Notes under the pieces: generated by a model
Database searches by the model: none
Seen by the model: the letters and a program-made list of their open reading frames with translations, nothing else
Told to the model about the DNA's origin: nothing
Shown: piece after piece, positions 1 to 64,000 of the stretch
Layout: every line of letters begins with the position of its first letter
Position numbering within the stretch: position 1 is the first letter of the stretch
Origin: a virus
Taxonomy: Duplodnaviria > Heunggongvirae > Uroviricota > Caudoviricetes
Virus record (IMG/VR): IMGVR_UViG_3300045923_000005
Coordinates: 51,764-115,763 of that record
DNA: 64,000 nt
Reading direction: 5' to 3' (one strand)
Program-made: the position numbers and the translations under genes

Positions 1-58
1 CAGCATCTGTTCACTTCCACTAATCATTCACTTCTCCAATAATATAGAATCAAACCAA

Positions 59-661
59 TCAAATCTTACCAAACAGTTCCGCGTATTTCTCCAAGTAAGC
101 CACTTCGATGTCACTAGGATCCTTGAACCAGAATGACTCAGGGTAACTGAATTCTTCAATGTAGGCACAGGCTTCTTCTTTCAAACCGGGAGGCGCTTCC
201 CAATTTTCACCTTTGGAGATGATCAGTTCTTGAACTTCGACGTGTAGGGCTAGATAGTCAGCCTTCTTACAACCATCTGTACTCTTCTCAGGGAGACCAT
301 ATTGTTTGCGCAGGCGAATTTCAAGTACTGCCTCGACATTCTTGTAGTCAGGCAATAAGACCTTCCAAGGTGAGGGAATATCAGACAGGATAGACTCTTG
401 TCCATCGTGCATGAATCCCTCCCGAGGATCCCCTAGCTTCTTATTCTCCATGATATCAGCAACCAGAATGGAATGCTGAGCAACGGTGTAGAGCCTTGTG
501 CAATGACCATTGTAGCGGCACATCTTGCTCAGACTGGCCGCCATGTTAGGAATGGTGAAGGCAGTGTCCTTGTAATAGAACCGGCTGCCGTCAGCTAGTT
601 CGATCCAAAGAGCGCTGTCGCCAACACTCGCGTAAAATTCATTTGATGATTGCTGTGACAT
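59..661 (-). CDS. HD-domain metal-dependent phosphohydrolase
   Basis: 200-aa ORF with spaced His/Asp motifs (…AQHSILVADIME… FMHDGQE… D…) typical of the HD hydrolase fold. The stop abuts the start of the upstream ORF. Confidence 0.5.
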   Translation of the reverse strand: MSQQSSNEFYASVGDSALWIELADGSRFYYKDTAFTIPNMAASLSKMCRYNGHCTRLYTVAQHSILVADIMENKKLGDPREGFMHDGQESILSDIPSPWKVLLPDYKNVEAVLEIRLRKQYGLPEKSTDGCKKADYLALHVEVQELIISKGENWEAPPGLKEEACAYIEEFSYPESFWFKDPSDIEVAYLEKYAELFGKI

Positions 662-996
662 TAGGCGTCCATGTCGCTACGAACTTCTGCCGTCAGCACT
701 TTCTGAACGGTGGCTCGTAGACTGTTTGATGGTGGCGGAGCCTTGGCGATGATAAAGCCTAGCTCTTGTGCTCTGCTCACCAATTCCTCTTCTTCGCGCG
801 CTCGTGTGACGGCAGCCTTGCGCTCACTCGCCCACAACTGGATCCTGTAGAATGCAGGCATATCCATTTGCTGTAGGACTACGGTATTGCCTTCACGGTA
901 TACCACTGCCTTGTCAAATACTTCAACCACGAAGTCGGCCAATTGATAGACCATCTTCTCCAGTTGATCCATCTTCTCTTTCGTTGCGCTATCCAT
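661..996 (-). CDS. hypothetical protein (111 aa)
   Basis: ORF in minus-strand operon, start/stop coupled to neighbours; no recognisable motif. Confidence 0.35.
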   Translation of the reverse strand: MDSATKEKMDQLEKMVYQLADFVVEVFDKAVVYREGNTVVLQQMDMPAFYRIQLWASERKAAVTRAREEEELVSRAQELGFIIAKAPPPSNSLRATVQKVLTAEVRSDMDA

Positions 997-1210
997 TGAT
1001 CTGTCCTTGTATGATCGTCATTGCATCGCTATAGGCACCTGCGGCGGACTCTTCATAGAACAGTCGAGGCATACGGTCTTCACCGGTAGCGAAATTGTTG
1101 AAGATGAACTGACCGAACCGTTGGTCATTATCATCACGGCCATTGCCGAACTGGTCTGCCCATTTCTGGTAGACCAGTGTCAGCGCGGCCTCGGTTAGTT
1201 TCAGATCCAT
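989..1210 (-). CDS. hypothetical protein (73 aa)
   Basis: short ORF directly downstream of gene 45; acidic, no motif. Confidence 0.3.
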   Translation of the reverse strand: MDLKLTEAALTLVYQKWADQFGNGRDDNDQRFGQFIFNNFATGEDRMPRLFYEESAAGAYSDAMTIIQGQING

Positions 1211-1211
1211 C

Positions 1212-1898
1212 TTACTTCTGGAAAGAGCTTGCGCCTGCTTCCAGAGAGACCCAGTAGGTCAGCTTGCCGGTCTTGTTGGTGAACTTGGCGACGCCCATGC
1301 TGGCCAACTCAACCTTATAAGCACCTGGCATGATCTTGATGTTGTCCAGCTTGAAGACAGCCTTGAAACTCTTCACCGTGAAGGTTCCCTCAAGAGCTAC
1401 TTCTGCGTCATCAACGATCTCACCCTTCACGTCGATAGCCGCTAGGCTCAGACCACCTTCCTCGGTGCTCTGGACGATAATATTTGGACACTTCAAGATG
1501 CTGGAGACGTTCATGATCCATTCGTAGATCTCTTCCGTCAACTCGAACTCTACGTCATACTTGCTGACGTTGATGTTCTTTGAAGGAGGAGCCAGGATCA
1601 ACTTGGTATCCGTGAAACGTTGGCGGGTTCGTCCGCGCCCATTCAGGCCAAGGTAAACCAGCGACTCTTTCTCAATAGCAACTTCTGGGTTGCCCTTATT
1701 GAGTGAGAGAAGAGCTAGAGTCTTGTTCAGATCATAGATACCGAATTCAGACTCAAACACTTCATCAACATGGGCTTCGGCCAGAATGGTCTTGTTGCTG
1801 GAAATCGTTCGCAGCACTTGACCCGGCTTAACCACCAAACCACTGTTGATAGAAGCAAAATTCTTCAACACTTCAACAAAATTCTCACTCAACTTCAT
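1212..1898 (-). CDS. 45: DNA polymerase sliding clamp (T4 gp45 homologue)
   Basis: 228 aa, the same length as T4 gp45. N-terminus MKLSENFVEVLKNFASINSGLVVKPGQ versus T4 MKLSKDTTALLKNFATINSGIMLKSGQ. Similarity continues along the full length, and a GGAG SD lies upstream. Confidence 0.9.
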   Translation of the reverse strand: MKLSENFVEVLKNFASINSGLVVKPGQVLRTISSNKTILAEAHVDEVFESEFGIYDLNKTLALLSLNKGNPEVAIEKESLVYLGLNGRGRTRQRFTDTKLILAPPSKNINVSKYDVEFELTEEIYEWIMNVSSILKCPNIIVQSTEEGGLSLAAIDVKGEIVDDAEVALEGTFTVKSFKAVFKLDNIKIMPGAYKVELASMGVAKFTNKTGKLTYWVSLEAGASSFQK

Positions 1899-1904
1899 AG
1901 CAAA

Positions 1905-1936
1905 TCTCCAATGTGATGTATCTATTATACGCGACT
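1905..1936 (-). promoter_or_regulatory. promoter-like -10 box (GTATAATAG) with GGAG SD upstream of gene 45
   Basis: minus-strand reads gtcgcGTATAATAGatacatcacattGGAGatttgctATG; TATAAT lies ~29 nt upstream of the gp45 start. Confidence 0.4.
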
Positions 1937-2596
1937 TTACTGTAATAGAATAGGAGCCGCGTCTAGCTCAAACCCTAAGACTTTGATTGTACTTGCCAAT
2001 GTTCGTTCCAATGCCTCTATCGTCGCCTCATTACGGAGACGGCCGCAGATGATTGGATGACCGATCCATGCCCATTCAGAATAGTGAACTTTTGGATATT
2101 CCATCATCCATTGTTTTTCTGGACTCCAATCAGATTCTATATTGTAACGGAGCGCCGTTTCATAATAGTCTGGATCTGGTCCTCGACTGACTTCGATTAG
2201 ATGACCACCACCCTGACTGATCATCTGAATCTCGTTAGGAAAACGAACATCTGTCACGACATAGTTCTTACGAGGGTCAAGGTCGCGCATAAGAGCGGCT
2301 ACCCAAAGGTCTTTGTGGAAAATATTGCGACCGGCCTCTGTGCCCATCTGTTGCAATGCTTCGCGTGGAGTATATGGTCTACCCATGACCTTGGACCAAT
2401 AAACGCAGGGAGTCTCACGGAAGGTACGGGACTCTGGTGTGTCGCCCTCTAGCAGTATCCTGGGCCAACCGAAGATACAAGAGACGGCATCCTTGAGCTT
2501 ACTCGCGAATGATACAGCGATGAATCCGTGCTTGACTAGAATGTCTCCGGCAGTGCCTTTGCCGCTACCCATGAACCCTAAGAATCCTATCAGCAT
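1937..2596 (-). CDS. 1: deoxynucleoside monophosphate kinase (T4 gp1-like)
   Basis: P-loop GFMGSGKGTAGD compared with T4 gp1 LSGVKRSGKDTTAD; conserved VTDVRFPNE compared with VPDTRQDHE; 219 aa. Confidence 0.8.
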   Translation of the reverse strand: MLIGFLGFMGSGKGTAGDILVKHGFIAVSFASKLKDAVSCIFGWPRILLEGDTPESRTFRETPCVYWSKVMGRPYTPREALQQMGTEAGRNIFHKDLWVAALMRDLDPRKNYVVTDVRFPNEIQMISQGGGHLIEVSRGPDPDYYETALRYNIESDWSPEKQWMMEYPKVHYSEWAWIGHPIICGRLRNEATIEALERTLASTIKVLGFELDAAPILLQ

Positions 2597-2796
2597 TATT
2601 TACTCCAAACTCTTTTACCGTTGACCAATGACCAGGACTTGCCTTTCTTCGCCTTAGACATCTTTGCTTTGGCCCAACTTTCCTGCACTTCTTGTTGAGT
2701 GTTTGCTCTTGGAGAAGGATGATCAATTGGACCTCTGGCTGGAGTCTTCACAACTTTGAAATCTCCGTTTGGAAGATGTTCAATGGTTTCATTCAT
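2596..2796 (-). CDS. small hypothetical protein (~66 aa; internal Met of the 132-aa table ORF)
   Basis: The table ORF 2596..2994 overlaps the upstream 315-aa gene by about 200 nt and its N-terminal part is Cys/low-complexity. The plausible product starts at MNETIEHLPNG…, immediately after the 2798 stop. Confidence 0.3.
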   Translation of the reverse strand: MNETIEHLPNGDFKVVKTPARGPIDHPSPRANTQQEVQESWAKAKMSKAKKGKSWSLVNGKRVWSK

Positions 2797-2797
2797 A

Positions 2798-3745
2798 TTA
2801 CAGATTGCCCACGAATTTAGCAACGGCTGGCATATTACCTTGGAAGGCATACGTGCCGACGTGGAATGTGCGCATCCATGGGCACAACCAAATCTCACCA
2901 CCCATATTGCGGTACAGCTGACAGAAGTGATAGTCTTCAGACAAGTAGCGATCAGAGCCGCCAACCTCGAAGGTATCACCCTTCTTCTTATCATTGTAGT
3001 CCTGGACGATGGTCATGGTCCGCTTGCGGTCGATGATACAATCGAAGAACGCATGGATGTAACGGGAGCCATCGAAGTTAGCCTGACCTACGTGGTCTGG
3101 TTTGTACTTGTACTCAGGATACTGTGCCTGGTAGCGCTCAAACACGTGGCGCTTGATCATCATGAAGCCTGTGCCTATCTCCATGACGCGCAATGGTTCG
3201 CCGACGTTGAAGGTCGTCGTGCCGGCGACTGGATTGAATACATAGTCACCGATTACTTGCTCGATCTCAGCTGGACCAGGACTACCCTTGGTCGCGACGT
3301 CGCGCAGTTCATTTGGTGTAATCAATGGGTTGAGTTTGACCGCATCGATTGCTTCCTGCCACTTCATACCTTTATGAACAGCCTGGAGAGCATTGGTCCA
3401 CTTAATGCTCTTCTTAGGATATGGAGCACCTATGATGTCCTTATCCAGAGCCAAGCAACCAATGATGTCACGCGGATCAAAGTGAATGTCGGCGTCAAGG
3501 AACAGCAGGTGAGTATAGCCTGAGCGTAAGAACTCGTCCACCAAGTAATTACGAGCGCGAGTAATCAGCGACTCGTTGAAAATGAAACTGAAGCGAGACT
3601 CAAACTGGTATTGTGCGCAAAGACCCTGAAGATCCAAGCATGCTTTCATGTACATACCGGTACATTGGCCACCATACATTGGTGTAGCGATGAAGAGTTT
3701 GTTCTTTCGTAGTTGTTCTACACTTATCTGAATGTTCTGCGCCAT
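2798..3745 (-). CDS. putative glycosyltransferase (DxD motif)
   Basis: 315 aa; N-terminal LFIATPMYGGQ plus HLLFLDADIHFDP (DxD), typical of nucleotide-sugar GT-A folds. Sits in the candidate DNA-modification cluster. Confidence 0.5.
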   Translation of the reverse strand: MAQNIQISVEQLRKNKLFIATPMYGGQCTGMYMKACLDLQGLCAQYQFESRFSFIFNESLITRARNYLVDEFLRSGYTHLLFLDADIHFDPRDIIGCLALDKDIIGAPYPKKSIKWTNALQAVHKGMKWQEAIDAVKLNPLITPNELRDVATKGSPGPAEIEQVIGDYVFNPVAGTTTFNVGEPLRVMEIGTGFMMIKRHVFERYQAQYPEYKYKPDHVGQANFDGSRYIHAFFDCIIDRKRTMTIVQDYNDKKKGDTFEVGGSDRYLSEDYHFCQLYRNMGGEIWLCPWMRTFHVGTYAFQGNMPAVAKFVGNL

Positions 3746-3811
3746 CTGGTACCCTCATAGTTCTTGTAAAGTCGTGGGATTGTTATATTATAGGTCAATT
3801 TAACTTAAGAG

Positions 3812-4027
3812 TCAAGTGCCATCATGTTGTGCTTTAACAAATGCTTGGTAAGACTTTGTCCAGTAAGCCTTTCTATCTGGTTTGTCAAATCTTGAACCCG
3901 CATAGACCGCGTCGGCTGGCACTTGGTTGGCCATCATGACTGTGATTGTGGTTTGTCCATCTTTAAGAGTACCAACGTGATCAAACAGTACTGCGTACCG
4001 GGCAACTGTTACGACTTCGTTGGCCAT
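3812..4027 (-). CDS. hypothetical protein (71 aa)
   Basis: small ORF between the kinase and glycosyltransferase genes; promoter-like box downstream of its stop. Confidence 0.3.
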   Translation of the reverse strand: MANEVVTVARYAVLFDHVGTLKDGQTTITVMMANQVPADAVYAGSRFDKPDRKAYWTKSYQAFVKAQHDGT

Positions 4028-4563
4028 AGTTCATGCCACATCCATTCGACAACGGCACGAGTATCATCTGGCGTCTCATTAGGGAAGTCGATAATGTAAC
4101 CCATCAAGGTCATGTTGGAGCGTAGGTTGGAGACCTTCGTCTCGCGACCTTTCTTGAATATTTCTGACTGACTGTCACCACGACTGGTATGCCTAGACTC
4201 TAGGGTGCTGTCGGCGACGCTCACGTGAACGATGTGGAAGGTTGTGTCTGGTTGATCCGCTAAGAACTCTAGGAAGCTCTGTGTCCCTAGACGATCACCT
4301 TCAAATACGACGTTGCTCTTAGTGTTCTTGATGAACTCGATGGCCTGTGGTTGGACTGCCATAGAATAGCGGTCAGTACCGGGGAACGGTTCGTCCTTAG
4401 CATAGCGACCCAGGACATGGGTATCCGTTCCCTTGTTGTAAAGGGAGGGCACAAGCTTGGTCAACTCTACTTCCTGCCATGGAGCAACGCGCTCTAAGAA
4501 GGCGCGCATGATGGTGCTCTTACCACAGGCTGGTTGTCCAATCATAGCGATAATAGTTCTCAT
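4009..4563 (-). CDS. P-loop kinase-like protein (Walker A GQPACGKST)
   Basis: 184 aa; Walker A at the N-terminus, later hhhhD Walker-B-like region. The size fits small nucleotide or DNA-base kinases; position suggests a role in the modification cluster. Confidence 0.55.
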   Translation of the reverse strand: MRTIIAMIGQPACGKSTIMRAFLERVAPWQEVELTKLVPSLYNKGTDTHVLGRYAKDEPFPGTDRYSMAVQPQAIEFIKNTKSNVVFEGDRLGTQSFLEFLADQPDTTFHIVHVSVADSTLESRHTSRGDSQSEIFKKGRETKVSNLRSNMTLMGYIIDFPNETPDDTRAVVEWMWHELWPTKS

Positions 4564-5732
4564 TCAAACAATCCTTCTAGTCCAACGTTCTTTGATGACC
4601 ATATGTCGGCGTCAAACCCGTTCTCGAAGTAAGGGAACATCTTGCTCATCATGATGGGCTTACCGGTCGTGCGATAATAGTTCTGCTTGATTTGGCAGAG
4701 ACCTGGATCGCGTGGGTTGTCTTCAAGACGCAGTTCTACTGGTAGGCACTCCTTGCGCATCTGCCAGAATAACTCTACCTTCTTATCACCCCATTCCTGC
4801 TCGGCGTATTCAATACGATCGTGCATCATATCCATGTAGACGTTTGGATACCGGCGATTAGGACGGTGCCAACTCTTGTAGCAGCAGAACGTGCTCTCTA
4901 AGGTGAAGTAGGACACATCATAGTGTTTTATGCGTGCCTCTGCTTCTTCAAGTAAGAGCGCGCCCTCTGTGCCTAGCCACTCTATGGTGTCCTTATGGTA
5001 GCCGGGGAAGTTTGGGTTCTCTGGTTCATAATCATCCAGATCATCGCGACCAAGAACTTTACATAGACCGTTACGATGAGACTTAGAGCCGCTAATATCA
5101 TCAAGAAAAAGTGAATCACAATCCAAGGGAAGTCCGCAGATCCGGAGGTATTCAAGATAGGAGAACGTGGACAGTCTTCCCATGGATAGAACGTTGCCCT
5201 TGATAGCATTCCAAACATTCCTGAAGTTCTCATAATTGTTACCTTTCAAGAAGTCAGAAAAGAATCCTAGTTGAGTCCTATCCCCGACTGCTTTCTTGTA
5301 TGATTCAATACACTGAGGAAAACCGGTAACACCGATCTTGAAATACTTACGGTCGCTATCCCAACCACTACCTGCCTTGAAATGTTGATGGTTAGCATTC
5401 CACCAATCATTTAATTTGTCAACCGATGTATCCTTGAAAGTGGGGAACTGCTCCATGATAATGTTGGTCGTCACGATGTTCTGTGAACAACCATTAATGA
5501 AGGCCATCCAAAGTTTTTGCTCGTCGTCCATTTTGTGGTGCTTGGCCAACCAAGGCATAGCGAAATAGACTCCACCTGGATGGGAGTTATACTTCAAATG
5601 GAACTCATAGAAATTAAGAAACACTTCCCGGCGATACTCTGGAAGTCTGAAATCTAAGCCGGGTTGTAACTCTTTTATTTCTGAGATATCTTTCAATTCA
5701 CAATAGCGTCCCAATTGTTGTTGTTTTTTCAT
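4560..5732 (-). CDS. hypothetical 390-aa protein, candidate DNA-modification enzyme
   Basis: long ORF translationally coupled (ATGA overlaps) to the kinase and HNH genes; no motif I can name with certainty. Confidence 0.5.
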   Translation of the reverse strand: MKKQQQLGRYCELKDISEIKELQPGLDFRLPEYRREVFLNFYEFHLKYNSHPGGVYFAMPWLAKHHKMDDEQKLWMAFINGCSQNIVTTNIIMEQFPTFKDTSVDKLNDWWNANHQHFKAGSGWDSDRKYFKIGVTGFPQCIESYKKAVGDRTQLGFFSDFLKGNNYENFRNVWNAIKGNVLSMGRLSTFSYLEYLRICGLPLDCDSLFLDDISGSKSHRNGLCKVLGRDDLDDYEPENPNFPGYHKDTIEWLGTEGALLLEEAEARIKHYDVSYFTLESTFCCYKSWHRPNRRYPNVYMDMMHDRIEYAEQEWGDKKVELFWQMRKECLPVELRLEDNPRDPGLCQIKQNYYRTTGKPIMMSKMFPYFENGFDADIWSSKNVGLEGLFE

Positions 5733-6280
5733 TTAAGCGCTGCTGCCATTTTTGACCACTCTTCAAATGAAAATCTATCACCCTTTCCGTTATTACAACG
5801 TTTACAACAAACCACTATATTGTCTTTGTGGTATCCTTGTTTACAATCTTTTCTATCTAAGTTATATCCACCGTCGTCTGAATGTGGTTTAGGCCAATTG
5901 ATATCTACACCACAATAAAAACACTCTGTTATTTCTGTATATCGTACAAATTCTTCATAAGATATATCTACTGATATTCTTCTATATTTGGCAGCATTAC
6001 AAAGATCCGTATATAACCAACGATATGGCTCTTTACGTAAGTCCAATCTAACCGTTCCTATATTCGACGCGGCCATTTGTAATGTGTGTTCTCGACGTAA
6101 GCAACCACAAGATTTGATGTAATTTGATATTAGATCTGATCCTGTGATTTTCTTAATGTTACCACAATCACACGAACATTTATATACTATGCTACCGCTA
6201 TCATTTCTTCCTGCTGATTCTATCACAGTCAAGCGATTAAACTTCTGTCCTGTAAATAATTCTGGTAAACGATTAGACAT
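5729..6280 (-). CDS. HNH endonuclease
   Basis: FNRLTVIE…YKCSCDCGN plus GYHKDNIVVCCKRCNNGKGD, an HNH/zinc-finger homing-endonuclease signature. Confidence 0.7.
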   Translation of the reverse strand: MSNRLPELFTGQKFNRLTVIESAGRNDSGSIVYKCSCDCGNIKKITGSDLISNYIKSCGCLRREHTLQMAASNIGTVRLDLRKEPYRWLYTDLCNAAKYRRISVDISYEEFVRYTEITECFYCGVDINWPKPHSDDGGYNLDRKDCKQGYHKDNIVVCCKRCNNGKGDRFSFEEWSKMAAALK

Positions 6281-7373
6281 TTACAGAACCACCAACTATC
6301 CAAAACATGGTTTTGTCGTTGAAATATTGAGCAAATATGTGTTGATTTTGCTCTAAATAATTAAAACATTTTCCTTCGTATCTTGGGTGCATGACCACCC
6401 CATTGTAGGTATAGGGCATTAGGTCAGAGTAAGCACAAAAGCCTGAGCCGTTCAGGTCATAATGTTCTACTTCAATCTTGTCCTCAGTGTCGCCGAAAGG
6501 GAGACCCTCAGTTGCCCATGGCCAACTGAATACATCTGGAGCCTCTATCAAATCCAACCGTCGACGGATGAAGTCCGGGTCTTTGCTACCGTAATTGCCG
6601 ATGCCCAATAAGATGATGCGCTTCAGGTTTGGTAGTTCACCAGCGCGTCTTCGATAAGCCAAACCGTACAAGGCACCAACCGCCGAATTACAGCTACCTG
6701 CTGGGAGGATGATAGTCTCGATATGGTCGGGGACGTTAGCGCTCTGCGCGCCACCGACGGCATGAAAGTTCTTAACACGCTCAGGACTATTTCGTCCTTC
6801 ATTAACGGTAATATTTGTTTCGAGCACGAAATAACCATTGTACTTCTCTTTCTGGAGTCGGTACGCGGTAGCCTCTAGGGTCTTAGCATATCCAACTTTA
6901 CAAGGAATAAAACTAGCACCCATAGACTTAGCAATGACCAAATTAGGATGGCCAGCAATATCATCAGTACCAACGACATCAACACAAGGCGCGTCGTAGT
7001 GCTTGCAGATCGTAGCCACCATCGGATGCTGAGGAGAACCTGTAACAGCACCATGGATAACTCCTCTGGCTCCAGACTGGAGCGCATTGCTGATCAGCCA
7101 AATACAAACACGCAGCTTAGAGCCGTTGATGTTGCCATAACCTAGTGGCGCAAACTTGTCTTCGCGCTTGATCCAAATATTGCCGATCTTCTCTACTGGA
7201 GATAGATCATAGATGTGTTCTTCCCAACGCAAGTGAATGCGGTTCAGGGAAGGATTCTCAAAGATACTCTTATCCAAACAATGACTCCAGACTTGACTCT
7301 TCTTTACTGTGGTATTCTTTCCAGACATCGGTGCGGTCTGTGCTCTCGGCAAATAGTCGGAACTCTTCTCCAT
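6273..7373 (-). CDS. PLP-dependent enzyme, ACC deaminase/D-cysteine desulfhydrase family (fold type II)
   Basis: WIKREDKFAPLGYGNINGSKLR matches the family signature KREDxxxxxxxGGNKxRKLE (PLP lysine plus glycine loop). Start uncertain: the table start 7415 overlaps the upstream gene; Met15 is preceded by AGGAA. Confidence 0.7.
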   Translation of the reverse strand: MEKSSDYLPRAQTAPMSGKNTTVKKSQVWSHCLDKSIFENPSLNRIHLRWEEHIYDLSPVEKIGNIWIKREDKFAPLGYGNINGSKLRVCIWLISNALQSGARGVIHGAVTGSPQHPMVATICKHYDAPCVDVVGTDDIAGHPNLVIAKSMGASFIPCKVGYAKTLEATAYRLQKEKYNGYFVLETNITVNEGRNSPERVKNFHAVGGAQSANVPDHIETIILPAGSCNSAVGALYGLAYRRRAGELPNLKRIILLGIGNYGSKDPDFIRRRLDLIEAPDVFSWPWATEGLPFGDTEDKIEVEHYDLNGSGFCAYSDLMPYTYNGVVMHPRYEGKCFNYLEQNQHIFAQYFNDKTMFWIVGGSVNV

Positions 7374-8580
7374 CCCACATTCCTGCACTGACACCATTCC
7401 AACCTTCGCGTGCAAGAGGATTGCTTGGGTCTTTGCGCCGGTACTCTACAAAATCATACCGTAAGTCTTCATAGGCTCGGCTACCCAGTTCAAGCATTGC
7501 TTCCCTGAAGTAGCACACCAGACTGATGCGCTCTAACTCCACTCCGGCCTTGGAGATGATAGGAGTGTTGCCGTGAATGTAATCATGGTTGGCGACTAGT
7601 AGCAGATCACCAGGACGGATGTTGACGGCTGCCCGGACCTCTGGCAATACCAGATAGGCTCCGGAGTAATCGTTGTCCTTAGCGACGACCGTCAGGTTGC
7701 TGAACCCTGCTGCCAAGTCACCGGCGTCTCTATGTGCCGCCGTCCGGAAGTTCTTGTTGACGGTGATCGTTGTGAACGGTGTCTTAGGAATGTGGAAACT
7801 TGGATCGATCTGAGACGTCATAGCCATCTGGACGTTCCAACGGTATGGCAGCAGTTCTTTGAAACCTTTGGACAGCTGCTTCATAAACGGCCAGCTGAGT
7901 TTGAACCGCTCGAAGTTGTGTGCTGTATAAGACGTCGCCCGACCATATGGGATTCGTGGATACCTGTCGAACCAGCCGGCAATCCCGGAGTCAACCGGGT
8001 TGGCATAGGTGGTGTCGCTTATCAGGTTGTTCAAGACCCAGGAGGCATCGTTCCTTATCTGAGAACCGGGAACACCATCAACCAGACTGTCGTGTAGTCG
8101 GCTATCCAGCCAGCGATTGAAGTCGAAGTTGAGTCTGGCTTTCTCTTCACCGAGCCAGACCATACCGCGTGTGTCTTTCTTGTTCTTGGCGATGCTCTTG
8201 ATGCGGTCAATATCTTCCTGATTGAAGGTCGCCCGGTCGCCCAGCTTGGATAAGAAGTTCAGGATGTCCAACTGCTCTGTGGTTGCCCAGTCGCGGCCCT
8301 GACATTTGACACCCTTTGGACCGGCTGCTAGACCACGGTTCTGTGTAGGCTTGGCCGCCTGCATCAAACCTTCATAAGCACCGGCCTGTTGTTCTTTGGT
8401 GAAGAAGTTCTTACGGAACATCAGGACGACATTATGTTCCCCGTTTTCTACCGGGGACAGGGGATCCTTAAGATAGACGTCTGTGTCTTCTTCAATCAGA
8501 ATATCGTAGTGGGAGTCATCAAGAAACTTACCAAGGAGGTCTTCGCATTCACGACGCGTGACTTCAAGTACTCTTACCAA
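7270..8580 (-). CDS. 2-oxoglutarate/Fe(II)-dependent dioxygenase (HxD…H…RxS); possibly TET/JBP-like
   Basis: TAAHRDAGD (HxD) … ANHDYIHGNTP (distal His) … ERISLV (RxS), the canonical 2OG oxygenase triad spacing. The table start (GTG at 8634) lies inside a terminator hairpin, so the start was moved to the TTG preceded by GGAG (~8580). Confidence 0.6.
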   Translation of the reverse strand: MVRVLEVTRRECEDLLGKFLDDSHYDILIEEDTDVYLKDPLSPVENGEHNVVLMFRKNFFTKEQQAGAYEGLMQAAKPTQNRGLAAGPKGVKCQGRDWATTEQLDILNFLSKLGDRATFNQEDIDRIKSIAKNKKDTRGMVWLGEEKARLNFDFNRWLDSRLHDSLVDGVPGSQIRNDASWVLNNLISDTTYANPVDSGIAGWFDRYPRIPYGRATSYTAHNFERFKLSWPFMKQLSKGFKELLPYRWNVQMAMTSQIDPSFHIPKTPFTTITVNKNFRTAAHRDAGDLAAGFSNLTVVAKDNDYSGAYLVLPEVRAAVNIRPGDLLLVANHDYIHGNTPIISKAGVELERISLVCYFREAMLELGSRAYEDLRYDFVEYRRKDPSNPLAREGWNGVSAGMWDGEEFRLFAESTDRTDVWKEYHSKEESSLESLFG

Positions 8581-8587
8581 TTTCTTC

Positions 8588-8623
8588 TCCGAAAACAAAG
8601 GGCCGGAGCATTGCACTCCGGCC
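8588..8623 (-). terminator. rho-independent terminator-like hairpin downstream of cobS
   Basis: minus strand GGCCGGAGtgcaatgCTCCGGCC (8-bp perfect stem) followed by CTTTGTTTTCGG. Confidence 0.45.
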
Positions 8624-8683
8624 AAATTCTTCACTGTAGATATCTATTATACCTCACAGTTGTGTAAGAGTATATAGGAAAGT

Positions 8684-10294
8684 TTAGAAAGGTACATCCT
8701 CATCGTCATCGCCAGTGCTCGTGTTGGCCAGACTCATGTTCTTATTTGCCGCATGACTCATGACGACCGACTCCAGAGCCGTCTTAGCATCCCGTTGGGC
8801 GACCGAGTCATTGCCCGGGATAACCGAAGTCTGACCATGGCTGGTCACCGTGACCATACCCATGTCGTCAGGATCACTGACCTTGATGGCGGTCTTATAC
8901 TTGACCGACAGAGTCGCAATGTTCATCGCGTTCTTGATCAGGTTGGTCGAAGTCGAACCACCGGCTGCCGGCTTCGGTGTGTTGACCGGTTTGGAAGGAG
9001 CAACCGGTTTCGCTGCCGGCTGCGTCACCGGCTTCTGAGGAGTGACCGGAGTGGCAGGCTTCTGGTTGGCCATGGCCTGTTGACTCGCCGAGCGCAAAGC
9101 GGTGATCGCCGGATTAGGAGTGAAGGCACCCGGATCGACCGGAGCCGTCTTGGGAGCAACCGGCGCACTGGCGACAGTTTCCTTCTCATCGATCTTGGCA
9201 TCGATTTTCGTGTAGAAGTCTAAGTAGACCGTCTTCACTTCATCATCGAACCGGTTCAAGCAGAGCTCGATAGCCTTGCGCTTGTTGTTCCAGATCACAT
9301 ACGCACGAGCGATGTGGGTCAGGCGGCGAGTGCTGATGACTTCATCCACACCACCTTCCTTGTAGGTCTTACGGATCAACTCCGCCCACTTGGCGAGGTT
9401 GGTCGCGAAAGAGAGGCTCGGTTTGTTCAGGCTGGTGAACAGATTCGTGAGAATCTTGATCTCCGTGTTCAGTGACGGATATTCCTGTTCAACCGTAATG
9501 GCGAACCGTTCCAGGAAGGCTTCGTTGAGGACGTTGGCTCCGATGAACCGACCGTCATCACTACCCTTACCCTTGGTGTTGGCAGTCGCGATGATGTTGA
9601 AGCCAGAAGCAGGTGTGATAAACTCACCGCGCTTCTTGTTGAAGTAGCCTTTACCTTCGAGCACCGGCTGGAGGCAGAGCAAGCGCTCTGAACCATAGTC
9701 GGTTTCGTCGAGGAGAAGGATCGCGCCACGCTTCATGGCGACGAGGACCGGACCATCACGCCATACGGTGTTGCCGTCGATCAACTCATACGAACCAATC
9801 AAATCGGTCTCGTCGGTTTCCTTGGTAATGTTCACGCGGATCAGTTCGCGCTGGAGCTCGGCACAAGCCTGCTCAGCACCCAGGGTCTTACCATTGCCGG
9901 ACTGACCGGTAATGTAGACTGGGTAGAAGATGCGGGATTCGATGATCCCACGGAGGTCGTTGTAAAAGCCGAACGGCACGTACACAGGGTCGCGCTCGGG
10001 AATGAAGCTGTCGGCCAGGGTCTTGATCTGAGGAGCGGCGAGCTCCTGTTTGATCGCATTGACCAGCACAGGCGAAGGAGCCTCGACCGGAGCGGTGATA
10101 TCACCACTCACCCGGTATTTGCCCCAAGCCTTGCGGTTAGCTTTGTTGTTCATGAATGCCCACGGCATCGGGAGGCTCCTAGCCTTGGTGTACTCCTCGA
10201 TCTGCTTGGTCGTTACCACGTTCGTGTTGAAGTGGTTGGCCATATTAGATATGAGCGAATTGAGCTCTTCCGGCGAGTAGCTGGGTTTGGGCAT
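8684..10294 (-). CDS. cobS: CobS-like AAA+ (MoxR-family) ATPase
   Basis: Walker A ITGQSGNGKT, Walker B ILLLDETDYG, sensor/arginine region; 536 aa with a Pro/Ala/Thr-rich low-complexity C-terminus. Confidence 0.8.
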   Translation of the reverse strand: MPKPSYSPEELNSLISNMANHFNTNVVTTKQIEEYTKARSLPMPWAFMNNKANRKAWGKYRVSGDITAPVEAPSPVLVNAIKQELAAPQIKTLADSFIPERDPVYVPFGFYNDLRGIIESRIFYPVYITGQSGNGKTLGAEQACAELQRELIRVNITKETDETDLIGSYELIDGNTVWRDGPVLVAMKRGAILLLDETDYGSERLLCLQPVLEGKGYFNKKRGEFITPASGFNIIATANTKGKGSDDGRFIGANVLNEAFLERFAITVEQEYPSLNTEIKILTNLFTSLNKPSLSFATNLAKWAELIRKTYKEGGVDEVISTRRLTHIARAYVIWNNKRKAIELCLNRFDDEVKTVYLDFYTKIDAKIDEKETVASAPVAPKTAPVDPGAFTPNPAITALRSASQQAMANQKPATPVTPQKPVTQPAAKPVAPSKPVNTPKPAAGGSTSTNLIKNAMNIATLSVKYKTAIKVSDPDDMGMVTVTSHGQTSVIPGNDSVAQRDAKTALESVVMSHAANKNMSLANTSTGDDDEDVPF

Positions 10295-10324
10295 TTCAGT
10301 TCATTCCATGTTTCGATTTCATAG

Positions 10325-10408
10325 AGGCTATTATACGCCTAATCGCACACAAAGGTTGCTGATTTAACTTATTTTCGAACATTCTTTTCAAAACGTTAAC
10401 TAGTACCG
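10325..10408. repeat. conserved intergenic cassette copy A (TATTATAC-N25-ATTTAACTTATT…CGTTAACTAGTACCG)
   Basis: near-identical ~85-bp element also at ~12912, 38122, 41510 (partly inverted), 46034, 51920; lies between cobT stop and cobS start. Confidence 0.7.
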
Positions 10409-12907
10409 TTATTCGGCCACTTCGGCGGCGAACTGGCGAGCGATCAGCTTATTGTTATGCTTCTTCTTCTGGTTGTAGCTGAAAGCCTGGAATAACTGGT
10501 CTTGGGTCATACCAGCATTCATGAAGCACTTGCTACCGTCGTTGATCACCGTAGTGTCCACATAATAATAGTTGCTATAACCAAGATTGGGCACCGCCAC
10601 GAAACCGGTGGTCTTCAGCTGCTTGGCTAGGTTGTTGAAGTCCTTCTTGAACTCTTCACGACCGGCCAAACGCTGGAGGATGTATGCCTCCTGGCCGAAG
10701 TAGTATCCAATGTGGCGGGCACCGGTAGTGGCCTGGATGAGCTCGGTCACAGAAGCCTGGAACATGTTGAACATGTAGTTGCCGCTGCTCAAACCAGCCT
10801 GCTCAGGGAGCACGCTGATCTTAGTGGTCGCGTCAGTCACACCGAACTTCGTGCGAGTGATCGACGCAGACGTCAGGTTATTCATGAACGCGGGCGGGAA
10901 CACCATGGAGTTGTTGCCATCACCGTCGCTCAGGTAGATCACGTTGACGATGTCACTGTGGTGCTCGTTCTTGAACTGCTTGATGATCTCTTTGGATGCG
11001 ACCAGAGTCTCAATAAATGGCGTGCCACCTAGGTTCATACCAACCGTCTCTAAACTCTGCGCAAGGCTGAAGTTGGGGACCGAACCGAATGCCGTCGCCA
11101 CATCGGCCGGACGACCGTAGGGACTGGCGAGCTCACCGAACATGTTGACCATGTTGAACGAGCGCTTGTAGTGGTTGCCGCTGAACTTGCTGCTCAGCAG
11201 ATGGCGCAGGCAGAAGTCACCGGCCTGAAGAGTAAAGGTATTGTCAGGGTCCTTGGAGACCGTAAACGCAGCGCGCTGGCTCTGTTTACCATCCTTGCCG
11301 AAGCAACCATAGTAGCCATGACCATCAGTGTAGCCGTAAAGGTCGAACGGGATACCGACGCGCTTACAGAAGGTCGCCAGGATCAGAGACTGCTCTACGA
11401 CGTAGCGCATGAAGTCGCTCATGCTGATCGACATATCCAGGAACATCACCATGCCGTGGCTTTTACCCTTGGCGATGGTAGTGACCTTGCGGAAGAGGTC
11501 GTTGGTCAGCTTATAGCGGGCCAGACGGTTGCCGTCCAGGTCACCACTCTTAGCGGTCATCTGGCGCGAGTACTGGCTCGCGTTCTTGCGCATCTCAAAC
11601 TCTTTGACCAGCAACTGGATGTAGTTCTTGTTGCGCGTATGGAATACTTTAGTGACGCCCATGGCGACGGCATCATAGTTCAGCTTGGTGCCATAGTGTT
11701 TCTGCATCTGGTAGCGGATGCCGGTCTCGAAGGTATCTAACACAGTCTTGTTGGAGACGATGATGTTTTCCAAATGCGCTTCCGGCATCTTGAAGAACAC
11801 CTGTGACTCAGCGGTGCGGTCATTCATACCCTCTTCCGCGTCACGAAAAGCCTTGTCAGTTTCAGAGTCCGGCTCAATTTCTACCGGCTGCTCAGATTCA
11901 CTGTCGTCCTCGTCATCTCCACTCTTACCACCTTCCTTGGGCTCAGAGTTTGAACGGCTGTCTGAAGACTCATCTTCATCGTCGGCCTCATAGGAATCCT
12001 CGTCAGAGTCACCGTCAGAAGCGTCGCCTTCAGAATCATCCTTGTCAGATTCCTCGCCGTCACCCTCGTCAGATTCTTCACCATCTTCATCAGAAGGCGA
12101 CTTGTTGTCACCCTCGTCCTCGGACTCTTCATCATCCGGGTCGGCGTCATTACCATCGGCATCTTGTTCCTCAGTCTCGCCGTCACCCTCGTTGGCGTCA
12201 TCACCTTCGTCAGACTCATCAGATTCCTCAGAGTCATCCGACTCCTCGTTCTGCTTCTTGTCCTTCTTAGGCTTAGGCTGCTTGGGTTGCGGCTGTTGTT
12301 TAGGTTTCGGCTGCGCATGAGCCTTCTGGTAGTCATACACTTCACGAGCCAACTGCTCCACCTGCGCCCAGGTGTCAGCCGTAGCAATGCGGTCCACGAA
12401 GGCTTGCTCTTCAGTGTTGAAGATCACGAGCGCTTGCGCACCGAGTTTGAAGTGGACGTTGATGCGGTCGATCAGACCCATCTTTGAATAGTCACCGTTC
12501 AGTTTCTTGATCTGAAACAGGTCGCGGTCGAACAGTTCCTGGTAAGCTTCCGCAAAGGCTTTGCGCAGGCCAGGATACTTGATCTTGATGATGCGCTCGA
12601 TGCGCGCGTCTTCAATGACGTTCAAGAAACGCTTGATGTTCTTGCGCTTCTTGTCGTTGACGATGGCGTCGTGCCAACCCTGGAGAGGCGTGTGAAGCGC
12701 ATGGCTGATTTCATGACCCATGAGCAGGTCATAGATCACACCGCTCATGTCCTTCCAGATCGGGCAGGTCAGGACGCGGGTTTCAAGGTTGAACTTGGCC
12801 GTCCGCACTTGCATGTGGCGAACGGTGATATTCTCGGCCGCCATCAGTTTGGCTAGCTGAGACTTATTCTCCTGGAGGGTTGCCGTCTTCTTCACAACTT
12901 TGATCAT
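10409..12907 (-). CDS. cobT: CobT-like protein: N-terminal HExxH, poly-acidic linker, C-terminal vWA domain
   Basis: 832 aa. LLMGHEISHALH (HExxH). Residues ~200-350 are almost pure D/E/S (…DDSEESDESDEGDD…). C-terminal MIDAS motif FLDMSISMS (DxSxS) typical of vWA. Paired with the MoxR ATPase. Confidence 0.8.
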   Translation of the reverse strand: MIKVVKKTATLQENKSQLAKLMAAENITVRHMQVRTAKFNLETRVLTCPIWKDMSGVIYDLLMGHEISHALHTPLQGWHDAIVNDKKRKNIKRFLNVIEDARIERIIKIKYPGLRKAFAEAYQELFDRDLFQIKKLNGDYSKMGLIDRINVHFKLGAQALVIFNTEEQAFVDRIATADTWAQVEQLAREVYDYQKAHAQPKPKQQPQPKQPKPKKDKKQNEESDDSEESDESDEGDDANEGDGETEEQDADGNDADPDDEESEDEGDNKSPSDEDGEESDEGDGEESDKDDSEGDASDGDSDEDSYEADDEDESSDSRSNSEPKEGGKSGDDEDDSESEQPVEIEPDSETDKAFRDAEEGMNDRTAESQVFFKMPEAHLENIIVSNKTVLDTFETGIRYQMQKHYGTKLNYDAVAMGVTKVFHTRNKNYIQLLVKEFEMRKNASQYSRQMTAKSGDLDGNRLARYKLTNDLFRKVTTIAKGKSHGMVMFLDMSISMSDFMRYVVEQSLILATFCKRVGIPFDLYGYTDGHGYYGCFGKDGKQSQRAAFTVSKDPDNTFTLQAGDFCLRHLLSSKFSGNHYKRSFNMVNMFGELASPYGRPADVATAFGSVPNFSLAQSLETVGMNLGGTPFIETLVASKEIIKQFKNEHHSDIVNVIYLSDGDGNNSMVFPPAFMNNLTSASITRTKFGVTDATTKISVLPEQAGLSSGNYMFNMFQASVTELIQATTGARHIGYYFGQEAYILQRLAGREEFKKDFNNLAKQLKTTGFVAVPNLGYSNYYYVDTTVINDGSKCFMNAGMTQDQLFQAFSYNQKKKHNNKLIARQFAAEVAE

Positions 12908-12911
12908 GAAG

Positions 12912-12996
12912 ACTATTATACTCTTAATTTGACCGGCAGGGTGCTAATTTAACTTAATCCCGAACAATCTTTTCCGAAACGTTAACTAGTACCGGT
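12912..12996. repeat. conserved intergenic cassette copy B
   Basis: gaagacTATTATACtcttaatttgaccggcagggtgctaATTTAACTTAatcccgaacaatcttttccgaaaCGTTAACTAGTACCGG. Confidence 0.7.
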
Positions 12997-13094
12997 TTCT
13001 ATGCACGTCTCTGACAGTTGTCCGCTCTCCGGGCTCGATCTGTCTCTGTTCTGACCTGTACCGACTATTATACGCTGATCGGAGACAGAGACCG

Positions 13095-13397
13095 TTAACC
13101 ACCACTCGTTTCTAACAAATAGTTGGCCGCATTGGCCAGATGTGATGTATCTTCCTTGAAGTATCCTAAACCTCTGTTGCATCCATCGCATAGAAGACCG
13201 CGTACCTTACCGGTATCGTGATCATGATCTATGAACGGTCGTGACATCTTGAATCCGCCATCAGCAGGAAACGCCTTACCACAGATGGCGCAACAGTTAT
13301 TCTGAGCTAACCTCATTTCTTCAAATTGGTTCTCAGTAATTCCATACCGTCTTATGTTATCTCTACGGTGTATCTCTTTGGTCTTGATTTGCGGCAT
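13095..13397 (-). CDS. recombination endonuclease VII family protein (T4 gp49-like)
   Basis: IDHDHDTGKVRGLLCDGCNRGLG, the EndoVII H-N-H/zinc signature; 100 aa. Confidence 0.8.
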   Translation of the reverse strand: MPQIKTKEIHRRDNIRRYGITENQFEEMRLAQNNCCAICGKAFPADGGFKMSRPFIDHDHDTGKVRGLLCDGCNRGLGYFKEDTSHLANAANYLLETSGG

Positions 13398-13399
13398 AG

Positions 13400-13600
13400 T
13401 TAGCGTCCGGTCATCAAGTTAGGTTGCTCTGGGTTTCCGTTTTCCGGCCACCATATCGCATCACAGCGGCCTGTAAAGACCCACCAAGCATGTTTCCATC
13501 GTCCCCAACTCACCCATAGCGGGCGGGCGACAACCCATTGACCATCTGGTAGCTCTGTGGATACCTGTGAATCTTTGATGTCTTGAGCAGAGTACAACAT
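13400..13600 (-). CDS. hypothetical Trp-rich protein (66 aa)
   Basis: short ORF coupled between the deformylase and EndoVII genes. Confidence 0.3.
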   Translation of the reverse strand: MLYSAQDIKDSQVSTELPDGQWVVARPLWVSWGRWKHAWWVFTGRCDAIWWPENGNPEQPNLMTGR

Positions 13601-14304
13601 TAGGCTTCTGGCTCAGGTACATTCAGGGTGATCACTTCGTCTGGGATCTCGAAGTTGATCTGCTTTTCCAGAGCCTTGGCCTGGTTATCAGCGGCGACCT
13701 TGCGAGCAGCCTCCATGATGATCTTCTGCTTGTCTTGCTCTTCATACTGGCGGTCCAGCTTCTGGATATTACCCTTCTGCTTTGCCTTGGCCCGGTCCAA
13801 CCAATACTTGTTGACCTTGGTCGTGTAGACAATGCCGTCCAGGTGATCCAACTCATGAAGGAACGTGCGCGCTGTTAGGCCGCCCATCTCGGTTGTCTGC
13901 TCTTGACCATTGAAGTCCCAATAACGAACCTTGATGTGCTCAGGACGCTTGATCTTTAGGAACAGACCTTTGAAACTCAGACATCCCTCTTCAAACTCTA
14001 GCTCTCCAGAAGACTCGATGACTTCTGGATTGAACATAACCTGAACTTGAGTGCCGGCACCGATAGCGAATGCGCGGTAAGCGAAACCGATCTGAGGAGC
14101 GGCTAAACCCACACCACGATTCAACACCATGGTCTCCACTAGACTGATGGCCAGTTCCTTTGTGTTCATCTGAGGATTCTCAAAGTCCCATGCTTTGGTC
14201 TTCATGCGTAACACTTCAGAATCAGCCGGCACTAAGCCATAGATGTTATAAGTGTAGACGTTGCCCTGAAATTCTTTCTGTAGTGTCTTCAATACCTTTG
14301 CCAT
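13600..14304 (-). CDS. def: peptide deformylase with C-terminal K/E-rich extension
   Basis: three PDF motifs present: GVGLAAPQIG (motif 1), EGCLS (motif 2), HELDHLDG (motif 3); 234 aa, about 60 aa longer than bacterial PDFs. Confidence 0.85.
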   Translation of the reverse strand: MAKVLKTLQKEFQGNVYTYNIYGLVPADSEVLRMKTKAWDFENPQMNTKELAISLVETMVLNRGVGLAAPQIGFAYRAFAIGAGTQVQVMFNPEVIESSGELEFEEGCLSFKGLFLKIKRPEHIKVRYWDFNGQEQTTEMGGLTARTFLHELDHLDGIVYTTKVNKYWLDRAKAKQKGNIQKLDRQYEEQDKQKIIMEAARKVAADNQAKALEKQINFEIPDEVITLNVPEPEA

Positions 14305-14307
14305 GAT

Positions 14308-16023
14308 TTATTCCTCATTGTCAACTATTTCAGAGAAGTTGTTCTTCTTCTCAAACCGAATCGTGTTCTGGAACTTGTCGTGTAGCAACTCGCGGTGGCT
14401 AATAACAAACACGTTGGCTTCTTGGGCCAAGGCTTCCAGAATTGTCAAAACCAAATCAGCACCAACACCATCCAGACTGCTGTCAAAGATTTCATCTAGG
14501 ATGAGTAGATTACAGTTCAGACTGTTCTTCATCTTAGCAACGGCGCGCCATGCGAACAACAAGGCGATGTCGATCTTCTGCTTCTCACCCTCAGAGAAGC
14601 TATCATACGTGAATTGGTCACGATGGCGGGACTTGATCGTTTCTACAAACTCTTCGTTGAGTTCAAAGTTCACAAAGAAGTCCATCGCTGCCAGATATTT
14701 ATTGACCAGCTGGTTGATGATAGGCAGGTACTGCTTGATGATCTGTGCCTTGATGCCGCCATCCTTTAGGAACTCAACAGCCAACTCAAGGTATGCCCGG
14801 TTCTCAACCAATCCCTTGTGCGCTTCTACACGACGCTCCAGGTCAGCCACTAGCTCGGCACTAACCTTCATCATGTCATCACTCAAGACCTTCTGGTTCT
14901 TCAGTTCAGCAATTTCACCCTCGACCTTCTTGATGTAGTCCAGGATGTGTTGATAGGACACGCGCATTTTGGCGCGGTTGGCCATGATCTCTTGTTGAAG
15001 CCTTGATGTCTCGCGGATACCATCCAACTTCATCTGCCACTTTTGGGTTTCATTGGATAGTTGGTCGAGCGCGGTGTCAAATTGTGAAATGCTAGTATTG
15101 GCTTTGGTGATAGCTTCCATTCGAAAGTCTGTTTGAATGGTCTGCTGGCAGGTTGGACAGTTGTCGTTATTACTGTAAAATTCATGATCCTTACAAGCCT
15201 TGCTTTTGTTGGCCTTAATCTTGACTTCAAATTCCTTCAACTGACGAAGCATTTGATCGACCTTGGTGCGGTCACCCAGGATCAAGTTATTGAAAGCTTC
15301 AATCATCACTGCTTCTTCAGCATCCAACCGTTCAATTTCTTTCTGGTGATCGATAATGTCCGCTTCGCGCTTTTCAATTTCAGTCGCAACGTTTCTGCGG
15401 GACTCGTCTACATACTTCTGTTGTAGACCAATCTTGGCCTGAATGTTTGTGATCTCTTTCTTGTTTTCAGCGATGTCGACATAAGCCTTCTTCAAGTCCT
15501 CGCGCGCGACCTTATTCATGCTGGAGAAGATTTGGATGTCCAAAAGATTCTCGATGATGGTACGGCGATCCTGTGGGATTAGCTTCATGAAAGGCACGAA
15601 ACTCTTTGATCCAAGGATAGCGATCTGAGTGAAGGCTCTGTAGTTGAACTTCAGAATGTTGTTCTCAAGATACTTCTGGTAGTCCTTGGATACAGCGTCC
15701 TGGTTGACGACTACTCCATTGACTATGATCTCGAACAAGCTTGGGTTCATACCGCGCCGGATCATGTGCTTGCGGCCGCCAATACTGAACTCTAACTCAG
15801 CCAAACAATCTTTCATGTTGATAGAGTTGATCAGGTTGCCTTTGTTGATCTTGCGGAATGGTTTACCGAACAAGGCGAACGTGATAGCATCCAGCAAGGT
15901 GCTCTTGCCGTGACCATTCTTACCGACCACGAGGGTAGTATGATTGGCATTCAATTTGACTTCCGTGAACACATTGCCAGTAGACAGCATGTTCTTGTAA
16001 CGGATTTTCTCAAAGACTATCAC
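14308..16023 (-). CDS. 46: recombination endonuclease subunit gp46 (Rad50/SbcC-like)
   Basis: N-terminal Walker A LVVGKNGHGKSTLLDAI, long coiled-coil with CPTC zinc hook, C-terminal signature and Walker B LLILDEIFDSSLD; 571 aa as T4 gp46 (560 aa). Confidence 0.9.
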   Translation of the reverse strand: MIVFEKIRYKNMLSTGNVFTEVKLNANHTTLVVGKNGHGKSTLLDAITFALFGKPFRKINKGNLINSINMKDCLAELEFSIGGRKHMIRRGMNPSLFEIIVNGVVVNQDAVSKDYQKYLENNILKFNYRAFTQIAILGSKSFVPFMKLIPQDRRTIIENLLDIQIFSSMNKVAREDLKKAYVDIAENKKEITNIQAKIGLQQKYVDESRRNVATEIEKREADIIDHQKEIERLDAEEAVMIEAFNNLILGDRTKVDQMLRQLKEFEVKIKANKSKACKDHEFYSNNDNCPTCQQTIQTDFRMEAITKANTSISQFDTALDQLSNETQKWQMKLDGIRETSRLQQEIMANRAKMRVSYQHILDYIKKVEGEIAELKNQKVLSDDMMKVSAELVADLERRVEAHKGLVENRAYLELAVEFLKDGGIKAQIIKQYLPIINQLVNKYLAAMDFFVNFELNEEFVETIKSRHRDQFTYDSFSEGEKQKIDIALLFAWRAVAKMKNSLNCNLLILDEIFDSSLDGVGADLVLTILEALAQEANVFVISHRELLHDKFQNTIRFEKKNNFSEIVDNEE

Positions 16024-17102
16024 TTGTTCTCCAACGCTTGCGCTTCATTGTAGATCTTGCGCATGGTTGCTTTCATTTTGTCTTTGTCCAGACCGACTTC
16101 GATGCCGTCAACGTACCGGTCCAAGAGGACAGACGTGTTCTCACCTTGGTCCAGGCCTCCGCTCATTAGATCAGCGAGAGAGCTATACTCAGTGAAATCC
16201 TCAACGACCGATATATCGGCCGGGTTAGCTTGGTAGAAGTTGCTAATGAACCTATCAAACAATACAGCCGAGTTTTTGTTTTGGACGATAATCTTGACGT
16301 AACGATTCGCATATTCTGAGTAATCTTTGTTGTCTATGCTGACGATGGTTTCCTGGGTGTCATCATAGATGACCTTGTGGAACATCGTCAGTGGATTTGG
16401 AACGAACTCCAAGTCCCTTGTTTGTGTATCAAATATATGGAAGCCTCTTTGGTCTTCCCAGTCGGCCCAGGTGATTTCACCTGGTGTACCTACGTAATAG
16501 ATGTGGCCATCGGTTGAACGGTGATGGAAGTGACCACTGATGACCATTTCATAACGCTTCAGGTCATCCCGATTCATACCATCATAACAGACTGAACCCT
16601 TCTCCATAGAGAAGCCGGCAATCTCGAAATGTCCGAAGCAAATCTGGTTCTTGCTGTTAGCAATGAAGGCTTTGGTCTCACGTTCATTGTCCTGGCAGAT
16701 CCAAGGAATGATGTCAGCCTTTAAACCATAGAGGTCTAGCTCTTGTGGTTTAGATATGATCTGAATATCGCCATCCTCGATGTAATCACGCAAGACTAGC
16801 TCTGGACTGTTGACCTGGAGAGTGTTCTTGTAGTAGACGTCGTGATTGCCCAGGTAGCTGATCAGGGCCATATCACCTTTCGTAAACTCATCGAAAAAGT
16901 ATCCCTTGGCTAGAAACAAGGAATTGAAATTGATGAACTTGCGCCGATCAAACAGATCACCCGTTTGGATGACAACCGTGATGCCTAACTCTCGAACTTT
17001 AGGGAAGAACACTTCCTGGTAGAACTTCGCATAATGGTCATGGAAGATCTGGGAATCGTTCCGCATTCCGAAGTGTGTGTCCCCTAAAACGGCCACTTTC
17101 AT
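16020..17102 (-). CDS. 47: recombination nuclease gp47 (Mre11/SbcD-like)
   Basis: phosphoesterase motifs GDTHFG, GDLFD, GNHD, GHFH; 360 aa; overlaps the gp46 start (ATGA). Confidence 0.9.
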   Translation of the reverse strand: MKVAVLGDTHFGMRNDSQIFHDHYAKFYQEVFFPKVRELGITVVIQTGDLFDRRKFINFNSLFLAKGYFFDEFTKGDMALISYLGNHDVYYKNTLQVNSPELVLRDYIEDGDIQIISKPQELDLYGLKADIIPWICQDNERETKAFIANSKNQICFGHFEIAGFSMEKGSVCYDGMNRDDLKRYEMVISGHFHHRSTDGHIYYVGTPGEITWADWEDQRGFHIFDTQTRDLEFVPNPLTMFHKVIYDDTQETIVSIDNKDYSEYANRYVKIIVQNKNSAVLFDRFISNFYQANPADISVVEDFTEYSSLADLMSGGLDQGENTSVLLDRYVDGIEVGLDKDKMKATMRKIYNEAQALENK

Positions 17103-17536
17103 GGTATATTCCTTGGTCCAGTTATGATTCCTTTATTCCAAGGAATCCTACCTTTCATTCTTTCGCTATGAGCTTTGCGTGTTGCTTCGCTATGTTTATG
17201 ACCCTTGAAAGATCCAACAGGAGGTCTAGCTCCTCGTTCTTTCGATCTCAAACTTTGCAATGCTCGAACTTCTGGTCGTTTAGCAATCTGGTGTTCCAAG
17301 TGCCAGTCACTATTCTTCTTTCTAACTTCATCACGCTTAGCTACATTTTGTTCGCCTCGCATAGATGCTTTGAATTCTTCAGAGTGTTGGTGTCCAAGAT
17401 GACCTTTATCACCTGGTTTGAACGCATTCAAAGGCATGACTACTTTGATCAACTCTTCTTTAGAAGGTCGACCAATAGGGATATCCATTGAAGGATTCCA
17501 CTCCAAACCTAATACGTCGGCTAATTGTCGACTCAT
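17099..17536 (-). CDS. NUMOD3-repeat DNA-binding protein (homing-endonuclease-like, no catalytic domain seen)
   Basis: repeats GHLGHQHSEEFKASMRG / KGHKHSEATRKAHSERMKG (NUMOD3-like). N-terminus LADVLGLEWNP is shared with the paralogue at 33909..34301. Confidence 0.5.
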   Translation of the reverse strand: MSRQLADVLGLEWNPSMDIPIGRPSKEELIKVVMPLNAFKPGDKGHLGHQHSEEFKASMRGEQNVAKRDEVRKKNSDWHLEHQIAKRPEVRALQSLRSKERGARPPVGSFKGHKHSEATRKAHSERMKGRIPWNKGIITGPRNIP

Positions 17537-18006
17537 GCGTTATTCGTAACCGGCTTCGTAATATTCAAGGTCGTCCCATCAGGCCAAATGATGATCAGGC
17601 GTTTATTGCTTCCTGCTTTCAACACTTGCTTCTGTGCGTATCTAATCGTAGTCCAGGTGCCGGAGCGTAGCTCCTCATCTTTGCTTTTTGGCGTGGCAAA
17701 CATAACGTCTGACGCGTCGACGATATCATGGTTACGCTCTATATAGTCCTTCTCAGGAAGGATAATATCACCAACACAATTGGCTCGCTTCTTATCATTC
17801 AATGGCGGATGAATGGTGATGTGGAACTGAAATGTACAAGCCACTTTGTGTGCCTGCTCATCCGCTCCTACACAGTCTCCATGATGGAAAGATTCCAGTT
17901 GCGCTCCGCTCTTCTGAAGCATAGCGAACGCATGGGCGAGGGCATCCATCTGCCAGGTCGTCGCGCCTTCAGCCGTACCAGTGAACCCAATGGAGACTTT
18001 CTTCAT
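17533..18006 (-). CDS. hypothetical protein (157 aa)
   Basis: ORF immediately downstream of gene 55. GTATAATAG box 6 nt upstream of the ATG. Gly-rich N-terminal loop SIGFTGTAEG. Confidence 0.45.
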   Translation of the reverse strand: MKKVSIGFTGTAEGATTWQMDALAHAFAMLQKSGAQLESFHHGDCVGADEQAHKVACTFQFHITIHPPLNDKKRANCVGDIILPEKDYIERNHDIVDASDVMFATPKSKDEELRSGTWTTIRYAQKQVLKAGSNKRLIIIWPDGTTLNITKPVTNNA

Positions 18007-18039
18007 CCTTCTATTATACTCTGTTTTTTCTTAAGAGTA

Positions 18040-18765
18040 TTAGGCAGTGACCCGACGCTTCGTTGTGATGGCCTGTTTAATGACTGGCGCGACCGGTTCT
18101 TCAAAGAGCTTCTCTAACCCTTTCTTAACGGGGATCTTGGCAGCTGCTGTTGCGGCGGACTTGGCCTTAGCCCTTGCTTGGGCATCCTCATATTTGTCGA
18201 TGAACTCGGCAATGTTATCGTAGAGCTCGAACTGTTGCGCCCCGTCTTCACTATCCCCGGATTCAGCTTCATGGAGGATCCCGGCTTGCTGTGTGGCCTT
18301 GTACTTGACGTAGAGGTGCTTCTTCTCTTTCTGAACTCGTCTAACGAACGCATAGTAGATGATCTTGGTAAAATACGCAAAGGGATATTTGCTCCGCTTA
18401 GGATTGAAATTGTCGAAGTACATGATGCAGTTTTCGATGGCGTCACCGATCATTTCATCACGACATGGATAGTTGTGGAAGTTAGGCTTGTGAGCCAGAT
18501 TCTCGGCGATCAACAAAAGCTGCTTGCCTAGGATGTCTGGAATCTTTGGCTTGGGCTTCTTTGCCTTCTTGGCTTCCTTCTGATTGATCTTGTGCTGGAT
18601 GATGAGCGCAAGCATCTCGGCATTGTTGACGTAGTGTCCACTCTTGGCCTTCTTTTCGGCCGTGGACTTCGTAGAAGCCAACTCCTGAATGTACTTGCTC
18701 TTCTCTGTGATTGGTTTGACTGGAGTCGCTGCTTTCTTTTTTGCAGTCTTCTTTTTTGTTGCCAT
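18040..18765 (-). CDS. 55: late-transcription sigma factor gp55 with Lys-rich N-terminal extension
   Basis: HYVNNAEMLALIIQHK / LIAENLAHKPNFHNY / EMIGDAIENCIMYFDNF…YFTKIIYYAFVRRVQKEKK align with T4 gp55 NYVNNKELLQAIIDWK / LIAEGLSKRFNFSGY / EMIADGIEASIKGLHNF…NAFVQRIKKERK. Confidence 0.8.
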   Translation of the reverse strand: MATKKKTAKKKAATPVKPITEKSKYIQELASTKSTAEKKAKSGHYVNNAEMLALIIQHKINQKEAKKAKKPKPKIPDILGKQLLLIAENLAHKPNFHNYPCRDEMIGDAIENCIMYFDNFNPKRSKYPFAYFTKIIYYAFVRRVQKEKKHLYVKYKATQQAGILHEAESGDSEDGAQQFELYDNIAEFIDKYEDAQARAKAKSAATAAAKIPVKKGLEKLFEEPVAPVIKQAITTKRRVTA

Positions 18766-18769
18766 TATT

Positions 18770-19114
18770 CTATTTCCTCTCTAGATACTCCTTGGTGGCT
18801 TGAGCCAACTTCGGTGCGTCCTCGAATTTGTTTATCCACAGAACCTTAATTCGATATAATGTCTCAAATGCAGCATAAGTAACTCGTTGCCGAGTGTTCT
18901 TGTTGCGTAGTGTATTCTTTGGATGCTTACACTCTACCAACAGTTTCAATCGACCGTCTTTGTAGACTCCCAAATCTGCCCTAAATTTGGAACTTCTGTG
19001 TTCCGTAGAAGGCAAAGATATTTCTGATCTAACATCAATATCAAGTAACCGTAACTGATGGTAGACTTCACCTTGGACGTCCCCTTCAGAGTACGATGGA
19101 ATATCATGTATCAT
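18770..19114 (-). CDS. hypothetical protein (114 aa)
   Basis: ORF upstream of gene 55. Confidence 0.35.
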   Translation of the reverse strand: MIHDIPSYSEGDVQGEVYHQLRLLDIDVRSEISLPSTEHRSSKFRADLGVYKDGRLKLLVECKHPKNTLRNKNTRQRVTYAAFETLYRIKVLWINKFEDAPKLAQATKEYLERK

Positions 19115-19408
19115 TAATGTAACCTGTATGTCATTGCAGGGGACGAGGATTAGCCCATAGCTTCGCTAGGGAATCACTCGTTTGTCACCGCGCTCTTTTA
19201 GAGCGATCAGACTTGGGACTTCGTTGGCGCGTTATACGCGCTACAGAGTTGGCTCATCCCTATGAGTTGCCGATACCACTTTGCTGTGCCCGTCTAGTGG
19301 ATGCACTCAAACGCCGACCGTAGTTGCCCCGAAGCGTAAGAGTATTGCGTTGTATCTATTATCTAGTATATCAGCAAGGTTCAATTATACCGCGATGGAT
19401 TGTAAGAG
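19115..19408 (-). other. ~290-nt GC-rich non-coding region with multiple hairpins (candidate structured RNA or gene remnant)
   Basis: No ORF of 60 aa or more on either strand in an otherwise tightly packed genome. Hairpins CGCTCTtttaGAGCG and GCGCGttatACGCGC. Confidence 0.3.
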
Positions 19409-20986
19409 TCAACCCTTCAGTGGTATTGTGTAGTGAGATACCTTGAATTTTTCCTCAAGGTAGATTACCATTCTAGTGGCATAATGCTTAAGAGTATAGT
19501 TTGGCTTCTCTCCGGCCGGATCTAACCGGAAGTCATCTGCGATATCATAGAGTGTAGCTGTGGACTTGTCTTCAGAGAGACGAAGTGCCCGCCCAATACT
19601 TTGGAGTGTTCGCTTCTTTGATTTTGTGGGACTGGCAAAAATGACGTTATGGAGATTTCGGATATTGATTCCTGTAGAGAAGACTCCATAAGACGCAACA
19701 AGGATAGCATCAGTTTCGTTTTCTGTGATAGCTCTGATGGCTTCACGCTGATCTGTTTCTGTTCCACCGTGAATGAAGAATACTTTTCTATCACCTGCTT
19801 TCTCCAAAATCATATCATATAGTATCTGACCATGCTTCTCAACAAATTGGAAAAGCAATAGGGAATTGCCTTCAAGTGAGATAGCAAGATTACGAATGAA
19901 CCGGTTCCTTGGTTCAGAGCCGATTATATAGCTGACCTCCCCGAGGAAGCCTGCCTGTGCCTTTGATAGACCCTTCACCAACCAATGCTTGACTTCGGTC
20001 GCGACCTTGTCTCGTGTGCCTGGAGGATGTTTAAGGACCAAGGATTTGATCGCCAGCTGAGCGGAGTATCCACTGTCCATCATTTCCTTGGTGGAGATGG
20101 TCTTGGTGATAGGTCCAAACAAACCCTCAACCATAAGATTATTCACTAACTCTTCATCAGTGGTGCCGGTCGTTGCGAGCCGGTAAGGAGCATTGACACA
20201 GTTCTTCATAGTCTCACCGACGCACTTGGCCGCGAAGGTATGAGCCTCATCACCTATTACATAAGAGAAAGAGTGGAAGAATTCTTTTGGAAGATTATAC
20301 AGGGACTGCCACGTGCTGACCATCAGACGCGTAGAAGGAAGGAGGGATGCCGAGAAGCCTTGGTAAAGTTTCTGGACAGAACCCTCCACATCAAAACCGT
20401 TCGCGGAAGAGTAGTCCTTGAAGTCTCCTACCATTTGCTCTACGAGACTTGTAGTCGGGACGATCAATAAACCGGTGCGCGAAGGATCATCTTGTAAGAG
20501 ATAGCGCATGAAACAGTAGATTATGTAAGACTTACCAGAGGCAGTCGGACTGACGAGCATCAGTCGCTTGTAGCGGATACTCTTAGCAAACCCGATGACC
20601 TGATAGTCTCGCGCAGCGAGCGGCTCACCCTTACTGCGGATGTCTAGTGTCTGAATGAACTCTTCTGCCTCAAGGACAGAGAAGTTGTTCATCAGGATTA
20701 GGTTTGGATCATAGGCGACCGTATAGCCGCGCTCTTTGGCGAAGTCAAACAGATAGCGCAGCAAACCGGAGTAGAGATACTTGTTGCGCAGATTGAATAA
20801 TCTTATTTTTCCATCCCAATGTCTTTTCTTATATTGGGGACTAAATTGGGCATCAGGAACCTCAAATGTGAAGTACTCTGATAGCTCCTTTAGGACTGAA
20901 GGTTCACCGGTAACTTTGGTGTATACGTTGTTGACTTTCTCAGTCTGTAGGTCTGCCATTATTGCCCGCTGATGAACTTTTCCCAA
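19409..20986 (-). CDS. uvsW: UvsW-like SF2 DNA helicase
   Basis: motif I LVSPTASGKS, DEAH box VIGDEAHTF, motifs III-VI (TATTGTT… QSIGRALR); 525 aa versus T4 UvsW 503 aa. Confidence 0.85.
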   Translation of the reverse strand: MGKVHQRAIMADLQTEKVNNVYTKVTGEPSVLKELSEYFTFEVPDAQFSPQYKKRHWDGKIRLFNLRNKYLYSGLLRYLFDFAKERGYTVAYDPNLILMNNFSVLEAEEFIQTLDIRSKGEPLAARDYQVIGFAKSIRYKRLMLVSPTASGKSYIIYCFMRYLLQDDPSRTGLLIVPTTSLVEQMVGDFKDYSSANGFDVEGSVQKLYQGFSASLLPSTRLMVSTWQSLYNLPKEFFHSFSYVIGDEAHTFAAKCVGETMKNCVNAPYRLATTGTTDEELVNNLMVEGLFGPITKTISTKEMMDSGYSAQLAIKSLVLKHPPGTRDKVATEVKHWLVKGLSKAQAGFLGEVSYIIGSEPRNRFIRNLAISLEGNSLLLFQFVEKHGQILYDMILEKAGDRKVFFIHGGTETDQREAIRAITENETDAILVASYGVFSTGINIRNLHNVIFASPTKSKKRTLQSIGRALRLSEDKSTATLYDIADDFRLDPAGEKPNYTLKHYATRMVIYLEEKFKVSHYTIPLKG

Positions 20987-21402
20987 TCCATGAACGATTT
21001 TACTTGCCAGGTTCGCGCGCTCAGTTCCTTACACACACTCTGGCAGAAAGCAATCGCTTCCTCGTTATTGATTTTCTTTTGTTGGAGTTTGATCAAGTCA
21101 GGGTCTGCTTCCATATAGAGGTTCATGTCGGCTTTCAACAGGAATTTGAACTGCTGCCAGCCGAGTGCTGTTAACTGAGCCTGATCCATGCGGCCGGACA
21201 TCCAATCATACTTCAGCTTCTTCATCTGAATGTACTCGAAGTTCTTCATCTTCAAGGAAGCAGAGTGAGCGGCAATCTGTCCCGCATACTTCGCATGCAG
21301 CGTAGGAATGCGGAGCAGTTCCATCTGTGGGTCGGTTTTGTTGATGATGGAGTCTGCGTCAGACCACATCTCGATCAAATCTTCTAAGGGAATACACTTC
21401 AT
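20959..21402 (-). CDS. uvsY: UvsY-like recombination mediator
   Basis: 147 aa; PLEDLIEMW…LKYDWMSGRMD parallels T4 UvsY RLEDLQEEL…RLDYYSGRGD; overlaps the uvsW start. Confidence 0.55.
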   Translation of the reverse strand: MKCIPLEDLIEMWSDADSIINKTDPQMELLRIPTLHAKYAGQIAAHSASLKMKNFEYIQMKKLKYDWMSGRMDQAQLTALGWQQFKFLLKADMNLYMEADPDLIKLQQKKINNEEAIAFCQSVCKELSARTWQVKSFMDWEKFISGQ

Positions 21403-21440
21403 AGTGCTTCTATTATACCATAATCTATTGAAAGAGTCAA

Positions 21441-21971
21441 TTACACTGCGCGGACGATGTCGTAGTTCGTAAAGGCAAATGATGCATCAAACGTTAAGAC
21501 TTCAGTGGCAGGAGTCTTGGTGCTGAACTGGATTCCGGAAAGGCTCACAGGGAACACGTCCTTGAAATACAGATTCATAATCGGGTTGTTCTTGTTGGTG
21601 AATACCGTCAGCTGGCAATCACTGTACTGTGGCTTCTTGTTCTGGGTCTGGAGACGCTGTTGCATCCGTAGATTCTGGTACTGCTCAAAGTTCTCAGGGA
21701 AGGTGATTCCCTTCAACCAATCATTGACACTTGTCCAAGACCACATCGGTTCATCAAGCAAACAAGAAAGGTTCAGCTGCTCATATTGCATCTTGTCGGC
21801 AGGAACAGGTGCAGTAATGAACGGAGTTGGCTGCATTGCTGGACTCGTCATGATGCCAGGAGCATTGACGGTCTGCACAAAGAACTGAATGTAAGGTAAA
21901 CGAGAAAAGCTCAGGGCAAACTTATTACCCTGAGCTAGATTCTGGTCTGAAGGAGGAGCATTCACACCCAT
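21441..21971 (-). CDS. hypothetical protein (176 aa), possibly structural
   Basis: ORF in the late-gene block downstream of gene 23. Confidence 0.4.
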   Translation of the reverse strand: MGVNAPPSDQNLAQGNKFALSFSRLPYIQFFVQTVNAPGIMTSPAMQPTPFITAPVPADKMQYEQLNLSCLLDEPMWSWTSVNDWLKGITFPENFEQYQNLRMQQRLQTQNKKPQYSDCQLTVFTNKNNPIMNLYFKDVFPVSLSGIQFSTKTPATEVLTFDASFAFTNYDIVRAV

Positions 21972-21988
21972 AATATAGTTGCCTCAGA

Positions 21989-22654
21989 TTAAGATGGTAG
22001 AGCTACAATCTCAACCTTTGCGATGCTGATGCTGCTGTTGGCAACCTTGGCGGTTGATGCGCCAACACTAAAGGCACTACCTGGAGTATTGGCCATACCT
22101 GCGCCATATCCCTTAAAGGTCAATACAGGGTTGGTTACAACACTGTGAGAGATTGTCAACTTCTGGGCTGCAGTGCTATCGAATGTTGCCGTGTTGGCTT
22201 GATAGTTTGTGTTGCCTAGGACACCTGCTGGGTCAACGATCATGAAGTTCGCATGAGCACCAACATTCTGAGCGACCATGTAGAACGTGCCGTTCAACTT
22301 CAATGCTGGACCAACTGGGATAGATGGGCCTGGGTAAAGGTTTGGACCGAAGCCTGGGTTGCTGTTAGCCCAAGCAGAGACGTCATTGGCCAACTGTACA
22401 CCAGTCACTGCAGTTGCTTGAGAGTAAACAACGTTGTCAGTGGTGTTGCCGTTGGCACCAACACGGATGTTCAGGTTGTAAGCAGGACCGCCGACAGCGC
22501 CGAACAGAGATACTGTTACAATATGTCCGTTAGCCAAGTTGGCAGCATTGATAGGAAGAACGCCTGTGATCAGAGTTTCAACATTTGCGACTTGGATAAG
22601 CGCAGATACGTTACCACTGATGATTGTATTTGCACCGGTATTTGCTAGTGACAT
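21989..22654 (-). CDS. hypothetical Ala/Asn/Gly-rich protein (221 aa), probable virion/decoration protein
   Basis: Follows the gene-23 terminator; ATAAATAG late-promoter-like box and AGGAAG SD upstream. The composition resembles outer-capsid or fibre proteins. Confidence 0.45.
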   Translation of the reverse strand: MSLANTGANTIISGNVSALIQVANVETLITGVLPINAANLANGHIVTVSLFGAVGGPAYNLNIRVGANGNTTDNVVYSQATAVTGVQLANDVSAWANSNPGFGPNLYPGPSIPVGPALKLNGTFYMVAQNVGAHANFMIVDPAGVLGNTNYQANTATFDSTAAQKLTISHSVVTNPVLTFKGYGAGMANTPGSAFSVGASTAKVANSSISIAKVEIVALPS

Positions 22655-22714
22655 GGTTCTTCCTGATTAGATTGGGTCCGAATACTCTATTTATGTTTCG
22701 CTGAAAGTCTGTTC

Positions 22715-22746
22715 TCTATAAAAGAAAAGGGCCACCGAAGTGGCCC
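22715..22746 (-). terminator. rho-independent terminator after gene 23
   Basis: minus strand GGGCCACttcgGTGGCCC followed by TTTTCTTTT. Confidence 0.7.
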
Positions 22747-22777
22747 ATCTCTTGTTTGCTTCGTAGCAATCTGAATT

Positions 22778-24169
22778 TTACTTCAGACCGGTTACGATGA
22801 ACTTGCGGTAGTAGCAGTTGCTGTTTGCGGTGATAACACCCAACTGAGATACAGTGCCACCAGCGTATGGGTTTGCAACGATACCGTAACGTGTCTTGAA
22901 GCCGATCTTTGGCTGGAAGGTGTTAGGGTCGATTGCGCGAACCATCTGAAGTGGAACGTATGGACAGTAGAACAGGCCTGCGTCGTATGCCGTTGCGCCC
23001 TTGAATCCTACGACGACGAAGTCGGCGCCAGATACAGAGTATGGATCAACGTAGACCTTCAAGCGACCGAACAAGGTGCCGGCGAAGGTGTTACCCGTAT
23101 CGTCAACATTCAAGTTGGTGTTGTTGGTCAAAGCAGACTGGTAGTCCAGCATGCCAGACATTGCCAATGCAGATGCGATGTCGGTAGACACGATCAGCAT
23201 GTTGCCCTTGCCACGACGAGTGTCCTTGGCAATCTTGTTGGCTTCACGCTCGATCTGCATGATCAAGCTCTTGTAGGTTTCAACCTGCCAGCGGCCTGCG
23301 GTATCACCACCAGAGATTGCTAGGTTGTAGAAACCTGCATTCGTGGTGCCGAACTGAGCGCCGATGTTTGCCGTTGCATAGATCGTACGAACGACTTCAC
23401 GGTTGATTTCGGCCAAGATTTCAGTAGACAGAATGTTTGACAATTCTGTTTCTGCATCCAAACCATGGATTGCCTTAAGGTCCTGAGCAAGTTCCAAGGT
23501 GTAGTCAGACTTCAAACCACGAGTGTTTGCAGTGACGGTGACCTTTTCAATGCTGAAGCCCATTTGGTTCCAGGTGTTTGCACCACCCAAATCTTCGCCG
23601 ATACCGGTTGGGAAACCGTAACCAGTGTTGGCTAGACCGAAGGTCGTGCCGTTTGCTGGGTTACCAGTGGTGGTATTGTCGAATGGGGTGTTGATACCGT
23701 TACCAGAGTAAGCGGTGTTGGCTTCATTGTACAGAGCTTCCGTATCCGTTGCAACGTTAGATGCTACATTGCTGGTGTACTTAGAACGCATTGCGAAGAT
23801 CAGGCCAGTTGGGCCGGTCATTGGCTGAACGCCGCAGACATCGTATGCGATCAAGTTTGGAAGAGAACGACGAACCAAACTTACAAGGATTGGATCGAAA
23901 CCAGCGACTGGACCTGCTGGGTTTGCTGCGCCAGTGTAACCACCGGTGCCAACAGACATAGAAGGAGCAGTTTCAGACAGAACCGCTGGACGGTCGAAAC
24001 CATTACCAGCGCCGTCATCGCCGCGTGGAGTCTTGAATGCGCCTTCCTTCTCCTGGTTCTCAAGCAATACGCTAGCGATAGCGCGCTTGAATGGAGAAGT
24101 GATTGCGCCGAACTGAGCGTGGTCTAGGACCGGTGCCCACTTGTCTTGAAGTTTTTCTGATAGATACAT
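22778..24169 (-). CDS. 23: major capsid protein gp23
   Basis: LIAYDVCGVQPMTGPTGLIFAMR versus T4 LIAFDICGVQPMNSPTGQVFALR; YTLELAQDLKAIHGLDAETELSNILSTEILAEINREVV versus T4 YSIELAQDLRAVHGMDADAELSGILATEIMLEINREVV. Confidence 0.95.
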   Translation of the reverse strand: MYLSEKLQDKWAPVLDHAQFGAITSPFKRAIASVLLENQEKEGAFKTPRGDDGAGNGFDRPAVLSETAPSMSVGTGGYTGAANPAGPVAGFDPILVSLVRRSLPNLIAYDVCGVQPMTGPTGLIFAMRSKYTSNVASNVATDTEALYNEANTAYSGNGINTPFDNTTTGNPANGTTFGLANTGYGFPTGIGEDLGGANTWNQMGFSIEKVTVTANTRGLKSDYTLELAQDLKAIHGLDAETELSNILSTEILAEINREVVRTIYATANIGAQFGTTNAGFYNLAISGGDTAGRWQVETYKSLIMQIEREANKIAKDTRRGKGNMLIVSTDIASALAMSGMLDYQSALTNNTNLNVDDTGNTFAGTLFGRLKVYVDPYSVSGADFVVVGFKGATAYDAGLFYCPYVPLQMVRAIDPNTFQPKIGFKTRYGIVANPYAGGTVSQLGVITANSNCYYRKFIVTGLK

Positions 24170-24202
24170 TTCTGTGATCCCTTATTGTGTTGAGTTCAAA
24201 CC

Positions 24203-25384
24203 TTATCGAATACTGCGGGCAACTGCTGCTACCACTGGGTCAACCTGCTTTCCGGCTGGTTGGCTTGCTGGCTGCTCTTCGGTGCTCTCTACTAGAGCAA
24301 CTTGAGATGGCTTTGCTGCCGTTCCGTTCTTGACCTGACTGAAGTAGCTCTCGCGAATCACTTTCAGTTTCGTCTCATACTCACCTGCTGTGGTGAACTC
24401 AACACCCTCTGCGAGTGTCTTTACTTTTGCTGCTTGTGTAGCGGTCAAACCCTCACAAACCTTGCTAGTAACTTGTACTTTGGTAGCTTCGTTGATCTTC
24501 TTTGAAAGTTCAACATTGCTATTCATAGAGTTATTTAGTTTTTCCGTTAGTTCGGCAACCTCTGCAGACAAGCTTGCTACAACATCAACCTTCTCAGAAG
24601 GGATTTCGATGTAGTGCTCGGTGAACAGAGACTTCAAACCATTCAGGAAGTCTTCTACGATCTCAGCCTTTAGGCCGGACTCGATAGCGACAGTGTTTTC
24701 GCGCTTCCACTCTTCAACCATAGCGGTCAAATAAGTGTCTACGTTCTCTTCAAGCTCGGTCTTGATTTCCTCAACTGACTGCTCGGCAGCAGCTAGGATA
24801 TCAGCCTCAAGTTCTTCAACAACCATTACTGCCTTGGCAATGACGGCTGCTTCGAAAATCGTGGTTAGCTTGGTCGTGAATTCTGGAGAGAAGGTCTCAC
24901 CTGAAAGGATGGCGGTGACGTCTTCCTTACAGTCCTTAGACTTCATCTTTTCCTTCATCTTGGCGACCTTTTCAGCCTTGGCTTCTGCAATCTCTTCTGC
25001 AGTAAGCTCTACGTCCTCAGACGTTGGCTTCATATATTCTGCGCCGGTCAACTTACCGCCAGTGGCTGGCTTGTCACCGTTTAGTTCTTCTGGAGATACC
25101 AATTCGCGACCTTCTGTCTCACCAGGCTGTGATGGAAGCTTCTTGATGCCTTCCTTAGAGTCTGATGGTGGCTTGACGCCTGGAGGAGTTGCTTGTGGGC
25201 GAGCAGCGGCAGTTTCCTTACCGACTTCTCCACCCTGTGGGTCTTCAAGGGTTTGACCAGACAACTTGACTTCACCAGTTGACGCTGGCTGTGCAGTTTC
25301 ATGCTTCATTGGCTCTGAGTACGCACTGGCGCGAGACTTGTTCAGAACTTCTTGAGCAGCTTCAGATAGTGACTTGTGAGACAT
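24203..25384 (-). CDS. 22: prohead core scaffold protein gp22
   Basis: 393 aa, strongly acidic, predicted coiled coil, multiple L/I-x-E sites, positioned between gp21 and gp23 as in T4. Confidence 0.75.
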   Translation of the reverse strand: MSHKSLSEAAQEVLNKSRASAYSEPMKHETAQPASTGEVKLSGQTLEDPQGGEVGKETAAARPQATPPGVKPPSDSKEGIKKLPSQPGETEGRELVSPEELNGDKPATGGKLTGAEYMKPTSEDVELTAEEIAEAKAEKVAKMKEKMKSKDCKEDVTAILSGETFSPEFTTKLTTIFEAAVIAKAVMVVEELEADILAAAEQSVEEIKTELEENVDTYLTAMVEEWKRENTVAIESGLKAEIVEDFLNGLKSLFTEHYIEIPSEKVDVVASLSAEVAELTEKLNNSMNSNVELSKKINEATKVQVTSKVCEGLTATQAAKVKTLAEGVEFTTAGEYETKLKVIRESYFSQVKNGTAAKPSQVALVESTEEQPASQPAGKQVDPVVAAVARSIR

Positions 25385-25411
25385 AGTTGGGAAACTCCTT
25401 GATATAGTGAT

Positions 25412-25419
25412 TATTTATA
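25412..25419 (-). promoter_or_regulatory. T4-type late promoter TATAAATA upstream of gene 22
   Basis: minus strand gaatTATAAATAatcactatatcAAGGAGtttcccaactATG. Confidence 0.6.
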
Positions 25420-25437
25420 ATTCGGCGACTCTTGAAC

Positions 25438-26088
25438 TTACAGTTTGCCCAACATGGTTGAGAATATGTTCAAGGCCACTTCCTCAAGTTGCTTGCTCTT
25501 GGCTGATTCGATCAAACTCTTAGACTCGGCGACGTCTGCTTCCAAGAAGATAGATCCATTCCAGATCCACTCTTTTCCTTCCATGATACCATTGACGAAG
25601 GCATCTGGTGCTGATGGATCAGATACGATGTCACCGGCAGTAGCCAAGCGATAATCGTTCTGAACTACAGAACCACGTTGCGCGTCTTCTTTCAATGTTC
25701 CTAGACCGCGTGAAGAGACGCCGAACTTAACATCGTCATCAATTAGACGCTTTACAGTCTCACCGATTTGGGTGCTCAGGATCTTGGCACGACCGATCCA
25801 ATTGTTACCATCCTCGGTTAGAGAAAGGATCTTGTGAGATGCTCGGTCATAGTTGATAGTTGGAGTTGGAGGATGTCCAAGCTCACCAACGGCACGACCA
25901 GACTCAATCATCTCCTTGCGGTAACGATTGACTTCGCGCTCTAGAATGTTCTTTGGGTACCAGCGACGGTTGCGGTTCTTCAACTCAGATTGCAGCCAAA
26001 CTCCTTCGATGAAGTAATTACGGCCACCATTTGGTGCAGCTTCCACAAGGACAGCGTTATCCCAATTTGCTTCTCTAATCAGTTTCAT
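25438..26088 (-). CDS. 21: prohead protease gp21
   Basis: GELGHPPTP, GVSSRGLG, DPSAPDAF match T4 gp21 GELNHPPR, GVSSRGLG, GPSAPDAW. Confidence 0.9.
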   Translation of the reverse strand: MKLIREANWDNAVLVEAAPNGGRNYFIEGVWLQSELKNRNRRWYPKNILEREVNRYRKEMIESGRAVGELGHPPTPTINYDRASHKILSLTEDGNNWIGRAKILSTQIGETVKRLIDDDVKFGVSSRGLGTLKEDAQRGSVVQNDYRLATAGDIVSDPSAPDAFVNGIMEGKEWIWNGSIFLEADVAESKSLIESAKSKQLEEVALNIFSTMLGKL

Positions 26089-26090
26089 CT

Positions 26091-26369
26091 TTACAATCCT
26101 AGTGCGTGTCTACGACGCAAACTTCTACGTCTCTTTAACAGGCTACGGGCCAACTTGGCTCGGCGCTTAATCTTTCCCTTTCTGGCTCCACGTTTGCGGT
26201 GAAGCTTCTCAGTCGTGCTCATCCTGACCAAACGTCCACCACGCAATGTAAAACCTTTTACATTGCTGGTACGAACGTTGCGCTGAACCTTACCATTGCG
26301 GATGCGGACTTTAATCCTGCGAATCCTTGGTCCTTTATTTTCAGCCAGATGGTCAAGAAAGCTTTCCAT
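26091..26369 (-). CDS. highly basic 92-aa protein (Arg/Lys about 35%), candidate internal/DNA-binding protein
   Basis: …KRGARKGKIKRRAKLARSLLKRRRSLRRRH…; located in the head-assembly block. Confidence 0.45.
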   Translation of the reverse strand: MESFLDHLAENKGPRIRRIKVRIRNGKVQRNVRTSNVKGFTLRGGRLVRMSTTEKLHRKRGARKGKIKRRAKLARSLLKRRRSLRRRHALGL

Positions 26370-26378
26370 CGTTTACTC

Positions 26379-26879
26379 TTAGTGTGGGAAGTCGCTACCG
26401 TTGTACCCAACGTATGCGTTCGCCCAACCACCTGCTTGGTTTTCCTTGTTCACAGTCATGATCAAGGTGTATGAATCGAATGGCTCTGCACCGGTGACTA
26501 CCAATTGGATGTCGCCAGTTGTGTTTGCCAACGCGGTGTTGGCAATATTAGATGCCGCCAGTGGATTGTTAATGTACTGAGGAATATCACCTGATGTACG
26601 AGAACCCAAAATGACCGCATCGCTGTTAGCCGCACCGTTCTTACCAACCCACTGAACTTGCATATAACCGTTCGCTAGACCGGATGAGTAAACAACACGA
26701 GCTATAGAAAGGAGAGGCAAATGGGCATTTGGAGAAGTGTTCGCTCCAAACAAAGTATTGGCCTGAACGACAGTGTTGCTGTTGTTCGTTGCCGCGTTAA
26801 AGAATCCGACTACCTTGACGACTGCTTTCCAAGTGTCGTCATAGATGATCTGGACTTCTGGTGTATTTGCCGTTGCCAT
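26379..26879 (-). CDS. hypothetical head-block protein (166 aa)
   Basis: ORF between the internal-protein genes and gene 21. Confidence 0.4.
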   Translation of the reverse strand: MATANTPEVQIIYDDTWKAVVKVVGFFNAATNNSNTVVQANTLFGANTSPNAHLPLLSIARVVYSSGLANGYMQVQWVGKNGAANSDAVILGSRTSGDIPQYINNPLAASNIANTALANTTGDIQLVVTGAEPFDSYTLIMTVNKENQAGGWANAYVGYNGSDFPH

Positions 26880-26889
26880 GTATTATTCC

Positions 26890-28074
26890 TTACTTCAAAT
26901 GTACATCTACAAAATCGACGACCTTCTTCAGACCATCGGGGCTGCTATTTACGAGCGCTTCAACCTTGCGCTTATTGTGTTCGCGCATAAGACTATGTAG
27001 TCGCATGATACGTGCGGCAGTTCCGTGGTGGACCATCGCATTGGAACCGTTCTTAAATCTTACAGTTGCGGGAGTCTTAGACTTCGCAATGCTGTGTAGA
27101 GAATGGATCGTGGCTTCGACGATCGTCTCCTCACCGGTCAACAGAGCCTTCATAGGCTTGGACACTGGATGTTCTTTTGGTCCATGAGTAGTCGGATCAC
27201 CATGGCGACCCTTTAATAGTCTGTGGATGGCAATACGTTCCTTGCTACCGATCTTTGGCTTGGATGCCTTGATGGCCTTTTCTACAGCGGCTGGATTATA
27301 GGCTTCATCCATAAACTCTTCACCAACCAATGATGCCTGGTGCTTGAACTTGGCATAGTGATGGTTGGCCAATTCTGTTTCGCCGGCAGCATAGTGATTG
27401 GCGGCAGCCTTCAGATGGGTTGCAGCCTTCTCACCATAACGGGATTCAACATGGTTCAGCAAGTGGTGAGCTTTTGGGCGACCGGGTAGCTGAGAGGAAT
27501 GGACGTATGCACCAAACAGAGTATCAGACGGTCTTGTGTTTTCGTCGATGCCTGCCTTGTCGTTAGCAGAAGTGTGCGTGCGCAGAACTGTTTCGCCTTC
27601 ATGATTGGTAGAGATGTGGTGCTTTTCGCCACGATACTCGGTATCACGACCTTCGCCACTCTTTGTCAAACCCAAGTGTTTAGCAACAGTATCAAGCTTC
27701 TTAGTGGTGCCGCCACGGAACCAAGACACGTGCGCGCCGTTCTGCTTCTCTTGTTCCATGTGAGTGAAACCGTGCTTCTTGAAGACACCCTTGGCAGTGT
27801 GGTGCTTCTGTAGATTACCAAACTCACCCTCTTCGAGAGTTTCCTCAGTAGCAGTGATGGCTGTACCAATAGTAGAGATCTTGTGCTGACCTAGAGTCTG
27901 AGGATTGTATGGAATAGCTAGTTCAATATCTAGATTATCATTCTTGTATGTAGCTACACGTTGACCATTAGGGAACAGCCGTATACCCTTACGCCGCATG
28001 ATCAGAACTGTTGGGGGATCCTGAAATGCGGTAAGCTCGTTGATAGGGGACTTGATCTCACTTAGTCGCTTCAT
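26890..28074 (-). CDS. His-rich protein (394 aa) with EETLEE/EETIVE motifs, candidate internal head protein
   Basis: about 9% His; motifs TEETLEEGEF and GEETIVEA resemble the EETLDE linkers of the adjacent 768-aa protein. Confidence 0.55.
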   Translation of the reverse strand: MKRLSEIKSPINELTAFQDPPTVLIMRRKGIRLFPNGQRVATYKNDNLDIELAIPYNPQTLGQHKISTIGTAITATEETLEEGEFGNLQKHHTAKGVFKKHGFTHMEQEKQNGAHVSWFRGGTTKKLDTVAKHLGLTKSGEGRDTEYRGEKHHISTNHEGETVLRTHTSANDKAGIDENTRPSDTLFGAYVHSSQLPGRPKAHHLLNHVESRYGEKAATHLKAAANHYAAGETELANHHYAKFKHQASLVGEEFMDEAYNPAAVEKAIKASKPKIGSKERIAIHRLLKGRHGDPTTHGPKEHPVSKPMKALLTGEETIVEATIHSLHSIAKSKTPATVRFKNGSNAMVHHGTAARIMRLHSLMREHNKRKVEALVNSSPDGLKKVVDFVDVHLK

Positions 28075-30380
28075 TATTTCTTCTTGCTGTTCAAATGTCT
28101 TCGTACAGAACGCTTCAACTTGTTTCTTGTATGTATGCCGGCAGCATCGTGGTTAGGATTATCACCTGACTCTACGACCGTCTCTTCATCGATGTGGCCA
28201 GAGTCACCATGGTGATTCCATAAACCAACTTTTCGGCCTGTTTCTTTATGGACAGCGTAAGTCAGACCACCGGTAGGACCCTGCACATGCGCGGTCTTAG
28301 ATGCGTGCTCTTTCCACTTATCGAAATCTGTATAGACTGTTGATGTTTTATTCTGCTCTGTGATTTCTTCTGATACGTTCTTGATCTTGTCCCAATAATG
28401 AGATGACATGTGACCGTGGCCATGTCTCCAAGCAGTCATTCGAGCATCCTTCTCCATACTCTTCGCTCTATCCGCGTAAGTGTTAGGAACATTTTGTGAA
28501 TTGTATTCATGACGCTTAGAGAAATGTGTGTGCAATTCTTCTGGTGTCATTGCACCTAGTTTTTGCTTGTGTTTGATAACACTAGATGGCATGCGCGCAC
28601 CTTCATCAAGTACATCTTCGTCAACTGTATCTTCCTTTACAGTCTTAGAACCTTTGGCAATAGACACATGTTCCTTACGAACAATGTGATAAGCATCAGA
28701 ATCAGGCTTAATGATATGAACTTCGGTCTTGAAAGGAACCATTTGACTAAACGTATGTTCACGATGAACAGAATGGACAACACCCTCGTGTTCCTTACCG
28801 TCTTCGTGCCATTTTACATTCCTTCCTTCCCAAGGATGGTTGTTGATACGACCTGAGCGAATTTCGTCGAGAGTTTCTTCGCTTACAGCAATGTGGTGCA
28901 TCCAACCCTTGTTGGCACCAGGATGCCAAACACCGTGAATGCCGCCGGACTTGTTACGAGCGCTGACGTGACCCTGACCAGAATGAAGTTCTAGACCCAA
29001 AGCCTCAGCATGCTTGTGCCAAGTTGTAGCATCTGTGTGCTTAACTACATTGTGTTCTGCTTCGGCCAATGATTCATTCTTGGCGCCATAGTAAGCACCA
29101 AGAGCGCGCTTGATGCGCTGCTTCTTAGAATCACCCTTGAACATCTTGTTCCTAGAGTGTACAAAGTCATCAACGTAATCGGAAGCAGTAGCACCCTTGC
29201 CTAGAGTCTCGTGGATGGTTTCCTCGAACTTGGCAAGATGATGGAAATACTTGGATTGGATAGCAGAGGCCAATGGATGGTTGCGCCCATGAGAAGCACC
29301 AAGATTATTGTGGACAGCCGCGACATGACGCTTCATTGCTGAATGTTCTTCAGGAGTACCGAAGTGCTTAGCGAGCATCAGGCTATTTTCAGCATGATAG
29401 TTCTCGTCTTCGTTCTTGCGGAACTTATTCAACATGGCCTTGGTTTCATCCAAAGTCTCTTCAGAAAGCTTCTTGAACTCTGACTTGGTGTGACCGAAAG
29501 GATAGCCGTTGACTTCCTTTGGATGACCTTCCCAATTGATGTGATGGTATGGTTGATCGATGCCCTGATGAACTGCTTGATAGGTACCCTTGGTTCCTTT
29601 CTTTACAACATGCTCACCCTCGGTGCCGCCGTCTGTGTCCTTAGTTGCAACTACAGTATCACCCTTCTTGAAAGCCTCATCAAGAGTTTCTTCATGAAGA
29701 GCTAAGTTCTTTGGTGAATGTTGAGAAGAGGTGCCATCACGAAACTCAACGCGATGATGCTTAGATATTGGACCAGCTGGACCACCAATATTTCCATAGG
29801 AATGACCGGCCACCTGACCTACCATTCCAAAGTGAGGATGGCCACGATCAGTAACTTTGACTTTTGCTCCAACTGGGAACTTGACCTTGCCTTCATCAAT
29901 TGTCTCTTCACCAATGTGGCCAAAGTTCTGAGCGAACTCAGCCATCTTAGCAGCATGACCGCCAGCGGCCTTACCCTTGGCAATATCAGCAGCGGTGATC
30001 TTAGCGTCTTCCGGCTTTCCTAGCCAACGATGGAAGGCTCCCTTCTTCACGTGGATGGCTGTGGTTTCATCCAAGTCTTCCTTGATGTGTTCGAGTTTGT
30101 CCTGGTGGTGCCATCCTGTACCACCACCTTCATGAGCTACTCTGAAAACGTACTTGGCATTCGCACCTTCACCTTCAACATGGTGGGCAGCATCAATGTG
30201 TCCAACAGCACCTGTTTGCTTGTGCTTGACTGTATCACCTATATGGAACCCTGTATAGGCCTCTCCAACAACCGGTGTATCCAGACGACCTACGTTTGGA
30301 CTGATAGTTATTGCTTGACTTGACTTAGATAGCTTCTTAGCTTCCTTTGCCTCGGCATAGAATGCTTTTAGAACGCCCAT
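28074..30380 (-). CDS. large His/Lys-rich repeat protein (768 aa) with recurrent (S)EETLDE linker motifs, candidate internal head protein
   Basis: Internal repeats of G-D/A-x-V-K…G-x-V-G-H domains, separated by LHEETLDEA, LSEETLDET, VSEETLDEI, GEETIDEG, EETIHET, DEETVVES. Each contains L/I-x-E, the T4 gp21 cleavage consensus. Confidence 0.65.
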   Translation of the reverse strand: MGVLKAFYAEAKEAKKLSKSSQAITISPNVGRLDTPVVGEAYTGFHIGDTVKHKQTGAVGHIDAAHHVEGEGANAKYVFRVAHEGGGTGWHHQDKLEHIKEDLDETTAIHVKKGAFHRWLGKPEDAKITAADIAKGKAAGGHAAKMAEFAQNFGHIGEETIDEGKVKFPVGAKVKVTDRGHPHFGMVGQVAGHSYGNIGGPAGPISKHHRVEFRDGTSSQHSPKNLALHEETLDEAFKKGDTVVATKDTDGGTEGEHVVKKGTKGTYQAVHQGIDQPYHHINWEGHPKEVNGYPFGHTKSEFKKLSEETLDETKAMLNKFRKNEDENYHAENSLMLAKHFGTPEEHSAMKRHVAAVHNNLGASHGRNHPLASAIQSKYFHHLAKFEETIHETLGKGATASDYVDDFVHSRNKMFKGDSKKQRIKRALGAYYGAKNESLAEAEHNVVKHTDATTWHKHAEALGLELHSGQGHVSARNKSGGIHGVWHPGANKGWMHHIAVSEETLDEIRSGRINNHPWEGRNVKWHEDGKEHEGVVHSVHREHTFSQMVPFKTEVHIIKPDSDAYHIVRKEHVSIAKGSKTVKEDTVDEDVLDEGARMPSSVIKHKQKLGAMTPEELHTHFSKRHEYNSQNVPNTYADRAKSMEKDARMTAWRHGHGHMSSHYWDKIKNVSEEITEQNKTSTVYTDFDKWKEHASKTAHVQGPTGGLTYAVHKETGRKVGLWNHHGDSGHIDEETVVESGDNPNHDAAGIHTRNKLKRSVRRHLNSKKK

Positions 30381-30399
30381 GGTGAACTCCTTTCTGGAG

Positions 30400-30927
30400 T
30401 TAGCCTATGTGGCTAACATGCTTGACGTCTACACCCTTAGAAGTGTGAGCGACGGTGAACTTGTGATGACCAGCAGCGCCTAGAACGTGATATGCGTTCT
30501 CGTGCTTGTCTGGATCAATGTTGCCGTTGTCACGATGAATGCTATAGTCTGGATGATCGAACGCAGTGAAAGTACCGCGACGAGAAATTGCTGGGCAGTG
30601 ACCAGATGCGCAAGCATGGACCGCGTGTGCCATATGCTCTACAGTACCGGCTTGAATGACTTTCTCATCCAATGCTTCTATTTCAGCATGGGAGAATTCT
30701 TCTTTTACAGAACCCTTGGATGGCAATGTTGGCTTGCCTTTGATGGCTGGCTTCTTCCAAACCTTCTTAACGCCACCAGATACACCGGCTTCGCCAAGCA
30801 ACCTGCCGGCGACGACTACCTTCTCTTCAGCAATGGTAGCATCGACTTTTTCTTGAATCTTTTCGTCAAGAGCAGCCTTGAACTCGATTGCGTTCTTGTC
30901 TTGTGCAAGTTGAACTAGTGATACCAT
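30400..30927 (-). CDS. hypothetical prohead-core-like protein (175 aa), His-rich C-terminus
   Basis: occupies the gp67/gp68 position downstream of the portal gene; contains EIEALDEK and HMAHAVHACASGHC. Confidence 0.45.
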   Translation of the reverse strand: MVSLVQLAQDKNAIEFKAALDEKIQEKVDATIAEEKVVVAGRLLGEAGVSGGVKKVWKKPAIKGKPTLPSKGSVKEEFSHAEIEALDEKVIQAGTVEHMAHAVHACASGHCPAISRRGTFTAFDHPDYSIHRDNGNIDPDKHENAYHVLGAAGHHKFTVAHTSKGVDVKHVSHIG

Positions 30928-30982
30928 TGTGAAACTCTCTTAAGGTTTGGAGGAGACTGTTATTATTTAGCGAATCGTGATG

Positions 30983-32650
30983 TTATGAAAGAAGATTGTC
31001 CACACGCTTGTTCAACTCTTGTGAATTAGCCGTTGGTTGTGGCTCTGCAGCGCCAGCAGGAGCGGCTGGCTTAGCAGCCGGATTACCCGGACCAGGTAGG
31101 TTAGGATTTGGAGGAGAGCCACCGCCAGAGTCCTCGGCTTCCTTAGCCAATGTGTCCTGTTCTTTCTTGATTTCTTTGTCCATCTTCTTGATTTCATCTT
31201 CGTCAAGCTGAAGGATGTTCTCTTGGACCCAACGCTTGCTAAAGTATTCGCCAACATATGGAGTCAACAAGATCAGGGTGTTGACGCGGTTAGTGATTAG
31301 CTCGGCTTCCTTCAATTCCGTGAAGTTGTTATCCATGACGAACTTGTAATGGCAATCTTGCTTGAACTGATCCCATTCTTCAAGAGTACAGACACCCTTC
31401 AGGGTCAGCTGACGCTTCAGCAACTCATCAAACAGGATCGTGAAACGATTGCGCAGCTTGACGATGAATTTGTTGAACTTGATTTCATCGCGTGTGATGG
31501 TATCAGTCTTGCCCAAAGAGAAACCTTGGTTGGTTTCCATACGGGACACAGGAACGTTCAATGCGCGGTAGAGCTTCTTCTCGAAGTACAGGACAGAGTC
31601 CATGTTGTCGAAACCCTGACCGGCTGGAAGTGTCGTGATTTCAGTACTCTTATCACCTGAGCGACGTGGCATCCAGAAGTCTTCAAGCATAGAAAGATGC
31701 TTGCGATCATCCATAACCTGACCAGTGCTTGCGTCATATGTTAGCTTGTTGCGGAACTTGGTCATCAAGTCCTTCATGTAGGCTTCCGCCTTAGCACGAG
31801 GAAGGTTGCCAGTATCACAATAGAACACACGACGCTCAGGAGCGCGGGTTACTTTGTAGATGACGGTTGCGTCTTCGATGAACCGCAATTGGTTCATTGG
31901 ACGAATGGCCTTGTGTAGATAGCTCAGCACAACAGACTTGGCCGGGTCGAACAGACCAGAAGTCAAGTGGATGACTGAGTCTTCAGATAGCTTGACGCCA
32001 CCGGAGAAATTGCCGATGATCTGAGGAGTCTGAACGTTGTTGTTGACGATCTTTTCGTTGTAAAGATAGAAGACTTCAATCTTCTTGATTACGTCTACGC
32101 CTTCTTCGTTCTTCTCTTTCGTGATGTTACGAATCTTACGGATACGACGTGGGTCAATGAACGTCAGCTGCTGGATACCATCGCGAGGGTTCTCCGGATT
32201 GATTGTGACGTTCCAATAGGCTCGTCCGTCAACGTACCAACGACGGAAGATGTCAGATCCATAGCGGTGGAAGTCGAGAAGCTTAAGAACATTCTCGAAC
32301 TCATCCCGAATCATAGTCTTAATGTTGTCTGGCTGGTCGAGCTCGTCTAGTTCGATCTGGACGCACTTGCCACGCTCGTCATGGACGATCGCTTCATTGA
32401 TAATATCGTCGATGGCATTTTCCATTTCTGGTTGCATAGCCATCGTGCGGTACTTGGAGAGAAGGTCAACTTCACTTCTGTATGACCCATCGAGATCGAC
32501 GTAAATTCCGTAATGTGCACCGGAAGTGATATTGACAGCGCCGTCATCCAACGCAGGTGAAACAACGCTATTTACTATCGGCTGTTCGCCGTCTTCTTCC
32601 TTACCATCGCGTTGGATAGTGAAGCCAAATAGTTTGATAGGTGCTGCCAT
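30983..32650 (-). CDS. 20: portal vertex protein gp20
   Basis: DIFRRWYVDGRAYW versus T4 DHFRRWYVDSRIFF; VTRAPERRVFYCDTGNLPRAKAEAYM versus T4 [26 protein letters not shown]. Confidence 0.9.
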   Translation of the reverse strand: MAAPIKLFGFTIQRDGKEEDGEQPIVNSVVSPALDDGAVNITSGAHYGIYVDLDGSYRSEVDLLSKYRTMAMQPEMENAIDDIINEAIVHDERGKCVQIELDELDQPDNIKTMIRDEFENVLKLLDFHRYGSDIFRRWYVDGRAYWNVTINPENPRDGIQQLTFIDPRRIRKIRNITKEKNEEGVDVIKKIEVFYLYNEKIVNNNVQTPQIIGNFSGGVKLSEDSVIHLTSGLFDPAKSVVLSYLHKAIRPMNQLRFIEDATVIYKVTRAPERRVFYCDTGNLPRAKAEAYMKDLMTKFRNKLTYDASTGQVMDDRKHLSMLEDFWMPRRSGDKSTEITTLPAGQGFDNMDSVLYFEKKLYRALNVPVSRMETNQGFSLGKTDTITRDEIKFNKFIVKLRNRFTILFDELLKRQLTLKGVCTLEEWDQFKQDCHYKFVMDNNFTELKEAELITNRVNTLILLTPYVGEYFSKRWVQENILQLDEDEIKKMDKEIKKEQDTLAKEAEDSGGGSPPNPNLPGPGNPAAKPAAPAGAAEPQPTANSQELNKRVDNLLS

Positions 32651-33141
32651 TAAATAACCCTGCCTTGTCTATCTCTATTTAGGGACCGACCTTTTCGGTA
32701 ACCGGTTGGAGGGAGGACAGTTTTCAGTATGTAGATATTGTCCTGGCCGTTGGTGTACCAAACGCAAGGTGACTTACCCTTCATACGTTCAGAGATGATC
32801 TCTCGTGCCTTCTCGCTGTGACGCTTACCGTGCATTGGATTAGCCTGTCCGTGGTGCTGATGCTTGCCTCGGTTGCTCTCGCTTATCCTACGCTTCTGTT
32901 CTTCTGACTTCGCAACACCAGTAAAGGTTTTGCGTGCAGTGTGGGAGTTTACGATGCGGGTTGCTTCTTCCTTAGTTACTAGACCAAGAAGACCCTTGTA
33001 GGCTAGCTCGTCTTCCCATCTACCGAATTGTAAGAACAATTGGCGATGAGCCTCAGCATGTTCTTCAACAGTCAAAAGTGCAATGTTTTCAGGGGAATCG
33101 GAGCCACCGGAATGGCGAGGTACAATGTGATGTTTGTGCAT
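32650..33141 (-). CDS. HNH homing endonuclease with NUMOD3 repeats
   Basis: HHIVPRHSGGSDSPENIALLTVEEHAEAH (HNH) plus GVAKSEEQKRRISESNRGK / GKRHSEKAREIISERMKGK; inserted between gene 20 and gene 19. Confidence 0.75.
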   Translation of the reverse strand: MHKHHIVPRHSGGSDSPENIALLTVEEHAEAHRQLFLQFGRWEDELAYKGLLGLVTKEEATRIVNSHTARKTFTGVAKSEEQKRRISESNRGKHQHHGQANPMHGKRHSEKAREIISERMKGKSPCVWYTNGQDNIYILKTVLPPTGYRKGRSLNRDRQGRVI

Positions 33142-33245
33142 AATGTATTTCTAGTGTTATTTAGGTATTAAATATTTATGAATCAAATACTTAAACCACC
33201 ATTCATAAGACGTCGAGGACTAAATACTAGACAATTAAGGTTTAT

Positions 33246-33328
33246 GCGTCCGTGGCGAAATGCATACGCACCGAGCTACCAACTCGGCGGTTAACACCAT
33301 GCGGGGTCGATTCCCGCCGGACGCACCA
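33246..33328 (+). tRNA. tRNA-like gene (type II-like, long variable arm; encoded CCA); identity ambiguous
   Basis: Acceptor GCGTCCG/CGGACGC, discriminator A, CCA. T-arm GCGGG-GTCGATT-CCCGC. Anticodon stem CCGAG/CTCGG with loop CTACCAA (formal anticodon ACC). 13-nt variable region. G at position 54. On the opposite strand to all neighbours; possibly a pseudo-tRNA. Confidence 0.45.
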
Positions 33329-33337
33329 CCCTAAACT

Positions 33338-33904
33338 TTACTGCGCTGCGATTGCGAAGTCTCCAGCGCCAGAGCTCAAGTAGTATTGAACTGCTAGGGT
33401 GACGGTGAACTCTTCGATCGTATCATTCTGGTTCCAGTCGACTTCGATTGGAGAAACATCCAATGGCCAGATACCGATGAATTGGTATTGAGCGATTGGA
33501 GAACCAACCTTGCCGTACTGAGTAACAAGAGCATCAGAACCGTATCCGCCGTCGATTACAGTTGCTGCTGGATTGCGCAAGTTAGCCGTTGGATCATTGA
33601 TACCATTCGCCCATTGTTCGAAAGCAGAACGCAAGGTGAAATCTTCGTCGTTGATGACTTGGATAGTCCAGTCAGCAAACGTGCGGTTGCCCGCAAACTT
33701 AACTTCACGGCCGAAGTAGTACAAAGGAGCCATGCCAATAGAGGTACCAGGAAGCTGAGCGGCCTTGACTCTGAAAGGAGTCTGAGAGCCGGCAGCGCCT
33801 GCAAGTTGGATCCAGTTAGGGAAAGGAAGCTGCACGTCGAAAAGGTTCGCACGAGCGCCGTCAAATGCCAAACTGGTACGAAACTGAGTCACATCGAAAG
33901 CCAT
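33338..33904 (-). CDS. 19: tail tube protein gp19
   Basis: GNRTFADWTIQVINDEDF / FTVTLAVQYY versus T4 GDRTFDDWTVTVMNDEAH / FEVTLALDYW. Confidence 0.85.
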   Translation of the reverse strand: MAFDVTQFRTSLAFDGARANLFDVQLPFPNWIQLAGAAGSQTPFRVKAAQLPGTSIGMAPLYYFGREVKFAGNRTFADWTIQVINDEDFTLRSAFEQWANGINDPTANLRNPAATVIDGGYGSDALVTQYGKVGSPIAQYQFIGIWPLDVSPIEVDWNQNDTIEEFTVTLAVQYYLSSGAGDFAIAAQ

Positions 33905-33908
33905 ACTC

Positions 33909-34301
33909 TTACACTCCTATCCAAATTCGTTTGCCGGTAACTGGATCTTTCTTCCAACTCTTACCAGCAAAGGCTGCGCCCATCTTTTGCTTGGACTCGG
34001 CCGTGTGGGACTTACCTTTCATGCCCACGTGGTTCTTTGTTATATTTAGTCTGGCTGCTTCAGTATGCTTATACGCACGCTTTGCCGCTTTCTCTTCTTC
34101 AGACTTCTTCAATCCTAAATGTGCTCGTCTATTCTTTTCCTTAGTTTCTTCAGTATGAGATTTCCCGTACCAAAATGCCTCTTTTCCTTTAGGGACAGGA
34201 GGTCCTGGAATCTTCTCACAACCTTCTGGTCGTGTTAGATTAAGAGTATCACCCATTGTTGGGTTCCACTCTAATCCTAATGCTTCAGCCAGTCCTCTCA
34301 T
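33909..34301 (-). CDS. NUMOD3-repeat DNA-binding protein, paralogue of the 17099..17536 product
   Basis: N-terminus MRGLAEALGLEWNP versus MSRQLADVLGLEWNP; repeats GKSHTEETKEKNRRAHLG / GKSHTAESKQKMG. Confidence 0.5.
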   Translation of the reverse strand: MRGLAEALGLEWNPTMGDTLNLTRPEGCEKIPGPPVPKGKEAFWYGKSHTEETKEKNRRAHLGLKKSEEEKAAKRAYKHTEAARLNITKNHVGMKGKSHTAESKQKMGAAFAGKSWKKDPVTGKRIWIGV

Positions 34302-34304
34302 TTA

Positions 34305-36071
34305 TTACTGAGTACCAGACAGACCAATCACCTCAGAGAAGCTTACACCCTGAGCAACAGCAACGAAGTTCAACAAGATGAAGTTGATGCTGTAGGCTGG
34401 CTGGATGTAGATGTCTCCAACGAACTGGTTGGCGTTGACGATATCAGCAGTGTTGTTGCTTCCGTCACAGACAACCTGGAATGCGCTGATACCGCGCTGT
34501 CCCTGGATCGTTCTTAGGTAAGGAGTGATCAAGGCAACGAACTGCGCGCGAGTGAACGTATCATTGAACTCGAACAAGCTGGCACGGGATGCCAAACTGA
34601 TCTGTTGCTCAATGTTGATGAACAAACGGCGAACGTTGATGTGATCAAACGCTGAGTTGAAGTTCAAGTGAGTCTTGTCACCATACAGTAATGTTCCCTG
34701 ACCAGGTAGGCTGACAACAGGGTTGACGGCTGCCTGGTAAAGAGTGTCACGATCTGTCTTACCTGGGTTGTAGGCAAGCTTGGTGACGTTGTTGATAACA
34801 CCGCGCTGCACGCCTGCAGGAGACCACCATGGGGCCTTAACTTGATCTGTACGTGCACATAGACCGGCGATGTCACCGTTCAATGGGATCCAACGATACT
34901 TGTCGTTGTATTGGTCATACTGGTACTTGTAACCGGTATCTAGGACACCGTAAGAAGACCATGCGACGTTCTGAGACCATGCGACTACCGCTGCTGCGGC
35001 AGCACCGGCACCAACTGCCTGGCAAGCAGACAATGGGGCAGAGGCGAAGGCAACGCAGTCCATACGCTCTTGAGCGACGTCCTGGATAGCGAATGACTGA
35101 AGGGTTGTGTTGGCAGTACCGGTCATCAACAGGTTGATCTGAACGAATGCTGGATCTTCGAACAAAGCCAAAGAGTTGATGGTGTTACCGGCTGCGCCGA
35201 CAACTTGCGTTCCGTTGTTACCGAACTGGAAGTTGGCGATGTTTGCCGTTGGATCTGCACCGAAGCCACCGGCTCCGACCATAGAGTTGACGGTGTTGCC
35301 CCAACCTACGACGTTAGCAGATGGGACACCTGCAACGTAGACGTACTGAGACTGGCGCCAGATGACTTCCTTGTAATAGTTGCTCTGACCAAATGGGTTC
35401 AATGCGTCAGATGCACGAGATAGACCCTGGTAGACTTCAAGGACGGCATTTGCGGTTCCAGTGAACTGACCACCAGCATCGACAACAAGAATGTGAAGTT
35501 CATCACCGGTGACCTGACCATTCGTCTGTTGAGTTACGTATGGAGTGGTGTTTGGTGCCCAGCTGAAGTAGCCAGCGAAGTTGTACAATGGGCTAGAAGT
35601 GTTTGCACGGATTGCGTTGAAAGCAGCCGTGTTAGCGAACGTATAGACCGCAAGACTGTCACCAAGAGAACCTGGGAAGCGAGCGATGTAGTTGTTTGCG
35701 GCAAGCAAAGAGTTGTAGATACCGTTGAAGTAAACTTCTTGGTTGTCAATTTCCATTGCGGCTGCTGCGGTGTTTGCACCAGATGCGCCGGTAGCGTTCA
35801 ACATGTTTGGAGCCTGATCGCGGACGATCTGGATGTTGTTGCTGTAGCTTAGGAAGTTCCAAGCAGTGAAGAATGATTCGGCTGTGCTGTCTGTTGGATC
35901 ACCAAAGGTGTTGACCAACTGCACCTGACTAGAGATCGGGGTGATGAAGTTGACAGGACCCCAATTGAATGGGCCAGCGAATCCGCCGATAGACGTTGCA
36001 ACCGCAGGGATACCTGTGGTTAGGTCTGCTTCAGCGATGTTAATGCCTGGGGAAATTGGAAAATTTGCCAT
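34305..36071 (-). CDS. 18: tail sheath protein gp18
   Basis: YKYQYDQYNDKYRWIPLNGDIAGLCARTD…INVRRLF…YIQPAYSINFILLNFVA versus T4 YKYQYDKYNDVNRWVPLAADIAGLCARTD…INVRRLF…YIQPARSINYITLNFVA. Confidence 0.9.
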   Translation of the reverse strand: MANFPISPGINIAEADLTTGIPAVATSIGGFAGPFNWGPVNFITPISSQVQLVNTFGDPTDSTAESFFTAWNFLSYSNNIQIVRDQAPNMLNATGASGANTAAAAMEIDNQEVYFNGIYNSLLAANNYIARFPGSLGDSLAVYTFANTAAFNAIRANTSSPLYNFAGYFSWAPNTTPYVTQQTNGQVTGDELHILVVDAGGQFTGTANAVLEVYQGLSRASDALNPFGQSNYYKEVIWRQSQYVYVAGVPSANVVGWGNTVNSMVGAGGFGADPTANIANFQFGNNGTQVVGAAGNTINSLALFEDPAFVQINLLMTGTANTTLQSFAIQDVAQERMDCVAFASAPLSACQAVGAGAAAAAVVAWSQNVAWSSYGVLDTGYKYQYDQYNDKYRWIPLNGDIAGLCARTDQVKAPWWSPAGVQRGVINNVTKLAYNPGKTDRDTLYQAAVNPVVSLPGQGTLLYGDKTHLNFNSAFDHINVRRLFINIEQQISLASRASLFEFNDTFTRAQFVALITPYLRTIQGQRGISAFQVVCDGSNNTADIVNANQFVGDIYIQPAYSINFILLNFVAVAQGVSFSEVIGLSGTQ

Positions 36072-36124
36072 TGCGCGCGGCTCCTAATGAATATCGTATT
36101 ATTTAGGTTTCCGGCAATCTCTTC

Positions 36125-36154
36125 CCCAAAACGCAAAAGGACCCCGAAGGGTCC
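36125..36154 (-). terminator. rho-independent terminator upstream of gene 18
   Basis: Minus strand GGACCCttcgGGGTCC followed by TTTTGCGTTTTGGGG, then a CTAAATAAT late-promoter-like box and GGAG SD before the gp18 ATG. Confidence 0.65.
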
Positions 36155-36180
36155 TGTTGAGGAGCGCGCTTACGACGCTA

Positions 36181-36420
36181 TTATATAGTCGCTGTCTTGT
36201 TGTTCTTAATGTCCTCGCGGGTCTTTGCTAGAATGGCGTCCCATTCTTCAGGTGTACGGTTGTGGTCGGCCGTCCATCTATCATGAACCTCTTGCCATTC
36301 CGCATGATGTGGTGCGCACATCTTAAGGTAGCCTTTGGGGTCCGTGTAGCAGCCACACTTGACCGGCTTACCATTCACCATCGTCACAATCTTGTTCATT
36401 ATATGTCTCGGCCGTCCCAA
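36181..36420 (-). CDS. hypothetical Cys/His-containing protein (79 aa)
   Basis: CGCYTDPKGYLKMCAPHH; last gene before the terminator. Confidence 0.35.
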   Translation of the reverse strand: MGRPRHIMNKIVTMVNGKPVKCGCYTDPKGYLKMCAPHHAEWQEVHDRWTADHNRTPEEWDAILAKTREDIKNNKTATI

Positions 36421-36737
36421 TCATCGGCTAGCGGTTTCTTGAAATTAGGATCTGGTCTCCAAACACAACGCGGATCGTCCCAGGTCATGATCTTGTTGCC
36501 ATCATATGGATCCATGTGAGTCTTCTTCAGGTTCCAGGGCTCAAGTGCCCACAGACCGGCTCCTGGAATACGAACGTTGAATACTATACGATTGTTGTCG
36601 GGATGGATATAGGCTAGACGCTCAATGACGCCTTCCTTGCCGTTGTGGATAGCTTCCTCGCCAACCATGCCGTGGATCAGAACGATTTCACCTTGGGTGA
36701 ACTTTCTAGGATAGGTTTCTGCGGACATCTTACCCAC
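36399..36737 (-). CDS. hypothetical protein with SH3/Tudor-like GEIVLIHGMVGEEAIHNGKEGVI motif (112 aa)
   Basis: motif resembles the repeat unit of the 768-aa His-rich protein. Confidence 0.4.
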   Translation of the reverse strand: MGKMSAETYPRKFTQGEIVLIHGMVGEEAIHNGKEGVIERLAYIHPDNNRIVFNVRIPGAGLWALEPWNLKKTHMDPYDGNKIMTWDDPRCVWRPDPNFKKPLADDWDGRDI

Positions 36738-36762
36738 CAGCGTTACCTCGATGAGTTATTTA

Positions 36763-36969
36763 TCAGAACGGGTTGTCATTGTCGTCTTTCTTAGCTTCTT
36801 CCCGATCGGCTATCATTTGAAGCCTGCTGAGCGCAAAGAAGAATACTGCGGCAAGGATGAAGACGAACCACATCCCGGTATACTCACCATAGTGAATCCA
36901 GCGCTCTATATAACTCAGAGAGCCACAAATATAGATCCACATGTAGTATCCGTAGAATCTTACATTCAT
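36763..36969 (-). CDS. small membrane protein (68 aa)
   Basis: two hydrophobic segments. Confidence 0.35.
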   Translation of the reverse strand: MNVRFYGYYMWIYICGSLSYIERWIHYGEYTGMWFVFILAAVFFFALSRLQMIADREEAKKDDNDNPF

Positions 36970-37214
36970 GCCTTTATGAACGTCCCTTCCTCTAGAGCCT
37001 TCCTTATGTAGCGCATGAAGATGATAGCCTTGTCTATCGCTTCTAAGGTCGCGTCTCCGATGTCATTCTGAGGCACCGGGAAAATGAAAGTCTGCATTCC
37101 GCCGATAGGGTCCTCGACGTAGCACTCAACCTTGTAATAAAAGTGACCGGCTCGATACTTGACGAACTGGACGGTGTTGTTCTTGACGATGTCTTTGATA
37201 GCAGGAATTGGCAT
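36966..37214 (-). CDS. hypothetical protein (82 aa)
   Basis: coupled ORF (ATGA overlap). Confidence 0.35.
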   Translation of the reverse strand: MPIPAIKDIVKNNTVQFVKYRAGHFYYKVECYVEDPIGGMQTFIFPVPQNDIGDATLEAIDKAIIFMRYIRKALEEGTFIKA

Positions 37215-37505
37215 TCAGCCTCCGAAGAAATGTTTGGTCGCCCAGATACTTAGGCATGAGCCGCAAGCGCCACCAAGGGTGCTGCCGGCGATGCTCCAGT
37301 AGTCACGTGCCTTCTCATCTTCTATGATCAGCTTGCCGATGATCATGTTCTGAAACACGATCATGGTGTCGGTGACAGCCGTCCAAACGTACAGGCCGAT
37401 GGCCAGTGCTCGAATGTTGGCGGTCACTACGAAAAATGACAGCATCATCTCAAAGAAGAAGAACAAAAACCGGTAGTATTTGTTCTGTGGCGTTGAAAGC
37501 TTCAC
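37215..37505 (-). CDS. small membrane protein (96 aa)
   Basis: hydrophobic helices FLFFFFEMMLSFFVV…. Confidence 0.35.
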   Translation of the reverse strand: MKLSTPQNKYYRFLFFFFEMMLSFFVVTANIRALAIGLYVWTAVTDTMIVFQNMIIGKLIIEDEKARDYWSIAGSTLGGACGSCLSIWATKHFFGG

Positions 37506-37741
37506 GCGCTTTCGCCAAACACTATCTGCGGAGCGCTGTTCGCTGCTGCGATAGCACGAGCACGCTTGCGGGTGACCTTGATCAACGGTTGAACGTCATA
37601 GACGCCCAGATCGATCATCTTGGTCCGCGCCTCGGCGACCTTCGCAGCATGCGCCGCATCCCGCTCAGCACGAGCCTGGAGCTCGGCCTCGGTCGGTGTG
37701 TTGAAGAAAGGTTGCTTGCGTTTTCTACTGAAGAGACCCAT
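37502..37741 (-). CDS. hypothetical basic protein (79 aa)
   Basis: coupled ORF. Confidence 0.3.
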   Translation of the reverse strand: MGLFSRKRKQPFFNTPTEAELQARAERDAAHAAKVAEARTKMIDLGVYDVQPLIKVTRKRARAIAAANSAPQIVFGESA

Positions 37742-37750
37742 GTTGGTTCC

Positions 37751-38119
37751 TTACTGGCTGACGACGTGAGTGTATGCGGTCGCGTATTTCGCGGTCGGCG
37801 GAGCGACGACGGTGTTGCCATCTTTGTCCGTGTAAATGCGGAGTTGCTGCTTGGAAACCCGTTTGGCCGGAACTATCCGACCGTTGGCGTAGTGCTTGCC
37901 GATGTTTTGGATTTCGATGAGGGTCGATTCGACCGGAACGAAAGTGAACCGGGTGCAACCTCGTGAAAAGGCTGTCGGGACCGCCTGCTCTTCCTGTGAG
38001 CTAATGACGTCCGTAACGATGTACTTGTTCTGCCAAGCACCGTCGGTCGCGAAAAGGCTACCGACTTCGATACTGAACTCATTGGCCTTGACGCGGCGAA
38101 CGTTGTTTGCTTGATTCAT
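37751..38119 (-). CDS. hypothetical protein (122 aa)
   Basis: first gene after cassette copy C; GTATAATAG 7 nt upstream of the ATG. Confidence 0.4.
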   Translation of the reverse strand: MNQANNVRRVKANEFSIEVGSLFATDGAWQNKYIVTDVISSQEEQAVPTAFSRGCTRFTFVPVESTLIEIQNIGKHYANGRIVPAKRVSKQQLRIYTDKDGNTVVAPPTAKYATAYTHVVSQ

Positions 38120-38121
38120 GT

Positions 38122-38205
38122 GGACTATTATACACCAAATCTAGAAGATAGGGTGCTGATTTAACTTATTTCCAAAGTATCTTTTAGAAACGTTAACTAG
38201 TACCG
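38122..38205. repeat. conserved intergenic cassette copy C
   Basis: ggacTATTATACaccaaatctagaagatagggtgctgATTTAACTTATTTccaaagtatcttttagaaaCGTTAACTAGTACCG. Confidence 0.7.
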
Positions 38206-38382
38206 TTATTTGCGGCCAATCAGATGAACCTGTGAATCAGGAATGACTTCATAGGCTCCTTTGTTGGCCGCAATGGCGACGGTGAACTTCTTAGGAGGAG
38301 ATCCGCAGAAGATGCAGGTCTTGTACCCTAGTTCCAAACGACGCGGCTCGATGATCTCTTCACAGAGCGGTCGCGAACACAT
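38206..38382 (-). CDS. zinc-ribbon protein (~58 aa; internal ATG of the 94-aa table ORF)
   Basis: CSRPLCEE…CIFCG (CxxxxC…CxxC); the ATG overlaps the stop of an upstream 59-aa TM ORF as TAATG. Confidence 0.35.
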   Translation of the reverse strand: MCSRPLCEEIIEPRRLELGYKTCIFCGSPPKKFTVAIAANKGAYEVIPDSQVHLIGRK

Positions 38383-38561
38383 TACTTCTTGAACCACACG
38401 TATCTCGCTTTGATGTAGATCCAAATACAAAGACCGAGGAAGTTTTGGGCTAACCACATAATGATGTCCGCGATGAAGGTACACAACCACACGGTTAACA
38501 CTCCAGCTGCTAATAGAAGTAGCAGATAAATCGTTTCACCGATTGCTGAGTAGAATGTCAT
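38382..38561 (-). CDS. small two-helix membrane protein (59 aa, not in the ORF table)
   Basis: MTFYSAIGETIYLLLLLAAGVLTVWLCTFIADIIMWLAQNFLGLCIWIYIK…; ATG start, coupled to the zinc-ribbon ORF. Confidence 0.3.
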   Translation of the reverse strand: MTFYSAIGETIYLLLLLAAGVLTVWLCTFIADIIMWLAQNFLGLCIWIYIKARYVWFKK

Positions 38562-38768
38562 CAGTTATTTAGCGACGCTCCTGGTGCTCGAAGTAAGAAG
38601 GAGCGGGCAGTCCCTTTTGTTGGGGAACCTGAGCCGCGCGATTCTTGCTCTCACTTTTAATCCAGTCATCGATAGCCCTACTATGAGCAGTTGGGGATCG
38701 TTGCGCTGTTGGCGCTTTGGTTTTCCTGAACAGACCGAACATTTCCTAACTCCACGTCAACATAATAT

Positions 38769-39233
38769 TCATGCGCGGCGGGTCCGACGACCTTTGGTTC
38801 GCCTAACTCTACGTGCGGTTTTTCCTTTCTTCGCTCTTTCACTTTTCCTCTCTTGCTTCACACGCCACTTATGTGCTATGGCTATGTTGGCTGCTCCCTG
38901 TCTGAATGCTTCCAGGGAACTATTGTTCCTCATCATGTTACATTGCCAATGCACTAAACGCACATTGCCTTCAACGTAACCCTTACCCGCATCAATTTGA
39001 TCCGGTGAGACCTGATTCAAATTCTTGTTTCCGATACCTTTTACAAACTCCATGGGCAACCGACACTCGTCACAAACACAACCCTGTTCGACGTAGAGCA
39101 ACATCATGTTCTCTGGCGTCATGTAGTCACCATTGAAGAAGGTCTTTTGATTCTTCTTCTTGGACCTCTGCTTGGCTCTACCACACATTCGGGCGAGGCA
39201 AGCGAGCTCAGGGCTGAAGTTTAGACGCGGCAT
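38769..39233 (-). CDS. HNH endonuclease-like protein with basic C-terminal tail
   Basis: VSPDQIDAGKGYVEGNVRLVHWQCN, an HNH motif similar to the 5729..6280 product. Confidence 0.5.
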   Translation of the reverse strand: MPRLNFSPELACLARMCGRAKQRSKKKNQKTFFNGDYMTPENMMLLYVEQGCVCDECRLPMEFVKGIGNKNLNQVSPDQIDAGKGYVEGNVRLVHWQCNMMRNNSSLEAFRQGAANIAIAHKWRVKQERKSERAKKGKTARRVRRTKGRRTRRA

Positions 39234-39556
39234 CAGTTCAGCTTAGAGATGACGACCATCTTGTAGCCAATCAGGTACGGATAGCGAACTGTTGTCGTGG
39301 TCGTTGGCTCAAGGATCTGAGTCAAACGGTCTTCACGATCAATCTGGTCCTTGACTGTAAAGGCAGCGGGTGATCCAAGACCCATGTCCATGAATAGACC
39401 CATTTCCTCAACCTTGGAGATCTTGTTTCCCTTCCGGGTATAAGATGTCATGTTCTCGAAGATAGCGCCTGGACCGCGTACTGTGCCGAGGTCGGCAGCC
39501 GTAGCAACAATCCGCTTGGTATTTTCATCGACCTTAAAGAGATTCACGGGAAACAT
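39233..39556 (-). CDS. hypothetical protein (107 aa)
   Basis: coupled ORF. Confidence 0.35.
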   Translation of the reverse strand: MFPVNLFKVDENTKRIVATAADLGTVRGPGAIFENMTSYTRKGNKISKVEEMGLFMDMGLGSPAAFTVKDQIDREDRLTQILEPTTTTTVRYPYLIGYKMVVISKLN

Positions 39557-39900
39557 TAATGTACTGCGCCTCGTTGTTCCAACATAGCAAACTGAGCCTG
39601 TAAGTGCTCAGATAAACCTTTCCATTCCTTGGCCGCTGCCCAACCGTTATCGGCATGGGACTTCCATTCATCACGTTGCTTGATCAAGGATTGGCAGTCT
39701 TTGATCAGCTGATCACGTTGAGCTACAACCTGATCAATCACATTCCTGTACGCCGCCAAACGGTCGTTCTGCTTCCTTAGAATATCAGCGGCCAACTCAT
39801 TAGCAGAATGAGAGATGTCCAATGCTGATTTCAAATCCCTGACGCTAGGGAAGATATCCAACACATTAAATGTTGCGGATGATTTCTTCGGCTCGGTCAC
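39556..39900 (-). CDS. hypothetical coiled-coil protein (114 aa)
   Basis: heptad-rich, coupled ORF. Confidence 0.35.
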   Translation of the reverse strand: MTEPKKSSATFNVLDIFPSVRDLKSALDISHSANELAADILRKQNDRLAAYRNVIDQVVAQRDQLIKDCQSLIKQRDEWKSHADNGWAAAKEWKGLSEHLQAQFAMLEQRGAVH

Positions 39901-40258
39901 TCAGCTTCTCCGCTTCAACATTGTAACGGTTGCCAGCTTTGATTATCTGGCGAACCTGTAAGACTACGGGAGCCAACTCAGTGAGTGTATCCCGGTAGCG
40001 GTTGCGTAATGCCTTCTCTGCGTCAGCAAAGTGTCGCCAGTCCTTGGCCTTGGTCTCAGCGGCATCGCGCTCCCTGATCAATCGTACGACGTTAGAGGCT
40101 AGGTCCAGGACCTCTACCTTCATTGCGTCCAACTTACCTTGAAGCTTGTCAGCCTCTTGACCCAGCTGCCACATGCGCTTGGTCTTGGCGTCACGATCAT
40201 TCGTAATACGAACCAAGTCGGCCGTTAGTTGGAGAATCTGATCGTCTTTCTTAGACAT
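39866..40258 (-). CDS. hypothetical coiled-coil protein (130 aa)
   Basis: heptad-rich. Confidence 0.35.
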   Translation of the reverse strand: MSKKDDQILQLTADLVRITNDRDAKTKRMWQLGQEADKLQGKLDAMKVEVLDLASNVVRLIRERDAAETKAKDWRHFADAEKALRNRYRDTLTELAPVVLQVRQIIKAGNRYNVEAEKLSDRAEEIIRNI

Positions 40259-40474
40259 TCTTGAGTCCTAACTTATCCTCTAGCTCGGTGCGCCGCGCAC
40301 GCAAACGAAAAATCTCATTATGATCCGCAATTGACGGAGCGGCGAAGTAGCTCTTCAACAGCTTGTTCAGCTTGTCGTTGATCTCAGCGATTTCCCAAAG
40401 GATCCAAACACGACCGGCAGGACTGATCATTTATTGAACCTCCAACTCTATTATACCGTACATTATTGTAAGAG

Positions 40475-40690
40475 TTAATTGGATGGGTAAATGACGGACT
40501 TCCATCCAATCAATCGTCCCTGCCATTCAGCAACAATTTCGTCATCCTTGATAACCCAAACGGTGCGATTCTTAAAATCTTCGGCCGTTTCACAAGCTTT
40601 AGTGAGACTCTTGAATACACCAGGAACTTCGATGTAATCGCCGATTTCCTTTCTAAGATTTTCTACTTTGATTCTTAATCGGTAACTCAT
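40475..40690 (-). CDS. hypothetical protein (71 aa)
   Basis: small ORF in accessory array. Confidence 0.3.
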   Translation of the reverse strand: MSYRLRIKVENLRKEIGDYIEVPGVFKSLTKACETAEDFKNRTVWVIKDDEIVAEWQGRLIGWKSVIYPSN

Positions 40691-40929
40691 ACCAAACCCC
40701 GAGCCTTAGCAACATCACGAGCAAAGTCACTCAAATGAGGAATACCAGCATTAACCACATACAGGAGAGCCGTGTTGTTACGGTTCCCTAGAAGTTCCGA
40801 GTGAAACTTCTTGTTATAGGTCCACATCGTTGTTCCCTTGTTGAACTTGGACCAACTGGCTTTCAGCGCGGCAATATGCGCATTACTCCAAGGCACAACT
40901 TCCTCATCAAGAAACATTTCAAGTGTCAT
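40687..40929 (-). CDS. hypothetical protein (80 aa)
   Basis: coupled ORF. Confidence 0.3.
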   Translation of the reverse strand: MTLEMFLDEEVVPWSNAHIAALKASWSKFNKGTTMWTYNKKFHSELLGNRNNTALLYVVNAGIPHLSDFARDVAKARGLV

Positions 40930-41169
40930 TTAGATTCCCATTGCCTTGTATGTTTTGATAAGAACTTCATTCGTACCGAAACGGGTATAGACGTTGGTAG
41001 TCTGCCGCCCATCTTCGGTCTTAGTTTCAATCACCAGAATATCCCAGCAACCATAACCGGCCTGCGTAAGACCATCATGTCGGCGCTCCAGAGCGGCCCG
41101 ATCCTCTAGGTTGGTGTGGACATCATGGGAACCATCCATGCGGACAGCGATGATCGTATAGTTACTCAT
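40930..41169 (-). CDS. hypothetical protein (79 aa)
   Basis: coupled ORF. Confidence 0.3.
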   Translation of the reverse strand: MSNYTIIAVRMDGSHDVHTNLEDRAALERRHDGLTQAGYGCWDILVIETKTEDGRQTTNVYTRFGTNEVLIKTYKAMGI

Positions 41170-41452
41170 GTTTCATCCTCGGAAAGAAATCTGCAAGGGA
41201 CTGATGTAAGGGTTTCGCGTTCTTGCGCGCTTCGATGATGTTCAACAAAATCTTGTCATCGCGCTTCTTAATTTTACTGGCTTCTTTCTCCAGGTCCATT
41301 GTGTGACCCAGATCCTCAAGCATAATAGAAATCTCATCACACAACCATTGCCTGTTCTGGTATATAGCATGATCCCGATGATGAAAGCCTACTCCATACC
41401 GGTCAACGTAGAGCCGGCAGAAGATTTCCTGAAGATGAGAAAGTTCAATCAT
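41162..41452 (-). CDS. hypothetical protein (96 aa)
   Basis: GGGAGG SD 13 nt upstream; preceded by a 15-codon mini-ORF whose TGA overlaps this ATG. Confidence 0.35.
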   Translation of the reverse strand: MIELSHLQEIFCRLYVDRYGVGFHHRDHAIYQNRQWLCDEISIMLEDLGHTMDLEKEASKIKKRDDKILLNIIEARKNAKPLHQSLADFFPRMKHE

Positions 41453-41509
41453 TGAATATGATAACCTCCCAACCAGGGAGTTGTGGTATACAACATAGAG
41501 GGTATTATA

Positions 41510-41566
41510 CTCTAAATTGTACGCAAGTAAAGCGCAATTTAACTTAATGACCGGTACTAGTTAACG
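41510..41566. repeat. conserved intergenic cassette copy D (3' box inverted)
   Basis: ggTATTATACtctaaattgtacgcaagtaaagcgcaATTTAACTTAatgaCCGGTACTAGTTAACG. Confidence 0.6.
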
Positions 41567-41568
41567 CT

Positions 41569-41847
41569 TCAGACTAAAAGACTCTCAAGTTTCTTGCGAG
41601 CCGGTCCATGGGTGATCTCTGGTTCGGGCATATCATTCCAGTGGTCTCGCAGGACCTTCTCAAACTTGGCTATGACCATGTCCTCTTCTTTGATGGTGAG
41701 GAAAGGCTTACCGTTCTTCCAGAAGCGGATGGTGGGGATACCATCCTCGATAACCGCGCGCTTGGTGATGTCGAACTTGCTACCGTGTGGAGTTTTGATC
41801 TTAGGTCGATCAACCGAGTGAACAAGCTTAAGCGATGACATAGTCAT
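41569..41847 (-). CDS. hypothetical protein (92 aa)
   Basis: coupled ORF. Confidence 0.3.
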   Translation of the reverse strand: MTMSSLKLVHSVDRPKIKTPHGSKFDITKRAVIEDGIPTIRFWKNGKPFLTIKEEDMVIAKFEKVLRDHWNDMPEPEITHGPARKKLESLLV

Positions 41848-42094
41848 TGAACGCCTTCTCTACACGAGCCTTGATGCGCCGATAAGCCTTGCGGGTTATG
41901 CGTCGACGGTATCCAGCCGCACTCTCTTCTCCAATCCAGCGACCATAGTTGTCGTAACGTCGGACGCGACGTTCTAGATTGTCTGCTATGGCACGAGCGA
42001 TGGCCATAGCAGCTGTTTTGGGTTGACCGTACCGGCGACCACCCACTTCCATACAGAGGATTATCTTGGCTTTAATTTTGAAGTAAGGTCTCAT
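41828..42094 (-). CDS. hypothetical basic protein (88 aa)
   Basis: coupled ORF. Confidence 0.3.
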   Translation of the reverse strand: MRPYFKIKAKIILCMEVGGRRYGQPKTAAMAIARAIADNLERRVRRYDNYGRWIGEESAAGYRRRITRKAYRRIKARVEKAFNDYVIA

Positions 42095-42531
42095 ACCAGG
42101 TCCTTGAGCTCTTGGTACATGGTGTGATACTTGATCACACGTTCAATGTCTTTGGGGCGCACACCCTTTAGACGGCGGATGTCGCTGTTGTGCCGGAGGT
42201 CTGCCAGCTTGACGTGGATAGCGTCCTTGTTGGCTTTGATACCGGCTAGATACTCTTCAGGCGTCTGGCCGTCGATCTTAGTCAATGCCATGATGCCATC
42301 GGCAATCCGGTCATTGAAGACCTGCCGGAGGAATCCGTAAGAGACGTTGGTGTCTTCGATCAAGTCATGACCCAGTGCTATGCACTGGAGCTCCTCGTCA
42401 TCAGTCTTGGTGTAGTGCATGACCTTGAGGCAGTGGAGCACGTAGGGCTGGCCACCTTTGTCAAACTTACCAGAGAATTTGTTGGTGACTAGGACCAACA
42501 TGATGTCGAGCAATTCGCCTTTTTTGATCAT
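42091..42531 (-). CDS. small (p)ppGpp hydrolase, RelA/SpoT-family HD domain (Mesh1-like)
   Basis: HCLKV…IALGHDLIEDT…KLADLRHNSD match the SpoT hydrolase signatures H…LLHDVVEDT…KLADRLHNMR. Confidence 0.7.
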   Translation of the reverse strand: MIKKGELLDIMLVLVTNKFSGKFDKGGQPYVLHCLKVMHYTKTDDEELQCIALGHDLIEDTNVSYGFLRQVFNDRIADGIMALTKIDGQTPEEYLAGIKANKDAIHVKLADLRHNSDIRRLKGVRPKDIERVIKYHTMYQELKDLV

Positions 42532-43045
42532 GACTTAAGTATACTAGATTGTACGGAGAAAGGGGAACGATTTAACTTAATACAGAACTTTATTTTCCAG
42601 ATCACGACCAACATTCATGGGCCATACGATCGGCGTCACCTGGTATATTTTCGCCACAATTGAAACACCATGTTGCGCGCTTATCGTTGGATAGCTGGGC
42701 TGCTAGGGCAGCAGCTTGTGGGTGATCTTGTTCCTGATCACGTCGAAGCTGCTCCTCTAGTGCGGCCTTAGCTGTGGATGCGCTTGATGACATAGGGAAC
42801 CTCTAGACCGAGGATCTCCCGCACGATATCGCCGATGATGCTCTGGACGTAGGCATGCTTGGAGCAGTAGGCTTCTACGGTCTCACCGTTATGAAGGTTG
42901 TCCCAGATCTCACGACGAGCGGTGCTCTCGTTGATCCAGGTCTTCAAATTCTCGACGTGTACATTAAAATTGTCAGCCATTTATTTCACCCTGCTTTCAT
43001 AGTAAGCTCAAAGAGTGGACTGGTTGCCCAGTCCACTGATTCAGA

Positions 43046-43999
43046 TTACTTCGTCTGAACTGGAGTGTTCAAGAAAGGAATCGGAGCACCGGCATAGATG
43101 TTTTCCGGCAGCTTGCCGTCCCACTTCTTTGCCTTCTCCATTTCGACTTCGATGCGCCGCAGTTCCAGGACGTCCCGGTTCTGAGCCAGAGCAGCATTCT
43201 GCACCTTCAACGCATCAGCCTGAGCGGTTGCGTTCTTCAGCAATGCATACGCATCACCGTCGGCACGTGCGCGCACGGCATCAGCAGCCTTCTGTGCAAT
43301 CTCAACGTTGGACTGCTGTTCAGCGGCAACGGTCAGCTGACGCTTAGTGGCGGTCTGAAGCAACTGGTCCTGCTGAACCTTTTCGTTGATGGCCTTCTGA
43401 TAAAGAGGGTCATACTCGAACTTGGTCATGTCAACCTGAATGACTTGCGCACCATAGACAGCCAGCTTGGCAGCCAACAGCGTGCGGACTTCATTGGATA
43501 CTTCCTGACGCTTATTCAAAAGGTCGGGAGCAGTATACTTCGCAGTCACAGCCTTGAAGGTTTCATGTGTAGCAGAATCAACGTAAGAAGACAGGTCACC
43601 ATCGTGGCTGTATTTCTCATAGACCTCGGCTACCTTGTTTGGTTCGATGCTGTAACGCACAACCAGGGACGTAGTAACCGGCTGCTGGTCGCTTGTACCA
43701 CCAACGGCATTGTCGATCTTCGCAGTCTCAGCACGGATGCTGAAAATCTGCAAATGTTCCCAGAACCAAACTAGGTGACGACCCTCCGGCTCGATCTTCG
43801 TGATAGCACCACCATTGGTGACGACACCACGAGTACCGGTAGAGACAGACGTAATCGGGTTGAGGATCAACACAGCAATCAAAAGCACGACACCAATCAC
43901 GACGTCACGGATCAACTTCACAACGTTGAGATCCTGGCGAGCAGGCGCACCGGCCCGCGCGCTCGGCGTCTCAGTAATATAACGATTCAAAATACTCAC
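43046..43999 (-). CDS. SPFH/band-7 (prohibitin/HflK-like) membrane protein
   Basis: N-terminal TM helix VVIGVVLLIAVLIL, SPFH core, long Ala/Gln-rich coiled-coil C-terminus; 317 aa. Confidence 0.75.
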   Translation of the reverse strand: MSILNRYITETPSARAGAPARQDLNVVKLIRDVVIGVVLLIAVLILNPITSVSTGTRGVVTNGGAITKIEPEGRHLVWFWEHLQIFSIRAETAKIDNAVGGTSDQQPVTTSLVVRYSIEPNKVAEVYEKYSHDGDLSSYVDSATHETFKAVTAKYTAPDLLNKRQEVSNEVRTLLAAKLAVYGAQVIQVDMTKFEYDPLYQKAINEKVQQDQLLQTATKRQLTVAAEQQSNVEIAQKAADAVRARADGDAYALLKNATAQADALKVQNAALAQNRDVLELRRIEVEMEKAKKWDGKLPENIYAGAPIPFLNTPVQTK

Positions 44000-44053
44000 A
44001 AGTTCTCCTTAATTATAACAATCAACATCAAACAAATAGACCAGACCAAATAA

Positions 44054-44278
44054 CTACGGATTTCTTGGTCCTGTATAGAAATTTGCCACAACCTTCGTAA
44101 CAGTCGTGATACTTTGCCGGGTATTCTTAGCGGCAACTTCAAGAGCCAAAGAGTGATGACACCAATCCGTGATAGCATCGCGGTATTCTCTGCAGATAGC
44201 ATCTATGACTTGCCTGTAATGAGGCTTGAGGGATTCAAGGCTTTTGATATCCGTGTTCGCGGTCAGTGTGACCATCAC
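44054..44278 (-). CDS. hypothetical protein (74 aa)
   Basis: GTATAATA box 6 nt upstream of the ATG. Confidence 0.3.
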   Translation of the reverse strand: MMVTLTANTDIKSLESLKPHYRQVIDAICREYRDAITDWCHHSLALEVAAKNTRQSITTVTKVVANFYTGPRNP

Positions 44279-44306
44279 TATATTATACGCCTGTTATCTG
44301 TAAGAG

Positions 44307-44822
44307 TTAACAACCGTTTACACTGGAGTCCGCGATGTAGGTCAATGGTACGTCATTGTAGCCATCTATCCACACCGAGGAATTGGTCCTGTAGCCGCGC
44401 ATATAGAGCGCGACACCAACCAGCTTGGGATACTTAGGCTTTGTGTTGGGATTGTCATGCTTGTAGAGGACACGCTGGTTGATGGTTTTCACCGTCTGCC
44501 GGATGGTATCACCGGAGCACACGAAGTCGTCCAGGATAAGATATCGCTTTATGTCGATACGATGATCACCCTCTACTGCCCAGCCATGGCTGGAGTCACT
44601 AGGCCTACCGTCGTCCCAAGTCTTGCGCACTAGCAAGAGCGGGATACCGGTCTCATAGCTCAACGGGAAAGCGATGGAGGCACCACTGAATCCACGGAAG
44701 GCAATGACATCAAATTTCAGCTTGGCCTTCAACTTGACGATTCGAGGAGCAATTTCCTCAATGAGATTCTTGAGATCATCTGCGCGCAGGGAAACCTGCA
44801 TATACGAAGTGTCAAAATTCAC
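44307..44822 (-). CDS. type I phosphoribosyltransferase-domain protein
   Basis: PRPP-binding loop LILDDFVCSGDTIRQT and the upstream FRGFSGASIAFPLS…LLLVRK PRTase core; 171 aa. Confidence 0.7.
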   Translation of the reverse strand: MNFDTSYMQVSLRADDLKNLIEEIAPRIVKLKAKLKFDVIAFRGFSGASIAFPLSYETGIPLLLVRKTWDDGRPSDSSHGWAVEGDHRIDIKRYLILDDFVCSGDTIRQTVKTINQRVLYKHDNPNTKPKYPKLVGVALYMRGYRTNSSVWIDGYNDVPLTYIADSSVNGC

Positions 44823-44831
44823 AACGGCTCC

Positions 44832-44987
44832 TTAAGCCTTGAACACGAAATACCAACCAGCGATGGCCGCCAGAAGAAATATGACCTTGACGATGATGTT
44901 GAGCAACGTCGAACGCGACCAAGCAACGAACCACAGGGTGTTCCAGATGCTTACGGCCACGATGAATTGGAGAGAAGTGATCATATT
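44832..44987 (-). CDS. 51-aa hydrophobic peptide (not in the ORF table)
   Basis: MITSLQFIVAVSIWNTLWFVAWSRSTLLNIIVKVIFLLAAIAGWYFVFKA between the PRTase and the next ORF. Confidence 0.25.
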   Translation of the reverse strand, partial: NMITSLQFIVAVSIWNTLWFVAWSRSTLLNIIVKVIFLLAAIAGWYFVFKA

Positions 44988-45438
44988 ATTTCCCTAGAAG
45001 TTTCTTGCGGAGAGCGATGACTTTGGCGAGCTTGGACAATGCACCCATTTCGCCAAGATTGTATTCGGCATACTCGAACACTTCTTCTAGAAGTTTGTCG
45101 TCGGCGCGTTTTTCATCCGCTGACTTCTGACGACTGGCAAGAATTTCTGCCATTACCTCAGCCTGACGTTTCTTTCTGGCTTCTATGCGTTGGATATGTT
45201 CCAAGCATTCCCTATGAACCTTCTCAATGTCGGGATGAGGACCACGGCGACCATAGTAGCCGCTATCATCTTCGCGCGCCCAACCCTCAGCCATATCCTG
45301 CTTGGTGGAGTCTCTCCAATCCAAACCGGGTGAGTTCATCGACAAAATCTGCCCAACAACACTCGTAGAGATTCCACGGAAGGTTTTCTTGAATAAGTCG
45401 ATCCGCGATTGCTCGCGTTTTGAAATTTGTCTGGCCAT
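44986..45438 (-). CDS. hypothetical protein (150 aa)
   Basis: charged, helical; coupled ORF. Confidence 0.35.
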   Translation of the reverse strand: MARQISKREQSRIDLFKKTFRGISTSVVGQILSMNSPGLDWRDSTKQDMAEGWAREDDSGYYGRRGPHPDIEKVHRECLEHIQRIEARKKRQAEVMAEILASRQKSADEKRADDKLLEEVFEYAEYNLGEMGALSKLAKVIALRKKLLGK

Positions 45439-45806
45439 TAGCGGAGATCCGGACCGACGATGTAGCCAGCGCCATAGGCATTGACCTTGCCATAGTCCAG
45501 GTCCATGATGTTGCCACGAGCGTGATTCAGAGCCGGACCATTCCAGGTAGCGGCCAGGAGGATGTCACCTTGCTTGAAAGACTTGCCACCCGAACTCTTG
45601 CCGGCTGTGAAATCCTTCTTGACGATGAAGCTGTGCGAAGACCGCTGACCGCGCTCGCCATGATGGCTCACGATGCGGATGAACTTCTGACCCCACATCG
45701 CCGTGTAACGCGATTCTAGGGTCGGAGCCTTGGCCTTATGATCAGCCGTCAGTTTCTCCAGGTAGGCAGCGAGCGCCTGATCAAACTCTTTGTTGAGGGT
45801 GCTCAT
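45438..45806 (-). CDS. hypothetical protein (~122 aa; internal Met of the 180-aa table ORF)
   Basis: N-terminal 58 residues of the table ORF are Arg/Gly-rich nonsense overlapping the upstream gene; plausible start at MSTLNKEFDQ…. Confidence 0.35.
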   Translation of the reverse strand: MSTLNKEFDQALAAYLEKLTADHKAKAPTLESRYTAMWGQKFIRIVSHHGERGQRSSHSFIVKKDFTAGKSSGGKSFKQGDILLAATWNGPALNHARGNIMDLDYGKVNAYGAGYIVGPDLR

Positions 45807-46030
45807 TAGGCTGCCACTCCCATCAGCTGAACCGGGTCCGACGGCATGAAGCCAAGAAGCTGAAGCTTCTGGGTCATGCGACGATCGTTGATCAGATCGG
45901 CCTGTTCCTTGCGGGCCACGACGAGCGCGTCCAGCTTGGAGAGGGCAACGCCCAGGACTTCTTTGGTCTCGATGCCACACTTGGTGGTCGTGATCTTGAA
46001 GACGTGATAAACAAGGTTTGCTGTATTCAT
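45806..46030 (-). CDS. hypothetical protein (~74 aa; internal Met of the 115-aa table ORF)
   Basis: The table ORF reads through cassette copy E. A start at MNTANLV… places GTATAATAC 7 nt upstream of the ATG. Confidence 0.3.
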   Translation of the reverse strand: MNTANLVYHVFKITTTKCGIETKEVLGVALSKLDALVVARKEQADLINDRRMTQKLQLLGFMPSDPVQLMGVAA

Positions 46031-46033
46031 GGT

Positions 46034-46117
46034 AAGTATTATACGCTGGTTCTTATGAATAGGGGACCAATTTAACTTATTTTCGAACAATCTTTTGAAA
46101 GCGTTAACTAGTACCGT
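46034..46117. repeat. conserved intergenic cassette copy E (between divergent genes)
   Basis: GTATTATACgctggttcttatgaataggggaccaATTTAACTTATTTtcgaacaatcttttgaaagCGTTAACTAGTACCG. Confidence 0.7.
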
Positions 46118-46186
46118 TTTGGGTGATTTTGGGTGATAAATAGGTTGGAACACCCACCCGCACCACTTATTTCCTGGAGAAATAAA

Positions 46187-47245
46187 TTGTCAAAACTTCT
46201 TTTCATTGTGAAACGTCGTGAAGATTACTCTATCCATGACTCATACTCCAAGCAGGGAGTATCAACCGGGTTATGGAACTCTGCCCGCTTGGTCGTAGAG
46301 ATGTTAAATGCAAATGGAATTGAAGCAAAGCTTGTTGAAGTCATAGACAACAATTGTATTGATCGTGAAGTAACATCATACCGTCCAACTGACGTGATCA
46401 TCGAAGCACTTTGGGTCGTTCCCGAAAAGTTCGAGATCCTACAACGTCTTCATCCTACCGTAAAGTGGAATGTCCGTCTTCATAGCGAGATGCCGTTCGT
46501 AGCAAACGAAGGGATCGCGATGCGTTGGTTGACTGGTTACTGCCGCCACAAGAATGTCACGATCTCTGCTAACTCTTTCCGTATGCTTAAGGAAGTTTCT
46601 TTCATCCTGGCTGAACAAAACGGTTGGACCGAAGAAGAGACCAAGGCTAAGGTATTCTACACTCCCAACTACTACATGCCTGAGCAGTCTGCTCCAATTT
46701 ACAAGTTGCCTTTGGATTGTCGTGCCTATATTGACGTGGGATGTTTTGGAGCTATCCGTCCTTTGAAGAATCAGTTGATCCAAGCTGTGGCTGCTCTTAG
46801 GTTTGCTGATAGCATCGGCAAGACTTTGAACTTCCATATCAACGTTGGACGTATTGAAAACAAAGGCGACCCGGTTCATCACAACATCCGTGATCTATTC
46901 AAGGGTTTGGAAGACTCTGGTCATCAACTGGTTGAGCATCTATGGGCACCGCATCCTGAGTTTCTTCAGGTCATTCGCTCAATGGACATCGGCATGCAGG
47001 TATCTTTCACTGAAACGTTTAATATCGTCTCTGCTGATCTAGTTTCCTGCGGCATACCATTGGTTGCGTCTAGTGAAGTGGCTTGGTTGACGAATTACTT
47101 CGCTGACCCTACTAGTTCAGATGATATCTTTAACAAGATGAAAGTCATTTGGGGACTCCGTCATGTATTCACCTGGATGAACCGTAGAGGCTTGAAGAAG
47201 TATTCAAACCATTCTATCGCGGCTTGGGTGAAGGCTTACGGTTAA
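46187..47245 (+). CDS. plus-strand gene: putative GT-B-fold glycosyltransferase (possibly DNA beta-glucosyltransferase-like)
   Basis: 352 aa from TTG with a GGAGA SD. Size and C-terminal G-I-P-L-V-A-S motif resemble small GT-B transferases such as T4 beta-gt (351 aa); the similarity is weak. Confidence 0.4.
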   Translation: MSKLLFIVKRREDYSIHDSYSKQGVSTGLWNSARLVVEMLNANGIEAKLVEVIDNNCIDREVTSYRPTDVIIEALWVVPEKFEILQRLHPTVKWNVRLHSEMPFVANEGIAMRWLTGYCRHKNVTISANSFRMLKEVSFILAEQNGWTEEETKAKVFYTPNYYMPEQSAPIYKLPLDCRAYIDVGCFGAIRPLKNQLIQAVAALRFADSIGKTLNFHINVGRIENKGDPVHHNIRDLFKGLEDSGHQLVEHLWAPHPEFLQVIRSMDIGMQVSFTETFNIVSADLVSCGIPLVASSEVAWLTNYFADPTSSDDIFNKMKVIWGLRHVFTWMNRRGLKKYSNHSIAAWVKAYG

Positions 47246-47688
47246 ACGAAAATCAGGGGAATGGTGATAATCAGCATCACCGCATGAAGGAACTGGTCGA
47301 AGCCGATTATCACGAAGAACCAATGCACGTGGTGCGCATTGTTCATGGCGGCCCATTGCTTGACGTCAGTGCCGGTCGTAGGATCTGCAATGATTGCCTG
47401 AGCCTCGGCCGCCAGTTTCCATCGACGGCTAGAAAGCCGGGACGTAATGTAATCTGTGCTCCAGTGACATAGTCCATTGGCTAGTGCATACCAAGGACCG
47501 AAGACCACTAGGAGGACCGTAGAGTAGGCGAGGATGTGATAGGTCAGCCAGCGGTTGCTGGAGCTCTTACCCTTAGCCATCTTATCCGTCTGGAGCATGA
47601 AGTCCGCGACGAAGTGAGTGAATAGGATCAGGATCAAAAGAAGGGTGGCTGAGTGAGGTAGGAGAAGATATAGCATAACTATTTCCAA
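47242..47688 (-). CDS. polytopic membrane protein (148 aa)
   Basis: at least 4 predicted TM helices. Confidence 0.45.
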   Translation of the reverse strand: MEIVMLYLLLPHSATLLLILILFTHFVADFMLQTDKMAKGKSSSNRWLTYHILAYSTVLLVVFGPWYALANGLCHWSTDYITSRLSSRRWKLAAEAQAIIADPTTGTDVKQWAAMNNAHHVHWFFVIIGFDQFLHAVMLIITIPLIFV

Positions 47689-48149
47689 TCAATCTTCGCG
47701 CAAGTCTTGTCATGCCAATGACCAACCATCTGGGCCAATGGACCTGGTGGCGCATCTACCCGATTCTCTCGGATGTATTTGCGTAGCAATAAGATGCCAA
47801 TCACTGCTCCAACAATCAGAGCGATGAATCCTAGAAAACACCAGACTACGATACCAGACTTTATCATACCTTTCACCAGTACCCAGGCCGGAACGGCCAA
47901 GTGGAAGATATGGCAGAAGAGCGCAACCACTGCCGCTATCGCAGGTAACACAAGCACACCAAATACCACAATCGTTATGGCCGCACCTAATGCGCCAATG
48001 GCCAATGACTTCAACAACGCTACGATGAAGGCTCGCGTATAAGCGCAGATGTTGCTACTGTTGGGATCGGGAGCCCACCACGTCATGCGACGGACGAACT
48101 TATAATGCCAAGAATCTTTCGAGAAAGTAATATTCATCTTCCTACACAC
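47679..48149 (-). CDS. polytopic membrane protein (156 aa)
   Basis: 4 predicted TM helices (AIGALGAAITIVVFGVLVLPAIAAVVALF…). Confidence 0.45.
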   Translation of the reverse strand: MCRKMNITFSKDSWHYKFVRRMTWWAPDPNSSNICAYTRAFIVALLKSLAIGALGAAITIVVFGVLVLPAIAAVVALFCHIFHLAVPAWVLVKGMIKSGIVVWCFLGFIALIVGAVIGILLLRKYIRENRVDAPPGPLAQMVGHWHDKTCAKIDWK

Positions 48150-48388
48150 CTACTGTTACCATAACAAGGATCAGGGACACAGCAACCACAAGGTTCATCT
48201 GTGCCAATTTCTTCAATGATGTTGCCAAGCATCTTCTTATCCAACCGGTCCAGGACCTTGCGCAGTTCTTCACTGTCCAGATAGGTCGTGCCGTTGGCGC
48301 GAACGTGAAGGATGATGCCGTCTTCCGTTGTATAGGTTCCGGCTCGGCCGAACTGCTGTTGGAACCAATTGAGTAGACGTCGAATCAT
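48134..48388 (-). CDS. hypothetical Cys-rich protein (84 aa)
   Basis: C-terminal CGCCVPDPCYGNSRC. Confidence 0.3.
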   Translation of the reverse strand: MIRRLLNWFQQQFGRAGTYTTEDGIILHVRANGTTYLDSEELRKVLDRLDKKMLGNIIEEIGTDEPCGCCVPDPCYGNSRCVGR

Positions 48389-48624
48389 GCTACTTTACAT
48401 TTGGCTTCGATAGCATTCGTCTCAAGGACCTGGATGGCCTTCTTCAGAGAAGAAACCTTGACCTGGAGTTGAGCCTCTGATCCTTCATCAGACTGTAGCT
48501 GAGTGCGCAGCTTGGCGTTCTTCTCCGTCTGTTGGATCAGCTTCACATTGGTCTGTGATAGCTCATCGCGTAGGAGGGCCAGGGCCGGATCTTCTTGCTC
48601 ACTGAACTTAGGGAACATAGCCAT
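48385..48624 (-). CDS. hypothetical coiled-coil protein (79 aa)
   Basis: coupled ORF. Confidence 0.3.
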   Translation of the reverse strand: MAMFPKFSEQEDPALALLRDELSQTNVKLIQQTEKNAKLRTQLQSDEGSEAQLQVKVSSLKKAIQVLETNAIEAKCKVA

Positions 48625-48815
48625 TAGGCTTTCACTCCCTTCTTCGCGAGGTTGCCGACTTCAGTTGAGATCTTGCCCAACTTGTCGGCCTGACCTTCTA
48701 GGCTCAGAGCCGCATAGATACCCTTATGAGCCAGGACTTGCTTCAGGTTGACCCGACGGCGCGCCAGGGCACCGGCACGACGCTTGGCAATTCGACTTGG
48801 ACTATTGGCGATCAT
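48624..48815 (-). CDS. hypothetical protein (63 aa)
   Basis: coupled ORF. Confidence 0.25.
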   Translation of the reverse strand: MIANSPSRIAKRRAGALARRRVNLKQVLAHKGIYAALSLEGQADKLGKISTEVGNLAKKGVKA

Positions 48816-49091
48816 TCAATTCTTCCTATATTTGATAGCATACCACAACCAGACGCAATTCCCTAGGCAGATGGCCAAGCCACCATACCAACTGATCCAT
48901 TGACCGAGGCTCGGATAATAATAGAGATTCCAAATGCCCCAAGAAAACCAAAAGAAGGTAATCCTCCAGGAGACACCGCGCACCATCTTGTCGCGGATGA
49001 TGGCTCGGACATTGTCCCAGATCATGAGACCACCGAAGCCTTCAAAGCCACCATTGATGGCGTCGGCTACATGCGGAGGAATATGCATCAT
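48816..49091 (-). CDS. membrane protein (91 aa)
   Basis: Trp-rich TM segments. Confidence 0.35.
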   Translation of the reverse strand: MMHIPPHVADAINGGFEGFGGLMIWDNVRAIIRDKMVRGVSWRITFFWFSWGIWNLYYYPSLGQWISWYGGLAICLGNCVWLWYAIKYRKN

Positions 49092-49273
49092 TACTTGGCC
49101 ATCTTCTTGAGAAGTAGATTGGCGGCCCGAACTAACTGCTGATCAGACATGGCGATCAAGATGATCTCTAATGCCTTGGAGCGGTCAGCCTTGGTCATTC
49201 CCATTATGGCGCCAACCAATCGGAGACGCTTCTCTTTCTTGGCGGCCAGGGATGCCTTACGTTCTGGTGTCAT
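49091..49273 (-). CDS. hypothetical protein (60 aa)
   Basis: coupled ORF. Confidence 0.25.
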   Translation of the reverse strand: MTPERKASLAAKKEKRLRLVGAIMGMTKADRSKALEIILIAMSDQQLVRAANLLLKKMAK

Positions 49274-49548
49274 CGACGCTGCCGAAAGGGAGGATTGATT
49301 CGTGATCCAAAGAGCCAGACAGCATCATTGGCCTTGGCTTCCTGCTCGGCCGCGAGGACGGCCTCGGCGACGTCTTTGGAGACCTGGTCTAGCTCGGCCG
49401 GTTCAACATCCAGACCGCTAGTGACGATCTCATTGTCGATGTTGGCGGAGGTAGCCTGCTCAAGAAAATCCTGAGACAGATTAATACGGTTGTTGCTCAT
49501 TTGTCTAGAACACGAACGCAGTAGTAATAGGAGTTGGTCTGCCGGCAC
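49270..49548 (-). CDS. hypothetical acidic protein (92 aa)
   Basis: coupled ORF. Confidence 0.3.
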   Translation of the reverse strand: MPADQLLLLLRSCSRQMSNNRINLSQDFLEQATSANIDNEIVTSGLDVEPAELDQVSKDVAEAVLAAEQEAKANDAVWLFGSRINPPFRQRR

Positions 49549-49654
49549 TCTTTCCAGACCTTGTATTCACAAGAGACCGGTAGGGCAATCAGGCCAAGGA
49601 CCACGATCGCAATGATCAGCTGGCCGAAGAAGTTCTTGATACGGGCCAGGAGGT

Positions 49655-49936
49655 TCATACTGACACCGGAGGGACAACCGGGACTAACTCACGGCGCTCC
49701 CAGACGTCAACAAATTTCTCTTCACTGTTGGTATAGTGACCAGTCCAGCGCGGATTGACGATCATCACAATTCGGCGCTCATAAGTCTCTAACCAGACGC
49801 ACTGGCGAGGAGCAACCCGGACAGGGAAGAATGCGAAGGCAGTGTGCCACACACGTCGGGCGAGCTCTTTGGCCTTCTGCCGCTCTAGGTCTCTCGCGAT
49901 CTTCTCATCTAGCGACAGGCCACAGTTGAATTTCAT
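49655..49936 (-). CDS. hypothetical protein (93 aa)
   Basis: promoter-like boxes upstream at ~50015-50045. Confidence 0.3.
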   Translation of the reverse strand: MKFNCGLSLDEKIARDLERQKAKELARRVWHTAFAFFPVRVAPRQCVWLETYERRIVMIVNPRWTGHYTNSEEKFVDVWERRELVPVVPPVSV

Positions 49937-50050
49937 TTACAGATCACTCCGAGCAATAACAAAAGAAGCAGACAAACCAGGCATATAACAAGTAGCGCAG
50001 GAAGGTCGCTCACAGTATCTATTATACGCCTGTTTGCCTTAAGAGTAAGA

Positions 50051-50827
50051 TCAGAGCAGCTGCGCGGAGCCCAAAAGAGTAACCAGCCGACCATTCAGGG
50101 TCACAGAGATGGAACCCACAATCTGGTCATCATTGATGTCGCGGGTGAACAGGCCAGTCGCCACTAGTCCGTTCAGCGAAGCATAATCTCCTGAGCATCC
50201 ACTGATGGTGGCCGTCAGAGTGTAGACATTAAGAGTCTCATCCGGCACACTGACCTTCCCAGTAATCGCGCAGCCAAAGTCCGAAATGCTCAGTGAGCCA
50301 TCGGCCTTCACAACCAGGTCACTGCCATCACTGAACTGATATGAACCAACCAAGTCAGCGAGGGAAGCCGGAGCCTGCGAGACATCTCCCTGCCACTTCC
50401 ATTCGACCTGACTGCCATCCTGGCCATAGAGATCGATCTCACTGCCAGCGATCCAATCACCACTCACCTGCAGCGTGCTGCTACCCGCACAGCCGCCCTG
50501 CGGCGTCAGATAGGAGTTGCTGTTGTTGATGGTATAGCCATCGGAAGCCAGACTGAACTTACCACTGGCCAGGGAGTAGCAGCCACCCACCGAGATGTCA
50601 TACGTGAACGTTCCGTCCACGCCGACTACTAAGTGTCCCCAGGAGCCGGCAGCCGAATCAGAGAATGAATAATAGCCGCCAATGCCGGAGTAAGGCACCA
50701 CACTTTGGGTAGTGGGACCAGGACCGGTTGGGTCCGTAACTTGTGTGGTGGCCGGAGCAGATGAACCACCGCCACCACAGCCCGTAAGGGCCAAACACAA
50801 AACCATCAATGACAGATAAGTCTTCAT
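50051..50827 (-). CDS. secreted lipoprotein (Gly/Ser-rich, ~258 aa from internal Met)
   Basis: MKTYLSLMVLCLALTGCGGGGSS: signal peptide plus lipobox L-T-G-C; AGGA SD 8 nt upstream of this Met; the upstream ORF ends at 50838. Confidence 0.6.
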   Translation of the reverse strand: MKTYLSLMVLCLALTGCGGGGSSAPATTQVTDPTGPGPTTQSVVPYSGIGGYYSFSDSAAGSWGHLVVGVDGTFTYDISVGGCYSLASGKFSLASDGYTINNSNSYLTPQGGCAGSSTLQVSGDWIAGSEIDLYGQDGSQVEWKWQGDVSQAPASLADLVGSYQFSDGSDLVVKADGSLSISDFGCAITGKVSVPDETLNVYTLTATISGCSGDYASLNGLVATGLFTRDINDDQIVGSISVTLNGRLVTLLGSAQLL

Positions 50828-50837
50828 GATATAGTCC

Positions 50838-51179
50838 TCAGATGTTGACATGGATATGGGGATTGTTGAAGAAATGCTCTTCAACCCAATCTTTGGATTC
50901 TTTCAATCCGAACTGTGTGATGCCGCGATGCTCTTTGATGGCCATGACCTTGTTCCCGCCTTCCGAGATGGAGCGGAGCGACCGGAACTGCTTATTGGTC
51001 AGTCGGCAACCTCCACCACTGTATGGGAAGTTCCGAACCTGATCATCTAGTGGAACGATGAGCTCGGCAACGAAGTCTTCGAGACACTCCGGGTGTTGCT
51101 CCACGTACTTGTAGAGAACGGCACGCAACTGAGTCTCGTTGGCGTCATGGAGGAAGTGAAGGGTCGTGGCTTTGAACAT
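50838..51179 (-). CDS. hypothetical protein (113 aa)
   Basis: ORF upstream of the lipoprotein gene. Confidence 0.35.
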   Translation of the reverse strand: MFKATTLHFLHDANETQLRAVLYKYVEQHPECLEDFVAELIVPLDDQVRNFPYSGGGCRLTNKQFRSLRSISEGGNKVMAIKEHRGITQFGLKESKDWVEEHFFNNPHIHVNI

Positions 51180-51676
51180 GATGAATGTGATCCTGGATAT
51201 TCTTATACAGACTTGCGTCCGTAAGTCTTACAGTAAAGGTCGGAAGGCTCTCTGTTTCTTCTCTAGAATTTTTATAGAGAAGGACACGGACAGAGCTCCT
51301 GGCGAACCATGAGAAGATGAGAGATCCCTTGCATGGGACCCAGAGCGAGAACCACTGGCACTGTCAGACAAACCAATGGCAATACAATGGCGCTGCCAAC
51401 GGCTGACCATGGCCTGGTACAGTGCAGGCTTACAGACGCGGTCGTGCATGGCCATTGTCCAGGATTGCCATAAGACTGACTGCCACTGCGAACAGTGTAC
51501 AGACGATGGCCGCGAGGGTATCGATGCTCATGAGTGTTGATCCTCTTCCACTGTGATCATCGATGCATTAGGATACTCCATCTCTGCACCGAGTGTTGCA
51601 GCCTGGATGGTGTCCGCTTCGATGGAGTCCACAATGGTCTCAGGACCAGGGAGGACGACTGTTGCTATGAAGAGCA

Positions 51677-51943
51677 TTAGACGTCCAGACCCCAAATTTG
51701 GCTGCGTATAAGAGCACAGAGCTCACGCATGCGGTCCCACTCATCATTGTCACGGTGAGGAACACGGCTCGAATGCAGCAGTGAATCAATCACATAGACG
51801 TCATGTCGTAGACGATTGATCGCATCCATCATCCGGAGAGCGCAGTCGATGTCGCCCAGTACAAGCCGGGTCTTGACACCATTCACGAGGACAGTAACGA
51901 TAGAGTGTTTAGTCATGGGAGCTATTATACGCCATTCGTACAA
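51677..51943 (-). CDS. hypothetical protein (88 aa)
   Basis: first gene after cassette copy G. Confidence 0.3.
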   Translation of the reverse strand: MYEWRIIAPMTKHSIVTVLVNGVKTRLVLGDIDCALRMMDAINRLRHDVYVIDSLLHSSRVPHRDNDEWDRMRELCALIRSQIWGLDV

Positions 51944-52003
51944 GAAGTCAATGGCCGAGTTAACTTATTTCACATTTATTTACTGCAGTCAATAAGTTAA
52001 ACC
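51920..52003. repeat. conserved intergenic cassette copy G (variant with internal inverted repeat TTAACTTATTT…AATAAGTTAA)
   Basis: gCTATTATACgccattcgtacaagaagtcaatggccgaGTTAACTTATTTcacatttatttactgcagtcAATAAGTTAAAc. Confidence 0.6.
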
Positions 52004-52043
52004 ACTAATTGTAAGAATGCAGAATATGGATGATTTGTAAGAG

Positions 52044-52313
52044 TCAATATATTATGAATGCTTCGCCACTCTCCACTGCTCTCTTCATGAGATCGAGTGC
52101 AATGTTGGCCGGTACATTGTTCGCCCTGCACCATTCGGCTAGCTCTTCCAGGCCGATGCCACTGTCGATCTTTGGTTTGATATCATTGGTGCCAATGAGG
52201 TCTTGAAATTCAGATAGACTGTCGTCTAAGACGTAGTCCTCGTCTGCCGGAGATGCTGTCTCTGGGCTGACAGTGGTTGTACCCTCTATCAGTGGTCCAG
52301 AGACATTGTTCAT
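52044..52313 (-). CDS. hypothetical acidic protein (89 aa)
   Basis: coupled ORF. Confidence 0.3.
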   Translation of the reverse strand: MNNVSGPLIEGTTTVSPETASPADEDYVLDDSLSEFQDLIGTNDIKPKIDSGIGLEELAEWCRANNVPANIALDLMKRAVESGEAFIIY

Positions 52314-52624
52314 TTGCTCTCCTGCTCCCTCTGTTCTCTCTTGATTTGGTTCGTTCGAGGGTGCTTATTGCTCAATTTGCCCTTGACCCAACTCTTATGC
52401 TCTTCAATTACCGGCTCGCCTGCCTCATTGATCTCCAATAGAAGCTCTTGAGCGCCATCATTGAACCATTTGGCCTTGACTGGCATCAGACTGGTTAGGG
52501 TGCTGAGATTGCCAGCCGCATTGTCATTGCCGACCATTGCACCAGACAAGCTCTTACTTATGGCTTGCCGGTGCTCTGGGCTTTTGGGACGCCAGCTGGT
52601 GCTCCTTCCTTTACATTCAAGCAC
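52310..52624 (-). CDS. hypothetical protein (104 aa)
   Basis: coupled ORF. Confidence 0.3.
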   Translation of the reverse strand: MLECKGRSTSWRPKSPEHRQAISKSLSGAMVGNDNAAGNLSTLTSLMPVKAKWFNDGAQELLLEINEAGEPVIEEHKSWVKGKLSNKHPRTNQIKREQREQESK

Positions 52625-52911
52625 AGTGGATGATCATAGTTGATCGGAAGAGTCTTGAACTTAGCAAGACAATCCTTGTATGTGCCCATGGTAATTGCAC
52701 TAACATGGAAGTCAGTGCGCTTGGCCTTAAGAGCACGGACCTTATCACCGCCACCAATGAACATATCAACTGCCTGGTCTGTACCAAAGTTGATGTCCTG
52801 TGTTGCATGGATGCCTACGTACACAGCACCAGTTGGCAAGTGACGAGTGAGGAATAGGAAATGGATGATTGGAGACTGTGGCAGTCCTGGTGGTGTTGGT
52901 CGTGGTTGCAT
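52558..52911 (-). CDS. hypothetical protein (117 aa), weak GIY-YIG-like N-terminal motif
   Basis: …GAVYVGIHATQD…GGGDKVRALKAKR…; overlaps the previous ORF by 67 nt, so one of the two starts is probably wrong. Confidence 0.3.
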   Translation of the reverse strand: MQPRPTPPGLPQSPIIHFLFLTRHLPTGAVYVGIHATQDINFGTDQAVDMFIGGGDKVRALKAKRTDFHVSAITMGTYKDCLAKFKTLPINYDHPLCLNVKEGAPAGVPKAQSTGKP

Positions 52912-53248
52912 AATGTTTGGTCCTGGTTGGTCGTGCTGTGTTCTGTCGTGGGATCGGTGGGACTCTGCTTCATCTTACAGCAATGTCATCAGAGCTCACA
53001 TTCTTAGAGTATATAGCTCAGTTTACCTGTGGGTATTCTTAAGCCTAAATATCAATTGCGTAGGATGGAACAGATTCATTGCTACGTACACAGCCACCGC
53101 GATCAAGGATTGACCGCATTGACACAGGCTTTTCATATGTACCATCCATTAGTCGCATCCAGTCGAGCCATTAATGGCTCTACATATTGTTGTCTGTGTT
53201 GTACAGGTTAGGTTTAACTCTTACATTATACAGACAGTAGAATAGGAT

Positions 53249-54532
53249 ATGGCCGCAACAAAAACACCCGATAAGACTCAAAAGCAGATAATCAATTTGT
53301 ACAGAGCCGCTCTGGAGACGAGTGGTGTGAAGGTAGGTCCTCCTTCTGGTCGCTTCGGACCTAACCTAAGAATAATGTCTGCGGGTGATCCTGCTAAGTT
53401 GCTCAATGCTATTTCACCTTGTACTCTTACACCAACTGATGTTGTACGTTCTGGTCAGTTTGCTACTCTAGTTCTGACCTTGCTTAAGGACTTTGGTCCT
53501 GCCAAGAAAGGCGACCAATGTTACTTTGTTCAGTCCGTGCGCTCTACCGGTGAGATTCGTAACAAGAGCCTGACGCCTGATGCGCTAGGGATGGGTGGCA
53601 AGACGATCAATAAGAGTTTGTTTGAGAGAGTGGCCATAGAAGGAATTGGTAAGAGTAAGGACGTCAATGAGAACATCAAAGCCTTCTTGTATTCACTTTT
53701 GGATGCCAGCAAGGGGAATGGACAGATCAAGGCCAAGCAAATAGAAAGCATTAGTGATTCAGATCTGAATGTCATAGCAAAAGACTTTGGTGAGATCTCC
53801 GGCGCTCTTTGGTACATGTCCAATGAGAATAAGAGCACCAAGGCTATTGAGTTTCCTTCTGCCTCTAATGCCCGGCTGGTTGACTACTATGCTGTGGAGG
53901 GTAACAAGAAGATCGCGATCTCTGCTAAGGCCAATGAGGGAGCGCCTCCTTCTATTGAGGCAATCGCGGAAATCCTTTTGACCAAGAAGTACGGCAGTCC
54001 TGCCAAAGATGGAGCCAGGAAGGCTATCATCTCTATTGCTCAGAGCAGTGTTATTGAGGGTATTGTGAAGGCCAGTATGGACCTAAAGACCAAGGGCTAT
54101 CAGTGGATGAAGACCAAGGTCTTCCGTAGGGATTGGAAGGCAGCGGATGTAGAGGCGATGCTGGCCAAGTATAAGAGTCCAAAGCAGTTCCTGGCGGAGT
54201 TTGCTCCGTTCTATGCGCTGATTGGACGTACAGCAAGTGAAAAGACCACGGATGAAATCTTCAAGCAAAAAGCCAAGCGTAATGGATTGATCTTGTCTCC
54301 TATGGGCTATTCCCTAGTAGACGAAATGAACGGCAACAAAGTGTTCTTGGAAGTATTGACGGATGCGGCTCAGCAAATAAAAGTCAGCCAACTGTATATT
54401 AAGATCAGCAAGGCTACCAAGAGAGTGGATTACCACATCAAGGAATTTGATAGCAGTAAGTTTGAGTTCAAGTACAATTCAAATGCTAAGAGTCCTTCCC
54501 TAAAGAAGATCTCCTTCATCATAGCCAAGTAG
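53249..54532 (+). CDS. plus-strand 427-aa protein of unknown function (accessory/moron)
   Basis: Clean ATG start preceded by AACTCTTACAttatacagacaGTAGAATAGgat (the same box pair seen before minus-strand genes). About 330 nt of non-coding DNA lies upstream. Convergent with the His-rich gene. Confidence 0.6.
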   Translation: MAATKTPDKTQKQIINLYRAALETSGVKVGPPSGRFGPNLRIMSAGDPAKLLNAISPCTLTPTDVVRSGQFATLVLTLLKDFGPAKKGDQCYFVQSVRSTGEIRNKSLTPDALGMGGKTINKSLFERVAIEGIGKSKDVNENIKAFLYSLLDASKGNGQIKAKQIESISDSDLNVIAKDFGEISGALWYMSNENKSTKAIEFPSASNARLVDYYAVEGNKKIAISAKANEGAPPSIEAIAEILLTKKYGSPAKDGARKAIISIAQSSVIEGIVKASMDLKTKGYQWMKTKVFRRDWKAADVEAMLAKYKSPKQFLAEFAPFYALIGRTASEKTTDEIFKQKAKRNGLILSPMGYSLVDEMNGNKVFLEVLTDAAQQIKVSQLYIKISKATKRVDYHIKEFDSSKFEFKYNSNAKSPSLKKISFIIAK

Positions 54533-54534
54533 CC

Positions 54535-55413
54535 TTAGTCTTTATTGTGGTCAGGATGAAATTGAGGATGGTGTTCTTTGACCCAATCCATAATTTCCTT
54601 GTGTTTTCCTTTGCCGGCAGTCCCTGCTTGGCGATGTTTGCGGTCGAACTCAGCCACATCACGCACCGGTCCACCTACACTACGCTTCTTTGCCTTAATG
54701 TATTCACCTAGATTATCCCCAAATTTATGGGGTTTGCCGCCATTAGGTGTAGGAACCATTAGTCCGTGGTGCTTAGGGATCTTCTTAATCTCGTGCGCAC
54801 GGACAAACCAACGGTCGTGCTCACCACTAGCCGCGTGCTTGACTTTGCTATCGTCTATTACTGTAACGTGTCCGTCTTTAGTTGCGTGGTGAATACGCTC
54901 GCCCTTATCGTTGAATACGTGCGTAGAGCCTTTAGTGCTCCAAAGAGCAACGTTGCGTCCTACGTATCCCATTCCCTTGCCACCGAATCCTCCATCACGG
55001 TGGGGAGCCTCGTGCTTAGGAGTGCGTCCTGTTACCTTACGCTTGAACTCGCTCTTGAATTTCTGCTCATGAGGGGATAGGACTAACGGGTGAGCAGGAG
55101 CAAAGGAATAGTATCCGTGCTTATGAAGATGCTCGTGAAACTCTTTGGTGATAGTGTGGTGATCTAGCTTGGAAGGCTTGAACTCACCTAGCATCTTGTG
55201 ACCTTCGTCATTATCAATATGCTTGTGTTCTTTTGGAGCATACTGACGTTCGTCTAAGACTTCTTCGGTTAGGTGTCCGTCATCGAAGTCATCGGTCTTT
55301 TTGATGTAATGGATAACTGGAGGTTTGGATGCGTGAAGCATTAGGACGACATGAATAGGTTCGTCATGTCCTCCAGTCTTTGCTTCTGCTAGGTATTGCT
55401 TCAGGCTTATCAT
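54535..55413 (-). CDS. His-rich protein (292 aa) with TEEVLDE motif
   Basis: about 11% His; HLTEEVLDERQ resembles the EETLDE motif of the 768-aa and 394-aa proteins. Confidence 0.55.
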   Translation of the reverse strand: MISLKQYLAEAKTGGHDEPIHVVLMLHASKPPVIHYIKKTDDFDDGHLTEEVLDERQYAPKEHKHIDNDEGHKMLGEFKPSKLDHHTITKEFHEHLHKHGYYSFAPAHPLVLSPHEQKFKSEFKRKVTGRTPKHEAPHRDGGFGGKGMGYVGRNVALWSTKGSTHVFNDKGERIHHATKDGHVTVIDDSKVKHAASGEHDRWFVRAHEIKKIPKHHGLMVPTPNGGKPHKFGDNLGEYIKAKKRSVGGPVRDVAEFDRKHRQAGTAGKGKHKEIMDWVKEHHPQFHPDHNKD

Positions 55414-55443
55414 CTATAACCCCTTGTAGATGATGTATTTAGG

Positions 55444-55803
55444 CTAATCTACCTGTCGGGTTAAGAACGTTCCGTGATCCTTGGTTGTTGTAGCTTGAGG
55501 ATCTAATATGTCCTCACCTGCCCAGCCTAGTTTGAATGGCTGACCGCGCGTCTTACCCTGGATATAGACAGGATAATTGAAGTCATCGTCACCAACGTCA
55601 TCGTCTACATATACGGATTCAAGGACGAAATCTTCATAGCTGTTCTTGATCACAACCAATTGGTATTCAAGGAACCGGGTATAGCGTCCTTCTTGTGAGA
55701 AGTTTACGCAACTGATAGTTACCTGTTTGTCTATGTAACGACGCTCGTGACGCGTCAAGTGGTGCGTCCCCACGTTATCCATAAACTCGTCTAACTCATC
55801 CAT
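55444..55803 (-). CDS. small acidic-N-terminus family member (MDELDEF…)
   Basis: N-terminus MDELDEFMDNV; one of a tandem family. Confidence 0.5.
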   Translation of the reverse strand: MDELDEFMDNVGTHHLTRHERRYIDKQVTISCVNFSQEGRYTRFLEYQLVVIKNSYEDFVLESVYVDDDVGDDDFNYPVYIQGKTRGQPFKLGWAGEDILDPQATTTKDHGTFLTRQVD

Positions 55804-56053
55804 CTAAATCCTCGGGATTAACAAGATCACGTTTATATAAGGTAATTGTCCCATCTTCGTCCTGTTTGATACCCCAATCGTCGCGGAATCGTCTTGGACC
55901 GGGTCTAACATAGACCACTTCCATTTGGATATCTGGCAAGTGTCTACAACTCAAACTACCAATACATTCCTTGTGACAAATAGGAAGGGAACCGGGAGGC
56001 GTCTTCAGTTCCGTATCTACTAGCTCAAGGAACTCATCAGTATCATCAATCAT
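55796..56053 (-). CDS. small acidic-N-terminus family member (MIDDTDEFLELV…)
   Basis: overlapping start/stop with neighbours. Confidence 0.5.
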   Translation of the reverse strand: MIDDTDEFLELVDTELKTPPGSLPICHKECIGSLSCRHLPDIQMEVVYVRPGPRRFRDDWGIKQDEDGTITLYKRDLVNPEDLDG

Positions 56054-56309
56054 ATCGTAATCTCTTTGGTAGAGGATTCCTAGCCATTAGAGCCATACCG
56101 GCTTCAGACGTCATTGGTTGTACGCCTACAATACTAGCAGCCATAATCTGCGGCATCAAGCGATGTATCATAGACATTAGAATAGGAGATGGGATCGGCT
56201 TCTCACCTTCAGGATTACGCTTAGCAAGTATAGCCTGGATTCGCTCTTGTAATGTAGGTTGATAGACGAGCTCATAGAACTCATCCAGATCATCTAGTTC
56301 ATCGGTCAC
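56046..56309 (-). CDS. small acidic-N-terminus family member (MTDELDDLDEFYELV…)
   Basis: tandem family. Confidence 0.5.
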   Translation of the reverse strand: MTDELDDLDEFYELVYQPTLQERIQAILAKRNPEGEKPIPSPILMSMIHRLMPQIMAASIVGVQPMTSEAGMALMARNPLPKRLRYD

Positions 56310-56593
56310 GTGATAGTTACTTTCTTGTTCTTTACGTCGATGGATACATCTGTAGCAACGAAGGTAGGCTCTTCCTCTTTCTTCTTCTTCAATTGCTTTT
56401 CACAGATACTGTAATAGGCTAGGCGGATGAGTGCTGACCAAACCAATGCACCCTCGCAATCGCGGATTACCGCACGCCTGATTAGATACTTCTCGTCTGG
56501 AGTAATGGTGATCTGCCCAACGGTGTCGTTGAATGTATCGAAGTCATCGTCGTCAAAAGACTCACTCATAACTCCTCCAACGTTGCTTACCAT
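56306..56593 (-). CDS. small acidic protein (MSESFDDDDFDTFNDTV…), family-related
   Basis: tandem family, divergent N-terminus. Confidence 0.4.
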   Translation of the reverse strand: MVSNVGGVMSESFDDDDFDTFNDTVGQITITPDEKYLIRRAVIRDCEGALVWSALIRLAYYSICEKQLKKKKEEEPTFVATDVSIDVKNKKVTIT

Positions 56594-56601
56594 AAGAGTA
56601 T

Positions 56602-56886
56602 TTAGGCCTTAATATAGTCTCTGAAGCCGGGGCGATATCTTATTCTGGCGCGTCTACTTTCTTCTGTCCTAACGGAAGGAATAGTCCACATCTCGAGATT
56701 AAAGAAGCCATTCCAAACTTTATCCCATTTGCCTAACAATATTGCGTTGCTCGGTAATTTGCTACGCCAAGTTAGCTTATGGTATCGACCGTCACGGTCC
56801 GCTTTGTAAAGGAACCAGACGCGGTAATCCTTCGCTACTATAGGACGATCAACTAATGTATTGATGAATTCATCTAGCTCATCCAC
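56602..56886 (-). CDS. small acidic-N-terminus family member (MDELDEFINTLV…)
   Basis: tandem family. Confidence 0.5.
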   Translation of the reverse strand: MDELDEFINTLVDRPIVAKDYRVWFLYKADRDGRYHKLTWRSKLPSNAILLGKWDKVWNGFFNLEMWTIPSVRTEESRRARIRYRPGFRDYIKA

Positions 56887-57160
56887 GTGACTTTCCTAAT
56901 GTAATAGGATGCGGTGTATTCTTGAATACTTCAGGTGTTTGGAAATAGAAGATGTTTTCTTCTAGATCAAACCGGCAGCAATTACATCCTTCCGGTAATT
57001 GGTCGCGACCTATTTTATAGATTACTATCTCACCAATTCCTTCGTCGCGCACCGTCCGGAAATATTCTGGGAATACCTCGTGCCTGTAGGCTACCAAACA
57101 AACCATCTCTTCAGGCATATCCTGAAAGAACTCGTCTAGTTCGTCTAAAGATTCACCCAC
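56879..57160 (-). CDS. small acidic-N-terminus family member (MGESLDELDEFFQDM…)
   Basis: tandem family; CxxC pair NCCRF. Confidence 0.5.
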   Translation of the reverse strand: MGESLDELDEFFQDMPEEMVCLVAYRHEVFPEYFRTVRDEGIGEIVIYKIGRDQLPEGCNCCRFDLEENIFYFQTPEVFKNTPHPITLGKSRG

Positions 57161-57163
57161 GTA

Positions 57164-57376
57164 TTAGTCCTGTAGGAATTGTGGACCTTTCTCTTGATCT
57201 GATAGACTAGATGAAAGAGTACGCTCACAACAAGGACAATTAAACATAGCACGAACGGTGATCTGGTTCCGGGTGATACGCTCACCATACTCGAACTTGT
57301 ATATTCCTTGACAATTACTACAAGTAATGGTATAGGTACGACCCGCTACACTTCCGGCCTTGATAGTTATAGGCAT
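57164..57376 (-). CDS. zinc-ribbon protein (70 aa)
   Basis: CSNCQG…CPCCE. Confidence 0.4.
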   Translation of the reverse strand: MPITIKAGSVAGRTYTITCSNCQGIYKFEYGERITRNQITVRAMFNCPCCERTLSSSLSDQEKGPQFLQD

Positions 57377-57723
57377 TAACCTCTCCTGTTCAATAGATTG
57401 ATGCGACGTACTGCGCGTGGCAATTCAGTAGCATCTTCCTTCGGCGGAACCGCTCTTTGAGGACGGTGCTGTATACCAACGAGCGCATTAAACTCGTCCA
57501 TTTCATCTTCTGGGGGATTTGCCTGAAGGGATTGCTTGACTAGTTCTGTTATGACCTCGCTATCCACTTTCTTGCGGAATTGCTCGGTTAACTCTGAATC
57601 TAGAGCTTCACCGTGGTATACTTGTGGCATCACTACCTCCCACGTCGCTTTCAGCTTTCTCATAAATTTCCTTATAACATTCCTGTTGTATTCTGTAGAT
57701 ATCGTCGCAGTCCTGACCTTCAA
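57376..57723 (-). CDS. hypothetical protein (115 aa) containing an internal EDEMDEFNALV motif
   Basis: tandem array member. Confidence 0.35.
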   Translation of the reverse strand: MKVRTATISTEYNRNVIRKFMRKLKATWEVVMPQVYHGEALDSELTEQFRKKVDSEVITELVKQSLQANPPEDEMDEFNALVGIQHRPQRAVPPKEDATELPRAVRRINLLNRRG

Positions 57724-57798
57724 TACGCTTGTTCAACAAACGTAGATAGGAATCAAATAGCCGTAGCTCTTTGAAGTCGGCCGCGCTTACCGTGTCTG

Positions 57799-58065
57799 TC
57801 ATGATTGCGGATGGTAAGTAATGCTGATGAAATTGGATACGTCGTTGTCAGCGCGGAACTCTAGGTTGAGATATACCTCTATCAACCGGTTATTGCGCAG
57901 GTGCTCTTCAATCTTAGTCTTGATGCTATCCACGATCTGATCACGTTGAAGGTAGAGATCCTCTTCCTTATCCTCAGGGACTACATCGATGCCGACGCCA
58001 TCTATGAACTCATGGTCTTCGCTCAGTTCAAATTCCTTCATATTATGCTCCTGCCCAAAAGGCAC
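57799..58065 (-). CDS. small acidic protein (88 aa; …EDHEFIDGVG…)
   Basis: tandem array member. Confidence 0.4.
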   Translation of the reverse strand: MPFGQEHNMKEFELSEDHEFIDGVGIDVVPEDKEEDLYLQRDQIVDSIKTKIEEHLRNNRLIEVYLNLEFRADNDVSNFISITYHPQS

Positions 58066-58363
58066 CGACGTCTTCGAAGTGTTGTGATAGTTTCATCAAT
58101 TGATAACGCTCGTGGTCACCGAAGTTGCCGCCAAGGTTTTTGACATTTATTCTATATTTGTACCAAGCATTCATGTAGGCTTGGTAATCATTGGTGAATG
58201 CCTCGTCCCATACTTCATGAGACTTACGATTATGCCAACGATCCCACATAGGTAGATTCCTAGGATGGATAGCATTGATCCTATCATAGCAGTCCTGTGA
58301 ACTACCGGCAAAGCCTTCTCCATCACCAAGGGAGGCCTCCAGGAACTCTTCTAATTCATCCAT
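58043..58363 (-). CDS. small acidic-N-terminus family member (MDELEEFLEASL…)
   Basis: tandem family. Confidence 0.5.
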   Translation of the reverse strand: MDELEEFLEASLGDGEGFAGSSQDCYDRINAIHPRNLPMWDRWHNRKSHEVWDEAFTNDYQAYMNAWYKYRINVKNLGGNFGDHERYQLMKLSQHFEDVGAFWAGA

Positions 58364-58667
58364 TCTTCACCAGTGCCAATGTGTCTATTACTTCGTGATG
58401 CTTGGGTGTGTCCCGTTCCGTATTGCTGATGTATACGTGGAGAGCCTTCTTGAGCTCTTCCAACCATTCAGTTGAGCGCGCTACCGGTATCCTCATATCT
58501 ATATCTAATAGTAATTCCGCATTCATGCGGGCCAGGAATTCGTCCTCTTCACTTTGCTCTGGTATCTCTTCTGGAGTAATAGGGCGAACCTTAGCTTTAC
58601 TCAGACCACGGAAGAACTTGGTGACCATCACCAATTGCTCTTCGTTGCAGTCTGATGTAGCCATCAC
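58356..58667 (-). CDS. hypothetical protein (103 aa; internal …SEEDEFLARM… motif)
   Basis: tandem array member. Confidence 0.35.
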   Translation of the reverse strand: MMATSDCNEEQLVMVTKFFRGLSKAKVRPITPEEIPEQSEEDEFLARMNAELLLDIDMRIPVARSTEWLEELKKALHVYISNTERDTPKHHEVIDTLALVKNG

Positions 58668-59014
58668 TTACGGTTCTTGGGGACCAGTGGAGTATTCATA
58701 ACATCACCAATCCACTCGAACACATAGCTGATATACGCGAGGATACGATGAGAGTTGCGGATCATTACACAAGCATTTACGATCGGTAATACCACACCAA
58801 GGAAGCGCAGAACTAGACTGCCGATGGTAAGTGTGGGAACGTAATAGTCGTTTTGGTTCTTTGCTTGCTTGGAGCGCTCGGATATATCCTTGAAATATTC
58901 CGCGATTGAACGCTGGCTAAAGATGAAAGCATTGATGAGCACAGGTAGGGCATAGCCTAGTGTTGCCATCCAAAAGGTATGTTCTTTGTATAGTTCGATT
59001 GCCCACTGGATCAT
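58664..59014 (-). CDS. membrane protein (116 aa)
   Basis: 2-3 TM helices. Confidence 0.4.
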   Translation of the reverse strand: MIQWAIELYKEHTFWMATLGYALPVLINAFIFSQRSIAEYFKDISERSKQAKNQNDYYVPTLTIGSLVLRFLGVVLPIVNACVMIRNSHRILAYISYVFEWIGDVMNTPLVPKNRK

Positions 59015-59015
59015 A

Positions 59016-59465
59016 TTATAGCAGGATGATTAGTCCTTTCTCCTTCGCTCGTTTGTCAGCCAATTCCATAATGTTGTCTTCGGGTAACAGCGTCTGTAGA
59101 ACGACTACCGTATCCCGTTTGAGATCCGTATACTCTTCAGGCTGTGTGTTCTGTAGTTCACCTACACCCTCGACCTGCTGAGTTAATAGACGACGAGCAA
59201 CGCGCTCCTCGTTCTCATCTTCCTCTAGCGGAGGAGCATCCTCATCATCAGGTGTAACCTCGGCTACAATAGGAGCTATCTTGCGCTCCTCGCGTATCTC
59301 GCGCGCGGCCTGTTCAATAGCAGGGTTCTTAAAGAACGAACCAAGAACCAGATCTTGTGTGGTTTGATCAACCTTGATTAGATTGATACCACGACCGGTT
59401 CCTGATGTGCTCTTGATGTTCTTGATGCGCTCTAGCGCAGCCAAGCCTCTATCTGATCTTTCCAT
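59016..59465 (-). CDS. hypothetical acidic protein (149 aa)
   Basis: DDEDAPPLEEDENEE stretch. Confidence 0.35.
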   Translation of the reverse strand: MERSDRGLAALERIKNIKSTSGTGRGINLIKVDQTTQDLVLGSFFKNPAIEQAAREIREERKIAPIVAEVTPDDEDAPPLEEDENEERVARRLLTQQVEGVGELQNTQPEEYTDLKRDTVVVLQTLLPEDNIMELADKRAKEKGLIILL

Positions 59466-59504
59466 CTAATATTGTACCATATGTAACTGTAAGAGTATAT
59501 AGTA

Positions 59505-59837
59505 TCAGCGCATCGCGCGCTTAATCTCTAGCAGTTCCGCCGTTATCATACCAGCACGCGGATCGTTGTCGTGTTTGTCTGGGTGACAGAATTGTATTAG
59601 CTTGTTGACTAGTTGAAGAGGCATCGCGTGCTTGAGCGGGACACCGGTATTGGTCGCTATGATAGACTTCTTTAAGCAGTCCAATTCATAGTTGCTATTC
59701 TGTAAGGCAACGGAAAGATTCTTGACTTGGTGTTTGGTCTTTAGCAGATCCTCAGCTATACCGCTGATGATACTCCAAGACCAATAGATAATAAAGCAAA
59801 GAACGACTATGATCGTCCACAACCAAAATGAACTCAT
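59505..59837 (-). CDS. single-pass membrane protein (110 aa)
   Basis: N-terminal TM FWLWTIIVVLCFIIYWSWSII. Confidence 0.35.
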   Translation of the reverse strand: MSSFWLWTIIVVLCFIIYWSWSIISGIAEDLLKTKHQVKNLSVALQNSNYELDCLKKSIIATNTGVPLKHAMPLQLVNKLIQFCHPDKHDNDPRAGMITAELLEIKRAMR

Positions 59838-59838
59838 G

Positions 59839-60015
59839 ATTAACCTTGCCGTGGCATCTCCACGATCTCAATTGAATTGTTTCCCCAGATGTATAGCTCG
59901 CGCTGTTCACCCGGCTTTAGTACAATAGTCACGCTACCATCTTGCTTAACGCCTATTATATGAGGGTTCTCTGGACCAGGATAGGAGAGATTTTGGATAT
60001 TTACTCGTGTAGTCA
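59839..60015 (-). CDS. 58-aa hypothetical protein (not in the ORF table)
   Basis: MTTRVNIQNLSYPGPENPHIIGVKQDGSVTIVLKPGEQRELYIWGNNSIEIVEMPRQG; TATAAT directly abuts the ATG (TATAATATG). Confidence 0.25.
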
Positions 60016-60109
60016 TATTATACTCGCTTTATTTGTAAGAGTTTACCAGCCGCTGTTGCCCCAATTACGTTCACCGTCTTCCTCACCAACAACCTCCCAT
60101 ATACTCGCT

Positions 60110-60763
60110 TTATTGTAAGAGTTTACTTCTTTGGATGTTACCTTCAACAAATCCTTCAGGCAGCGGAGCATCCGGAGGTATTCTCCTATTCGCCGTTCCG
60201 TTGTTAACCCAACGTAATCCCTTACAGTATGTATTACCCAGTTTAGTGGAACCCATAGCTTTCCTACCGGCTTCCGTCGCCATGGGATTACGTTCAATCA
60301 TCATAGTTCTTAGGATTTGTCTTTCTTCATCTGGTTTATCACGATACACATATTCGCGATTTTTCATAGATTCTTCCCATTTCGCTCGATGTATAGGATT
60401 GGAAAGAATGTTGTTAACGCCACTAATACTTTCGACCATCTTTCGTCTTAACCAACCGAATGTTCTATTGGTTCTGACTATTTGCCCGGTGCCTTGTCGC
60501 ATCATACTGGCACCATATAATATACCACGGTTACTAGGATACATCTTCACCAGGAGTAGGTGCGCGACGTAATGCTCTTCTGGTGTTAGATAAACGACAT
60601 TATCACAAGTGTATAGACCATCCATACAACCAGGGATTATGCGGTGAGCCTCACGATAAGTTCCGTCTCGTTCTTTCCAGGCAGTAGCCCTTTTCTTGAT
60701 TCCCACCCAAACGAGGCGCGGGGATCTATCTATCAAACGTTTGTAATGCGCGGAGTAGTTCAT
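60110..60763 (-). CDS. HNH homing endonuclease
   Basis: HRIIPGCMDGLYTCDNVVYLTPEEHYVAHLLL (H-N-H); the stop overlaps the gp17 start region. Confidence 0.7.
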   Translation of the reverse strand: MNYSAHYKRLIDRSPRLVWVGIKKRATAWKERDGTYREAHRIIPGCMDGLYTCDNVVYLTPEEHYVAHLLLVKMYPSNRGILYGASMMRQGTGQIVRTNRTFGWLRRKMVESISGVNNILSNPIHRAKWEESMKNREYVYRDKPDEERQILRTMMIERNPMATEAGRKAMGSTKLGNTYCKGLRWVNNGTANRRIPPDAPLPEGFVEGNIQRSKLLQ

Positions 60764-62436
60764 CAGTAAAGTCTATCGTATAACTCTTCTTCCCCCACCA
60801 CGGTCCAGATACATCCATCATGCTTGAATTGGTTCTTAGCAGGGTCGCTCTGAATAAGAACGGGAGGCAGAGGAATCTCTTGCTCTAACTGCGTCACGCG
60901 TTCAGCGTACAGAGCAGAACGGGGATCAGTAGCCGCAAGGTCTTTGAAGAATGGTTGGATAGATAGCCAACCGAATAGAACCAGGGTCATTACCAAGTCG
61001 TCATGGCAATCACTATCAGCTGCATACGTCTTGTTAGGACGGACAACGAACGTCGTTAGCTCGGCGATCGTCTGGAAGTCTAGTGTGACCAATTGATGGT
61101 TCTCGATCAACTGCTTGATAGCATTACATCCAATACGCTTAGTCTTAGGTGTAGTGCGTACACCTGGCTGCCGGACGCTGCGTGTGGATACTTCCTGCTG
61201 TTTGTACATGTTAGCGTCGCTGTAGAATACGTTCTCATATTCTAGGTCATCTAGCAATATCTGTAGAACGACCGCGCCAACGTCGTTGGATTCAACTAGG
61301 ACATAAGCCTTGTTGTATAGGGTAGCGACCTGCTTGATCACATTAGGATATAGTTCGTATGGTATTTCATTAGAGTGATAGACGGCAACGACTTTATACG
61401 GAGCCTTGGTTACGTCTATAACAGAGAAAGCGGAGTAGTCCATTTCCTTACCATGAGAGACGTCTACCGTCATAACATATCTGTGGCCAGGACGGACGTC
61501 TTCATACACGCGCAGTTTCTTTTCTAGCTGTAGCTTAATAGGATCGACGAATACCATGTTCTTCAGACAGGTAGAGCTAATCAGGGTTCCTGCGGATCCC
61601 ATGAATTCAACTTCCTGCTCCTGTAGGAACTTCTCTTCGCTCATTACAGACTTCTGATCCTCTGCCCACTTCTTGTTACGGCCAGGGACCTGGTTCCACT
61701 TAACTGTCATATGCTTGAAGCTATTCTTCTTGTTGACAGCGTCCGTGAACATCTTGTAGAAGTGGTTCATACCGTTCGGTGTACTACAGATGATAACCTT
61801 GGCGGTCTTACCAGAACTAATCGTAGGGTATACGGACGTGAAGAAGTTGATAGCGACTTGATTAGGTACGTGTGCGTATTCATCAAGGAACAGCAAGCTG
61901 ATAGAGAAACCTCGGATGGCGTTGCTTGATGTAGAAGAACTGATGACGCGTGAACCGTTCTCCAATAGGAAGCTCGTCTTGTTCCAGACCTGGATACCCT
62001 GCTGCATCCATATCGGAACGTTCATATACATTTCTTGAATCTTGCTCAAGATTTCAGTTGCGGTGTCCTGCTTGTTAGCAAGGATAGCCGCCGTCTTTAC
62101 GCTATTGAATAGGATGAACCAAAGGATGTAAGCAGCAGACGTTGTAGTCTTACCTGACTGACGAGCACAACGCATTATGACTCGGTTCCAACGGTGGAAC
62201 TTTTGAATCATCTTCTTTTCATAGTCATACAACTTGAAAGGAATGATACCCTCGTCGATAGAAACGATCTTGGCATAGTTCTCAACGAAGTAATCGGGGT
62301 TCTTGGCACACAGGGCCATCTCCTCCAATTGCTCCTTCGTCATATTGAATTTCTGTCCGCACTTCTTCAGACGCGGGTTGCTATTGAATTCCTCGACGTC
62401 ATCATGTTGTATGATAGGAATTAGTTTAAGAGCCAT
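60763..62436 (-). CDS. 17: large terminase subunit gp17
   Basis: Walker A MRCARQSGKTTT versus T4 LSRQLGKTTV; LFLDEYAHVPN versus IYIEDCAFIPN; ICSTPNGMNHFY versus ITTTPNGLNHFY; C-terminal nuclease HDDLVMTLVLFGW versus HDDLVMSLVIFGW. Confidence 0.9.
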   Translation of the reverse strand: MALKLIPIIQHDDVEEFNSNPRLKKCGQKFNMTKEQLEEMALCAKNPDYFVENYAKIVSIDEGIIPFKLYDYEKKMIQKFHRWNRVIMRCARQSGKTTTSAAYILWFILFNSVKTAAILANKQDTATEILSKIQEMYMNVPIWMQQGIQVWNKTSFLLENGSRVISSSTSSNAIRGFSISLLFLDEYAHVPNQVAINFFTSVYPTISSGKTAKVIICSTPNGMNHFYKMFTDAVNKKNSFKHMTVKWNQVPGRNKKWAEDQKSVMSEEKFLQEQEVEFMGSAGTLISSTCLKNMVFVDPIKLQLEKKLRVYEDVRPGHRYVMTVDVSHGKEMDYSAFSVIDVTKAPYKVVAVYHSNEIPYELYPNVIKQVATLYNKAYVLVESNDVGAVVLQILLDDLEYENVFYSDANMYKQQEVSTRSVRQPGVRTTPKTKRIGCNAIKQLIENHQLVTLDFQTIAELTTFVVRPNKTYAADSDCHDDLVMTLVLFGWLSIQPFFKDLAATDPRSALYAERVTQLEQEIPLPPVLIQSDPAKNQFKHDGCIWTVVGEEELYDRLY

Positions 62437-63035
62437 TAGCTTTGGCTCTCTTCTGTTCCTGTCTGATCTGGAAGATCAACGTCGTCATCGGGAACAGATT
62501 GGTCGGCTACCTGGTGAGGCACAGCCGTTCTAATAAGATCTAGGAGCTCCGCCGTCGTGCCCGTGAACACAGCCTTGTCGATGTTGACGATGTTGGTCGT
62601 ATTGCCGCTAGAGGCAGCGTTCGTTCCTAGGAAGGCATTCTTATTGCGTGCGAGGTTTATCGTATTGTTCGCGACGATCGTCTTGTCGTTATGAATCTTT
62701 AAGAGTTTCTCAGAGATGTCGGCGTTATGGCGAATGAGAGAGGCTAGAACTTCATAGGCGCGCGGCTGTTGGGTCTCGCGACTGATCTCTAAGAGTTGCG
62801 TAATGGCGAGGTTGTTCTTATCAATCATATCATGGAGGGTTTGACGAGCCAATTCCGCATCGTCGTCTACCTTCTTCTCCTGTATGATATCAGGAGGGAC
62901 GATAACAACGGGAAGAGCGGCAGCTGCTGCTTCCGCTTCTATTACTGCTTGTTGTTCTTGATCTTCCTGGAGAGCGATCCCTAGCGCGGATGCTAGAGGA
63001 GAAGCATTGGGATCAATTGGACCATGATTAGGCAT
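62436..63035 (-). CDS. 16: small terminase subunit gp16 (by position and size)
   Basis: 199-aa acidic/Ala-rich ORF coupled between gene 15 and gene 17, as in T4; sequence similarity not verifiable by eye. Confidence 0.55.
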   Translation of the reverse strand: MPNHGPIDPNASPLASALGIALQEDQEQQAVIEAEAAAAALPVVIVPPDIIQEKKVDDDAELARQTLHDMIDKNNLAITQLLEISRETQQPRAYEVLASLIRHNADISEKLLKIHNDKTIVANNTINLARNKNAFLGTNAASSGNTTNIVNIDKAVFTGTTAELLDLIRTAVPHQVADQSVPDDDVDLPDQTGTEESQS

Positions 63036-63040
63036 TTAAT

Positions 63041-64000
63041 TTAGCTCACGATAGGAAATGTATTTGGCGTCTCAACGATTGTGGTTGTGAATCCATAATC
63101 AAAATCGCTGTTAGCATTAGCAGGGTTAGGTGTAACACTGATTGCTGCTAGGGTTAGATTGTTAGCTGCCGTCTCAACGGTGAAGACAGCCGCGCTGTTG
63201 GCGCCAACCAATGGTGTATTAGATACGATCTGGCCACTGACATTGACAAGATTCAGAACGTCTCGCGTTGGGTTCCAACCAACAACGACTGCCGTAGCAT
63301 TCGCGTCTGGTAGATTGCTACCCTGATATACAATTTCACCAAGCATATAAGAGCCATAGCTATTAGTATTGGACAACTGAACTTCCAACGGATCGTTGGT
63401 AGAATAAGCAGCCAGTTGCTTGACGTTTGTGATAACATCAGTGATGACACTGCCGGTATTGATAGGACCGAACAACTGCGCCTGCATAGTGAAGGTCAGA
63501 GTCCAGGTGATCATGCGCTCTTGTTCTTTAGCGTCGCCTTCATATTCGGTATTACATACACAACTATTCAATACCAAAGGAACGTTGCGGGAGATCCCTA
63601 GCTCTGGAATATAGTTGACGGTGACGGTATAATCAGGAGTAAAGAACGGAAGGATCTGCTCGATAATCTGTAGACCATCTTCAACGTTGCGGTTGTATAG
63701 GTCTAGCTCGAACGTAAGATTCCAAGGCACAGACTGATACTGCTGCGCCGCACTAGATCCGGCAGCGGCCTGGATGGTTTGGTTGTAGCTGTTTAATTTG
63801 CGTGTAGCATCGTATTCGTAATTGGTGATGAAGAAGCTCATCTGAGGGAGCTTGATCTCAATAGGCTTCGCCAAATCCGGGTTAGCTATCAGGCGCGTAA
63901 TGAAGTTCTCTTTCGCTTCATAGGCAAGAGGAACAGTAATACGACTGAGCTCGCTCTGGGTATCGTTGGTGTACTTTACTAGGACAACTTCATTGAAGAT
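63041..64000 (-). CDS. 15: tail sheath stabiliser/completion protein gp15 (5' end beyond the window)
   Basis: IEQILPFFTPDY versus T4 VEQILPYFQPHF. The reading frame stays open to the window edge (…RITVPLAYEAKENFITRL versus T4 RVPITYASKEHFMMKL), so the table start at 63874 (TTG) is internal. Confidence 0.8.
   Translation of the reverse strand: MFNEVVLVKYTNDTQSELSRITVPLAYEAKENFITRLIANPDLAKPIEIKLPQMSFFITNYEYDATRKLNSYNQTIQAAAGSSAAQQYQSVPWNLTFELDLYNRNVEDGLQIIEQILPFFTPDYTVTVNYIPELGISRNVPLVLNSCVCNTEYEGDAKEQERMITWTLTFTMQAQLFGPINTGSVITDVITNVKQLAAYSTNDPLEVQLSNTNSYGSYMLGEIVYQGSNLPDANATAVVVGWNPTRDVLNLVNVSGQIVSNTPLVGANSAAVFTVETAANNLTLAAISVTPNPANANSDFDYGFTTTIVETPNTFPIVS

Follow-up and report, generated by a model that had tools for sequence, protein, structure and literature searches.

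An acidic phenylalanine motif on eleven small, otherwise unrelated proteins of a T4-like phage may be a portable docking peptide

Eleven small minus-strand proteins encoded in the 64,000-nucleotide stretch of DNA of an uncultured T4-like phage analyzed here (the window) have in common the motif [DE][DE]-F-h-x-x-h-[G/D], usually preceded by a Leu, which we take, with a probability of roughly 0.55, to be a portable docking (address) peptide. Docking itself and the identity of the partner are inferred here. Such a tag may label rapidly shuffling effectors that are all bound for one partner.

The initial annotation, made from this sequence, described a tandem array of about ten small genes with an acidic, Phe-containing N-terminal motif. 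We find ten such genes of 80-119 aa between 55444 and 58664 and an eleventh outside that range (Table 1). The conserved unit extends beyond the Phe into h-x-x-h-G, giving an L-D-E-F-h-x-x-V-G type of pattern; three members have Asn or Gln at +1. Counting the family with an HMM, as had been proposed, gave precisely 11 members: a profile built from the 11 instances scores 13.4-21.8 bits on 11 of the window's 1,148 stop-to-stop segments from six-frame translation, each in a genuine reading frame, with no further match of at least 5 bits among those segments and none of at least 4 bits in the reversed-sequence control. Across ORFs totaling about 615,000 aa from about 160 other T4-like loci there is a single match of at least 6 bits (maximum 8 bits). 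In contrast, a 3.3-kb sister contig (L252) contains eight matches of 9-14 bits that were not used in training, and a second sister locus (L253) contains four. The Phe lies anywhere from residue 7 to residue 47, and the motif is internal in three window members. In more distant relatives the Leu at -3 is not conserved, which reduces the core to [DE][DE]F-h-x-x-h; the family is restricted to one small clade, which limits the power of these comparisons.

Table 1. Array members, neighboring genes and promoter-like elements in the window.
Feature	Positions	Strand	Length (aa)	Motif or sequence	Phe	Remarks
m89	52044-52313	minus	89	DSLSEFQDLIG	36	outlying member; motif internal; 16.3 bits
a292	54535-55413	minus				not a family member; directly downstream of array; basic, His-rich
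a119	55444-55803	minus	119	MDELDEFMDNVG	7	
a85	55796-56053	minus	85	MIDDTDEFLELVD	8	body Cys/His-rich
a87	56046-56309	minus	87	DLDEFYELVY	11	body a gp23 fragment
a87b	56306-56569	minus	87	MSESFDDDDFDTFNDTVG	13	Thr replaces Glu before Phe
late-promoter-like CTAAATA	56599-56605	minus		extended form GCCTAAATAC		mid-array
a94	56602-56886	minus	94	MDELDEFINTLV; MDELDEFINTLVD	7	basic
a93	56879-57160	minus	93	LDELDEFFQDM; MGESLDELDEFFQDM	11	
a70	57164-57376	minus	70			in array, without motif; CxxC...CxxC, zinc-ribbon-like
a115/84	57376-57630	minus		EDEMDEFNALVG	47	motif internal; Phe numbered from ATG after GGGAGG
a64	57608-57802	minus	64			no clear motif
a80	57799-58041	minus	80	MKEFELSEDHEFIDGVG	12	
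a106	58043-58363	minus	106	N-terminus MDELEEFLEASLG	7	
a103	58356-58664	minus	102	SEEDEFLARMN	43	motif internal, DNA 58521-58553
early/middle-type promoter-like CTTACA-N11-TACAAT	59471-59493	minus				upstream of transcription unit leading into array
second CTTACA-N11-TACAAT-type copy	60017-60039					

The array genes are real and under purifying selection, with dN/dS of 0.09-0.28 against L252 (pN 0.16-0.32, pS 0.54-0.87; 0.25 for a103), and no ortholog group of the sister phages has lost the motif while its bodies diverged. The L252 ortholog of a119, for example, is 53% identical, with MDELDEFM unchanged; a87b has the counterparts DFDGFNDTVG (L252) and DFDGFSDSVG (L253), and a106 has MDDLDEFLEAS (L252) and MNDEEEFFEII (L091/L092). 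The internal position of the a103 motif is unchanged in the orthologs from L252, L253 and L089. Across the orthologs of a80, E11 and F12 never vary, even at 16% identity, and an acidic Phe motif is kept in 13 clusters from a library of 1.84 billion proteins.

Could the motif nevertheless be functionless, as the remnant of 5'-end duplication, a DNA repeat used in recombination, or a by-product of gene overlap and translational coupling? The genes do overlap start to stop, as first described, by 8 nt (NTGxxTGA) at four junctions, among them that of a106 with its upstream gene, and by 4 nt (ATGA/GTGA) or 1 nt elsewhere. The 8-nt form NTG-xxT-GA fixes codons 2-3 as Asp/Ile then Glu/Asp. Hyperplastic regions of T4-like phages recombine at short conserved elements (PMC2839356), a precedent for shuffling that likewise counts for this reading, and in L252 motifs are found at module junctions. 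However, the overlap is confined to the first 8 nt, that is, to codons 1-3, so it cannot explain L-D-E-F-h-x-x-V-G, and the possibility raised in the initial annotation that overlapping coding produces the conservation fails on this point; internal copies of the motif are free of any such constraint. Among the 33-nt motif segments mean identity is 53% and the longest common run is 10 nt, while identity over positions 1 and 2 of the five core codons is 0.66, against 0.38 at the scrambled third position, indicating selection on the protein and not on the DNA. Purifying selection has moreover kept the motif in all ortholog groups even though synonymous sites are saturated between phages. We consider a functionless motif improbable. 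Two of the start codons adopted here depart from the longest-ORF calls. The longest ORF at a115/84 begins at 57723; the a80 ATG has AGGAG 9 nt upstream, and the a87b start is preceded by the Shine-Dalgarno sequence GGAGGAG.

The genes were originally called paralogous, a description that all-against-all BLASTP does not bear out: it detects the motif alone, with no similarity between bodies. What holds is the proposal of a diversifying set with one common short peptide, the bodies being unrelated and shuffled between sister phages. The body of a87 matches residues 83-129 of the phage's own gp23 (BLASTP E=2e-10) and the Pfam Gp23 family (28.1 bits; cut-off 24.4); the fragment corresponds to residues 89-127 of T4 gp23, and a87 has orthologs in L252 and L253. 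Comparable gp23 fragments without the tag are present in many other phages, so the tag was joined to a pre-existing module. L252 encodes an in-frame fusion of 131 aa that consists of the N-terminal 24 aa of a64, an internal motif (LEELDEFLDLIG) and the a94 body, as well as a 107-aa protein with two motifs, the second of which is internal and followed by an a85-like Cys segment. The array resembles the hyperplastic ORFan cassettes of T4-like phages, dense sets of small orphan genes between core modules whose content and order vary among close relatives through PeSL shuffling (PMC2839356). Those cassettes, however, share intergenic DNA (a promoter and a stem-loop), whereas the array shares a peptide at the protein level and has no intergenic spacers.

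In the docking reading, the tag would form a short, acidic, amphipathic helix with an acidic run, Leu at -3 and Phe, which is invariant, at 0; positions +1 and +4 are hydrophobic, and Gly or Asp provides a cap. Read from the sequence, the hydrophobic positions -3, 0, +1 and +4 share one helix face. The tag would occupy a flexible linker or tail and take no part in the protein fold. In the AF2 model of a80 (8-sequence alignment), the motif is predicted to lie in a disordered N-terminal tail (residues 1-20, pLDDT <50) ahead of a folded body (pLDDT 83-95); a low-confidence single-sequence AF2 model of a119 shows a helix spanning residues 3-11 together with a body rich in beta structure. Module shuffling would attach the tag to unrelated small bodies, and the changing set of miniproteins would bind one site on a common partner. 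Terminal peptides are used elsewhere in the same phage, as CTS-like N-termini and C-terminal LExLF tails. Acidic amphipathic helices are generic, which weighs against docking, and specific mimicry tests (sliding clamp, gp32 tail, gp67, gp23 N-terminus) are all negative or explained by composition.

The single candidate partner that we favor most, possible although short of probable, is the assembling prohead core, loaded in the style of Alt and the internal proteins with cleavage not obligatory. Capsid targeting, the idea favored in the initial annotation, is then a special case of a docking tag: the peptide would be a propeptide that binds the prohead core, and the miniproteins would be packaged, possibly with trimming after LDE, to act as anti-defence effectors once ejected into the next host. 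We hold this reading tentatively. The precedent is the capsid-targeting sequence (CTS) of T4, a short terminal peptide that is all the small, diverse and fast-evolving internal proteins have in common (PMC3012670). The array tag is likewise mostly N-terminal, and its carriers match IPI and IPII in size. In T4 it is CTS residues 4 and 7 that drive targeting. Like the T4 CTS MKTYQEFIAE, three array members are hydrophobic at residue 4 (Leu in the array) and at residue 8, with Glu6 and Phe7 between. Alt, a head-delivered ADP-ribosyltransferase effector that loses a short propeptide (PMC9026906), has the acidic N-terminus MELITELFDE, comparable to MDELDEFMDN in its Leu/Ile-x-Glu followed by hydrophobic or aromatic residues. 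The array also lies inside the late structural block, in the gp17-gp18 interval, on the same strand and with terminators not in excess, its LDE resembles the EETLDE sites of the head-core protein x768, and one member bears a fragment of the capsid protein.

Unlike the CTS, the array tag lacks an h-x-E processing site at residues 8-10, is strongly acidic and varies in its distance from the N-terminus, being internal in the three members noted above and, for a103, in the orthologs too; its carriers are mostly acidic (pI 4-5), whereas T4 internal proteins are highly basic. The same phage has a separate, canonical 10-residue T4-type CTS ending in h-A-E on three basic proteins (MGVLKAFYAE, MISLKQYLAE and MESFLDHLAE). 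The second of these is the CTS-like N-terminus of a292, where it is followed by AK; a292 further contains the site TEEVLDE, and a CTAAATA of its own lies at 55436-55442. It is missing at the corresponding position in L252 and does not adjoin the array there. With an HMM of the N-termini of gp67-like core proteins, array N-termini rank 99th-1454th of 2527, while the CTS-bearing x92 ranks 27th. Alt, for its part, is one protein of 76 kDa and not a family, and its cleavage is established, whereas cleavage at the homologous position is impossible in several array groups.

This last point bears on the proposal that the motif is a plain cleavage site for a gp21-type prohead protease, which in T4 cuts after L/I-x-E. 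A homologue of that protease is indeed encoded in the window (25438-26088), L-[DE]-E directly precedes the Phe in 6 of the 11 members, and the head-core proteins x768 and x394 have EET[LIV]xE repeats that the array LDE resembles. The proposal does not extend to the whole family, however: P1 is Thr or Gly in place of Glu in the a87b group of three phages, and the a103 group, the a80 group and several others have Glu, Asp, Thr, Ser or Ala at P3. Furthermore, the invariant positions (Phe, +1, +4 and Gly) are on the P' side, where the x768 sites have no such conservation. A simple cleavage site is therefore very unlikely.

Promoter-like elements point in two directions. The late-promoter-like CTAAATA in the middle of the array, 31 nt ahead of the MSESF start and upstream of a87b, is also found upstream of the portal, sheath, tube and gp67-like genes and is kept at the matching junction in L252, in agreement with capsid targeting; the L253 array has CATAAATAT before an a70-like gene, which precedes an a87b-like gene. 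Against it, the upstream half of the array sits behind an early/middle-type promoter only, and no late motif lies close to the members of the more distant relatives L089 and L092. The early/middle-type element has 8 matches against 0.33 expected, and its other copies precede gp45, UvsY and the Tet/JBP oxygenase. Checked as the initial annotation had proposed, the individual array ORFs have no TATAAT box ahead of them; the two TATAAT-type promoters lie upstream, at 59471-59493 and 60017-60039.

The promoter class shared with gp45 and UvsY would suit a second, less likely candidate partner, a replication or recombination protein with a hydrophobic, basic-rimmed pocket like those that accept the L-D-x-F helix of T4 gp32. 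The tag would mimic the partner-recruiting helix of gp32, or acidic SSB tails, and dock on or compete at such proteins, which we regard as doubtful. In T4, the Dda helicase is bound by gp32 peptide 248-270, which is helical and makes contact through V258, L262, D263 and F265 (PMC11551737), and this acidic amphipathic docking peptide in a flexible tail (helix residues 250-264, ...KVADDLDAF...) makes its Leu, Asp and Phe contacts in an L-D-x-F arrangement (PMC11551737). The spacing in ...DDLDAFN... is that of DELDEF, and other T4-like gp32 tails have an acidic run and then L-x-[YF]-F-x-x-L-A at the end. The DNA-modification enzymes of the phage carry clamp-binding-like tails, so that replisome docking is already a theme in this genome. 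The gp32 helix, however, is C-terminal, belongs to a single hub protein and is alike in a few residues, for a motif-HMM score of 2.7 bits. The resemblance of gp32 tails to the tag is compositional, since 67 of them give 10 matches of at least 0 bits versus 9.0 +/- 2.2 for their own shuffles. No Dda homolog was seen in the window, and a phage would have no obvious need of 11 gp32 mimics. The SSB C-terminal tip DDDIPF and clamp-binding motifs are comparable as short acidic or hydrophobic motifs of disordered tails common to unrelated clients, but they differ in sequence, spacing and terminus, and the phage has a clamp-type motif of its own, LExLF. The remaining probability for the partner falls to some other host or phage hub.

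That the tag itself binds a sliding clamp (gp45 or host beta) as a PIP-box-like h-x-x-F-h peptide is the least credible of these readings. L-D-E-F-[FYLMI] is compatible with h-x-x-aromatic-h and the window encodes gp45; however, the candidate clamp-binding peptides of the phage are C-terminal L-E-x-L-F sequences (on gp55, the Tet/JBP oxygenase and a 390-aa protein) with a different spacing and terminus, the Asn or Gln at +1 in three members fits poorly, and the motif HMM gives the FEN1 PIP box a score of 1.3 bits.

Two further genes are interspersed among the tagged ones. In the a64 protein the nearest thing to the motif is AADFKELRL, a weak resemblance at best that stays below 5 bits when all six frames are scanned, and a70 matches phrog_2834 (E=1.3e-4) and has homologs in L088 and L253.

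Eleven small minus-strand genes of this phage carry a short acidic peptide with the consensus [DE][DE]-F-h-x-x-h-[G/D], in which position -3 is usually Leu. The initial annotation counted about ten such genes in one array; ten do lie there, and an eleventh, m89, falls outside the range it gave. Its description of the reading frames was accurate, apart from two start codons that we corrected. The Phe is residue 7, 8, 11, 12 or 13 in eight of the 11 members and residue 36, 43 or 47 in the other three. An HMM built from the 11 instances scored 13.4-21.8 bits on exactly these 11 when run over the window's 1,148 six-frame segments, with no other match of at least 5 bits, and reversed sequences used as a control gave zero matches of at least 4 bits. 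Two further genes inside the array stand apart: the zinc-ribbon-like a70 is without the motif, and in a64 any resemblance to it is weak (below 5 bits in the six-frame scan). The tag is real and statistically strong.

The tag is restricted to one lineage, comprising the window phage, the sister contigs L252 and L253, and the more distant relatives L089 and L091/L092 (the latter two with identical copies of the tagged genes), and is wider within the family of one member, a80. In the short sister contigs the HMM, untrained on them, found eight matches (L252) and four (L253). About 615,000 amino acids from about 160 other T4-like loci yielded a single match of at least 6 bits; in these loci, taken around the terminase and sheath genes of more distant T4-like phages, the motif is absent beyond the closest clade. 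An exact scan of IMG/VR for MDELDEF returned 83 single matches scattered over unrelated families, including one at the N-terminus of an IscA-like Fe-S protein and another within the ~150-aa proteins of one family, indicating that the heptapeptide is not a widespread tag. Megablast with the array region and tblastn with two members against 50,697 phage genomes found no match, a word-indexed search with the member a106 returned only itself, and PHROGs, Pfam and NCBIfam searches with all members gave only a gp23 fragment, plus weak matches to two families of unknown function.

Conservation of the tag is at the protein level. The 33-nt segments encoding it have a mean identity of 53% and a longest common run of 10 nt, and over the five core codons identity is 0.66 at positions 1 and 2 and 0.38 at position 3. 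The recurrent 8-nt start/stop overlap (NTGxxTGA) constrains codons 1-3 only. These values rule out a DNA repeat or an artefact of overlapping coding, the latter in agreement with the doubt voiced in the initial annotation. Orthologs in L252 share 53-72% protein identity, with pS of 0.54-0.87 (near saturation) and pN of 0.16-0.32, indicating that the genes are real and under purifying selection.

Behind the tag, the proteins are unrelated. All-against-all BLASTP among the members gave no alignment beyond the 7-15-residue motif, the two predicted structures are unlike (an alpha helix with a beta hairpin versus a beta-rich body), and one body, that of a87, is a piece of this phage's major capsid protein (BLASTP E=2e-10; Pfam Gp23 above cut-off) corresponding to T4 gp23 residues 89-127. 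The members are therefore not the paralogs, or tandem duplicates, first proposed. Untagged short gp23-fragment proteins are present in many other contigs, so in a87 the tag was joined to an existing module. In L252, one 131-aa protein combines the N-terminus of a64, the tag and the body of member a94, and another carries two tags, the second ahead of the Cys-rich segment of member a85; internal tags thus seem to mark where fused modules begin. No ortholog group has lost the tag. In the a80 family the E and F do not vary even at 16% identity, and all 13 clusters in a 1.84-billion-protein library have an acidic Phe motif. In the AF2 model of a80 (8-sequence alignment, pLDDT 78.7), residues 1-20, including the tag, are unstructured and of low confidence, followed by a confident alpha/beta body for which Foldseek found nothing in the PDB below E = 0.6.

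Mini-gp23 proteins of 67-151 aa (window, L256 and P0013-P0035), which hold only the most conserved gp23 stretch (core ..LPMIRKxMPxxIAQDIVGVQPMTG.., the same T4 residues), occur in many unrelated phage contigs with differing flanks. The Gol region, which binds EF-Tu and which a review names as the most conserved part of gp23, probably falls within this stretch; such proteins could act as a decoy or as a binder of EF-Tu or chaperonin. L256, from another phage, has an array of ~20 overlapping genes of 57-115 aa, most of which end in a common C-terminal ..[WMF]F.L[RK]W[SR]-stop; its mini-gp23 (P0020) ends ..FALRWL. L256 thus seems to offer another example of arrayed miniproteins with a common terminal peptide.

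A portable docking peptide is, by inference, the best explanation of the tag (probability roughly 0.55). At lower odds, the tag may be a type of address code so far undescribed for bacterial viruses, directed to a single non-capsid hub. Through one acidic LDEF helix, a dozen unrelated miniproteins that reshuffle rapidly would then all dock on that hub, for example a host hub protein or the pocket of a replication/recombination protein in which the gp32 recruiting helix normally sits. Effectors would thus be delivered by way of a linear motif, and joining the tag to a small domain of any kind would be enough to make a new one. How new tagged genes arise can be seen from the sister-phage fusions. 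Many orphan miniproteins whose functions are unapproachable singly fill the hyperplastic regions of T4-like phages; the common tag turns eleven of them into one testable question, namely what binds it. With a replication or host hub as partner, the tag would clearly exemplify one short linear motif routing many phage effectors to one target. With the prohead as partner, it would be a second, acidic capsid-loading code beside the classical one, defining a group of effectors that an uncultured phage lineage injects and providing a new handle for cargo packaging.

Capsid loading, put forward in the initial annotation, is the likeliest specific version of docking, and is itself doubtful. In the T4 capsid targeting sequence (CTS), MKTYQEFIAE, targeting depends on residues 4 and 7 and processing on residues 8 and 10; T-even internal proteins have the leader alone in common (PMC3012670). 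The tagged proteins likewise conserve only a leader on unrelated mature parts, as the BLASTP comparison shows, three of them (a119, a94 and a106) fit L4/E6/F7/h8, as in MDELDEFMDNVG, and the verified Alt N-terminus, MELITELFDE, resembles the tag. However, residues 8-10 are MDN, INT and LEA, there is no conserved Glu10, and the gp21 site (L/I-x-E) that ends the CTS is missing. The Phe of the remaining members is at 8, 11, 12, 13, 36, 43 or 47, and the Leu at -3 is lost in relatives. The tag itself is acidic and sits on mostly acidic proteins (pI 4.0-5.1 in nine of 11, a94 and a115 alone being basic), whereas T4 internal proteins are 'highly basic' (PMC8442874). Moreover, canonical 10-residue leaders with h-A-E at residues 8-10 are already present on three basic proteins of the same phage, x768, x92 and, directly downstream of the array, a292. 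The x92 homolog of a distant T4-like relative begins MLTFSQFLSE, then S.

The motif had also been read as a gp21 cleavage site, but Leu or Ile at P3 together with Glu at P1 occurs in only six of the 11 window members. It fails for the ortholog group of the member a87b, which has Thr or Gly at P1, and for relatives and the a103, a80 and a85 groups, where Glu, Asp, Thr or Ser occupies P3; judged from these sequences, the reading is largely rejected. EET[LIV]xE occurs seven times in the 768-aa x768 and twice in the 394-aa x394; elsewhere among the window ORFs it appears just once, in the m89 tag (DDSLSE). Both proteins are His/Lys-rich, are encoded between portal and prohead protease, and look like polyprotein head-core or internal proteins that a gp21-type protease may cut into 60-110-aa pieces. 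Two other head-protein models for the tag were rejected: an HMM of the gp23/gp24 delta-domain N-terminus (LxxKWxPVL) reached no more than 1.1 bits, in no case on the motif, and one of the gp67-like core N-terminus ranked the array N-termini 99th to 1454th of 2527, individual look-alikes such as MDDIKDFISNIL being present.

A sliding clamp as the partner was rejected because the phage's own candidate clamp-binding motif is a C-terminal LExLF (LEKLF, LESLF or LEGLF), while the tag is L-D-E-F-h and N-terminal or internal. The Tet/JBP-type oxygenase ends ...SSLESLFG, the 390-aa ADDT-like protein ends ...GLEGLFE, and gp55 carries GLEKLFEE near its end; these tails look clamp-binding and would tether DNA-hypermodification enzymes to the gp45 clamp. 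Beyond the window start, contig L258 encodes gp45, then gp44, gp62 and RegA, followed by a block with a dCMP deaminase, glycosyltransferase, methyltransferase and metallophosphatase; together with the oxygenase, the ADDT-like protein and a P-loop kinase encoded in the window, this block suggests hypermodified DNA bases. The T4 gp32 helix ...DDLDAF..., which binds Dda through L262-D263-x-F265 (PMC11551737), has the same L-D-x-F spacing as DELDEF, scores 2.7 bits with the motif HMM and alone among gp32 tails resembles the tag. Mimicry of gp32 tails was rejected, as an apparent 20-fold enrichment disappeared on tail shuffling: 67 tails (the clade's own gp32 not among them) gave 10 matches of at least 0 bits versus 9.0 +/- 2.2 in shuffles.

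The phage is an uncultured T4-like myovirus known solely from metagenome contigs (JGI 3300044796, Logan SRR35360338); its major capsid protein has at most 55.6% identity to any sequenced phage, Synechococcus myoviruses being nearest. The array lies at the terminase-proximal end of a ~24-kb hyperplastic insert. Two classes of promoter-like element are conspicuous. CTAAATA occurs 12 times against 5.4 expected, nine times on the coding strand, where it precedes portal, sheath, tube, gp23 and gp67-like genes; one copy lies mid-array and a further one precedes a292. CTTACA-N11-TAYAAT occurs eight times against 0.33 expected, always on the coding strand, preceding gp45, UvsY, the Tet/JBP oxygenase and others, and the array is entered from a promoter-like element of this class. 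CTAAATA, the late-type motif, is absent near the tagged genes of more distant relatives. With both promoter-like classes at the array and no late-type motif in those relatives, timing cannot separate the hypotheses.

Coordinates of the tagged genes, their surroundings and other features discussed
Feature	Sequence	Position	Strand	Remark
Tagged array (ten genes)	window	55444-58664	minus
m89, eleventh tagged gene	window	52044-52313	minus
gp15-gp17	window	60763-62436 (terminase)	minus
Small genes, about 24 kb	window		minus	between gp15-gp17 and sheath block
Sheath, tube, portal, head-core proteins, gp21 protease, gp22, gp23	window	25438-26088 (gp21)	minus	after small-gene insert
CTAAATA	window	56599-56605		mid-array; conserved in L252
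CTTACA-N11-TAYAAT	window	1924-1946, 8646-8668, 19384-19406, 21412-21434, 40450-40472, 44282-44304, 59471-59493, 60017-60039	minus	array entered from 59471-59493
x768	window	28074-30380	minus
x768 leader MGVLKAFYAE, then A	window	30351-30380	minus	fits T4 CTS length and register
a292 leader MISLKQYLAE, then A	window	55384-55413	minus	fits T4 CTS length and register
x92 leader MESFLDHLAE, then N	window	26340-26369		fits T4 CTS length and register
x394	window	26890-28074	minus
x92 homolog	L104	17405-17680
Tet/JBP-type oxygenase, ADDT-like protein, gp55 (candidate clamp-binding C-termini)	window	7270-8634, 4560-5732, 18040-18765
Mini-gp23	window	56046-56309
Mini-gp23	L256	4001-4348
Miniprotein array	L256	48-5253
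gp45 to modification block	L258	10635-20603		beyond window start
427-aa ORF	window	53249-54532	plus
217-aa gene	window	60110-60763		full length
217-aa gene, 3' half	L001	3803-4132

Only 11 nt separate the -35-like CTTACA from the -10 box, and most start codons follow the end of TATAAT by 0-25 nt, suggesting very short leaders or leaderless mRNAs. A 427-aa ORF, without a family match, lies on the opposite strand to otherwise all-minus surroundings; it is conserved beside the array in L252. The window and L002 both have, just downstream of the terminase, a full-length 217-aa gene of which only the 3' half is called in the JGI contig L001; this points to a presence/absence or disruption polymorphism among near-identical phages.
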